This document shows positions 1 to 32,000 of a stretch of 32,000 nucleotides of DNA, one piece after another. Origin of the DNA: Candidatus Saccharimonadota bacterium (GTDB lineage: Bacteria; Patescibacteriota; Microgenomatia; UBA1406; GWC2-37-13). The position numbers were made by a program, and so were the translations under genes. The notes below the pieces were generated by a model. It saw nothing but the letters and a program-made list of their open reading frames with translations. It searched no databases and was not told where the DNA came from. Every line of letters begins with the position of its first letter. Within the stretch, counting starts at the first letter, position 1. The DNA lies in contig CP066689.1 of assembly GCA_016432445.1 (NCBI GenBank), positions 720,001 to 752,000 on the forward strand, given 5' to 3'.

Positions 1-46
1 TGATGATAAGGACAATGATGGAATTTCAGTGAATAAGGAGGACAAC

Positions 47-370
47 GTGAAAAAAAACACTATCTTCGTTGCTATTGGATACTATTTGGTGTCTGTAGGT
101 ATAGTATACCTACTCAATAGCAACGCATGGTGGCTACTGGCTCTTTCATCAGCTCTACTTGGGTTCATCTATTGGCTTTTCACCTTCGAAACATACGAAG
201 CCAATATCGTCTTGTGCGTCCTAACCGGTTCCTGCATATCTATTGGAGGAGACATCATAGCACACAATCTATCATTCCTCATATTGCTAGCTGTGTGTCC
301 TATCACTGCCTTCGTGTACGAGAAATCTGTCATACGAGCAGTACCTCCTCCCCAAAACTCGCCGTGTTAA
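47..370 (+). CDS. small integral membrane protein, unknown function
   Basis: Lies in ORF 29..370. The likely GTG start at 47 sits 5 nt after AAGGAGG (35-41). About three hydrophobic helices (FVAIGYYLVSVGIVYLL, WWLLALSSALLGFIYWLF, LSFLILLAVCPITAFV). No family recognised. Confidence 0.5.
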   Translation: MKKNTIFVAIGYYLVSVGIVYLLNSNAWWLLALSSALLGFIYWLFTFETYEANIVLCVLTGSCISIGGDIIAHNLSFLILLAVCPITAFVYEKSVIRAVPPPQNSPC

Positions 371-441
371 ATAACTTGCAGAAAGTGAGAAGTCCACCCT
401 TCTAACCGACTGCTAATCAAACTGATTGAAAGGAGAAGCAG

Positions 442-594
442 ATGAAATCAATCCTGGTCAATGTGGTAGCATGCCTTATCCTCGCGGGCTTTGTCGCTTT
501 AGGCATCTTCCTGTTCATAATTTCACCGGCCATTTTGGCGATAATGGCTCTGCTGGATATCGAGGTCGTACCCGAAGAACTATTTGAGACATAG
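442..594 (+). CDS. 50-aa hydrophobic peptide (MKSILVNVVACLILAGFVALGIFLFIISPAILAIMALLDIEVVPEELFET)
   Basis: Hand-translated and absent from the ORF track (too short). AGGAG at 431-435 lies 6 nt before the ATG. The sequence is essentially one or two TM helices. Confidence 0.4.
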   Translation: MKSILVNVVACLILAGFVALGIFLFIISPAILAIMALLDIEVVPEELFET

Positions 595-604
595 GAGGAA
601 CGAA

Positions 605-742
605 ATGGTACAACGCTGGAAGGATGTCATGTCCTGGTCGATCTTCTTTGGAATGCTTGACACCTTTTCTCACCGTTGTTCATCATTGGGAGAATACGCC
701 AAATCTTCAATGAACCATTCAACCCGTAAAGGAGAAAAATGA
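605..742 (+). CDS. 45-aa hypothetical peptide
   Basis: Hand-translated (MVQRWKDVMSWSIFFGMLDTFSHRCSSLGEYAKSSMNHSTRKGEK). AGGAGG at 593-598 lies 6 nt before the ATG. Its stop overlaps the next start in ATGA at 739-742, suggesting translational coupling. Confidence 0.3.
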   Translation: MVQRWKDVMSWSIFFGMLDTFSHRCSSLGEYAKSSMNHSTRKGEK

Positions 743-1068
743 AAAGACCATTAGACCTAGAAGAAAAACCCCAGCGACAAAGGCTACTGGAAAGGTCTCA
801 AGATTGGCTTGACCAATATATGGCCCCGGCTACCTTTGTCCTCGCATCTATTGGGCTATTACTAATCAGCGTCCTACTGTTTAAACTGGAGCTATTTGTC
901 TCTCTGCTCGGCAGCATCTGCGCGGGTCTTGTAATTGCGGTGATTGTATCCGTGCTTCAGTTCTACTCCGGTTATCTGAGAGAAAAGTTCAGCTTTCTCA
1001 GAAAATTGGAAGCGCTGGTTCCTCGACGATGGAAATTCTCTAGAAAAGAGCTCAACTCGGATTGGTAA
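739..1068 (+). CDS. two-TM membrane protein, unknown function
   Basis: 109-aa ORF with GGAG 4 nt upstream. Hydrophobic segments FVLASIGLLLISVLLF and LLGSICAGLVIAVIVSVLQF. No family recognised. Confidence 0.5.
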   Translation: MKRPLDLEEKPQRQRLLERSQDWLDQYMAPATFVLASIGLLLISVLLFKLELFVSLLGSICAGLVIAVIVSVLQFYSGYLREKFSFLRKLEALVPRRWKFSRKELNSDW

Positions 1069-1114
1069 TTTACTTGCAACTTTTCGCGCCTCGTGCCGGG
1101 TTAGTTTTAGATTA

Positions 1115-1153
1115 GACTGCTCTCCCGCAGTCTTCATGCCACCCACGGCATGA
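1115..1153 (+). terminator. two tandem short hairpins downstream of the 739..1068 gene
   Basis: Hairpin 1 is GACTGC (1115-1120) / GCAGTC (1127-1132). Hairpin 2 is TCATGCC (1134-1140) / GGCATGA (1147-1153). No clear U-tract follows, so terminator function is uncertain. Confidence 0.3.
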
Positions 1154-1184
1154 TCAATCTCTAATTAACTCGGCACTCATTCTC

Positions 1185-1281
1185 GATCTTAGATTTTAGA
1201 TGTTTGATCTTTGATTGATTGAAATGAAAACTAATTTGTTCTAATCTTATATCTAAGATCAAAGATCTAAGATCGAAGATC
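1185..1281. repeat. GATC-rich iteron-like imperfect inverted repeat
   Basis: GATCTTAGA (1185-1193) is the reverse complement of TCTAAGATC (1252-1260 and 1266-1274). GATCTTTGA (1206-1214) is the reverse complement of TCAAAGATC (1259-1267). There are six GATC sites in 97 bp, around an AT-rich spacer. Confidence 0.6.
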
Positions 1282-1290
1282 TTACTTAAT

Positions 1291-1803
1291 ATGGCTAAAG
1301 GACAGTTTTGGGATGATACATTTGAAAAATTAGCCGAACTTGGCGCCTCAACCGCAAAAAAAACCGGCCAGGCCGTAACCAAAACCTTCAATCCTTTACA
1401 GGCATTTGAACCGGCCGCACCAATACCTACTCCTGAAGAACAACAAAAACTTAATGAAGGAATGAAAAATAAAGACAACCACAGTAAGCTGGACTTTGAA
1501 AAACTTCAAAAAAAATATCAATATCAAGATGAACAAAAGGAAGATGCTTTAAGACAAAGATTATTTCAGCTTGTAAAAAACGACGAAAAAGAAGCTGTTG
1601 AACGCAATAAACAAGAGAAGGAGCAAAAAGAAAAGCAGGAACTCCAGGAACAGGAAGAAAAAAAGAAAAAACAGCAGGAAAGAATACAACAGGAACAATC
1701 AGCCGAAACTCCAAGAGGAAAAGAACGGAAAAGCATTTTCTCCAAGAAAAAACAAGCTCAAAAAGAACATGCCGAATATAAACCCTCTTCAGGAAAGCAA
1801 TAA
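1291..1803 (+). CDS. Lys/Glu/Gln-rich low-complexity (coiled-coil-like) protein, unknown function
   Basis: 170-aa ORF with a long KEQ-rich charged tract (EKEQKEKQELQEQEEKKKKQQERIQQEQ). The overlapping ORFs in other frames and strands look like shadows of this composition. Confidence 0.55.
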   Translation: MAKGQFWDDTFEKLAELGASTAKKTGQAVTKTFNPLQAFEPAAPIPTPEEQQKLNEGMKNKDNHSKLDFEKLQKKYQYQDEQKEDALRQRLFQLVKNDEKEAVERNKQEKEQKEKQELQEQEEKKKKQQERIQQEQSAETPRGKERKSIFSKKKQAQKEHAEYKPSSGKQ

Positions 1804-1834
1804 TTTAAATAATCTGGTAAAATAAAATGTACTA

Positions 1835-1908
1835 CGGGATGTAGTTCAGATGGCTAGAACACACGGTTCGGGACCGTGAGGCCGGCGGTTCAAGTCCGCC
1901 CATCCCGA
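1835..1908 (+). tRNA. tRNA-Pro (anticodon CGG)
   Basis: Hand-folded 74-nt cloverleaf. Acceptor CGGGATG/CATCCCG, D stem GTTC/GAAC, anticodon stem CACGG/CCGTG with loop TTCGGGA, T arm GGCGG-TTCAAGT-CCGCC, discriminator A. CCA is not encoded. Confidence 0.9.
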
Positions 1909-1913
1909 CACCA

Positions 1914-3122
1914 ATGAAAAAAATCCTTCTCATCCTTTCATTGATTTTTATATTTTTTCTAAGTCTTAATTACTTTTATCTTCAGTATATTTCTTATTTG
2001 CGAATAGAAAATAATCTACAAAAAAATATTAAGCAAATTCTTAGCGATATTAAATATGAAAACGGTAAATGGGACACTACATTATATTTTCAAGATACTA
2101 ACACTCCATTTGATAAGCCCTTATATATTTTTACTGATAGAGGATTCGTTATTGAGCGAATGAATCAAATCAATGGTTTTTTTGATACAGCCCAGTTTGA
2201 GTATTCCAACTCATTTAGCTCCCCAAAAACAGTTACTACACAAACAAACACTACCTGGAGAGTATACTCACTGCCTATTGAAAGAAATAAAAAAATTGAA
2301 GGAACCATACTAACCGCTTATTATGATCCTAATCTTCAAATACTATCCGACATAGATCAGCTTTTAGTTGAAAATGCACGACAAATTGATACTTTTATTG
2401 AGTTTAAAAACAATAAACTTAATGCTGATAAGCTTGACTCCAAAAATATTCATCACTCAATTTACTTTTCTGTTATTGATAGATTTAATAAAGTTATAAA
2501 AGAAGACGGAGCCCCACCGACTTTTATGGATAGAAGTTATGTCTCCAATGAATTACTGGTGACTAAATCCCGACAAATAATTGATAAAAAAACAGGGGAA
2601 CACTTTTTGGCATTATCTCAACCAATACTTGATAAAAATCAAAACACTATCGGAATAATAATTATTGCCAGTTCTTTAAAAAATATTAACTCAATTTTAA
2701 AAGATCAAAGAGATTTTTTAATTTTCAGCGGCAGCTTAGTTCTTATATTTATTTTGATCTTAATCGTTTATATATATAGTAAAAAAATACAAGCTATAAA
2801 ATATATTTCTCCAAATAAAATTTCCTTCGATAAAATAAACAGCTGTATTCTGCTTGATAATTACAGTATCCCTTTTGAGTATGCCAGCATTCAATACGAT
2901 TTATGTAAAACATTATTTGTCTCTCCCGGCAAACGGTGGGAGAATGATGAACTGCTGGAAAAAAACCGCATGGATGAAGACAATAGTCAACGAGTATTCT
3001 ATGATGCCTCTATAAGAATTAATAATAAGATTTTTGATAAAATTGGAACTAAGCTTATAATCTACAAAGATAAAACTTACACGATCAATCCTGATCTTCT
3101 TCTTAAGATAGTAAAGCTCTGA
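1914..3122 (+). CDS. membrane-anchored one-component regulator: TM, extracytoplasmic domain, TM, C-terminal OmpR/PhoB-type winged-helix-like domain
   Basis: 402 aa. N-terminal TM (ILLILSLIFIFFLSLNYFYL), then a roughly 250-aa Asn/Thr-rich domain, then a second TM (FLIFSGSLVLIFILILIVYIY). The C-terminal ~110 aa follows a Trans_reg_C-like pattern (YDLCKTLFVSPGKRWENDELL ... RVFYDASIRINNKIF ... LIIYKDKTYTINP). The domain call rests on motif memory, not a search. Confidence 0.5.
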   Translation: MKKILLILSLIFIFFLSLNYFYLQYISYLRIENNLQKNIKQILSDIKYENGKWDTTLYFQDTNTPFDKPLYIFTDRGFVIERMNQINGFFDTAQFEYSNSFSSPKTVTTQTNTTWRVYSLPIERNKKIEGTILTAYYDPNLQILSDIDQLLVENARQIDTFIEFKNNKLNADKLDSKNIHHSIYFSVIDRFNKVIKEDGAPPTFMDRSYVSNELLVTKSRQIIDKKTGEHFLALSQPILDKNQNTIGIIIIASSLKNINSILKDQRDFLIFSGSLVLIFILILIVYIYSKKIQAIKYISPNKISFDKINSCILLDNYSIPFEYASIQYDLCKTLFVSPGKRWENDELLEKNRMDEDNSQRVFYDASIRINNKIFDKIGTKLIIYKDKTYTINPDLLLKIVKL

Positions 3123-3129
3123 TATCTTT

Positions 3130-3168
3130 GTGACTCACATTGACTAAAAATTGACTCAAATTAACTCC
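3130..3168 (+). promoter_or_regulatory. four direct TTGACTNA-like repeats at 10-11 bp phasing (candidate operator / overlapping -35 array)
   Basis: GTGACTCA starts at 3130, TTGACTAA at 3140, TTGACTCA at 3151 and TTAACTCC at 3161. Spacings are 10, 11 and 10 bp. A possible -10 TAAATA lies at 3183-3188, and GGAGGTGA (3203-3210) precedes the ATG at 3220. Confidence 0.45.
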
Positions 3169-3219
3169 TTTTATTCTTGTAGTAAATAAAATACCAAAGC
3201 TTGGAGGTGATTTAACTTT

Positions 3220-3504
3220 ATGTCAATAATACTTTATGATGTAGTTATTGTTTTCAGAAGAGCTCACGGGTTTTGTGAATGCAATAAATCAGATCATTAT
3301 CACCAAGACAGATGTCAAAACCCAGTGCTTTGGAGAAGCCGGGGATTAAAATCGCATAAAGGGATATTGTTTGGATCATGGCAAATAAGCTACAAGATTC
3401 AGCCGGAAGAAGGCGGCCACAATAGTATTAAAAATATGCAGATTTTATGCAGTCAATGTGACCGGGAACTTAGAAAATATAGTCTCCGTTTTAAACAAAA
3501 GTGA
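3220..3504 (+). CDS. small HNH-like zinc-finger nuclease-family protein (possibly degenerate active site)
   Basis: 94 aa with good SD. Shows CxC...HxH...C and the HNH-core-like stretch YKIQPEEGGHNSIKNMQILCSQCD (GG-x5-N-x3-LC-xx-C). The position usually holding the catalytic His reads Tyr-Lys. Confidence 0.45.
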   Translation: MSIILYDVVIVFRRAHGFCECNKSDHYHQDRCQNPVLWRSRGLKSHKGILFGSWQISYKIQPEEGGHNSIKNMQILCSQCDRELRKYSLRFKQK

Positions 3505-3532
3505 ACGAATGTTTACTTGACTTTAAAAAATG

Positions 3533-3541
3533 TGCTACAAT
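3533..3541 (+). promoter_or_regulatory. extended -10 promoter (TGcTACAAT) 6 nt upstream of the rarA ATG
   Basis: TG at 3533-3534, TACAAT at 3536-3541, ATG at 3548. No SD fits in the gap, which implies a leaderless or near-leaderless mRNA. Confidence 0.4.
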
Positions 3542-3547
3542 ATTTTC

Positions 3548-4750
3548 ATGAACTTAAGCTATAGATTAAGACCCAAAAATTTGGATGAGTTTGTTGGTCA
3601 GTCTCATTTAGTTGGTAAAGATGGAATCATCCGCAAGATGATTGAAAGTAACTCGCTTTATTCAATTATATTTTGGGGACCTCCAGGATCAGGAAAAACT
3701 ACATTAGCCAAAATAATTGCCCAAAACTCCAATTCTGATTTTCATATTTTATCAGCTGTATCAACTGGTAAAGAGGATTTAAGAAAAATCATTCAAAATG
3801 CTCAAGATAACAAACTATTTGGCAAAAGAACAGTTCTTTTTATTGATGAAATTCACCGCTGGAATAAAGCTCAGCAAGATGCGCTTTTACCCAATGTAGA
3901 AAATGGGTTAATCACTCTTATCGGAGCCACAACGGAGAATCCTTCGTTTGAAGTCATCAGCGCTCTTTTATCCCGCTGCAGATTATTTGTTTTAAAAAGT
4001 TTAGAAGATCAGGATTTGGAAAAAATTGTTGATAAAGCTTTATCAAATACAGAAATGGGCGTGGGGAAGTACAAGAAAAAAATAAACAGTGAAGCAAAAG
4101 AATTACTGATCAGACTGTCAGGAGGAGATGCCCGCATTATACTTAATGCCTTGGAAATGGCAGTCACCACCTACAAAGAAAAAACAATTTCTCCAGAGAT
4201 TATAAAGCAAGTTTTTCAAACTAAATCAGCCGGCATTTATGATAAAAAGGCCGATGAACATTACAATATCATAAGCGCTTTCATAAAATCTGTCAGAGGT
4301 TCCGATCCTGATGCCGCCCTCTATTATTTAGCCCGTATGCTGGAAAATGGCGAAGATCCAAAATTTATTGCCAGGAGAATGATTATTCTGGCCTCGGAAG
4401 ATATTGGTATGGCTGATAGGGGAGCTTTGATACAGGCAAATATTGCTTTTGAAGCAGTTCATAAAGTAGGTATGCCTGAAGCACAACTTATCTTAGCTCA
4501 TATCGTTATTTACCTAGCTAAAGCACCTAAATCAAGAGTAGTTGCCAATGCTTTGGAAAAAGCAAAAGCGGCAGTTTATGAATTTCCCAATGAGCCGATT
4601 CCTTTACATCTAAGAAACGCAACGACCAAATTCATGAAAAATTTAGGGTACGCAAAAGATTATAAATGGAGTAAAGATTATGTCGGCCCCAAAAGTAATC
4701 TCTCATTTCTCCCCGAAAAACTCAAAAATAAAAAATTCTACGAACCGTAA
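3548..4750 (+). CDS. rarA: replication-associated recombination protein A (AAA+ ATPase RarA/MgsA)
   Basis: [17 protein letters not shown], Walker [12 protein letters not shown], Walker [31 protein letters not shown] and the C-terminal MgsA helical domain ([27 protein letters not shown]). Start taken at the second Met of ORF 3530..4750. Confidence 0.9.
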
Positions 4751-4751
4751 C

Positions 4752-4833
4752 TGTCATTGCGAGCGAACAAAGTGAGCGCGGTAATCTAATGACCTGCGGA
4801 TTGCTTCGGTCATTACATTCCCTCGCAATGACA
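4752..4833. repeat. nested palindromic element (GTCATTGCGAG family), probable bidirectional terminator
   Basis: Outer 12-bp perfect stem TGTCATTGCGAG (4752-4763) / CTCGCAATGACA (4822-4833). Inner 8-bp stem TAATGACC (4787-4794) / GGTCATTA (4808-4815). It sits between the rarA stop and the cysS promoter. It is G+C-richer than its surroundings. Confidence 0.65.
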
Positions 4834-4872
4834 CTCGTTGTTTATCAGATGTTTTTGATATAAAATAAGGTT

Positions 4873-6279
4873 ATGTATTTATATAATTCTCTCACTAGAA
4901 AAATAGAGGAATTTAAACCACTCAAACCTCAGGAAGTTAATATATATGTCTGCGGACTTACAGTTTACGACTTTGCCCATATCGGCAATATGCGCTCCTA
5001 CAGTAATAGTGATTTTTTGAAAAGAACCTTGCTTTATCTTGGCTACAAAGTAAACCACGTGATGAATATAACTGATGTAGGTCACCTTACAGGAGATGAT
5101 GACAGCGGCGAAGATAAGCTGGAAAAACAGGCAAAAAAAACCAAAAAAACTGTTTGGGAAGTGGCTGAGTTTTATACTGATTTCTTCTTAAAAACTTTAA
5201 AAGAACTTAATATATTGTTACCGGATGTACTAAGCAAAGCAACTGATCATATCCCTGAAATGGTAGCCTTCATAAAAAAGCTCGAGGAAAAAGGTTTTAC
5301 TTACGAGACTAATGAAGCGGTTTATTTTGATGTTTCTAAATTCAAAGGTTATGGAAAACTTTCTGGACAAAAGCTTGAAGAAAAATTAAAAGGAGCGAGA
5401 GAGGAAGTTTATGTTGATCCTAAAAAAAAACATCCTGCAGATTTTGCTTTATGGTTTAAAAGAATCGGCCGATTTGCTAATCATCAAATGCATTGGGAAT
5501 CTCCATGGGGTGAGGGTTTCCCAGGATGGCACATCGAGTGTTCGGCTATGAGCATGAAATATTTGGGTCAGACCATTGACATTCATGCCGGAGGTGTTGA
5601 TCATTTGGCAGTTCATCATGAAGATGAGATTGCTCAGTCCGAAGCTTTAACAGGGAAACAGTTTGTAAATTACTGGTTTCATAATAACTTTCTTCTTGTT
5701 GAAAATCAAAAAATGAGCAAGTCATTGGGAAACTTTTTTACCATCGAAGATACTCAAAAAAAAGGAATTGACCCTCTAGCTTTAAGACTTCTTTTCCTGC
5801 AAACTCATTATCGGTCAATGATGAACTTTACCTGGGACTCAGCCAAAGGATCTAATGAAGCCTTAAACAAATTAAAAGAACAAGTAGTCATGCTGAGAAA
5901 ACAAACTGACCGAACTACTCTTTCTCAGGAAAAATACAAAAAAATTGAAGAATACCGTGACCGGTTTATCGCGGCCATATCAAATGATTTGCAAACTTCA
6001 GCCGCAGTCGCCATCATGTGGGAAATGCTTAAATCAAACGTACCATCCCCTGATAAACTTGACCTTTTGCTTGAGTTTGACCAAGTTTTCGGCCTTAAAC
6101 TTGCCGAAGTTGAAGAAGAAAAAATACCGGAAGATATTGTTAAACTGGCAGAAGAACGACAACAGATGAGAGTAGAGAAAAGGTATGAGGAAACCGACAG
6201 ATTAAGAAAAGAAATTGAATCAAAAGGCTACACAGTCGAAGACACCCCTGAGGGTTTCAGAATTAAGCGGCTAAAATAG
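4873..6279 (+). CDS. cysS: cysteine--tRNA ligase
   Basis: Class I signatures HIGN (FAHIGNMRSY) and KMSKS (QKMSKSLGN). Also the CysRS-typical GLTVYD, WHIECS and C-terminal anticodon-binding/coiled region. 468 aa. Confidence 0.95.
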   Translation: MYLYNSLTRKIEEFKPLKPQEVNIYVCGLTVYDFAHIGNMRSYSNSDFLKRTLLYLGYKVNHVMNITDVGHLTGDDDSGEDKLEKQAKKTKKTVWEVAEFYTDFFLKTLKELNILLPDVLSKATDHIPEMVAFIKKLEEKGFTYETNEAVYFDVSKFKGYGKLSGQKLEEKLKGAREEVYVDPKKKHPADFALWFKRIGRFANHQMHWESPWGEGFPGWHIECSAMSMKYLGQTIDIHAGGVDHLAVHHEDEIAQSEALTGKQFVNYWFHNNFLLVENQKMSKSLGNFFTIEDTQKKGIDPLALRLLFLQTHYRSMMNFTWDSAKGSNEALNKLKEQVVMLRKQTDRTTLSQEKYKKIEEYRDRFIAAISNDLQTSAAVAIMWEMLKSNVPSPDKLDLLLEFDQVFGLKLAEVEEEKIPEDIVKLAEERQQMRVEKRYEETDRLRKEIESKGYTVEDTPEGFRIKRLK

Positions 6280-6438
6280 CAGACAACCGCTAAGAGTGCT
6301 AATCTGACTTGTGTTTACGATTGGAGCCTCACAACAAGCCTTTCTCTCATATTCGTATAAATTCATACATCAATAAATCTTCTTAAGCATATCTACTCCT
6401 TCCAAACTTTAAATAATAATCCGCTACTATTCGCATTA

Positions 6439-6447
6439 TGGTAAAAT
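6439..6447 (+). promoter_or_regulatory. extended -10 promoter (TGgTAAAAT) for tRNA-His
   Basis: TG at 6439-6440 and TAAAAT at 6442-6447, 9 nt before G-1 of the tRNA at 6457. Confidence 0.4.
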
Positions 6448-6456
6448 ATTCATATT

Positions 6457-6529
6457 GGTGATTGTAGCTCAATGGTAGAGCACCGCCCTGTGGAGGCGGG
6501 TGTTGCGGGTTCGAGTCCCGTCAGTCACC
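6457..6529 (+). tRNA. tRNA-His (anticodon GTG) with encoded G-1 and C73
   Basis: Hand-folded. G-1 at 6457, acceptor GTGATTG/CAGTCAC (one T-G wobble), D stem GCTC/GAGC. Anticodon stem CCGCC/GGCGG with loop CTGTGGA. T arm GCGGG-TTCGAGT-CCCGT (one G-T wobble), discriminator C. Confidence 0.9.
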
Positions 6530-8040
6530 CATAACGAGGGGTCAACAGTTTCAAACTGCTTGATTAGCTTGAAGCAAGGAGATAAAGCATCGGTTCTAAA
6601 TCCAGGATATGTGTAAACAACATTTTTTGGGAAAATAGAACCAAGTAGAACTCTTCTTTGTTGTAGACTCCCTTCAAGCCATGCTTTATCTACATTCCAT
6701 AAGAAGTCGTTCATAAAATTTACTACGATATCAATATCTACTTCTTGTAATTTAGCTTCACTTTTTTGGCTCTTTTGAACAAGAAGTTCATCTTCGATCA
6801 ATTCTAATTGTTCATTAAATATCTCATCTGTATAAACACCTCTAAGATGTTTTGCCACCAATCGTTTTCTAACCTCATGTAAAGCGCTAATTTCTTCCTC
6901 AAAGGATCTATACCTATTAGCTAAATGAGAATATCGTATTTCCCATTTTTCTTTTACCATCTCTGTAAACAGCTTTACTAGTTCCTGTTTTGGTTCTGCA
7001 TACCTCAAAAATACCACAAAATCGGTCTCAAAATCATCTTTTGGTATAGATGGACTATGGTGCTTACCACTAACACAATAATAATATGCATATTTACCTC
7101 CATTACCTCTACTAAAAGAACCTGTCATAGGTAGGCCACATTTATCACATAGGACACCTCGTAATGGAAAGATTTCATTTTGTCTATTGTGTTTTATCCC
7201 ATTAGTAAAAGATCTACCATTAATAATTGACTGAACCTTATAAAAAAGATCTTCTGAAATCATAGGAATATGTTTGCCGATTTTATCAATATTAAATACC
7301 TTACTCACGACATAGCCACAATAAAATTTATCTCGGAATATTCTTTGGGTTTGCTGATCACGAGTAATAGGAATCTTATTATTACCATAATTAATATAAA
7401 CCCCTAATTTATTCATAAAAGGCACGATACTAGCTAAGGAATAAGCGCCTGTTCCCATTTCTTCCCATGATTTTTTCACTAATTCAAATTGTTCAGTATC
7501 AGGTTCAATTACTTGTCTATTGTCTCTTGATAAATTTAAATAACCAACTGGAGCTTTACCGGTAGCCCAACCTTCTTCTAAACGTTTACGAATGCCATCT
7601 TTCGTCCTTACTCCCTTTGTAGCATTATCCAATTTTGCTACCGCCGCAAGAAGGGTTTCTAAAAACTCACCTGTGGGATTATTTTCTGTAGGCTCAGTAA
7701 CTGAAATTATTCTTATTCCATATTCAGCTAACCGTTTTTTTATTGCAAGGAAATCATAAGTTTCACGACTAATCCTATCTATTTTATATATGTAAACAGC
7801 AGATATTTCAGATTTATTTTTTCTACAATCTTCTAGAAGTTTTAATAATTCAGGTCGATTAATTGTTTTTGCACTAACACCTTCTTCTCTATAAACATTT
7901 ATTAAATCGTACCCTTGTCTTTCTGCTTCTCTTTTACAATAGTCATATTGATTATCAAGACTGAAGTTAGATACTTGTTCCTCTGAACTAACACGAAGAT
8001 AGGCATAGGCCTTTTTAATCATAATTCCATTATCTACCAT
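6469..8040 (-). CDS. large serine recombinase (integrase)
   Basis: N-terminal resolvase domain with a catalytic-Ser motif (AYAYLRVSSEEQ; YKIDRISR). Central recombinase domain, Cys-rich zinc ribbon (CDKCGLPMTG ... YAYYYC) and a coiled-coil C-terminal region. The last ~20 codons are antisense to tRNA-His. Confidence 0.9.
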   Translation of the reverse strand: MVDNGIMIKKAYAYLRVSSEEQVSNFSLDNQYDYCKREAERQGYDLINVYREEGVSAKTINRPELLKLLEDCRKNKSEISAVYIYKIDRISRETYDFLAIKKRLAEYGIRIISVTEPTENNPTGEFLETLLAAVAKLDNATKGVRTKDGIRKRLEEGWATGKAPVGYLNLSRDNRQVIEPDTEQFELVKKSWEEMGTGAYSLASIVPFMNKLGVYINYGNNKIPITRDQQTQRIFRDKFYCGYVVSKVFNIDKIGKHIPMISEDLFYKVQSIINGRSFTNGIKHNRQNEIFPLRGVLCDKCGLPMTGSFSRGNGGKYAYYYCVSGKHHSPSIPKDDFETDFVVFLRYAEPKQELVKLFTEMVKEKWEIRYSHLANRYRSFEEEISALHEVRKRLVAKHLRGVYTDEIFNEQLELIEDELLVQKSQKSEAKLQEVDIDIVVNFMNDFLWNVDKAWLEGSLQQRRVLLGSIFPKNVVYTYPGFRTDALSPCFKLIKQFETVDPSLWVTDGTRTRNTRLHRAVLYH

Positions 8041-8200
8041 TTTTGTTAAAGCTGCAACTTTCTAATTTATTTTTTTCTTCAAACTGTTGAAACCCAACTT
8101 CGATTAAAGCATCAAAGCAATCAATTATTAACTGAATTTGAGTATCAGTCATTTTTTCAGAAACTACACCTATAATTTTTCTTGCTTTTTCAATTGTCAT
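8030..8200 (-). CDS. 56-aa hypothetical protein upstream of and overlapping the recombinase start
   Basis: Hand-translated (MTIEKARKIIGVVSEKMTDTQIQLIIDCFDALIEVGFQQFEEKNKLESCSFNKNGR). Its 3' end overlaps the recombinase ATG at 8040 by 11 nt. Too short for the ORF track. Confidence 0.35.
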   Translation of the reverse strand: MTIEKARKIIGVVSEKMTDTQIQLIIDCFDALIEVGFQQFEEKNKLESCSFNKNGR

Positions 8201-8209
8201 AAATAATGA

Positions 8210-9049
8210 CTAATTGAATTTATAATCAGGGTTATTAACTCTCCAAAAAAAGAACTTAATCTTGGCTATGTTATTTAATGTCCTAAATTTAGCGTGATCA
8301 TATAAGTAGCTGTAAGCCAGCTCAATATTTTTCCCTAAAGTAGTTTTATTCTCGGCATCTTTAAAAAGTTTAAACCACCTTTTATCTAATTTTTGTTCTA
8401 TAACTGCAATATCGTTTATATCTATATCTAACTTCTCTGCATATCTTAAAGATTTTTCTTGAAATGCTACTTTTATATTAGGTTGCGATTTTATCCTTTC
8501 CGGTAAGGTTGCGATTATAGATGCTATCCCTACAGGTGGGTTTGAATGTTCTTCTGAAGATTGTTTTGATTCATGGGCTTCGCCATATAATTTATTTTTT
8601 TCATTATTTTCTTTTTCTTCATTGTTGTTTAAAGTAGATTTCGTTTCTCTTTTTATTGTAGTTTTCTTGTATTTATCGTTATCTATTTCATAGTTTGCTG
8701 AATTTTGAAAATAGTTATAATTGACAATCTCAATCCATAACCCTCTTACCGTTTTCCTCGTATTCGCCATTCCATGTTTCTTAATACGCCGCACAAAGCC
8801 TTCGATAACTGATTTTGTAGGTTTATCCTTTCTATATCCTACCCTATAACTACCAATTTCTCGCATTTCTTCGTAACTAGTTAATGTTTGTCCACGTTTA
8901 TAAATAACACCGTCTTTTTTTACTTCTGTATGATTAGCTTTGCCAATTAACCATATCCAAATCTTAAACCAGGTTAATGGCCATATCATTATTTCTGATT
9001 CAAATATTTTTCTGGCGATCATAAAATATCCACCTTTTATATTTTCCAT
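8210..9049 (-). CDS. winged-helix replication-initiator/replisome-organizer-like protein (phage/plasmid type)
   Basis: The N-terminal pattern GGYFMIARKIFESEI...W...KIWIWLIGKANH...KRGQTLTSYEEM...VIEGFVRRIKKHGM resembles phage replication-protein N-terminal wHTH domains. It is followed by an acidic/Asn-rich linker. ATG at 9049 is preferred over the track's TTG at 9070. Confidence 0.45.
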   Translation of the reverse strand: MENIKGGYFMIARKIFESEIMIWPLTWFKIWIWLIGKANHTEVKKDGVIYKRGQTLTSYEEMREIGSYRVGYRKDKPTKSVIEGFVRRIKKHGMANTRKTVRGLWIEIVNYNYFQNSANYEIDNDKYKKTTIKRETKSTLNNNEEKENNEKNKLYGEAHESKQSSEEHSNPPVGIASIIATLPERIKSQPNIKVAFQEKSLRYAEKLDIDINDIAVIEQKLDKRWFKLFKDAENKTTLGKNIELAYSYLYDHAKFRTLNNIAKIKFFFWRVNNPDYKFN

Positions 9050-9089
9050 ATTTATTAATTCTGTTAACAAAAAATCCTAAAGTAATTTT

Positions 9090-9344
9090 TCAACATCCAT
9101 AAATCCTTGACTTAACATCTTTCAGAGCGTAAAAATATTTTTTAGGACTTACTTTTACTGATTCATTCCAATATGATTGAATTGCTTTTTGAAGCTTAGA
9201 AGAGTTGTAGAATATAAAACTCATCTTTTTAGGATTTGTTTTATCAATGTCTATGAGAGGAAAATCCCACGCAATTAAAGCAGCAACTAAAGATAGTTCT
9301 TGTGAGATAAAATAATCATCCTCTCGTAATTCTTTCTTAATCAT
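9090..9344 (-). CDS. DUF5659-like small protein (phage-associated)
   Basis: YFISQELSLVAALIAWDFPLIDIDKTNPKKMSFIFYNSSKLQKAIQSYWN matches my memory of the DUF5659 pattern. Start taken at the internal Met (MIKKEL). Confidence 0.45.
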   Translation of the reverse strand: MIKKELREDDYFISQELSLVAALIAWDFPLIDIDKTNPKKMSFIFYNSSKLQKAIQSYWNESVKVSPKKYFYALKDVKSRIYGC

Positions 9345-9447
9345 AATGACAACTATTAAGTGATTACGAGAAGCTGTCAAGAAGGTAATTTGAAGCTAAA
9401 AAATAGATTTAGGCATAATCTTTATAATCACTTACTTGATTATGAAA

Positions 9448-10224
9448 TTAACGAAGATTAAATAGCCATGCTTTTTCTTCACGCATAAATTCAATGCTAA
9501 ATCTCTGTTTTAGTACTTTTTTTATTTTTTTATTTCTTATATTACTAACCGAATGACCTAAATACGAGCTCCTTATATCTTCATCAAATAACTCTTGATA
9601 TATTTTTATTATTTCTGATGTGGTAAACAAATTGTTACCTGTTCTTTTTCGTAATTCAAGAAAACTTTCTATTATTTTTCTCCATTTTAACGCTCCACTA
9701 AAATCAAGCGTTTCTATATTTCCATCACCCATTTTAAAGAAAAAACTTTTATTGTGATAAACGACATCTTCTCCAGACTTGAAAAATATGGTTTGATTCA
9801 TATTCAAATACTGATTAAGAAGTTGAGTATTTATATTACCAAAGACAATATCAGTATGATAAGCATCTTTATAAGGATTAATTGTCCAACAATCAAAACA
9901 ACCATAAGCTTTTAATTTATCTAAGAAAGCACGAAATAAAGATGATTCCATATTAGTGAAATTAAAACATTGGAGAGGTATCGTTCTTTTTTTAATCGAA
10001 GCCCATTCAATGATCGTCTTTAGTGTGTGAACATATTTATCATCTGTAGTTTTTGTTATTCTTTCTTGTTTTTCCTGCCATAATTTTTTGGCTTCTTCCT
10101 GCTTTTCTTTATAAGCTTTTTGTCTTGACTGCTCTTTTAATTTTTCAATTTGAGGGGTTAATGTATCAGGTATTATATCTGGATAATAAACGGCGGTAAC
10201 ATTTGATTGGCTTTTTTTAGCCAT
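9448..10224 (-). CDS. hypothetical protein with N-terminal charged coiled-coil
   Basis: 258-aa ORF in the minus-strand operon. No family recognised. Confidence 0.55.
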   Translation of the reverse strand: MAKKSQSNVTAVYYPDIIPDTLTPQIEKLKEQSRQKAYKEKQEEAKKLWQEKQERITKTTDDKYVHTLKTIIEWASIKKRTIPLQCFNFTNMESSLFRAFLDKLKAYGCFDCWTINPYKDAYHTDIVFGNINTQLLNQYLNMNQTIFFKSGEDVVYHNKSFFFKMGDGNIETLDFSGALKWRKIIESFLELRKRTGNNLFTTSEIIKIYQELFDEDIRSSYLGHSVSNIRNKKIKKVLKQRFSIEFMREEKAWLFNLR

Positions 10225-10256
10225 ATTTATTTTATCTTAATTTTTTTTAAAAAATA

Positions 10257-10583
10257 CTAAACAAGAGATTCTATCATTCCTTTAAATCTTTGTTTTTTAT
10301 ATTTTAGATTTAAGCAACATCTACAACCAATGACATCCTCTAATGGATGTTTATAAAGCATTCCAACACGTTTATTACAGTTAGGGCAAATGAACCAAAA
10401 TTTTTCGCCATTAAACTTTGTCCTTGAAGTAGTGAGATTCACTATAATCCCTAAAGCTTCAATTTGAGCATTAAGGAGAGTTATTTTTAACTCTTTTTGA
10501 GCTTTGCGCACCAGATCATCAATTTTGATCTTATAACAGTTTTCCGCTATGAAATTAGTTCCTAAATCACATGGGTTTAACAT
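10257..10583 (-). CDS. zinc-ribbon protein (CPNC ... CRCC)
   Basis: 108 aa. FWFICPNCNKRVGMLYKHPLEDVIGCRCCLNLKYKKQ resembles a widespread uncharacterised Zn-ribbon family found in mobile elements. It overlaps the upstream gene by 17 nt. Confidence 0.5.
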   Translation of the reverse strand: MLNPCDLGTNFIAENCYKIKIDDLVRKAQKELKITLLNAQIEALGIIVNLTTSRTKFNGEKFWFICPNCNKRVGMLYKHPLEDVIGCRCCLNLKYKKQRFKGMIESLV

Positions 10584-11196
10584 TTTGATTCTCCTGAATT
10601 ACCTGATTTTGACCAAGAATTGCAGTATTTGTTTTAATATTAAAGTTAACTTGTGGCTGCTTTAACATCCTTAAAGCTTGAATGGAAGTTAAATAGTGTC
10701 TATTCGCTCTGTCTAATTCTTTACTCAACACTGCCATTACTTTAATTCTTAATTCTGAAATTTGACCTGATGATATGTAAGTATTCATAAGGTTTTGTAT
10801 TTCTAATGTTCTTATATAGTTTATTGTTACAAGCTCTGCTGTTGCCTGTTCACTTATAGTTGTACAGCTATACTCTTTTTGCAACTTCCTTAACATATCT
10901 ATTGCAAAAGTTCTATAAGATTCATCTAGAGAACTTACCATTAAAGCTCCATTTTGAAACTCATTTAAAGTCATTGCTTTAAATAGATTTTTTTCTTTAG
11001 ACACAAAATTTTCACCCTCTAATTCTTCCTCATCATATTCATCATCTTCTTCTTTATTAATATTTTTTTTATCATTAATAATCTTTATCTCAGCATCTGC
11101 ATTTTGAATAACAGAATAAGGATCATAAGTCGTCTGTAAGCGATCAATATCCCTTTTAATTTCATCTACTGTTCTTATTTTTGTAGGAATATTCAT
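10567..11196 (-). CDS. hypothetical helical protein with acidic linker
   Basis: 209-aa ORF with an acidic stretch (EEDDEYDEEELEGE). No family recognised. Confidence 0.55.
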   Translation of the reverse strand: MNIPTKIRTVDEIKRDIDRLQTTYDPYSVIQNADAEIKIINDKKNINKEEDDEYDEEELEGENFVSKEKNLFKAMTLNEFQNGALMVSSLDESYRTFAIDMLRKLQKEYSCTTISEQATAELVTINYIRTLEIQNLMNTYISSGQISELRIKVMAVLSKELDRANRHYLTSIQALRMLKQPQVNFNIKTNTAILGQNQVIQENQNVKPM

Positions 11197-11282
11197 CAGT
11201 TATTATTATCCCACACATTTATCTATGCATGTCAAACTAAGATTAATGTTTGATTTATCTAACAAAAAAATACATAAAGCAG

Positions 11283-11549
11283 TTAAAAACCTTTAAAGAA
11301 ATCCGATAAAGAAACACCTAATGCATGAGCAATTCGCCAAATTGTGTGAAGACTAGGGGAGTATTTACCTTGTTCAATTTTATTTACATATGTATGGTAA
11401 TAACCGGCTTTAATTGAGAGTTGTTCCTGGCTGATATTTTTGCTTTCTCTAATCTTTCTTAAATATCTTCCAAAGAACATCGCAAAATCCTTTTTTTCTT
11501 TTCTCCTGGCAGCAGGATTATCTTCATAGCTAAGATTTTTAGGCTTCAT
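11283..11549 (-). CDS. XRE-family helix-turn-helix transcriptional regulator
   Basis: LRKIRESKNISQEQLSIKAGYYHTYVNKIEQGKYSPSLHTIWRIAHALGVSLSDFF is a canonical HTH_3 pattern. The start is uncertain: 11549 (MKPKNL) or about 11480 (MFFGRYL). Confidence 0.8.
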   Translation of the reverse strand: MKPKNLSYEDNPAARRKEKKDFAMFFGRYLRKIRESKNISQEQLSIKAGYYHTYVNKIEQGKYSPSLHTIWRIAHALGVSLSDFFKGF

Positions 11550-11606
11550 GCATATTATTACACAGAAACCTTCTCTTATCTGCACTGCACTACTATTGTG
11601 GCCTTC

Positions 11607-11615
11607 TGATATACT
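11607..11615 (+). promoter_or_regulatory. extended -10 promoter (TGaTATACT) 7 nt before ATG 11623
   Basis: TG at 11607-11608, TATACT at 11610-11615, ATG at 11623. It faces away from the XRE gene. Confidence 0.4.
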
Positions 11616-11622
11616 ATACATA

Positions 11623-12360
11623 ATGGGAATGCAAATAGCTTATGTTTTATGTGAAGAATGTGAATTTACAGTTATATTTAAGTCAAAAAATGATGCTTTC
11701 TTTTTTTGCAAAATAGACAAAGTCGGTTACAATATCCCCTTAGAAAATGCTAATAAGCCTTCGTGCCCTAAATGTAAATCTTTAATGGAATGTTATAGCG
11801 TATTAGAAGAAGATAATATTTGTCCTGTTTGCAACAACGGATATTTAAGTGTTATGCGCATTAAAGAAGAAGAATTAAAAACACCTAAACATCAAGAATT
11901 GGTCAACCAGATATTTAAAAATAAGATCAATAAAGATAAAGATGGAATAATATTGAAGACTTTAAAATATTCTGCAGCTTCGTCTCTATTGTTCTTTATT
12001 CCAATACTTGCAGTTATTAAACCAGAATTTGTTCAAGAAAATTTTATAGATAATTTTGTTTTAATCACCTTACTAGTATTCATAGTAAGCCTTATTGTTA
12101 TTGTTTTTTTTAAATTCATAAAGCCTCTTGGACTTAATAGATTTCTAATAAATGCAAGAAAACCTTCATTAATAGTAAGTTTTTGCCTGCTCTTAGCAGT
12201 TATAGGTTATTTCTATTGGTTTCAATGGAAACCAAGTGAGATTAGAAAATCATGCGCTAAAGAAGTTATAGAGAAATACAGTGGTTCAAATAAAAATAAT
12301 TATTATAGATTGTGCGTAACCCAAAAAGGATTAAAACCAGAATCTATTTTTGTTAAATAA
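11623..12360 (+). CDS. double zinc-ribbon protein with C-terminal multi-TM region
   Basis: CEEC, CPKC and CPVC pairs occur in the first ~75 aa. Three to four hydrophobic helices follow (AASSLLFFIPILAVI, FVLITLLVFIVSLIVIVFF, SLIVSFCLLLAVIGYFYWF). Start taken at the internal ATG of ORF 11548..12360. Confidence 0.55.
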   Translation: MGMQIAYVLCEECEFTVIFKSKNDAFFFCKIDKVGYNIPLENANKPSCPKCKSLMECYSVLEEDNICPVCNNGYLSVMRIKEEELKTPKHQELVNQIFKNKINKDKDGIILKTLKYSAASSLLFFIPILAVIKPEFVQENFIDNFVLITLLVFIVSLIVIVFFKFIKPLGLNRFLINARKPSLIVSFCLLLAVIGYFYWFQWKPSEIRKSCAKEVIEKYSGSNKNNYYRLCVTQKGLKPESIFVK

Positions 12361-12980
12361 TGGAAAATAAAATTACTGATATAAATGATTTAGTTGCATG
12401 TCTTACTGCTGCTGCTATGAAACCTCTGTTAAATGATAACGTTTGGCAATGTTATGGATATAACAAACGTCCGATTAAAGGTAATATTTGGAATAAATTA
12501 TTTCCTAAAAAGTTTGAATTAGATAACTTTATTACAAGAGAAATCCTAACTATGGGGTTAATTGATATATTAAATGGAATCAAGAAATCAAATCAAACAT
12601 TTGATACAAAATTGTTAATCTCAATAGGTCTTATTGATCAATATCTATCTACTACGAAGCACTTGTTTTCTGAGGATCTATTTATGGAAAATCTTTTTTC
12701 ATCCTATTATGCTTTTAAAATTTGCGATAAATCAAAGCTCCATGAACCTTTTATATTAAAAGCTAAGGATGTACTAAATAAGAAAAATTTTGCGAAATTT
12801 ATGGTTGGCACAATTAGGCTACTTGCAATCGAACATGCAGCCGATTATCTGTTGAACAGTAATAATATTAAGGATTTCGTTGACAATTCCCTCGTAGAAA
12901 ACATACTGAAAATTTCTATGCCAGAAGAAAAATGGAGAGAATATGGGAAACTAATATCTGAGAAAATTTTAAAAGTATAA
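12360..12980 (+). CDS. hypothetical helical protein
   Basis: 206-aa ORF. Its ATG overlaps the upstream TAA (TAATG). No family recognised. Confidence 0.55.
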   Translation: MENKITDINDLVACLTAAAMKPLLNDNVWQCYGYNKRPIKGNIWNKLFPKKFELDNFITREILTMGLIDILNGIKKSNQTFDTKLLISIGLIDQYLSTTKHLFSEDLFMENLFSSYYAFKICDKSKLHEPFILKAKDVLNKKNFAKFMVGTIRLLAIEHAADYLLNSNNIKDFVDNSLVENILKISMPEEKWREYGKLISEKILKV

Positions 12981-12987
12981 TAAAATT

Positions 12988-13641
12988 ATGATTCACAATA
13001 AGACGGAGCTTCTAATCTACCTTATACGCCATGCAGAGTCTGAAATGAATCAAAAACCCGAATTAATAGCCGGTAGAAGTCCCCAAAGCCCTCTTTCAGA
13101 AAAAGGGAAAATTCAATCTCTTAATTTAGGAAGAAAACTAAACCAAGAAGGAATTAAATTTGATGCAATATATTCATCTCCTTTAATAAGAACTAAAATG
13201 ACAGCAGAACTGGTCTTAAAAGAGATGAAAATATCAAAAGATATGATTATAGAAGTACCGGAGTTAGTAGAATTTAGTTCCGGTGATTGGGAAGGTCGCT
13301 CTAGACAAGAAATTTATACGCCAGAGATATTACAATACATAAATACAAAAGGGTCATTATTTACTCCTCCTAATGGAGAATCTCAATTAATGGTTGAACA
13401 TAGAGCATCCGGATGGTTTATTAAAGAAATACTACATAATCCTAATTATTTTGATAAAACAAAAACTATAGCTATTTTTTCTCATGGATTGACTATAAAA
13501 TGTTTACTTCATTTTGTAATGCATTTTGATGATCGTTTAATTTACAGAATCCGTTTAGACAATACCGCTTACTGCAAGTTACGCTTGAATCGTGAAGGAT
13601 GGTTTATTGATAGTCTCAATGAGACTTCACAATTACTATGA
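12988..13641 (+). CDS. histidine phosphatase family protein (phosphoglycerate-mutase-like)
   Basis: N-terminal RHG-type motif (LIRHAESEMN), SSPLIRTKMTAE and the C-terminal His motif (IFSHGLTIKCLL). Confidence 0.8.
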   Translation: MIHNKTELLIYLIRHAESEMNQKPELIAGRSPQSPLSEKGKIQSLNLGRKLNQEGIKFDAIYSSPLIRTKMTAELVLKEMKISKDMIIEVPELVEFSSGDWEGRSRQEIYTPEILQYINTKGSLFTPPNGESQLMVEHRASGWFIKEILHNPNYFDKTKTIAIFSHGLTIKCLLHFVMHFDDRLIYRIRLDNTAYCKLRLNREGWFIDSLNETSQLL

Positions 13642-13700
13642 ATACTTTACAGACATCCTGTTACAACCTTTAATCAAGACACTAATCTATTAAAAAATTA

Positions 13701-14003
13701 ATGAAAAAACTATACCAATTATTAGGCACTCTGTTTATCATAAGTGGGATCATTTTCCTGTTTATTCATTCAATGGTAGTTACAGACACAAAAGGTGAGT
13801 CTTTTGCCAGAGATCTCTTTGGTTTCCCTATCCCTCATCCTCCGGGGTGGACTTCCTTCATTCCAATCTTCAGTACACTAGTGATGTTTGTTTTTGAGTT
13901 TTTCTCACTGCATGGACTTGTCGGAATAGTTATTTTTGGAATCCTTATTTATATTGGCATCTTTATCATTGGTCTTGGTGGGAAAAAAAATAAGGCAGCA
14001 TAA
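13701..14003 (+). CDS. small three-TM membrane protein
   Basis: 100-aa, strongly hydrophobic ORF. No family recognised. Confidence 0.5.
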   Translation: MKKLYQLLGTLFIISGIIFLFIHSMVVTDTKGESFARDLFGFPIPHPPGWTSFIPIFSTLVMFVFEFFSLHGLVGIVIFGILIYIGIFIIGLGGKKNKAA

Positions 14004-14119
14004 AAACTGTTATATTAGTTCATAGAACGATGAAATGATTAGAAATCATCAAAGATGAAGATATATATGTCAAGTACCAAATTTATTAAATTCGTTCAAA
14101 TTTATTGATTACAAAATAA

Positions 14120-14314
14120 GCCATAAATAACAAAAAAATAGTAAACCATTGGCTAACACCGCAATTACAACAAAAAGTTCGAGATGTTTTTGAACCTCGT
14201 TATAAACGAGAACTAACAGATGAAGAAGTTTTTGAGATTGCAGATAATCTAACAGGTTTAATTGAGGTTATCCTTCAATACCAATGGAGAAAAAAATATA
14301 ACAATAAGACCTAA
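14120..14314 (+). pseudogene. start-less ORF fragment (…NHWLTPQLQQKVRDVFEPRYKRELTDEEVFEIADNLTGLIEVILQYQWRKKYNNKT*)
   Basis: A 64-codon open frame ends at TAA 14312-14314 and has no in-frame ATG, GTG or TTG. The protein-like composition suggests a C-terminal remnant of a longer gene. Confidence 0.25.
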
Positions 14315-15120
14315 ACGCTAGAATTAAGTTGTACAGCTATATTATTAAATTCTTTAGAAAAATCTTCCAATCGCTTATTTAAATTAAGATCAACATAATT
14401 ATTTATCAATTTCAATAATTGTAAATACAGGTCTGCTGATAAAAATATTGATTCATTAACCCAATTATCACTTGGTGAATCATTGTAAATCATTTGATTT
14501 GTTTTGTGTTCAGCAAAATCTTCTAAGCTAGAATACAGCGAATGTGATATCTTAGAAACTTGCCAATAAATTTGTTTGTAATAGTAAAGATAACCAGTTT
14601 CTAAAGCTAAATGTCTCATTGTTGAGAAACTCCAGTTATATTCTTTTATTCCTTTAACTTTTTTTATTTTAAGTTCTTTAATTATATCTTCTCTTGATTT
14701 TTTAATCTTTTCGATAATTTTAATATCACATTTTTCTAATACTTTTTCATATGCTTTTTTTATATCAGGCTTTGATATACCTTCATATAAACCCTTCAGC
14801 CTATTATAATAATCTAATGTGTCATACTCCTTAAATAAAATAGCTCTATTAGTACTGTCTTCTTTTAAGATGTAAGCTAAGGTTACTAATCCCTCAAATA
14901 TCGATCTCGCAATAATGGCTGCATCTTCACCATATCCTTGAGAAAGGATTGTTATAGCTCTGCATGACTTAGTTATTTTAGAAAGAGTCAAAAAAACAAT
15001 TTTATCTATGTCTACATGTTCTTTAGATTGATACTTTACCTCTAAAACATACTTTAATTCATCATTATAGAAATTAATAAGCTTTAATAAATAGTTTTTT
15101 AATGACTCAAACATATTCAT
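14311..15120 (-). CDS. DUF5677-like helical protein
   Basis: KSCRAITILSQGYGEDAAIIARSIFEGLVTLAYILKED resembles the DUF5677 core as I remember it. ATG at 15120 is preferred over the track's TTG at 15144. It is the last gene of the 16911-to-14311 operon. Confidence 0.5.
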   Translation of the reverse strand: MNMFESLKNYLLKLINFYNDELKYVLEVKYQSKEHVDIDKIVFLTLSKITKSCRAITILSQGYGEDAAIIARSIFEGLVTLAYILKEDSTNRAILFKEYDTLDYYNRLKGLYEGISKPDIKKAYEKVLEKCDIKIIEKIKKSREDIIKELKIKKVKGIKEYNWSFSTMRHLALETGYLYYYKQIYWQVSKISHSLYSSLEDFAEHKTNQMIYNDSPSDNWVNESIFLSADLYLQLLKLINNYVDLNLNKRLEDFSKEFNNIAVQLNSSV

Positions 15121-15127
15121 AAAAAAA

Positions 15128-15874
15128 TCATATGAATTCTGCAATAGTAGGTAATATCGGTTTATTGTTAACTCCTATGAATTTATGAGAATATCGTACT
15201 TCGTTTTCTAATGCCGGTAAAATAGGCTCTAAGATAAGAACTGTAGAAATTATATTTGTACCATCTTGAGTAGTTATCTCATCCTGTATAGCGCCACTTC
15301 CTCCCGCCATCGCCGAGACAGCTAACATAGTAATAATTTGATGATGCATGTCAGGAGTAATAACTAATAAATTATTGTCTCCTTTCGTAAACTTCGGTAA
15401 AGCGTTTTTGATGGAATCTTCCACTGTATACTTTATTTCTTCTTCAGATGAAAAAGAACCTGCTTCACCATTAATATATTTAGGCTTACTTACACGTATT
15501 CTTTTTTGACTTTCAGATAAGTTCGAATCTTTCCATAATTGACCTTTCCATGATGGAGCCTTAACTTCAACCTTCCACAAATTATTTTTTAAATCTTTTA
15601 TGGATAGATCTAACTTCGTATAATCTTTTCCATCAGGCTCTAAATCTTCTATATTTAATCTTAGAATTTTTCCAAAAAAATATATTGTTTTAAGTTCACC
15701 AAGTAGTTCATTTCTTTGTTTATCAATTAAAACACGCTTTTTGTTTTTTTTATAATAATCTTTGTTTAAATAAAAAACAAATTCAAGCCATTTATTAATT
15801 TCCTGATTCCACTCGGGTGAGTAACCAAAATCATCTTGAGGAGTATGTTGAAAATAATCAGAATAAAAATTCAT
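15128..15874 (-). CDS. hypothetical protein with PD-(D/E)xK nuclease-like motif
   Basis: 248 aa. LEPDGKDYTKLDLSIKDLKNNLWKVEVKAPS gives P-D, 21 residues, then E-V-K, preceded by a Glu-containing helix (NELLGELK). The fold assignment is inference only. Confidence 0.4.
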   Translation of the reverse strand: MNFYSDYFQHTPQDDFGYSPEWNQEINKWLEFVFYLNKDYYKKNKKRVLIDKQRNELLGELKTIYFFGKILRLNIEDLEPDGKDYTKLDLSIKDLKNNLWKVEVKAPSWKGQLWKDSNLSESQKRIRVSKPKYINGEAGSFSSEEEIKYTVEDSIKNALPKFTKGDNNLLVITPDMHHQIITMLAVSAMAGGSGAIQDEITTQDGTNIISTVLILEPILPALENEVRYSHKFIGVNNKPILPTIAEFI

Positions 15875-15892
15875 TCCATTTGATTAGGAAAC

Positions 15893-16276
15893 TTATACTT
15901 TTTTTCCTAAGAGATTGACAAGAAGATTGAAAAATTTATCTGGTGCTTTATCTAAACTATCAACCACAAGTTTTAATTTTTCTTTTTCTCCAATGTTAGC
16001 CAATTGCTCTGCTTCTCGTTGCAAAATTTCCTTTAAAGCATTAAAAGCTCCATGAATCAAAGTTGCTCTTACTTCATGTTTCTTTTCTTTGTGATATAAC
16101 CACACCGCAATCAATATCAATGCTACTCCCAATGAATTATTTGCAAGATATTGCCATTTGTCTGGAGATAGTTGTAGTGATGTTGTTCCTATTACAATTA
16201 CACCACCAATTCCACCAGCCAATTCTAAGACATTGCTAATTGTCACATTTACTTTAGGATTAAACGGTAATGACAT
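15893..16276 (-). CDS. two-TM membrane protein with C-terminal charged helix
   Basis: 127 aa. TM helices LAGGIGGVIVIGTTSL and LGVALILIAVWLY. No family recognised. Confidence 0.5.
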   Translation of the reverse strand: MSLPFNPKVNVTISNVLELAGGIGGVIVIGTTSLQLSPDKWQYLANNSLGVALILIAVWLYHKEKKHEVRATLIHGAFNALKEILQREAEQLANIGEKEKLKLVVDSLDKAPDKFFNLLVNLLGKKV

Positions 16277-16299
16277 GTGAATAAATTATATCATCAGTT

Positions 16300-16911
16300 T
16301 TATATCCTCACTAGTCTGAAGTTTTTTAAGGATTTACCTAAATTCAGCAAAATAAAATTCCTAACCCACTCTTTTCCTTCAGCAGCAATTTTAACTTTCA
16401 ATAAGTACCTCTTTTGATCAAGTTGAAAATCCGGCTTTTCCCAAGAATATAGATAACTTTCATTATTAAAGGCATAGCATTCATCCATTCCTTGTTTTTT
16501 TATAGCTATAGAAATTTCTGTTGACTCATCAGGTGGTATTGTTTCTCTTGAAACAAGTAATGCATCTCCAATATTAACACCCCCATGATAATCTACTGGT
16601 TCTTTTGTAGTAGTCCAACGACCATTTATTTTGAGCAATTCTGCCTTTGTTTCAGGATCAAGAAAACTTAACCATACCCGAGCATTTGTAGCTGTATTAC
16701 TACTAATAAAAAAACTTAATATTCCTCTTTTAACATTTATAACACTAACATTCATAAATTTATAATGATCTTTAGCTGTAGGAGGTTGAAAAATAGGGGA
16801 AGTCCCTATATCTATTTTAAAATTGGGGGCTGTTAATATATCTGTTAGCCTTTGAAGTAACCATCCAATAATTGCACCAAATAATAATAGTAAAAATTCC
16901 TTTAATTGCAT
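16300..16911 (-). CDS. N-terminally membrane-anchored protein with beta-rich extracytoplasmic-looking domain
   Basis: 203 aa. Single N-terminal TM (FLLLLFGAIIGWLLQ). No family recognised. First gene of the cassette. Confidence 0.5.
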   Translation of the reverse strand: MQLKEFLLLLFGAIIGWLLQRLTDILTAPNFKIDIGTSPIFQPPTAKDHYKFMNVSVINVKRGILSFFISSNTATNARVWLSFLDPETKAELLKINGRWTTTKEPVDYHGGVNIGDALLVSRETIPPDESTEISIAIKKQGMDECYAFNNESYLYSWEKPDFQLDQKRYLLKVKIAAEGKEWVRNFILLNLGKSLKNFRLVRI

Positions 16912-16922
16912 AATTTGTTTAG

Positions 16923-16931
16923 ATTATAACA
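16923..16931 (-). promoter_or_regulatory. extended -10 promoter (TGTTATAAT on minus strand) for the four-gene cassette
   Basis: The reverse complement of 16923-16931 reads TGTTATAAT, 11 nt upstream of the ATG at 16911. Confidence 0.45.
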
Positions 16932-16989
16932 GAGAGTATTAAAAAGCAGAAAAATAAGAATGAAGATTGCTCATTCCTTGTATAATTGG

Positions 16990-17088
16990 TTCTAAGAACT
17001 CATCGTTAATGACCCATTTTTTATGGCTTGAATTTATCTTGATCTTATCAAGATTGTCCTGACGCTCCAGTCAACTCCCGGAGTGTCT
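16990..17088 (+). repeat. repeat copy A: degenerate tRNA-His 3'-end-like segment plus 77-nt two-hairpin trailer
   Basis: 17012-17088 matches 18233-18309 at 68/77 positions by hand alignment. Hairpins are ATCTTGAT/ATCAAGAT (17036-17054) and GACGCTCC/GGAGTGTC (17061-17087). 17004-17017 (CGTTAATGACCCAT) resembles the tRNA end CGTCAGTCACCCAT. Confidence 0.8.
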
Positions 17089-17134
17089 TTAAGTGTCTTT
17101 AATATATAAAAAAACTTTTGATATACTTTGAATC

Positions 17135-17692
17135 GTGAGACAGGGCAGAATTGTTTATCAGGGTAATACTAAAAAAGGTAATGAAATTGTAATCCGTTAT
17201 CCTATACCAGAGGATCTTAAAGCGATGACAGACTATATGAATGCCCTGTCTTTGGAACAAACGTTTATAACCTTTCAGGGAGAACAACTAACTCTTAAGG
17301 AAGAAAAAAAATACTTACAAGGGATATTAAAAAAGATTCAGAAAAGAGAAGCCGTAAAATTATTCGTGTTCCACAAGAATCAATTAATCGGGATCTCCGA
17401 TATTGTTATGCAAGAAAGAACATCGGCTCATGTAGGTATCTTTGGACTAACAATAACGAAAGATCACCGTGGAGAAGGCATAGGCAAACTCTTAATGGAA
17501 TTAGTTATTAATGAAGGAATTACGCATATACCGCAATTAAGAATTATTACACTTGGAGTGTTTGCTAATAATCCCATTGCTTACGGTTTATATAAAAAAT
17601 TTGGTTTTATAAAATTAGGAAAAATACCAGGAGGAATCAAACATAAGAACAAATATATCGACTATATTTCTATGTATAAGATAATCAAATAA
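17135..17692 (+). CDS. GNAT family N-acetyltransferase
   Basis: Acetyl-CoA-binding motif HRGEGIGKLLMELVI and C-terminal YKKFGF. GTG start lies 7 nt after TGaTATACT (17119-17127). Confidence 0.85.
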   Translation: MRQGRIVYQGNTKKGNEIVIRYPIPEDLKAMTDYMNALSLEQTFITFQGEQLTLKEEKKYLQGILKKIQKREAVKLFVFHKNQLIGISDIVMQERTSAHVGIFGLTITKDHRGEGIGKLLMELVINEGITHIPQLRIITLGVFANNPIAYGLYKKFGFIKLGKIPGGIKHKNKYIDYISMYKIIK

Positions 17693-17724
17693 AATTTGGG
17701 CCAGAAAAAATTTAACCTATAAAT

Positions 17725-18183
17725 ATGATGATTCATATCCGAAAATTAACCAATAATGAATCTATTCCCTGGGAACTTCTTCTTTTGGCAGATCCTTCAG
17801 TCAAAAAGATAAAGGAATATTTGAAAAATGCCATTAGTTATGTCGCTTTAATTGACGATAAAATTGTTGGCATATATGTACTACAAAATAAAAACAATGG
17901 TGTTGTTGAACTTAAAAACATTGCTGTCAGAAAAACTTATCAAAATCAAGGAATCGGAAAAAAATTAGTTTTGGATGCTATTGAGAAAGCCAAATCTTTC
18001 GGAGCAAAAGAAATAGAAGTAGGAACAGGAAACTCAAGCATTTCTCAGTTAGCTTTCTATCAGAAATGCGGATTTCGAATCACTGAAATAGTTAAAGATT
18101 TTTTTATCGATAATTATCCTCAAAAGATATTTGAAAATAGAATTCAATGTACAGATATGATAATGCTTTCAAAAGATCTGTAA
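17725..18183 (+). CDS. GNAT family N-acetyltransferase
   Basis: VRKTYQNQGIGKKLVLDAIEKAK (Q/R-x-x-G-x-G/A motif) and YQKCGF. 152 aa. Confidence 0.85.
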   Translation: MMIHIRKLTNNESIPWELLLLADPSVKKIKEYLKNAISYVALIDDKIVGIYVLQNKNNGVVELKNIAVRKTYQNQGIGKKLVLDAIEKAKSFGAKEIEVGTGNSSISQLAFYQKCGFRITEIVKDFFIDNYPQKIFENRIQCTDMIMLSKDL

Positions 18184-18210
18184 GACCCCTCAAATAAAGT
18201 ATCATTTGTG

Positions 18211-18309
18211 TTCTAATTGAGTCCGCCCAATCACCCATTTTTTATGGCTTAAATTTGTCTTGATTTTATCAAGATCGTCCTAACACTCCAGTACACTCCC
18301 GGGGTGTCT
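18211..18309 (+). repeat. repeat copy B: tRNA-His 3'-end-like segment plus 77-nt two-hairpin trailer
   Basis: 18217-18238 (TTGAGTCCGCCCAATCACCCAT) aligns with tRNA 6511-6532 at 16/21 positions. Its CAATCAC (18228-18234) is a perfect Watson-Crick complement of the tRNA 5' acceptor GTGATTG. The trailer is homologous to copy A. Confidence 0.8.
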
Positions 18310-18336
18310 ATTATTACCTTGTGGTAAACTTTGTGT

Positions 18337-19275
18337 ATGGATAGCATTAGAGATTTTCTAATAGGGATTGTTGCTTTTATTTATTCTCTTTTTCCTTTAG
18401 GCAATACTCAACTTCAAGTGCCTTTTTCGCAGGCACCAACGCCAACACCAGTAAATGCAGTTCAGCAATCGTTAAGAGAAGCTTTTCATTTCCCAACGAT
18501 TAACTCCATAAAAATAAATGCCACGCCATATTTGACTCTTCCTTTCCGTAAAGCTGATCTTCAACGGCCCTATGAAATAAGCGAAGGCTGGGTATATTCG
18601 GCTGATGAGATAAAAATTCATCAAGGCAATCCAATTCATTTAGGGGTTGATTTTGCCTTGCCCTATGGAACTCCAGTTGTTGCCCCAGCTGACGGTTATG
18701 CCATGTCTTCTTACCAAAGCTTTCGCATAAAAGACAGTTGGAATAATATCAGAACTTATCAAGGAAAACAGCTCAATGTAGGCTTTGGATATTTTGTATC
18801 TATTTATAATCCTGAAGCTGACCGTTTTGTTGATCTAACTCATCTCTCGGATGTTGATCCTCAAATTCCTTTTAGTCCTCCTTTTAAAACTGAGGATGGC
18901 TGGGCTCCGACTAATCATAACGAAGATCCGGAAAAATTTATGAAAAATCCTTATGTGGCGTTTATTAAAAAAGGAACAGTAATTGGAAAAGTGGGTTACT
19001 CAGGCTTAACGTGGGGTTATGAAGAGTATAAGGAAGGCGCCAAAAGACCTGTTGTTCTAGACAATAACACTAACAAAAGCTGGGATGAACCTCATATTCA
19101 CTTTGCAGAGTTTTTCCGTGATCCAAAAACTCATGAAATAAATTATCTAAGAGACCCTTATGATATTTATGATGTTTTTACCAGTTACCCAACTCTAAAT
19201 AGAAAAACTACAGTCGGCCCCAACCCTCTTTTTTTTCTAAACAACGAAGGCTTACCAAAATACGCAGATGAATAA
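18337..19275 (+). CDS. M23 family (LytM-type) metallopeptidase
   Basis: HLGVDFALPYGTPVVAPADGYA (HxxxD motif) and a distal EPHIHF (HxH). N-terminal hydrophobic anchor. ATG 18337 lies 6 nt after TGgTAAACT (18322-18330); the track start TTG 18331 is the alternative. Confidence 0.85.
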   Translation: MDSIRDFLIGIVAFIYSLFPLGNTQLQVPFSQAPTPTPVNAVQQSLREAFHFPTINSIKINATPYLTLPFRKADLQRPYEISEGWVYSADEIKIHQGNPIHLGVDFALPYGTPVVAPADGYAMSSYQSFRIKDSWNNIRTYQGKQLNVGFGYFVSIYNPEADRFVDLTHLSDVDPQIPFSPPFKTEDGWAPTNHNEDPEKFMKNPYVAFIKKGTVIGKVGYSGLTWGYEEYKEGAKRPVVLDNNTNKSWDEPHIHFAEFFRDPKTHEINYLRDPYDIYDVFTSYPTLNRKTTVGPNPLFFLNNEGLPKYADE

Positions 19276-19298
19276 AACATGATTTACATTATCACGAC

Positions 19299-19781
19299 TT
19301 AACCTAACACAGGAATTAAGATTTTTTCGTTAAGATATTTCTTGTAGAGTTCTAAATCTTCACCGTGATCAAAGGCAATTTCCTCTTTAGGCGGGAGAGC
19401 ACCAAGATCAAACCATCTTAACTCTTTTACTTCCTCATCTGTTTCTTTTACTTGTTTAGCTGCCTTGGCAAAAAAAATTATGTCAACATTTTGTCTGTCT
19501 TCTTTTGGCCGATTAGGATTGTCATTAATTCTTAAAAGTTGAAGATCTTCAATCTCCCAACCGCTTTCTTCCATAACCTCTCGTTTAACTGCCTCTTTTA
19601 AATTTTCATCTCTTCCAAAAAATCCGCCCAATAACGCCCATTTTCCCGACTCAAGGATTGGCTTTCCCTCATATGTTCCTCTTTTCCCAAGAAGTACTTG
19701 ACTGCCTTTCACAACAACTGCATTAACAGTTACATGCCTTAATGAAGTTTTGTTGTTATTCTCAAAATAACAGGTAAGCAT
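19299..19781 (-). CDS. NUDIX hydrolase
   Basis: Nudix box GGFFGRDENLKEAVKREVMEESGW (G-x5-E-x7-REUxEExGU). Confidence 0.85.
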   Translation of the reverse strand: MLTCYFENNNKTSLRHVTVNAVVVKGSQVLLGKRGTYEGKPILESGKWALLGGFFGRDENLKEAVKREVMEESGWEIEDLQLLRINDNPNRPKEDRQNVDIIFFAKAAKQVKETDEEVKELRWFDLGALPPKEEIAFDHGEDLELYKKYLNEKILIPVLG

Positions 19782-19787
19782 AAGATG

Positions 19788-19824
19788 ATTTTATCACAAC
19801 AATCATAGCCACATCTGATAAAAT
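19788..19824. promoter_or_regulatory. back-to-back divergent extended -10 promoters, both 6 nt from their start codons
   Basis: On the minus strand, TGATAAAAT (complement of 19788-19796) is followed by CATCTT and then ATG 19781. On the plus strand, TGaTAAAAT (19816-19824) is followed by TAAGCC and then ATG 19831. Confidence 0.45.
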
Positions 19825-19830
19825 TAAGCC

Positions 19831-20652
19831 ATGAATAAATCGGTAAAACTTTTATCTTTAAATATTTCAATTTTTCATAAAAATAATGAGGCAATCAGCC
19901 AACTCCTTAAAGAAACAAACCCCGATATTGTTTGCTTTCAAGAAGTGACCAGAAAAGTTGATGAGTCAGCTTTAGATACATACATCAGCAAAAATGCCGT
20001 TGATAGGGTAATGCCTGAGTTATCTTATTCTTTTTTTGCTCCCAACTGGGCATTAAGAGATTTCCGGCAAAAAAACTTTCACGGCGAAGAAAATTTTGAG
20101 CATGATTTTGGCGGTTTTATAGAATATGGAAATTATATAAAAAGCAGATATAAAATCATTCAAGGTAAAAGCATTTTTGTTCAAGGTGAGTTTTCTTACC
20201 TTACCGACTGGGAATCATTTTCAAAACATCCGGGAAAAGAACCACGTACGGCTCAAATCGCTGATTTAGAAATCGAAAATTCAAAAAACTTGAGAATAAT
20301 AAATTATCATGGCATTTGGACAAAAGATAAAAAAGGCACTGAACAAACAAAATCAGCCTGCGAAAAACTTGATACGTTAGCTTCCGAAGTCAGTTATCCA
20401 ACAGTTATTTGTGGAGACTTTAATCTTTTTCCTCATACTGAGTCTATTGAAGTTTTAGATGAAAATTTTGTCAACTTAGTTAATAAATATAATATCACTC
20501 GCACAAGGCCTATAACTAATGAACTTAGTGCAGAAAAAAGAAATGTTGTTGATTATATTTTTGTAAGCCATAATCTTGAAGTAAAAAATTTTGAAGTTAT
20601 AGACTGTGATGTATCAGACCACTTTCCATTGTTTGCAGAATTCGTTTATTAA
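19831..20652 (+). CDS. endonuclease/exonuclease/phosphatase (EEP) family protein
   Basis: PDIVCFQEV, GDFNLFP and the C-terminal SDHFPL are the canonical EEP motifs. Confidence 0.8.
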   Translation: MNKSVKLLSLNISIFHKNNEAISQLLKETNPDIVCFQEVTRKVDESALDTYISKNAVDRVMPELSYSFFAPNWALRDFRQKNFHGEENFEHDFGGFIEYGNYIKSRYKIIQGKSIFVQGEFSYLTDWESFSKHPGKEPRTAQIADLEIENSKNLRIINYHGIWTKDKKGTEQTKSACEKLDTLASEVSYPTVICGDFNLFPHTESIEVLDENFVNLVNKYNITRTRPITNELSAEKRNVVDYIFVSHNLEVKNFEVIDCDVSDHFPLFAEFVY

Positions 20653-21245
20653 AGACCAAGCTCAGGAGCGATTTTTTGCATTGAAGTAAGACAAATTTCT
20701 GTAAATTTTTCCAGTGACATATTTAAACCATGAACATTGCTGCATAATGCAACCTCATCACGCCTGGTTCCTGCGGCAAATTTGGGTTCTTTAAGGAATC
20801 TTTTTAAGACAGAGGAAAGCTTAACATCAGTTAATTTTTTTGAAGGTAAAATCAAAGCTACTGCCGTAATCAAACCAGTCAAACTATCAGCGCAATAAAT
20901 AGACCAGTGAGATTTAAGTTTTAGATTTTCTACAGCCATTCTGACAGCATGAGCCTGAACTATATCGTAAATTGTTTGACTAACTTCCAATCCATATTTT
21001 GCTAAAGCTTCTTTAGTTTTTCCTGGATGAAATTCCTTAAACTCCCCGCCAAAATCTATGTCATGAATCAAACCAGCAAGAAGCCAATCGTCTTTTGAAG
21101 GTTCATCAGGATTTAACTGACCTTGAGATTGAAGATAATCATAAATTCCCCCCATACATGCCTCCAAAGCTAAGGAATGTTTGAAAATATTTGGTTCAAG
21201 CTGACTCTTAATCGCTTCGATATATTTTTGTCTATCGTATGTCAT
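20649..21245 (-). CDS. HD-domain phosphohydrolase family protein
   Basis: H...HD signature (FKHSLALE ... LLAGLIHDIDF). 198 aa. It lies immediately downstream of the GT2 gene on the same strand. Confidence 0.7.
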   Translation of the reverse strand: MTYDRQKYIEAIKSQLEPNIFKHSLALEACMGGIYDYLQSQGQLNPDEPSKDDWLLAGLIHDIDFGGEFKEFHPGKTKEALAKYGLEVSQTIYDIVQAHAVRMAVENLKLKSHWSIYCADSLTGLITAVALILPSKKLTDVKLSSVLKRFLKEPKFAAGTRRDEVALCSNVHGLNMSLEKFTEICLTSMQKIAPELGL

Positions 21246-21247
21246 AA

Positions 21248-22003
21248 TTATTTTTTAAGTAAATTGTAATTTATGATTTCCCAAAGGGCAGAAATTCCAT
21301 CACGCCAGCCTATTTTTTTACCTTCCTCATAAGTCCTGCCCCAATAAGATATACCCACCTCAAATAATTTTAAGCTTTTTACTTTAGCAATACGGGCTGT
21401 AATCTCAGGTTCAAAACCAAAGCGTTTCGTCTCAAGCTGAGGAGCAATCTCCCTTATCAAGTCACCTCTAAATACTTTGTAACCTGTTTCCATATCCGTC
21501 AGATTAAGGTTGGTCATCATATTTGAAAAAAGGGTAATCATGTTGTTAGCCAAGTAATGCCAGAAATATAATACCCTGTGTGGCCGGTCTGAGATAAACC
21601 GGCTTCCGTAAACTACATCAGCGCTGTTTTTTAAAAAAGGTTCAAGAAGTAAAGGATAATCTTCAGGTGAATACTCCAAGTCGGCATCCTGGATAATAAC
21701 AATATCACCTGTCGTACTGGCAATTCCATCTTTTAAAGCTGCTCCTTTACCCTCATTTATTTTTTTTTGTATAAGTTTTATCTTAACTTTGCCTGATTTT
21801 TTGACACCTGCCTGCCGGCAGGCAAGGTTTGGCATTTGAGCTTTGATATTCTCAACTGTGTTATCACTGCTGCCATCATCAATAATCACTATTTCTTTTT
21901 CAAGACCGCAAGTATCAGAAGCCGCTACAACATCAAGCGTTTTCCCAATATACTTCTCTTCATTGTAAACCGGAATAACAATGCTTACTTTTGAGTGTTT
22001 CAT
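21248..22003 (-). CDS. family 2 glycosyltransferase (polyprenyl-phosphate sugar transferase-like)
   Basis: VSIVIPVYNEEKYI, DDGSSDNT and QDADLEYSP (DxD) form a GT-A fold signature similar to Dpm1/ArnC-type enzymes. Confidence 0.85.
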   Translation of the reverse strand: MKHSKVSIVIPVYNEEKYIGKTLDVVAASDTCGLEKEIVIIDDGSSDNTVENIKAQMPNLACRQAGVKKSGKVKIKLIQKKINEGKGAALKDGIASTTGDIVIIQDADLEYSPEDYPLLLEPFLKNSADVVYGSRFISDRPHRVLYFWHYLANNMITLFSNMMTNLNLTDMETGYKVFRGDLIREIAPQLETKRFGFEPEITARIAKVKSLKLFEVGISYWGRTYEEGKKIGWRDGISALWEIINYNLLKK

Positions 22004-22056
22004 AGGATGGGATTTATTGTATACTATCTCTATTTCAGATTCAATTAATATTATTT

Positions 22057-23571
22057 ATGAAAATAATAATAGCATTTTCTGGGTTTATATTTGTTTTAGT
22101 AAATCTTATCTTAAGTTCCTGGAGTGTTATTAATAAAGATATTTACTACTACACTGATATCGGGCGGGATTTTCTGATATTTGATGAAATAGCTACTAAA
22201 AAGCTTGTTTTAGTTGGTCCGCGTTCAGATGCTCAAGGTATTTTCCACGGCATTGCCTGGCATTATTTTAATATGCCGGCTTATCTTCTGGCCCAGGGCA
22301 ATCCAGTTATCGTCGGATTGTTTTGGATACTTCTTGGCGTAGGATTAGTTATTACCAGTTATTTTATAGTTAAAAAACTTTTTGATAAAAAATCAGCTAT
22401 TATTGCTGTACTCCTATTATCAACTTACCTTGTTGAGCATATGCAAGGACTCTTTCATGGAAAAGGCGCCTGGTTTGTACTACCGGCTTATTTTTATTTT
22501 TTTGTCCGCTATTCTCAAACAAAAAAGCCATTTGATCTTTTAGGGCACTTATTAATGCTTGGCCTTTTAATCCAATTTGAAATTGCGGTTGGAATGCCTT
22601 TTGCGTTACTTTCATTTGTGGGATTAGTTTATCTCATGGTACGAAGCAAGTTATTTCATCATATTTTTTATTTTGCTTTTTTAATAATCCCTCTTTCAAC
22701 ATTTCTGATGTTTGACCTGAGGCATGATTTTTTGCAGATTAAGTCTTTTCTATCTTATGGACAAGGCGTAAGAAATGGAGTAGCCATACCATTTATGATC
22801 TCACTTACTGACAGGCTTCATCATTTTGCCTACACGGGAATTAATTTATTCAAATTTCCTCTAGCTCAATGGAATCTCATCGTTTTTGGTTCATTTATCT
22901 ACAGTTTTTTGAAGTTAAAAAAAATAAAAGATAAATATAAAAGGACTTACTTTGCATTTATTTATTTCTATGTAGGCTTTTACTTGCTGACTCTCCTTCA
23001 CGGCGGACTTCTTATAGAGTTTTGGTGGCTGCCGGTAAGTCTTTTACCAATTCTTATTTTCTCAACTCTTCATCATTACATACCGAAATTCGTTTATTAC
23101 GGATTTTTGGTCCTAATACTAGGAGTCTCAACTTTTCAAAATATCAATTATCTAAAAACCGTGACTCAGGAAATGGGTAAAAAAACAACCTCATGGCAAT
23201 TTCATCTTAATAACGCCAAACAGATTTATGAGGATGCACCTGCCGAGTTTGGGTTTTTCATTTATGCCCCAGATATTTTCGGCTATCAAGATAAATATGC
23301 AATGCTTTATACCCAAAGACTTTACTCAAAAAAACCTTATGTATTTACCAAAAAAAAGATTACTTATGTTTTAATTGAACCGCCCCCATCTTTTAGAACC
23401 AGTGATCTAAGCCCACGCTGGTGGATTGAGGAAAAACTGAAAATCAAAAAAACTCCTATAAAAACAATCTCACTGGGACTAGATTATAAAATTGAAAAAT
23501 ATGAGCTAACTGACGAGGAACTTAAAATCCCATCTGAGATCACTCAAGCCGACTGGCTCTTTTTCAGATAA
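22057..23571 (+). CDS. polytopic membrane protein, GT-C-fold glycosyltransferase-like (ArnT/PMT-like)
   Basis: 504 aa with 10 or more hydrophobic helices. Acidic residues sit in the first loop (YYYTDIGRDFLIFDE). It is divergent from the GT2 gene. The family assignment is inference. Confidence 0.45.
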   Translation: MKIIIAFSGFIFVLVNLILSSWSVINKDIYYYTDIGRDFLIFDEIATKKLVLVGPRSDAQGIFHGIAWHYFNMPAYLLAQGNPVIVGLFWILLGVGLVITSYFIVKKLFDKKSAIIAVLLLSTYLVEHMQGLFHGKGAWFVLPAYFYFFVRYSQTKKPFDLLGHLLMLGLLIQFEIAVGMPFALLSFVGLVYLMVRSKLFHHIFYFAFLIIPLSTFLMFDLRHDFLQIKSFLSYGQGVRNGVAIPFMISLTDRLHHFAYTGINLFKFPLAQWNLIVFGSFIYSFLKLKKIKDKYKRTYFAFIYFYVGFYLLTLLHGGLLIEFWWLPVSLLPILIFSTLHHYIPKFVYYGFLVLILGVSTFQNINYLKTVTQEMGKKTTSWQFHLNNAKQIYEDAPAEFGFFIYAPDIFGYQDKYAMLYTQRLYSKKPYVFTKKKITYVLIEPPPSFRTSDLSPRWWIEEKLKIKKTPIKTISLGLDYKIEKYELTDEELKIPSEITQADWLFFR

Positions 23572-23587
23572 TTGGTATTATTAATCT

Positions 23588-23866
23588 ATGAACACAGCTT
23601 TTTTATACGCCATTGCTTTTAATATTGTCGCCATCCCTTTTGTTATCTATATTCATATGAAGGGGGAGTGTCAGATGATTACTCAAATTTTTATCGGCGC
23701 ACAACCTTACTGCAGTTATATAACTAATCCTTTCATTAATCTTTTGTCTATTAATGCTGCTTTTTTTATTTTTGCTCTTCTTGCCTACGCCAACAGCCAA
23801 ATTCCCCACGTAGAACAATACAATAAAAAACCCCCCACAGGCCCATGGCCAAAAAGAAGAAAGTAA
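23588..23866 (+). CDS. small membrane protein
   Basis: 92-aa ORF with two or three hydrophobic helices. Preferred over the fully overlapping minus-strand ORF 23603..23878, which lacks protein-like features. Confidence 0.35.
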   Translation: MNTAFLYAIAFNIVAIPFVIYIHMKGECQMITQIFIGAQPYCSYITNPFINLLSINAAFFIFALLAYANSQIPHVEQYNKKPPTGPWPKRRK

Positions 23867-23935
23867 CAATCTGTTCAATTTTGTTGTTTATAATCCATTG
23901 ACTCATTTCTGCATTTGAATTAAGATAAAAACCGT

Positions 23936-24151
23936 ATGCTTACAAAATCAGATTTAGAGCAAATAAAAAAAATTATAAATATGGAACTTGAACCACTAAA
24001 AGAAGATATCGTTTTGTTTAAAGATGAGATACTTTATGAAATCATTGATTTACGAGATGATATCTCTGTCGTAGTAGGCTACAGAGATTTAATAGAAGAT
24101 CACGAACAAAGAATCACAAATCTCGAAAAAACCCCTCTAATTAAACTCTGA
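23936..24151 (+). CDS. 71-aa acidic helical protein, unknown function
   Basis: Intact ORF with coiled-coil-like composition. No family recognised. Confidence 0.4.
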   Translation: MLTKSDLEQIKKIINMELEPLKEDIVLFKDEILYEIIDLRDDISVVVGYRDLIEDHEQRITNLEKTPLIKL

Positions 24152-24207
24152 TTACTTTGACACATAATTCTTGCATAATTATTACTAAAAGATAATATAT
24201 TATTCAT

Positions 24208-25371
24208 ATGAAAAAGATTTTATTCGGTATATTCTTGATTATATTTTTTTTAGCGGTAGGATTTTTTTTATTCAAAAATAAAGTGGGGGATATAAGACCA
24301 GCGGTCTTGCCAGTCAAACCACTGCCCACAAACAACACAAATATTACTCCTGCCAATCTGCCTTTAAAATTACCTTCACAATATACACTTGGATTATTTG
24401 CGGAAAATACCGGTAATGGAAGGGATTTAGAATTTTCACCTGGACAAACTTTGCTAGTCTCAATTACATCAGAAGGTGAAATAAAAGCTTTGCCTGATAA
24501 AAATCAGGACGGGAGAGCAGATTCAGTTAAAACTGTTCTTACAGGATTAAAAAATCCCCATGGAATTGCTTTTTATAACGGCAAACTTTATGTGGCCGAA
24601 GAAACAAAAATATCAAGATATAACTGGAACGAACAGAATTTAGAGGCAGTCTTTGATAAAACTCTTTTTAATATCCCTCAAGGTGGCCGTCACTTCTCCC
24701 GTTCACTCGCTTTTGATTCTAAAGGCAATCTTTACGTTACCGTCGGTTCAACCTGTGATGTCTGCCGGGAGAATCATCCTTGGCTTTCGGCTGTAATAGT
24801 ATCTGATGCTCAAGGAAATAATCCCCGTTTATTTGCCTCCGGATTAAGAAACAGTGTTTTTATCGCTGTTAATCCTGAAACCAATGAACTTTGGGGTACT
24901 GAGATGGGAAGAGATTTTTTAGGTGACAATGCCCCTCCCGATGAAATAAATATTATCAAAGATGGAGAAAACTATGGTTGGCCAAACTGCTATGGAGATA
25001 AAATTCCTGACGCAAATTTTAATCAAAATGCTAACTGTTCCAATACAGAACCGCCCGTTTATAGAATACAAGCGCACAGCGCCCCTTTGGGACTTGTTTT
25101 TATAAACTCTCCGCAGTTTCCGGCTGATTGGCAGGGAGATTTGCTTGTGGCTTATCACGGATCATGGAATAGATCATCTCCGGTGGGTTATAAAATTGTC
25201 CGCATGAATGTTGAAGGAAACCAGGTTTTAGAAGAAGAAGATTTCATAAGTGGATTTTTAGAAGAATCGCAAGTAATCGGCCGCCCGGTTGATTTAGTTT
25301 TTGATAAAAAAGGGAACTTATATATTTCCGATGACAAATCCGGTGCAGTTTATATCGTAACTATAAAATAA
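24208..25371 (+). CDS. PQQ-dependent sugar (sorbosone/glucose) dehydrogenase family beta-propeller protein
   Basis: N-terminal anchor. PHGIAF, GRHFSRSLAFDSKGNLYVTVGSTCDVC, ENYGWPNCYG, HSAPLGLVF and GNLYISDD are typical of this family. Confidence 0.8.
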   Translation: MKKILFGIFLIIFFLAVGFFLFKNKVGDIRPAVLPVKPLPTNNTNITPANLPLKLPSQYTLGLFAENTGNGRDLEFSPGQTLLVSITSEGEIKALPDKNQDGRADSVKTVLTGLKNPHGIAFYNGKLYVAEETKISRYNWNEQNLEAVFDKTLFNIPQGGRHFSRSLAFDSKGNLYVTVGSTCDVCRENHPWLSAVIVSDAQGNNPRLFASGLRNSVFIAVNPETNELWGTEMGRDFLGDNAPPDEINIIKDGENYGWPNCYGDKIPDANFNQNANCSNTEPPVYRIQAHSAPLGLVFINSPQFPADWQGDLLVAYHGSWNRSSPVGYKIVRMNVEGNQVLEEEDFISGFLEESQVIGRPVDLVFDKKGNLYISDDKSGAVYIVTIK

Positions 25372-25441
25372 AGGGTTTCTTACTTAAATTTTACAGATTT
25401 ATTACTGATCTATGAAATGAATTATCTAACATCTTAATGTT

Positions 25442-26269
25442 ATGAATATTTCGGATATTATCTGGTTTTTCTTAGTGATCATGTTTCTGTTTCCAATTTT
25501 TCAGCAGAGGCTTATTCAAGCCAGGCGTTTTCAGATGATGCGGGCCTTGGAAAAAAAAAGAAAAAGCCGCGTCATCACTTTAATACACCGACAGGAAACT
25601 TTATCTTTTTTGGGACTGCTTTTTACCAAATTTATAGATATTGAAGACTCTGAAGAAATATTGCGCGCTATCCGCTTTACTCCGGAAAATATGCCTATTG
25701 ATCTTATTATTCACACACCAGGCGGCTTAGTTATTGCCGCCGAACAAATTGCCCGCGCCTTATCTGCCCACAAGGCTAAAGTTACTGTCTTTGTGCCGCA
25801 TTTTGCAATGTCAGGAGGCACGTTGCTTGCGCTTTCCGCCGATGAGGTTGTAATGGATCCTCATGCCATCTTGGGCCGGCTTGATCCTCAGATTAATGGC
25901 ATGCCTGCCATATCGATAATCGGTGTTACTCACAGAAAAACCATAAATAAAATCGATGATAATACTTTAATCATGGCTGATATTTCCCAAAAAGCGATCA
26001 AGCAAATACACAGCTCTTTAGAGGAAATTCTTCCACAAAATCATTACTCCGATAAAATTACTAAAGAAATTATCTCGTCATTGGCATCAGGAGACAAAAC
26101 TCATGATAACTCTTTAACATTTGATGAAGCTTTAAAATTGGGACTGAGAGTCAGTAAAGACATGCCCAAAGAAATTTACGAATTACTAAGATTTTATGAA
26201 CAGAAAAACTTCGCTCAGCAAGCAGTTCAGTATGTCCCAGTTCCTTACAAAAAAAGAATGAGTCGCTAA
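25442..26269 (+). CDS. SDH-family Clp-fold serine protease (S49/ClpP-like, membrane-anchored)
   Basis: N-terminal TM. IIHTPGGLVIAAEQIARAL ... FVPHFAMSGGTLLALSADEVVMD matches the SDH_sah / periplasmic serine protease pattern. Confidence 0.75.
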   Translation: MNISDIIWFFLVIMFLFPIFQQRLIQARRFQMMRALEKKRKSRVITLIHRQETLSFLGLLFTKFIDIEDSEEILRAIRFTPENMPIDLIIHTPGGLVIAAEQIARALSAHKAKVTVFVPHFAMSGGTLLALSADEVVMDPHAILGRLDPQINGMPAISIIGVTHRKTINKIDDNTLIMADISQKAIKQIHSSLEEILPQNHYSDKITKEIISSLASGDKTHDNSLTFDEALKLGLRVSKDMPKEIYELLRFYEQKNFAQQAVQYVPVPYKKRMSR

Positions 26270-26283
26270 CTTTTCATTAATGC

Positions 26284-26312
26284 TTGACATCAAACTTCAA
26301 AAATGTTAAATT
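26284..26312 (+). promoter_or_regulatory. sigma70-like promoter TTGACA-17-TAAATT (with TGt extension)
   Basis: TTGACA at 26284-26289, TAAATT at 26307-26312 and TG at 26304-26305. A 41-nt leader containing a G8 tract follows before ATG 26354. Confidence 0.45.
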
Positions 26313-26353
26313 GATCGATATCCACTGGGGGGGGATTAGAAATTTAAATTAGT

Positions 26354-26845
26354 ATGAAAGGTTTAATTGCCGGGATAACAATTTTTTCTGTAATTATTAT
26401 TGTTGGCTCTTATTTTATTTTTTCTAGCGGTAACAAGCCGGTTAATCTATTAACGTATACTGCCGCCGATAAAGAAAAACCTCAAGTTCAGGTAAAAAAA
26501 ACTTCTTTTGATTTAGGCAACATGAAAGTTTCTGATGAAAAATCTAATGACTTTATTATTAAAAATACAGGTTCTAAGCCTTTACAGATCAGTAAAATCA
26601 CAACAAGCTGCAGCTGTACTTTTGCCAAGATTATATATGACGGCAAAGAAAGTAAGGAATTTAACATGCACTCAAAAGATAGTTACATTGCTGAGATTGC
26701 TCCCAACAAGGAAGCTAAATTAAAGGTGATCTATAGACCGTATATTATGCCCGTATACGGCCAGGTTGAAAGAGAAGCTTACCTCTCAACTAATGATCCT
26801 CAAAATCCTAAACTTGTTTTTAAAATCAAAGCTCAGGTAAAGTAA
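26354..26845 (+). CDS. DUF1573 domain protein (membrane-anchored)
   Basis: FDLGNMKVSDEKSNDFIIKNTGSKPLQISKITTSCSCT is the hallmark DUF1573 motif. N-terminal TM anchor. Confidence 0.8.
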   Translation: MKGLIAGITIFSVIIIVGSYFIFSSGNKPVNLLTYTAADKEKPQVQVKKTSFDLGNMKVSDEKSNDFIIKNTGSKPLQISKITTSCSCTFAKIIYDGKESKEFNMHSKDSYIAEIAPNKEAKLKVIYRPYIMPVYGQVEREAYLSTNDPQNPKLVFKIKAQVK

Positions 26846-26847
26846 AC

Positions 26848-27660
26848 ATGGACACTAATTTTCTATTTGGAATATCCTTAACCGCATCTTTTCTGGCCGG
26901 CGTACTAGCTTTATTTGCTCCCTGCTGTATTACTTTCCTTTTTCCTTCATACCTAGGAACAATCTTTAAAAATGGCCAAGTCAAAGTAATGTTTTACACT
27001 CTAATCTTTGCCCTAGGATTATCCTCCATATTAATTCCCATTGCTTTAGGTTTTAGATTTTTTGTTTTTTTTCTTGATGATTATCATAAGCAAATTTACT
27101 ATCTTGGAGCTATGATTCTAATATTAATGGGAGTAGCTACTTTGAAGCCTTTTTTTCACCTGCCTCAATTTTTCCATGTTCAGCCAAAACTAAATAAAAA
27201 CATTAATGCGGCTTCAGTCTTTGGACTTGGGCTTATGTCCGGTCTTACTTCTTCATGCTGTGCACCTGTCCTTTTTGCAGCAGTTACCTTAACTACTTTG
27301 TCACCTTCAATATTGCAGGCAATAATCGTTGCTTTAGCTTATGTCTTGGGAATTGTCTTTCCGTTATTTATTCTTTCAACAGTCTATAAAAAAACATCAA
27401 GTAAAATCTCAGGACCAAACCGTCAAAAAGTGTATAATATTTTCAAAATATTAGGAGCGGCCATATTTATTTCAACCGGACTCCTTATTGGTATATTTAA
27501 TTACTTTGATAAAATTCAGCCGGATCAGATGGAAGGGTACAGCGTGACGATCCGCCTTTTTATATTTGAAGTTGCCAAAAGATTCCAAAATCCTTTTTTT
27601 GATTTAGCAGTTTTTCTTTTTATTGTTTTTATCTTTTATAAATTAATAAAAAAATCATGA
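26848..27660 (+). CDS. CcdA/DsbD-family thiol-disulfide transporter membrane protein
   Basis: Six or more TM helices. Paired Cys motifs sit in pseudo-symmetric helices (LFAPCCITFLFP and TSSCCAPVLFAAV), as in the DsbD core. Confidence 0.65.
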   Translation: MDTNFLFGISLTASFLAGVLALFAPCCITFLFPSYLGTIFKNGQVKVMFYTLIFALGLSSILIPIALGFRFFVFFLDDYHKQIYYLGAMILILMGVATLKPFFHLPQFFHVQPKLNKNINAASVFGLGLMSGLTSSCCAPVLFAAVTLTTLSPSILQAIIVALAYVLGIVFPLFILSTVYKKTSSKISGPNRQKVYNIFKILGAAIFISTGLLIGIFNYFDKIQPDQMEGYSVTIRLFIFEVAKRFQNPFFDLAVFLFIVFIFYKLIKKS

Positions 27661-28601
27661 AAAAAATTCCTTCTAAACTTCGTAAGTTATTTAATAAATA
27701 TGCGATCCAATTAATAATGGCCAGTTTAGCCATAAATATAGTCTTGGGTCTTTATATCATTAAAAAAGAAAATACTTTAACAGGATCGGCAAAATCAGTA
27801 ACCAAAGTAGATCAAATTAAGGATAATCTTTTTGATGAGATTAATCCTGAAAAAGGATATGAGATCAAAGCCGTTTTTGGTGCCTTGGGTCCAAAAATGC
27901 TTTCTATGGGAGTTATTGATTACGATAAATTTAAAAGCGTTTATGAAAAATCAGGTCAACCTCTAACAGATGATCTCAACAATATTTTGACTAAAGAGTT
28001 AAATAAAAAAATTAAAATTACCCGGGAAAATTCTTATTTTTTGCTTAATTTTTTCTGGGCTGTAGGTCTAGCTAATAAATCAGCTATATTAACCAATGGA
28101 GACATGATTAAATATGGAGGAATCGAAAAAGCCGGTAACTTTGCCTCAACCGGAGGCTGGACTCTTGCCAAAGAAAATCCTATGAATTATTACTCTAAAG
28201 AAGAACTTATACCTCTCACCTCTGACCAAGCTAGTTTAGTTGAAAAAGTTGCCTCAAATATTTATCGTCCATGCTGTAATAACTCAACTGCCTTCCCTGA
28301 CTGTAATCACGGTATGGCTTTACTTGGCGTCCTTCAGCTTATGGCATCTCAAGGAGCTAACGAAAACCAAATGTTTGAAGCGGCAAAGTATTTTAATGCT
28401 TTCTGGTTTCCGGGAAATTATTATGATTTAGCTTTATATTTCAAAAACAAGGAAGGAAAAAATTTTAAGCAAATAGATCCTAAACTAATATTAAGTAAAG
28501 ATTATTCATCAGCTTCAGGATGGAAAAATACCAAAGTCTGGCTATCTGAACAAGGATTAATTCAAGAAGCTCCAAAACAAGGCGGAGGGTGTGGAGTATA
28601 A
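27657..28601 (+). CDS. membrane-anchored Cys-motif protein, unknown function
   Basis: ATGA overlap with the ccdA-like gene. N-terminal anchor. Cys cluster YRPCCNNSTAFPDCNHGMALLG and a C-terminal GGGCGV. Confidence 0.55.
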   Translation: MKKIPSKLRKLFNKYAIQLIMASLAINIVLGLYIIKKENTLTGSAKSVTKVDQIKDNLFDEINPEKGYEIKAVFGALGPKMLSMGVIDYDKFKSVYEKSGQPLTDDLNNILTKELNKKIKITRENSYFLLNFFWAVGLANKSAILTNGDMIKYGGIEKAGNFASTGGWTLAKENPMNYYSKEELIPLTSDQASLVEKVASNIYRPCCNNSTAFPDCNHGMALLGVLQLMASQGANENQMFEAAKYFNAFWFPGNYYDLALYFKNKEGKNFKQIDPKLILSKDYSSASGWKNTKVWLSEQGLIQEAPKQGGGCGV

Positions 28602-29603
28602 TTGGCATATCAGATGGGAAAGAATTTTTACGCGATTGGCCATATAGTCAATGACTTGGGACCTCCTCATCTTGGAGGCGGAGTACCTTATACTGGTGTA
28701 GCCGCTCAAAGACTAGGATTCAAAACGCATATTATCACCAAATGCCCTCCTAACCATCCTTACATTAAGGAATTGGAAAGCTATGGCATTATTGTCCACC
28801 GGCTTCCAGTTAGAAATCCTCAGTTTGAAAATAAAATCACCTCCGGTACAAATATTTACGATGACCAAGGAAACAGACAACAAATTAAATCGGAAATTCA
28901 AGAAGATATTACTGTTGAAGATCTTAAAAATTTTCCTAATATTTCCAGTGGGTCAGTTATCCTGGTTGCTGTAGATGTTGGCGAGGTTGATACGAAACTT
29001 TTCCCCATCCTTTGAGAATCAAACCATCTTGTAGTTACTCCTCAAGGCTATTTCCGCCACATTGACCCTGACGGAAAAGTAAATAGAGTCCCTTGGGCTA
29101 ATTTGGATGCTCTATCTCATGCTCACATCACTATATTAAGCGACGAAGACTTAAGCTTTGAAGGTAAGCCAATGGATCAAATGGCTCTAGACAGAATTAT
29201 AGGACTATCTCAGTATACAGTCTTAACCCGAAGTAAAAGCGGCTCTGATGTTTACGAAAGAAATAAAGGACTTATTGCTCATGCTAATATATTCAAACTT
29301 CAAGAAAATGAAGTAAAAGATCTGACTGGAGCCGGAGACACCTATGCGGCAGGGTTTATTTCCAGGTACGAAGAAACCGGTAATCTCAAAGAAGCAGCGG
29401 TTTTTGCTTCACTTTACTCAAGCTTAAAAATAATGACAATTCAAGGAGAAGGCAGCGGTATGAAAGCCGCCCCTAAACCGGAAACTATACAAGCTTTTGT
29501 TAACAATAATCCTGAGCGCTTTGCAGAATTTCTTAAAGATAATGAACTAACTTCTCTTCCAGTTCTTATTGAAGGAAATAACCGGCCTCAAGAAAAACGA
29601 TAA
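28602..29603 (+). pseudogene. PfkB/ribokinase-family carbohydrate kinase interrupted by one in-frame TGA (29013-29015)
   Basis: ORFs 28602..29015 and 29103..29603 are in the same frame. The 87 nt between them are open and protein-like (ESNHLVVTPQGYFRHIDPDGKVNRVPWAN). The N-half has GHIVND...GGGVPYTGVAAQRLG and the C-half has the anion-hole motif TGAGDTYAAGF. Confidence 0.7.
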
Positions 29604-29611
29604 AATAAACT

Positions 29612-31381
29612 TTAGCCTGCTATTATTTTCCCCGAAGGGAGCTTAATTGGATTATCATATTTATAAGGAATGCCCAGTTTTATGCAAAGCTCTGCTTTAG
29701 CCAGTTCCGTCCCAATAAAGATTGCATGATCTGTGCGGGAGATAAAGTTATAATGTTTTAGTTTATATAAAGCTTCTCTTGCGGTTTTAACATCAAACTC
29801 AAAAAGAAGTTTTCCAGATTTAGTGTCCTGAAGTTTTATTTTGATGATATTCTCAGCAACTGAAATATTAACTATGCCTCGCGGGTCAGAATCAAGATAA
29901 GGGTCAAAATACATGCGCGGATCTTTTTCCTGAATTTCATTAGCAACAAGCTCTTTTACGGCATCCCAATCACGTTGATAAATATGGGCCGACTCTGACT
30001 CAATAATGATGTAACCTGGAATATAACCAGTTTCCTTACAGATTTTTCCTAAAAGTTTGGCCACGCCGTAAAAATTATAAAACCACGCCCTTGCAATATC
30101 ATGACTCCGGGCAAAAACATGAACATTAATTTTTCCTCTTCTTACCGAGAAAGAGAGTTTGTTAATACAAGGACGGCCGCTTTCAAGTTTGGTATCGCGC
30201 CTCACATCCCAAAGCACCACCTCCTTATCCAAATCTGCAGGTTTTCGTTTTATTCTTTCTATTACATAAGCGATCTGATCGGTTGCGGGTATAAAAGCCT
30301 CAAGCATTATTTGCAATCTTTTTTTCTCAGACTTTATTTTTTTCTCAATTTTTTTAGTCAAAACTTTTGTGTCTCTTTTTTGTAATTGGGAATTTGACAT
30401 TATAAATTTTCTTGAAGAAAGATATCCTTTTTCTTTAAACAATCGCCAAACTGCCGAATCAATTTCTTTTAAGCGGGGTAACGCATACATTAATTCTGCA
30501 TATAAATAGGCATAATCACGGGGTCTTTCAAATAAATAAACATCCTCAAATATTTTTTTCCGGTATGAATCTGCTGAAAATTGTGTTTTGTAATAATTTT
30601 CTAAATTATGTTCTATAAAATTCAACGTTTTTGACTTAATCCACAGAGGGAGATAAATATCATCCGGGTTTTCATCCTCAACTACTACCACTGCTCCCCG
30701 TATTTCTTTTAAATCCTCTCCTCCGGTATCAATCTGTGCTTTTTCTCCATACTTCCAAATAGAATAAAGAAGCGAAAGATAAGCGTTAGCCCCTTTTTTT
30801 TCTCTTATTGTGTATGTGTATTCTTCAGATGGAAGCGTTTCTGAAGATTTAACAACAAACTCTGGAAAAATTACCGGCTTCATATAAGGTTTTTCTTCTT
30901 TAAAGGTCTTGCTAACAATCAGTTTTTCCTGGCCGCGTACATCATGAAGCCGGACATTTTTAAGAATTTTTTCCGTAACTGACAAATCTATCTCTTCAAC
31001 TAATTTGTAATCTGTTCCTAGAATTTGTTTATTTTGTTTTAAACCTTTCTGCCACAAAGATAAAAGAGTATTTTTTCCGGTAATCCCAATGTCCGTATTG
31101 CTTAATTTATCAGGACCCCAGACGACAAGGTTTTTAATATGAGGATTAAGAGCTAAGTTATAAAGAATAATATTGATGCCAAAGGCTGAGCGCAGATTTC
31201 CAATAATGGCAAACTCTTCTTTCAAATGAGGAAAGTGATCAGCCACTTTCTCGCGATCTTGCCAAACCACACACAATGCCGTTGTTTTTTTAGGATTACC
31301 AACAATAACAGGATATTCGTTGTATTTATATAAATTTAACCCTTCAATTGAAGAAAGATATGATTGATTCAGTGATGTCAT
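29612..31381 (-). CDS. thymidylate-synthase-like (ThyA fold) fusion protein with MtrA-like N-terminal and DUF4346-like C-terminal regions
   Basis: The ThyA core pattern RPCINKLSFSVRRGKINVHVFARSHDIARAWFYNFYGVAKLL...SAHIY aligns with PCH..QF.V..GKL....YQRS.D...G.PFN...Y.LL...GD.H.Y. The C-terminal HAIFIGTELAKAE resembles the DUF4346 motif. 589 aa. Confidence 0.6.
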   Translation of the reverse strand: MTSLNQSYLSSIEGLNLYKYNEYPVIVGNPKKTTALCVVWQDREKVADHFPHLKEEFAIIGNLRSAFGINIILYNLALNPHIKNLVVWGPDKLSNTDIGITGKNTLLSLWQKGLKQNKQILGTDYKLVEEIDLSVTEKILKNVRLHDVRGQEKLIVSKTFKEEKPYMKPVIFPEFVVKSSETLPSEEYTYTIREKKGANAYLSLLYSIWKYGEKAQIDTGGEDLKEIRGAVVVVEDENPDDIYLPLWIKSKTLNFIEHNLENYYKTQFSADSYRKKIFEDVYLFERPRDYAYLYAELMYALPRLKEIDSAVWRLFKEKGYLSSRKFIMSNSQLQKRDTKVLTKKIEKKIKSEKKRLQIMLEAFIPATDQIAYVIERIKRKPADLDKEVVLWDVRRDTKLESGRPCINKLSFSVRRGKINVHVFARSHDIARAWFYNFYGVAKLLGKICKETGYIPGYIIIESESAHIYQRDWDAVKELVANEIQEKDPRMYFDPYLDSDPRGIVNISVAENIIKIKLQDTKSGKLLFEFDVKTAREALYKLKHYNFISRTDHAIFIGTELAKAELCIKLGIPYKYDNPIKLPSGKIIAG

Positions 31382-31428
31382 TAATAATGCAGAGTATAAA
31401 TCAGCCCCATTTCCTTGTCAATCAAGAT

Positions 31429-32000
31429 TCAGCTTACATTCGGCCTTCCGCCAAATCTTCTGTCTCTAAAACTAAAATCAGCAAGAGATATTGCCAAATC
31501 TCTAGCTCCAAATTCTGGAAGAAAAACTTGGGGAAAACTATGTTCAGCGCCATTTATCCTCCAACCAAACTTCGAAGTCCTTTTTTCACCACCAGTTCTT
31601 ATCATCAACTCAATTTCTCCTACACCTTCAGGGTCAATAAATTTCATCGCTTCTTTTTCCAAATCTGAAGGTAACATAGAAATAACGGAATCAATCTCGC
31701 CGGATTGCTTCTTTGCTTCAATATACCTTTGAATACCTCTAAGATACTCCTGTTGCCCATCATAGTTAATGGCTACCGCTACTTTTTGACCCATATTGTT
31801 TGCTGTCACAGTCGTTGCATTATCAATTGCATTAAGCAATGCCTGATGTAGTCCAGCTCTTTCACCAAGATGAATAAACCGTCCATTGCCGGCTACTAAC
31901 TCCTCTTCCGTTGATTTTAAACTCTCTATCATAACTTCCATTATCCCTCTTATCTCTTCCACTGGACGTTTTTTTATATTATCAGGGGAAAGAGCCCAGA
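31429..32000 (-). CDS. uppS: isoprenyl transferase (undecaprenyl-diphosphate synthase), 5' end outside window
   Basis: LMIRTGGEKRTSKFGWRINGAEHSFPQVFLPEFG...FSFRDRRFGG matches the UppS C-terminal signature. The frame stays open upstream of the track's GTG to the window edge (WALSPDNIKKRPVEEIRGIM, cf. FS.ENW.R...EV..LM). Confidence 0.85.
   Translation of the reverse strand, partial: WALSPDNIKKRPVEEIRGIMEVMIESLKSTEEELVAGNGRFIHLGERAGLHQALLNAIDNATTVTANNMGQKVAVAINYDGQQEYLRGIQRYIEAKKQSGEIDSVISMLPSDLEKEAMKFIDPEGVGEIELMIRTGGEKRTSKFGWRINGAEHSFPQVFLPEFGARDLAISLADFSFRDRRFGGRPNVS

Follow-up and report, generated by a model that had tools for sequence, protein, structure and literature searches.

The large serine recombinases (LSRs) phiC31, Bxb1, A118 and TP901-1 have a resolvase catalytic domain, a recombinase domain and a zinc ribbon with long coiled-coil helices, and they act on short att sites that share few bases. 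The LSR described here, which was found in a 32,000-nucleotide stretch of DNA (the whole stretch analysed, hereafter the window), has the same domains, and the attL and attR of its element have 6 bp (ACCCAT) in common. However, unlike the phiC31-type LSRs, the window element uses the 3' end of a tRNA gene as its target, has its attP within the recombinase ORF, and has a recombinase C-terminus that is changed by integration. No description of an attP within an LSR ORF with a C-terminal change was found in the literature searched. Among integrase genes, an internal attP is described there only for archaeal tyrosine integrases (PMC8371274). These SSV-type "suicidal" integrases are tyrosine recombinases of archaeal viruses and plasmids, are described as exclusively archaeal, and are thought to be inactivated when their gene is split (PMC8371274). 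The rebuilt attP ORF of the window and the related contig L254 point to the same organization, in that attP lies within the integrase ORF and the gene is partitioned on integration. However, the window recombinase is a bacterial serine recombinase that loses no more than its final 23 codons, for which others are substituted, and therefore all recognised LSR domains are intact.

A second parallel is offered by mycobacteriophages of clusters G, I, N and P, whose immunity is integration-dependent (Broussard et al. 2013, as related in PMC9635641): attP lies within the repressor gene, a tyrosine recombinase serves as integrase, and an ssrA-like degradation tag is the part removed. The mycobacteriophage switch and the window element share a gene-internal attP and an alteration of a protein C-terminus by integration, and the behavior of the switch differs between the free and integrated states. 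The split gene is a repressor there but a recombinase here; the XRE gene of the window element (11283-11621) is 4.3 kb from either junction.

Serine integrases at tRNA genes are rare in the literature searched. Passages of two accounts report, as rare exceptions, phiRSM1 (a small resolvase-like enzyme at tRNA-Ser), Mycobacterium AICEs (tRNA-Leu) and an LSR in 27 of 937 tycheposon-like Prochlorococcus elements (PMC3218068; 10.1101/2020.12.28.424599). By description, these resemble the window element in joining a serine recombinase to tRNA-linked integration, and the tycheposons and AICEs also resemble it in combining an integrase, a replication module and cargo; neither a gene-internal attP nor a C-terminal swap appears in those passages (PMC3218068; 10.1101/2020.12.28.424599). 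The gene content of the element (LSR, DnaD-like protein, XRE regulator and cargo) would fit the tycheposon-like elements, a family defined in Prochlorococcus. The original prediction, made from the window sequence, called the pairing of a serine integrase with a tRNA unusual; this is true of the literature but not of the LSR clade described below, where it is the rule. A classical Islander-type tRNA island was considered and rejected. The sole recombinase belongs to the serine family, with no Phage_integrase match in Pfam among the listed element ORFs of at least 50 aa. In place of the displaced tRNA piece, tens of nucleotides long, that such an island would carry, the element end has only 6 nt identical to the tRNA, and the longer tRNA-like stretch at 18206-18238 stems from an older event.

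The recombinase gene and its two junctions

The data favor, with a probability of about 0.85, a plasmid-like integrative element of 10,485 bp in a Candidatus Roizmanbacteria chromosome, inserted by its LSR at the extreme 3' end of tRNA-His and carrying attP within the LSR gene. The features at its two ends are:

6458..6530, plus strand: intact tRNA-His(GTG), with G-1 at 6457 (ARAGORN; Rfam RF00005, 67.3 bits)
6527..6532, no strand: attL core ACCCAT, with the same sequence at attR (sequence; dyad scan 13/25)
6469..8040, minus strand: LSR ORF in its integrated-state form, 523 aa (Pfam; translation; AF2 model of homolog P0009)
8030..8200, minus strand: 56-aa ORF overlapping the LSR start codon (alignment A4)
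16939..17016, minus strand: detached LSR 3' exon (P arm of attP), encoding WVINDEFLEPIIQGMSNLHSYFSAF and a stop (translation; rebuilt attP ORF; BLASTP to P0009)
17012..17017, no strand: attR core ACCCAT (sequence)
17018..17099, plus strand: trailer 1, the host-side (B') flank of attR and copy one of a 92-nt direct repeat (repeat search)

As first proposed, the 523-aa minus-strand ORF is an LSR, with all three domains over the curated Pfam cut-offs. The resolvase domain (PF00239, E 8.6e-33) covers residues 11-157 with a YLRVSS motif, and R16 and S18 are invariant in alignment A1; the recombinase domain (PF07508, 1.6e-6) and the zinc ribbon (Zn_ribbon_recom, PF13408, 7.5e-6) follow, with C298 and C322 invariant and C301 nearly so. 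The fold was assessed on P0009, a 67% identical homolog of the window protein, whose AF2 model matched full-length serine integrase complexes in Foldseek (E 5e-21, about 545 columns), as well as phiC31, Bxb1 and A118, and contains long helices at 354-431. The window ORF is predicted to be the enzyme of attP x attB integration. The 56-aa ORF at its start keeps its position in four related elements, with 35-55% identity and 10 invariant columns (alignment A4), and may be a candidate directionality factor or regulator.

The tRNA-His(GTG) was predicted on the plus strand at 6457-6529; the strand stands, and the called gene is 6458-6530 (Rfam match 6458-6529), position 6457 being the extra G-1. Most of this gene forms the host-side (B) arm of attL, and its final five nucleotides plus one make up the core ACCCAT. 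The final 20 codons of the LSR ORF plus the stop (WVTDGTRTRNTRLHRAVLYH and stop, 6469-6531) are the exact reverse complement of the tRNA, as had been noted. In translation, residues 1-505 are common to the integrated and excised forms, the WV codons overlie the att core, and residues 506-523 plus the stop come from antisense tRNA-His. Crossover must be confined to the ACCCAT core, and the crossover dinucleotide would probably be AC at 6527-6528, judging from the dyad axis of the rebuilt attP. The dyad symmetry of that site is modest (13/25), and the best axis in the related locus L043 falls outside the shared core.

The idea that the junction creates the C-terminus seen today was borne out, and the displaced true C-terminus was located at 16939-17016. 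When this attR side is joined to the attL side (6527-8040), the LSR ORF continues across the junction (reading DPSLWVINDEFLEPIIQGMSNLHSYFSAF and a stop) and ends in SLWVINDEFLEPIIQGMSNLHSYFSAF and a stop. The rebuilt C-terminus is identical to the natural end of P0009 (NPSLWVLNDEFLEPIIQEMTILYKVF) at 22 of 32 positions (BLASTP, E 2e-14). As read from the sequence, attP lies within the LSR gene, about 25 codons ahead of its stop, and therefore integration would swap the last ~23 amino acids of the enzyme for codons read from the tRNA. The exon is joined to the LSR ORF in the excised form only. P0009 itself is encoded on a 12.8-kb contig (L254) that has no tRNA and that looks circular because its first and last 127 nt are identical. 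On this contig the LSR gene is followed by genes on the same strand, and the contig sequence spanning the junction runs colinear with both window halves, the exon DNA aligning with L254 9240-9310.

The detached exon among relatives

An antisense tRNA 3' end within the ORF tail was found at 57 of 65 loci with more than 28% identity to the window LSR versus 0 of 9 IMG/VR LSRs. Tallied over 63 tRNA-linked loci, six of which are at or below 28% identity, the tRNAs have 13 amino-acid specificities and the overlap has a median of 58 nt (range 11-306 nt). For loci at which attL and attR could be matched up, the cores in common are 6-13 nt long and lie at the tRNA 3' terminus. The tRNA arrangement is a clade trait, common to most checkable relatives of this integrase. 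The tails vary with tRNA identity, and a different tail is kept in two relatives without an adjacent tRNA (one of them circular-looking), so the antisense tail is not conserved coding sequence, in agreement with the original prediction. Close relatives in phage, plasmid and IMG/VR collections were not found; identity to LSRs in the phage and plasmid collections is at most ~31%, and the best IMG/VR and INPHARED matches reach at most ~30%.

The same split gene occurs in an independent Saccharibacteria subfamily only 29-30% identical to the window LSR. Here the far end of the element holds an exon encoding NWNxLVSDxYRIKG..VLYPTNYIP, beside a short core that matches the tRNA 3' end exactly, in L043 and L046 (both at tRNA-Arg) and in L080 and L045 (both at tRNA-Glu).

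The leading alternative to a functional tail swap, with an appreciable chance of being correct, is that the overlap reflects genome compaction only, that is, attP sits in the last recombinase codons by chance and either tail works alike. The tail is flexible and undocked in the AF2 model of P0009 (pLDDT below 50 at residues 501-516 and 525-537), and the model gives no hint of the role of the C-terminal helix. Tails derived from tRNAs are also clearly tolerated across the whole range of overlaps. Additionally, the P arm is conserved as DNA in the tRNA-His subfamily, where a 15-nt exon block is identical between LSRs only 49% identical, and P0040 on L264, the second relative without an adjacent tRNA, retains both the motif LEPII and the DNA TTAGAACCAATTATA. 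A binding-site constraint could therefore mimic peptide conservation, and it could account for part of the exon conservation in this subfamily. However, an amphipathic pattern is common to the excised-type tails of subfamilies only 30-45% identical (P0009, P0040, P0080, P0101, P0111, L204, and rebuilt L035 and L043). The Saccharibacteria exon spans 40 codons (~120 bp), far longer than the usual attP half-site of ~25 bp, and over 24 of its codons L043 and L080 have 7 identical, 12 synonymous and 5 non-synonymous. On this codon comparison, the mostly synonymous changes show the detached exon to be under protein-level constraint.

State, cargo and extent of the element

The retrieved SRR121134xx contigs are all colinear with the window and contain neither an empty site nor a circular junction, nor any other variant of this particular element; current mobility is therefore unproven. 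This would fit a remnant that is defective and fixed (an island now domesticated or dead), in which the reading of the ORF into the tRNA is decay, and in-frame stops occur close to the C-terminus in L010, a related Roizmanbacteria copy. However, nothing is broken in the window in the LSR ORF, in the detached exon and its stop, in either core or in the coupled 56-aa ORF, and the arrangement recurs at many different tRNAs in the relatives counted above, which requires repeated recent integration and not decay. A remnant is accordingly considered improbable.

The genes carried between the two junctions are:

8210..9070, minus strand: DnaD-like replication/helicase-loader protein (phrog_2514, E 2.2e-15)
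9090..9380, minus strand: DUF5659 protein, also on the circular-looking contig L254 (Pfam PF18903, 3.5e-11; L254 gene list)
9448..11196, minus strand: three ORFs of 258, 108 and 209 aa (no Pfam, PHROG or PADLOC family over threshold)
11283..11621, minus strand: XRE/Cro-type HTH regulator at the divergent junction of two gene blocks (Pfam HTH_3, 4.1e-15)
11548..14003, plus strand: cargo of two family-less ORFs, a histidine phosphatase (12988-13641; His_Phos_1, 1.4e-36) and a small membrane protein
14311..16911, minus strand: cargo of a DUF5677 protein (14311-15144; 1.6e-24) and three further ORFs

The Pfam and PHROG matches support the predicted XRE, DUF5659 and replication (DnaD-like) proteins. 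A nuclease-like cassette, also predicted, was not supported: the 14311-16911 block holds DUF5677 plus family-less genes, with nothing significant in PADLOC (a sub-threshold LmuB match, E 9.5e-4). The proposed CPR host was corroborated by a CysS protein 100% identical to that of a Candidatus Roizmanbacteria MAG.

Temperate phages and satellites typically combine an XRE repressor with a replication module and a serine integrase, and the presence of all three raises the question of a prophage or phage satellite in place of a plasmid-like element; the L264 relative also has HTH_17 (excisionase-like) genes and a 1085-aa ORF. This too seems unlikely. No capsid, portal, terminase or tail family was found by Pfam or PHROGs in the ORFs scanned, 10.5 kb is small for a phage, and the best matches in IMG/VR and INPHARED include no member of the LSR clade.

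The plasmid-like element is bounded by the ACCCAT cores at 6527-6532 and 17012-17017, and G+C is 27-30% within it versus 35-39% in the flanks. Of the 10.5-11.8 kb first estimated, the shorter figure was correct and the longer was not. Two further features lie to the right:

17135..18183, plus strand: two GNAT acetyltransferase genes between the trailer copies (Pfam Acetyltransf_1)
18206..18320, plus strand: older scar, made up of ~33 nt similar to the 3' portion of tRNA-His (by eye, 23/33) that include an in-register P-arm-like TTAGAAC, then ACCCAT and trailer 2 (alignment A2)

Both tRNA-His 3'-end-like copies that had been taken to mark the boundary (17004-17017 and 18217-18238) are present, and each heads a copy of a 92-nt direct repeat (17008-17099 and 18229-18320, 84% identical), but their role as boundary is revised. 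The first was rejected as a displaced tRNA fragment, being instead the P arm of the element plus the 6-bp core; tRNA identity at this end is exact for 6 nt only (10/13 by eye). The second (~18206-18320) is an older scar outside the LSR element, and the GNAT genes are not part of the element, the conserved LSR exon at 16939-17016 preceding them. A simple serine-recombinase event does not account for the duplication of the 92-nt trailer. It is very improbable that the true right end is the second copy (core 18233-18238), with an element of ~11.7 kb that includes the GNAT genes and an internal duplication at 17008-17099: that copy is closer to the tRNA end (TCACCCAT, 8 nt, versus ACCCAT, 6 nt) and its TTAGAAC is in register with the P arm, but the conserved recombinase exon with intact frame and stop sits at the first copy, the ORF read through the second gives WVIGRTQLEHK and a stop without the conserved helix, the sister-species loci L261 and L263 have a second tRNA-His 3' fragment in the equivalent position after tRNA-His with no LSR element, and G+C climbs to 32-33% across the GNAT genes.

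Integration and the recombinase C-terminus

In the model proposed here, the LSR gene would be continuous in the free circle and encode a 528-aa protein with a conserved helix-forming tail (INDEFLEPIIQGMSNLHSYFSAF). Recombination within ACCCAT would rebuild tRNA-His exactly, strand the final 23 LSR codons at the opposite end of the integrated DNA (16939-17010), and fuse the remaining LSR gene to antisense tRNA codons, giving the 523-aa protein, whose basic tail is determined by the host. Because the gene would be continuous when free and fused to the tRNA when integrated, two recombinase isoforms are expected, one per state. We infer that the tail swap may alter the activity, stability or directionality of the enzyme. 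A more specific and quite tentative possibility is that the swap is a built-in state sensor, in which the helix-tailed free form and the tRNA-tailed form differ in directionality, stability or partner binding. In serine integrases, the choice of direction is otherwise ascribed to separate directionality factors. If the state-sensor reading is true, the placing of attP within the element's own recombinase gene would control integration versus excision, a principle of control that has not been described for this class of enzyme.

An attachment site inside the recombinase gene

The original prediction described a tRNA-His gene whose 3' end is read in antisense by the tail of a serine recombinase ORF, in a CPR-type genome. 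ARAGORN, Rfam and translation recovered the tRNA and the antisense tail as described, with positions off by at most one base. The additional G-1 typical of tRNA-His is at 6457.

6458-6530, plus strand: tRNA-His(GTG), called by ARAGORN (Rfam tRNA model 6458-6529, 67.3 bits)
8040 to 6469, minus strand: large serine recombinase (LSR) ORF, 523 aa, with Pfam Resolvase, Recombinase and Zn_ribbon_recom

The recombinase call was borne out by the profile search of the ORF, in which all three matches (Resolvase, E 8.6e-33; Recombinase, 1.6e-6; Zn_ribbon_recom, 7.5e-6) exceed the curated cut-offs. In the AlphaFold model of P0009, a homologous recombinase, everything outside the C-terminal tail matches full-length serine integrase complexes (Foldseek E 5e-21), plus phiC31, Bxb1 and A118. 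By all the sequence and predicted-fold criteria applied, the window enzyme is classed as a large serine recombinase. The CPR assignment agrees with CysS (4873-6279), which is 100% identical to a Candidatus Roizmanbacteria MAG protein and has its following relatives in Roizmanbacteria and Microgenomates.

The terminal 20 codons and stop of the recombinase ORF, WVTDGTRTRNTRLHRAVLYH* at 6469-6531, are the exact reverse complement of the tRNA. G+C is 35-39% in the flanks versus 27-30% from the tRNA to 17 kb, and the common core of attL (tRNA side) and attR (far end) is ACCCAT, at 6527-6532 and 17012-17017, with a spacing of 10,485 bp. Because this core is so short, the element contributes at most 5 terminal tRNA nucleotides, and the antisense tail of the ORF is almost wholly host DNA. 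When attP was rebuilt by joining the element sides of attR and attL, the ORF stayed open, reading ...FETVDPSLWVINDEFLEPIIQGMSNLHSYFSAF*. This free form of the recombinase is 528 aa, and its final 23 codons and stop lie 10.5 kb away from the remainder of the gene.

16939-17010, minus strand: detached 3' end (exon) of the recombinase gene, 23 codons and stop

The attP site is therefore located within the window recombinase gene, and integration splits the gene. It had been proposed that the junction creates the present C-terminus, and the alternative C-terminus recovered here matches the end of P0009 (537 aa, 67% identical), whose natural C-terminus is ...FEGTNPSLWVLNDEFLEPIIQEMTILYKVF... The rebuilt 35-residue end shares 22/32 identities with P0009 (BLASTP, E 2e-14), and since P0009 carries the matching C-terminus naturally, the rebuilt end is not a product of chance.

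P0009 is encoded on L254, a metagenome contig (JGI Ga0163151_10007412, 12,821 bp) whose opening and closing 127 nt are identical. Identical contig ends are the usual sign of a circular molecule, so L254 is probably a complete circular element, and it could represent a plasmid-like replicon that exists free in a CPR bacterium. Its genes across 1-12821 encode, besides the 537-aa recombinase, a Toprim primase, DUF5659, a small resolvase and an HTH_17 protein, and the cargo looks metabolic (adh_short, Ldh_2). No tRNA gene is present on L254, and genes lie 3' of the recombinase on the same strand. Its DNA over the junction, CCCTCGTTATGGGTGCTTAATGATGAGTTCCTAGAACCAATTATACAG, is colinear with the joined window halves, CCCTCGTTATGGGTCATTAACGATGAGTTCTTAGAACCAATTATACAA. 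P0040, encoded on L264, is another relative that lacks a neighboring tRNA; it retains ...NLEPIITSFYKLQQLF and the DNA block TTAGAACCAATTATA. Synteny across attP was tried and set aside, as the 203-aa ORF beside the detached exon shows no homology to the one after the recombinase in L254; cargo varies among relatives.

The rebuilt window attP contains TCGTTA-N8-TAACGA centered on AC at 6527-6528, and we infer that this AC would be the crossover, on a dyad mapping that is weak (score 13/25), disagrees between loci and is inconsistent in L043, a Saccharibacteria element. The predicted junction sequences are ...GACCCCTCGTTATGGGTCATTAACGATGAGTTC... for attP and ...CCCGTCAGTCACCCATTTTTTATGGCTTGAATTT... 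for attB.

tRNA targeting and split genes across the clade

A homolog search with the window recombinase gave 555 relatives at E <= 1e-10. Antisense-tRNA peptide endings (e.g. GIRTRD...LLLYH, GLEP...SNQLSYS) are recognizable in nearly all of the 120 relatives listed. Most of these database entries (P0001-P0120) carry spurious tRNA-antisense C-terminal tails, so that they misrepresent the C-terminus of the free form, and a few stop abruptly at contig ends just beyond the junction. Nearly all of the closest relatives (58-72% identity) have WV at the junction, the translation of the tRNA-His end CACCCA. With a tail-trimmed alignment (A1), 80 loci were fetched from each of three collections (species-representative genomes, JGI metagenomes and IMG/VR) and scored by tblastn and ARAGORN.

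Table. Loci with an antisense tRNA 3' end within the recombinase ORF tail, by identity to the window protein; counts cover only loci with the complete C-terminal gene part.
Identity >28%, genomes: 33/35
Identity >28%, metagenomes: 24/30
Identity >28%, genomes and metagenomes: 57/65
Identity <=28%, genomes and metagenomes: 6/17
Identity <=28%, IMG/VR LSRs: 0/9

The reading of the ORF into the tRNA is a family trait of the relatives of the window recombinase. Among the 63 tRNA-linked loci there are 13 amino-acid specificities and 25 anticodons, with Glu (20), Leu (12), His (5) and Arg (5) the commonest, and the overlap has a median of 58 nt (range 11-306 nt). Hosts are mainly CPR (Roizman-, Woese-, Davies-, Levybacteria, Saccharibacteria, Berkelbacteria and Pacebacteria), with some contigs labeled in the databases as Chloroflexota, Thermoanaerobaculia, Verrucomicrobia or Gammaproteobacteria. 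Ten contigs (L013, L020-L024, L027, L029, L030 and L032) are labeled 'uncultured Gammaproteobacteria' or 'Pseudomonadales'; since the clade is biased toward CPR, such labels could come from errors of binning or naming, or there could have been real spread.

In elements that could be paired, the attL/attR repeats are short and lie at the extreme tRNA 3' end. The search for attR with exact tRNA-derived k-mers returned mostly chance 10-mers, and cores were kept only if they were at least 11 nt or also continued the ORF. The core is GGTGTACCAT in two Saccharibacteria elements at tRNA-Arg (L043 and L046), whose element-side arms are alike and diverge immediately past CCAT, GGGGTACCATA in L035, and a 13-mer in L032. 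Two candidates with 9-nt matches, L051 (Daejeonella) and L253, were close to chance level and were dropped as evidence; the latter would have been a 1.95-kb mini-element at tRNA-His (locus positions 9540-11560, core TCACCCAAG), with a rebuilt ORF extending into a ribbon-helix-helix gene. A third, the Roizmanbacteria locus L010, was rejected as a paired element: an 11-nt core lies 11.4 kb off, the rebuilt tail WVTGEYLSQTKLEERRNNF* is weakly consensus-like, and the recombinase (10001-11574, 69% identical) has in-frame stop codons near its C-terminus that truncate the database entry, P0031 (435 aa). It is probably a decaying copy. A Logan contig, L259, opens with a Nextera adapter remnant (AGATGTGTATAAGAGACAG, positions 1-17), an assembly artefact.

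When the rebuilt L043 tail was used as a query, the exon NWNxLVSDxYRIKG..VLYPTNYIP was found upstream of the recombinase in L080 and L045, which are at tRNA-Glu whereas L043 is at tRNA-Arg. In L080 the exon adjoins a short core, TGGTGA, identical to the end of its tRNA-Glu. Over 24 exon codons, L043 and L080 differ by 12 synonymous and 5 non-synonymous changes, with 7 identical, so the detached exon is under protein-level selection and must be translated in some state. The recombinase ORF across attP is the only reading frame that reaches it. The recombinases of L043, L080 and L045 are just 29-30% identical to that of the window, and the split gene in Saccharibacteria provides independent confirmation from a distant subfamily. 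Natural non-tRNA tails (P0080, P0101, P0111, L204 and L047) and the rebuilt L035 tail have a common amphipathic pattern of a hydrophobic residue, E/N, any residue, two hydrophobics, and so on, ending in L/F/Y-Y.

L045 (Nanosyncoccus) has three exon copies (7784-7951, 4375-4545 and 3049-3138) upstream of a single recombinase gene, pointing to integrations at one tRNA-Glu that were tandem or successive. In L080 (~8425-11552) the exon is merely ~1.5 kb upstream of the recombinase start, which makes this element ~3.1 kb, scarcely more than the recombinase. Element sizes range from there up to the 10.5 kb of the window.

Extent and nature of the window element

An element of 10.5-11.8 kb had been proposed, the upper figure reaching to the second of two downstream copies of the tRNA-His 3' end. 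Both copies are present, and each begins one copy of a direct repeat.

17008-17099: first copy of the 92-nt repeat (trailer)
18229-18320: second copy, 84% identical to the first

The conserved recombinase exon sits at the first copy, whereas the ORF read across the second gives WVIGRTQLEHK*, so the 10,485-bp extent stood and the extension to the second copy did not. The repeats bracket two GNAT acetyltransferase genes. The string at 18206-18238 is ~23/33 like the tRNA-His 3' part (by eye), with TTAGAAC in the register of the P arm (the displaced gene end near attR), followed by ACCCAT and the second trailer. From these sequences it was concluded that the GNAT pair and second copy are a scar from an earlier event, which may have been a single-crossover insertion via a homologous tRNA-end-plus-trailer segment, a model that does not account for duplication of the trailer. 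Each trailer contains two small hairpin-forming palindromes. The tRNA was the sole Rfam match over the element, so the trailer is not a known RNA.

Two sister species (CysS 77% and 75% identical) are without the LSR element, yet both have a second 3' fragment of tRNA-His a few dozen bases beyond the gene, and at this spot a 228-aa ORF distinguishes two contigs whose CysS is identical. The tRNA-His site is thus an old hotspot of integration or variation, independent of the LSR element. Variation after tRNA-His is seen in sister Roizmanbacteria loci L261 (~2080-2140), L263 (4874-4969) and L260 (4732-5418), where a terminator-like hairpin and then the second fragment directly follow the tRNA; in L263, ARAGORN calls a 96-nt 'tRNA-Tyr(ata)' at the fragment.

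Other genes of the element are as follows.

8030-8200, minus strand: 56-aa ORF overlapping the recombinase start by 11 nt; conserved at the same position in L250, L252, L253 and L254
Further genes: DnaD-like replication protein, DUF5659, XRE regulator, histidine phosphatase, DUF5677 protein and unknowns

The 56-aa ORF, which had no match to any known family, is a candidate directionality factor or regulator. In relatives the replication module is replaced by Prim-Pol/AAA_25 or Toprim primases. The element is read as a small integrative plasmid-like element. A relationship to a phage or satellite is unlikely: no virion, conjugation or defence families were detected among its genes, PADLOC found no defence system in it, and there were no relatives above ~31% identity in INPHARED phages, PLSDB plasmids or the best IMG/VR matches. 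Scans of IMG/VR by protein profile and attP DNA pattern also gave no close relatives, the attP pattern being without any match. Of the variants the original prediction looked for, att-like junctions were found (the ACCCAT cores and the rebuilt attP), whereas this exact element gave neither an empty site nor a circular junction, all contigs retrieved with the exact LSR, CysS, GNAT and M23-like proteins being colinear with the window.

Possible consequences of the exchanged C-terminus

The recombinase has two alternative C-termini, one for the free and one for the integrated state, and the swap may matter for the enzyme. It could affect directionality, interaction with a partner (for example the 56-aa protein), or stability, the non-polar ends of the free-form tails being a weak hint of a degron. 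In the integrated state, recombinase expression could also be damped by transcription that converges with that of the tRNA gene. The AlphaFold model of P0009 has a low-confidence, undocked helix at residues 514-527, and this offers no mechanistic help.

Gene-internal attP sites are known for archaeal SSV-type tyrosine integrases, where they were termed exclusively archaeal (PMC8371274), and in the repressor gene of some mycobacteriophages (PMC9635641). In the SSV type an archaeal tyrosine integrase is partitioned, whereas here it is a bacterial serine recombinase and the outcome is milder, as the tail is swapped and the enzyme is not destroyed. The tycheposon preprint gives 27 LSR-bearing elements among 937 (10.1101/2020.12.28.424599), and the LSR survey of Durrant et al. 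leaves tRNAs unmentioned. No report of a serine integrase gene spanning its own attP was found in the literature searched, which is an absence there and not proof.

The original reading of this locus is supported and the finding is real. The splitting of the gene at integration goes beyond that sequence-only view, and accompanies tRNA targeting in a large, mostly CPR clade. An entire LSR clade that targets tRNAs of 13 types, mostly in CPR but also on contigs assigned to other phyla, goes against a working rule of mobile-element genomics, and tRNA-based island finders limited to tyrosine integrases and long tRNA fragments will miss such elements. Directionality factors are hard to find, which leaves the control of direction in serine integrases an open practical problem, and a natural two-isoform system with one form per state is a direct test bed for it. 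Described mobile elements and genetic tools are both scarce for CPR bacteria, and these loci supply predicted integrase/attP/attB sets for Roizmanbacteria and Saccharibacteria that are directed at conserved tRNA ends.

Follow-up and report, generated by a model that had tools for sequence, protein, structure and literature searches.

Among described defences, the close counterparts of the locus considered here include the type IV-like restriction enzymes and other single-gene defence nucleases (Mrr-type, PD-T7 and the PDC-S series), which consist of a lone PD-(D/E)xK gene to which no methyltransferase is linked, have a patchy distribution and sit among restriction–modification (R-M), toxin–antitoxin (TA) and abortive infection (Abi) genes and integrases. 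The third gene of a four-gene cassette (g1–g4; Table 1) in the window, by which we mean the whole 32-kb stretch of DNA that was analysed, shares these features. It differs from such nucleases in belonging to no PADLOC model and in that its nuclease character is predicted, from sequence and a structural model, and it differs from classical type II R-M systems in lacking an adjacent cognate DNA methyltransferase gene. A sequence-only reading of the window had proposed that the four genes form one uncharacterised defence or abortive infection system which matches no named system. The second half of that proposal agrees with searches of Pfam, NCBIfam, PHROGs and PADLOC: in PADLOC, g1, g2 and g4 gave no significant match and g3 only a weak match to LmuB, and no co-located component set of a named defence system in PADLOC-DB v2 was found for g1–g4. 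The first half is not borne out by the comparisons described below, and we favour instead, with a probability of roughly one half, the view that the cassette is a mosaic of independently mobile conflict-island genes, built round an autonomous g3 nuclease, rather than one machine.

Table 1. Features of the cassette and of the adjoining repeat (positions in the window)
Feature	Position	Strand	Length or placement	Source
g1	16300..16911	-	203 aa	ORF list
g2	15893..16276	-	127 aa	ORF list
g3	15128..15874	-	248 aa	ORF list
g4	14311..15120	-	269 aa	ORF list
TGTTATAAT extended -10-like box	16923..16931	-	11 nt before g1 ATG	
TGATATAAT extended -10-like box	16285..16293	-	8 nt before g2 ATG	
Terminator-like hairpin and T-run	14180..14199	-	~110 nt past g4 stop	consensus scan only
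Repeat, first copy	17008-17099		92 nt	
Repeat, second copy	18229-18320			

The four packed minus-strand genes were reproduced with the coordinates first read, and independent gene callers returned the same four. They are separated by gaps of 23 nt (g1–g2), 18 nt (g2–g3) and, most tightly, 7 nt (g3–g4); for g4 the gene callers pick the ATG at 15120, the upstream TTG at 15144 being the mechanical ORF start. Spacing of 7–23 nt and a single obvious promoter-like box upstream give the cassette the look of a real operon. The strong extended -10 attributed to it is indeed present before g1 as TGTTATAAT and may serve as a promoter element. TGNTATAAT is no commoner in the 32-kb window than expected by chance (2 observed against 3.0 expected), and a scan for -35/-10 pairs did not call the TGTTATAAT box. 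The only second TGNTATAAT of the window is the copy before the g2 ATG, and the TGATATAAT box found there could possibly act as an internal promoter for g2–g4. A separate promoter ahead of g2 would leave g1 uncoupled from g3. In the Candidatus Roizmanbacteria genome to which the window belongs, g1, g2 and g4 are probably co-transcribed with g3.

The distribution of the genes bears most directly on the proposal that all four make up one new multi-component system. We searched 31 related loci with tblastn and HMMs, and compared 17 g3 loci, 7 g1 contexts and one g4 homolog. The full set was seen only in assemblies of the window's own population, in all of which its arrangement is identical; at the 17 g3 loci, the 7 g1 contexts and the g4 homolog of other lineages, neither the four-gene set nor the g3–g4 pair was found. 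The co-occurrence across genomes that one system, or a nuclease–DUF5677 pair, would lead one to look for is missing among these loci in both cases. The constancy of the arrangement within the population does speak for a four-part system, as do the shared orientation, the short gaps, the -10-like box upstream and the terminator-like hairpin downstream, together with the layout of g2 (two transmembrane segments plus a helix) and its sub-threshold match to SLATT_5. Against this stand the restriction of the set and the pair to one population, the orphan status of g2, the frequency with which g3 occurs alone and the negative PADLOC result, and we consider a single four-gene system highly improbable. 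Indeed g3 is solo, or has no shared partner, in four contexts (L012, L025-27, L028-30 and L038/39), one of which (L025-27) places it co-directionally between leuD and ilvD, and at other g3 loci the downstream gene changes in nearly every lineage. Neighbouring proteins at several loci were also examined as hidden relatives of g3, g4 or g1, with negative results from HMM searches and hhalign throughout: those of 283 aa at L004, 310/333 aa at L007, 237/238 aa at L019, 411/186 aa at L020, 263 aa at L021, 248/296 aa at L013 and 389 aa at L017.

The g3 family comprises 243 cluster representatives at E<=1e-3, nearly all of them metagenomic, with a patchy range that takes in CPR bacteria and one Thaumarchaeota MAG. 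The sequence-only reading had recognised in g3 a nuclease-like protein with a PD-x21-EVK motif. The nuclease-like character is upheld by conserved catalytic-type residues and a confident AF2 fold, whilst the motif itself has to be redrawn. Its EVK part is well conserved among 95 homologs (E103 in 92, V104 in 90 and K105 in 91), but the aspartate of the supposed 'PD', D81, is kept in only 10 of the 95, whereas position 89 is acidic in every one (D in 59, E in 36); the motif of g3 is thus D89-x13-ExK, to which E60, kept in 94/95, can be added. In the AF2 model, which is very confident (pLDDT 94.5, pTM 0.92), E60 lies in a helix (51-70), D89 opens a strand (90-93) and the ExK residues lie inside a further strand (99-105). 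The order of secondary structure fits an alpha-beta-beta-beta-alpha-beta core, and the residues correspond to the PD-(D/E)xK pattern of a helix glutamate, an acidic residue on strand 2 and ExK on strand 3.

In these respects g3 resembles established PD-(D/E)xK families such as SfsA, NERD, Cas4/ACE1, NucS/EndoMS and the Hjc/YraN-type enzymes, with which its model shares the core order and its sequence the near-invariant glutamate, acidic and ExK positions. It matches no single one of them significantly, however; it lacks the Fe-S cysteines typical of Cas4, and it has a C-terminal extension and a conserved N-terminal three-helix region (R47, R54, W22 and W29) of its own. One subfamily carries a 4-Cys zinc-ribbon insert. 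The best Foldseek E-value is 1.9e-3, all matches have TM<=0.35, and the weak lists consist mostly of PD-(D/E)xK nucleases, among them Cas4/ACE1, SfsA, Exo5, NucS/EndoMS, EcoO109I, Card1/Can2, MmcB-like proteins and HamA. As no match reaches E<=1e-3, the superfamily assignment leans on the topology, on the motif and on which proteins fill these weak lists. Weak SfsA/NERD Pfam matches occur in 6/95 family members (E>=7.7e-4), g3 itself falls under none of the Pfam, NCBIfam, PHROG and PADLOC models, and the family profile gave only chance matches against PDB sequences. The similarity to Lamassu LmuB can be set aside: it amounts to 16 bits (E=9.5e-4) over 90/563 model positions, LmuB is an SMC-like ATPase and g3 a 248-aa protein with a predicted nuclease fold, and neither LmuA nor LmuC was found among the neighbours. 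Taken together, the model and the conserved residues suggest that g3 represents a PD-(D/E)xK-like nuclease family lacking prior annotation, whose predicted activity would be that of a nuclease.

What such a nuclease might do is suggested by its surroundings. Some of the genes next to g3 count in their own right as single-gene defence candidates (PDC-S39, 4.9e-49; PD-T7-5, 1.4e-23), and genes of the g1, g3 and g4 families lie beside parts of type I, II, IIG and III R-M systems, PDC-S05, PDC-S07 and PDC-S39, TA pairs, AbiEii and TIR genes, as well as tyrosine or serine recombinases and integrases. An adjacent methyltransferase is absent at most g3 loci elsewhere. Gene context of this kind points to a possible role for g3 in defence. 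A different function would be that of a nuclease for the maintenance or recombination of mobile elements (resolvase-like or in repair), or of a selfish, free-standing endonuclease of the homing type. The solo copy wedged between leuD and ilvD and the integrases and recombinases that are often close by would suit such a function, and a distant cluster of the family bears the JGI label 'Holliday junction resolvase-like predicted endonuclease'; the weak Foldseek similarities to the repair nucleases NucS/EndoMS, Exo5 and MmcB-like proteins point the same way. Yet g3 has no conserved linkage to a recombination or replication gene, its neighbours being chiefly of R-M and defence type, and tblastn found zero relatives in 50,697 phage and 72,556 plasmid records, where housekeeping nucleases of mobile elements would be expected. 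With g1 and g4 as queries, tblastn against phage and plasmid collections gave no match either, and for a homing-type enzyme no association with an intron, an intein or a target site was seen. We therefore regard a non-defence role as unlikely.

The description of g1 as a single-pass anchored, beta-rich protein stands: hydropathy places an N-terminal transmembrane helix at about residues 3-27, and the model shows a beta-sandwich after it (AF2 pLDDT 79, pTM 0.73). Foldseek returned only weak, generic matches (Ig-like, ApaG-like and TMEM106B-luminal), no Pfam, NCBIfam or PADLOC model matches the protein, and its homologs form 13 clusters. Of all the possible pairings within the cassette, that of g1 with g3 is the one to recur. 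Among the 31 loci the two families are found together only at L013, L016 and L017, which amount to 2 further independent contexts with a different gene order, and here each long-form g3 homolog (~31% identity) is followed downstream, after 14-16 nt, by a g1 homolog (~41%). This recurrence makes some functional coupling possible, and one could picture a two-component module in which the membrane beta-sandwich senses or localises and the nuclease is the effector, with g2 and g4 as add-ons. Such a linkage would have outlived both rearrangement and deep divergence, since the gene order differs from that of the window; moreover, in 5/6 informative contexts a nuclease-type gene is no more than two genes away from g1 (three times the g3 family, once an MvaI/BcnI restriction endonuclease at L031 and once a PD..IECK protein at L020). 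On the other hand, g1 is missing at most g3 loci and occurs without g3 at L020, L021 and L031, a separate promoter ahead of g2 would split it from g3, and nuclease genes are in any case the commonest neighbours in islands. At L031, furthermore, the g1 homolog follows a complete methyltransferase and MvaI/BcnI endonuclease pair, which should need no helper. A dedicated g1–g3 module is in our view unlikely.

A broader version of the same idea would make g1-type proteins dedicated partners of interchangeable PD-(D/E)xK nucleases (the g3 family, F21/PD..ECK proteins and MvaI/BcnI-type enzymes). It would give CPR bacteria a new membrane-coupled restriction or abortive infection architecture whose commonest effector is g3, and the set in the window would be an elaborated version carrying a small pore-like protein with two transmembrane segments and a DUF5677 regulator. 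We hold this speculative scheme to be decidedly unlikely. The protein beside the g1 homolog at L020 has a PD..ECK motif and a weak Mrr_cat match; homology between F21 and the 411-aa protein of L020 was considered and rejected, the motif alone being aligned (E=0.008, probability 5%).

As first described, g2 has two hydrophobic segments, where hydropathy peaks (residues 11-29 and 43-61), and after them a charged C-terminal helix. In its two transmembrane segments and helical tail it resembles the SLATT effectors, and its Pfam matches, all of them sub-threshold, include SLATT_5 (PF18160; residues 26-93). The score lies far under the gathering threshold, however (11.9 against 29.5 bits, E=0.15), so membership of that family was rejected, and g2 differs from SLATT effectors also in having near it neither SMODS nor SLOG nor any further nucleotide-signalling gene. 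No g2 homolog was detected by tblastn or HMM search in the 31 related loci.

The assignment of g4 to DUF5677 (PF18928), proposed from the letters, is secure: the match spans model positions 1-164 of 166 (E=1.6e-24) and scores 87.3 bits (gathering threshold 27.1), and the precomputed Pfam labels on P0173 and P0174 agree with it. The sequence had no match in the PDB. The RADS preprint (10.1101/2025.10.07.681051) reports that serine recombinases mark defence cargo and that, in Bacillota, DUF5677 genes are enriched beside them; the DUF5677 ORF that it assayed by itself in Enterococcus gave no protection and fell outside the five active candidates. Like the DUF5677 genes of that preprint, g4 lies in an element carrying a large serine recombinase; unlike them, it is ~6 kb from the recombinase, is not co-transcribed with it and belongs to a CPR bacterium rather than to Bacillota. 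Its one close homolog (67%) follows a MauJ-family gene in a different context, and the literature on MauJ yielded unrelated papers only. The 7-nt gap to g3 invites the thought that the two form a toxin–immunity or toxin–antitoxin pair in which the all-helical DUF5677 protein restrains the nuclease, the more so as g3 has no host-protecting methyltransferase and one solo homolog sits amid small TA pairs. Solo g3 copies nevertheless keep their catalytic residues without DUF5677 or any other shared partner, and DUF5677 itself keeps company with unrelated neighbours, also beside the serine recombinases of Bacillota. We give this pairing very little credence indeed.

The cassette lies within a low-GC segment (27-31% GC) whose first gene, right beside tRNA-His, encodes a large serine recombinase. 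The repeat that had been taken for the island end is real, but the start of its second copy matches the 3′ end of tRNA-His at 16/20 positions, so that the end of the island could lie near 18.24 kb. The repeat belongs to no Rfam family, covariation was not found in its hairpins, and no palindrome resembling it was found near the recombinase end. That the cassette is defence cargo is in keeping with the recombinase-bearing segment and with the defence-rich contexts elsewhere, although PADLOC found no known defence gene in the remainder of the island, only a generic XRE HTH gene. A search of g1, g2, g4 and the ORFs around them, from 6.4 to 25.4 kb, turned up no methyltransferase domain.

In conclusion, we favour a mosaic in which g3 would be a self-sufficient, Mg2+-dependent DNA endonuclease directed against foreign DNA, and g1, g2 and g4 would be separate cargo modules that happen to be co-oriented with it in this genome. 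Such an enzyme might act as a solitary, methyltransferase-less nuclease of the restriction or abortive infection type, its N-terminal three-helix region serving in target recognition or regulation. The analysis shows the gene structures, the predicted fold with its conserved motif, the failure of the set of four to recur in other lineages and the neighbourhoods rich in R-M and defence genes; nuclease activity, DNA substrate, autonomy and, from gene context only, a role in defence are inferred. Tight packing within an island is insufficient to call a multi-gene system, and in this case every gene follows an evolutionary trajectory of its own; the recurring adjacency of g1 to nuclease genes and the still uncharacterised DUF5677 domain are modest leads. 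If g3 is active and autonomous, it would represent a new family (~240 clusters) of single-gene, restriction-type defences, found mainly in CPR bacteria and in some archaea. Little is known of the means by which these organisms resist phages, and current HMM-based tools miss most of them.

The four minus-strand ORFs of the cassette, g1 to g4, lie where the sequence-only reading placed them, as ORF positions and public gene calls from other assemblies of the same population confirm (the calls give the identical four genes, with the g4 ATG at 15120), and they are separated by 23, 18 and 7 nt in that order. That reading proposed g1–g4 as a candidate for a new defence or abortive-infection system. 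We compared every ORF, by BLAST and HMM searches, in 17 loci carrying g3, 4 more with distant members, 5 contexts of g1 and 1 of g4. Across the compared g3 loci g3 alone is constant and the same-strand neighbour differs in nearly every lineage, which shows the neighbours to be interchangeable autonomous modules. Thus the four genes fail to recur as a unit, an outcome that the sequence-only reading itself had named as refuting; the evidence does not bear out a new four-gene system, and it is g3 that stands for a new family. The pairing of nuclease and DUF5677 was found in this window alone among the compared loci and fails by the same standard. In a rival reading, g3 and g4 would be a toxin–immunity pair.

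Features of the window and of related loci (L numbers)
Feature	Location	Strand	Remark
g1, 203 aa	16300-16911	-	
g2, 127 aa	15893-16276	-	
g3, 248 aa	15128-15874	-	
g4, 269 aa	14311-15120	-	DUF5677 (PF18928)
TGTTATAAT box	16923-16931	-	11 nt ahead of g1 ATG
TGATATAAT, second TGNTATAAT box	16285-16293	-	8 nt before g2 ATG
57-codon open frame	14140-14310	+	converges on g4
Histidine phosphatase (His_Phos_1)	12988-13641		
DUF5659 gene / 258-aa ORF	9090-9380 and 9448-10224	-	DUF5659 E=3.5e-11
Large serine recombinase	6469-8040	-	domain matches: Resolvase+Recombinase+Zn_ribbon_recom
tRNA-His	6458-6530	+	adjoined by serine recombinase
35-nt inverted repeat	4752-4833		between two plus-strand genes
92-nt direct repeat	17008-17099 and 18229-18320		84% identity
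DUF5677 as g3 same-strand neighbour	this window only		
693-aa MerR-HTH+DUF7380+DUF4209 protein as g3 neighbour	L001, L003, L008		
283-aa protein as g3 neighbour	L004, L005		unannotated
HNH_5 + 309-aa protein as g3 neighbours	L006		
310-aa + 333-aa proteins as g3 neighbours	L007, L009		
g1-like protein as g3 neighbour	L013, L016/L017		
g3 without same-strand neighbour	L012, L025-27, L028-30, L038/39		
Long-form g3, g1, F21	L013:5947-9146, L016:76-2536, L017:105-2466		order shuffled
g1 homologue without g3	L031		after MTase + MvaI/BcnI REase pair
g1 homologue without g3	L020		after 411-aa PD..IECK-type protein, weak Mrr_cat match
g1 homologue without g3	L021		beside 263-aa protein adjoining serine recombinase
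Closest g1 homologue (85%)	L018, contig end		beside AbiEii/DUF6922, NYN, PIN, ParE genes
Site of distant g3-family gene and its flanking genes	L025:4365-7480		also L026, L027
His_Phos_1 gene near g3-family gene	L038:4373-4984		
P0174 cluster	L019:2011-4327		

No model in Pfam, NCBIfam, PHROG or PADLOC matched g3 significantly; a weak PADLOC match to LmuB (16 bits) was dismissed as noise. A word-indexed search returned 11 relatives, and a g3 profile run against 1.84 billion cluster representatives retrieved 243 at E≤1e-3 (130 at E≤1e-10), mostly of 230–320 aa; the family is scattered over CPR bacteria and one Thaumarchaeota MAG. In an alignment of 95 sequences with a mean identity of 17%, R47, R54, E60, E103, V104, K105, P107, W109 and R127 are near-invariant, and position 89 is acidic throughout (D in 59, E in 36). 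The PD-x21-EVK motif first read in g3 therefore holds for its second half, E103-V104-K105, which is conserved, and not for its first, since D81, the ‘PD’ aspartate, is D in just 10 of the 95. With position 89 always acidic, the signature becomes E60 ... D/E89-x13-E103-V-K105. AlphaFold2, run on this alignment (pLDDT 94.5, pTM 0.92), puts E60 within helix 51–70, D89 at the opening of strand 90–93 and ExK within strand 99–105, an arrangement that, as modelled, is the canonical PD-(D/E)xK layout. Foldseek searches of PDB and BFVD gave zero matches at E≤1e-3; the weak lists are mostly PD-(D/E)xK proteins (ACE1/Cas4, SfsA, Exo5, NucS/EndoMS, EcoO109I, Card1, Can2, AdnAB, MmcB-like proteins and HamA). 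Pfam matched 6 of the 95 members weakly to SfsA and 1 to NERD, and a distant cluster bears the JGI label ‘Holliday junction resolvase-like predicted endonuclease’. From the conserved residues, the modelled layout, the weak matches and this label, we assign g3 to a family within the PD-(D/E)xK superfamily that is new and divergent and has its catalytic set intact. In a subfamily of longer proteins, a four-cysteine zinc ribbon is inserted directly after the ExK strand.

The 309-aa neighbour of g3 is the PADLOC single-gene candidate PD-T7-5 (1.4e-23), an experimentally validated single-gene system, and the 693-aa neighbour is the single-gene candidate PDC-S39 (4.9e-49). DUF4209, one of the domains of the latter, is a HEPN family (PMC3710099). 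When 99 neighbours, drawn from non-redundant loci, were scanned together against PADLOC, components of type I, II, IIG and III restriction–modification (R-M) were found together with PDC-S05, PDC-S07 and PDC-S39. These genes place the families in R-M- and defence-rich, integrase-associated neighbourhoods, which lends support, by association, to a possible conflict role. A rival reading makes g3 a repair, resolvase or homing nuclease of a mobile element; the JGI label and the solo g3 of L028-30, which sits on an integrase/MobC element, would suit it, and the R-M company favours conflict. At another solo site (L025-27) the distant g3-family gene lies co-directionally between leuD and ilvD, flanked on either side by DUF433/DUF5615 and HicAB toxin–antitoxin pairs, an arrangement suggestive of a minor hot spot for insertions within a biosynthetic gene cluster.

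The description of g1 as an anchored beta-rich protein is borne out by its AF2 model (13 sequences; pLDDT 79, pTM 0.73), in which a transmembrane helix at residues 3–27 precedes a beta-sandwich, and by one N-terminal hydrophobic segment. The fold does not indicate a function, and Foldseek gave generic Ig-like, ApaG-like and TMEM106B-luminal matches alone, all above 1e-3. In L013 and L016/L017, g1 homologues (~41%) lie 14–16 nt downstream of long-form, zinc-ribbon g3 homologues (~31%), in a gene order unlike that of the window and together with a third common family, F21 (~297 aa), which has a PD..x11-12..IECK motif. In L017 a 389-aa protein, AlbA_2/Schlafen-type by eye, follows this set. Such loci are what a two-component module of g1 and g3 would predict, and a nuclease-type gene lies within two genes of g1 in 5 of 6 informative contexts, some of them lacking g3. 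Nucleases are, however, the commonest island residents and the adjacency could equally reflect that; we consider a functional partnership unlikely, and a membrane-coupled g1–nuclease architecture somewhat less likely still.

Two hydrophobic segments by hydropathy agree with the reading of g2 as a two-TM protein. A family search with g2 gave nothing significant (SLATT_5, 11.9 bits against a cut-off of 29.5), and BLAST and HMM searches found no homologue among the related loci compared. The likeness of g4 to DUF5677 extends over the full-length Pfam model (E=1.6e-24, 87.3 bits). A preprint (10.1101/2025.10.07.681051) reports enrichment of DUF5677 beside serine recombinases in Bacillota; a single DUF5677 ORF that it assayed on its own in E. 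faecalis was outside the 5/9 active candidates. The word-indexed search with g4 returned P0174 (67% identity) as the sole further close relative. P0174 is the last gene of a three-gene same-strand cluster (237-aa gene, MauJ-family gene, DUF5677) with no g3 relative beside it, which may be a different DUF5677-containing module. The RNPYLH motif of the 237-aa protein is, by eye, of the HEPN Rx4H type, the second gene is MauJ-family (PF17419, E=1e-9) and a TIR_2 gene lies close by.

The extended -10-like box claimed before g1 is present, and TGNTATAAT occurs twice in 32 kb against a shuffled expectation of 3.0, thus without excess. Judged from sequence, the short distances of both boxes from the starts of g1 and g2, which both lack a Shine-Dalgarno sequence, suggest near-leaderless or leaderless transcripts, perhaps in two transcription units (g1 alone and g2–g4), and hint at an internal promoter before g2. 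A terminator-like hairpin ~110 nt downstream of g4 falls inside the 57-codon frame (ending in WLTPQLQQKVRDVFEPRYKRELTDEEVFEIADNLTGLIEVILQYQWRKKYNNKT), which, having no ATG, GTG or TTG start, is possibly the remnant of a gene or else begins at a non-canonical codon.

The window derives from a MAG of Candidatus Roizmanbacteria (CPR/Patescibacteria), and NCBI entries HYW86_03905, HYW86_03895 and HYW86_03890, on a 1.10-Mb contig, are identical (100%) to the g1, g3 and g4 proteins. The 3′ end of the serine recombinase ORF overlaps tRNA-His by ~60 nt, which would fit integration of an element at this tRNA; an att-type repeat of the tRNA-His end was not found at 17.0 kb. GC content is 27–33% over ~7–18 kb against 36–44% on the left. 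Between recombinase and cassette lie mostly unannotated ORFs, with a DUF5659 gene, an XRE-type HTH and a histidine phosphatase, and a generic HTH was the sole PADLOC match among the island ORFs of that segment. Given the recombinase at tRNA-His, the GC drop and the PADLOC result, an integrated element is plausible and, by known markers, there is no recognisable defence island. Neither the DUF5659 gene nor the 258-aa ORF matched PADLOC models; the latter has a sub-threshold match to NACHT N-terminal helical domain 2 (NNH2, E=0.0027). The His_Phos_1 gene lies within ~1.5 kb of g3, as does one beside a g3-family gene in the unrelated NCBI MAG GCA_041890195.1, which could reflect a common chromosomal insertion neighbourhood or coincidence. 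The GC-rich inverted repeat (TGTCATTGCGAGCGAACAAAGTGAGCGCGGTAATC / ...CAATGACA) is conspicuous in its AT-rich surroundings.

The two copies of the 92-nt direct repeat flank two GNAT acetyltransferase genes, and each contains a near-perfect palindrome, ATCTTGAT-CTT-ATCAAGAT, and lies directly upstream of a plus-strand gene, with no Rfam match and no covariation support. The second copy opens with GAGTCCGCCCAATCACCCAT, which agrees with the 3′ end of tRNA-His at 16/20 positions (~99th percentile of background). The right edge of the island may therefore lie near 18.24 kb, which would make the GNAT pair a separate inserted unit.

In conclusion, the reading that we favour, at a confidence of about 0.5, makes g3 a self-contained Mg2+-dependent endonuclease engaged in genetic conflict, its activity, substrate and phenotype being putative. 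It would be a solitary, methyltransferase-less nuclease, restriction-type or abortive, and g1, g2 and g4 would be separate cargo, co-oriented with it here by chance. Pointing to this are the frequent solo copies with intact catalytic residues, the lack of a conserved methyltransferase or immunity partner at g3 loci and the scattered distribution among defence, toxin–antitoxin and R-M genes. A new CPR-centred PD-(D/E)xK family is not surprising, the superfamily being well known and the genomic context familiar, and should be useful to specialists.
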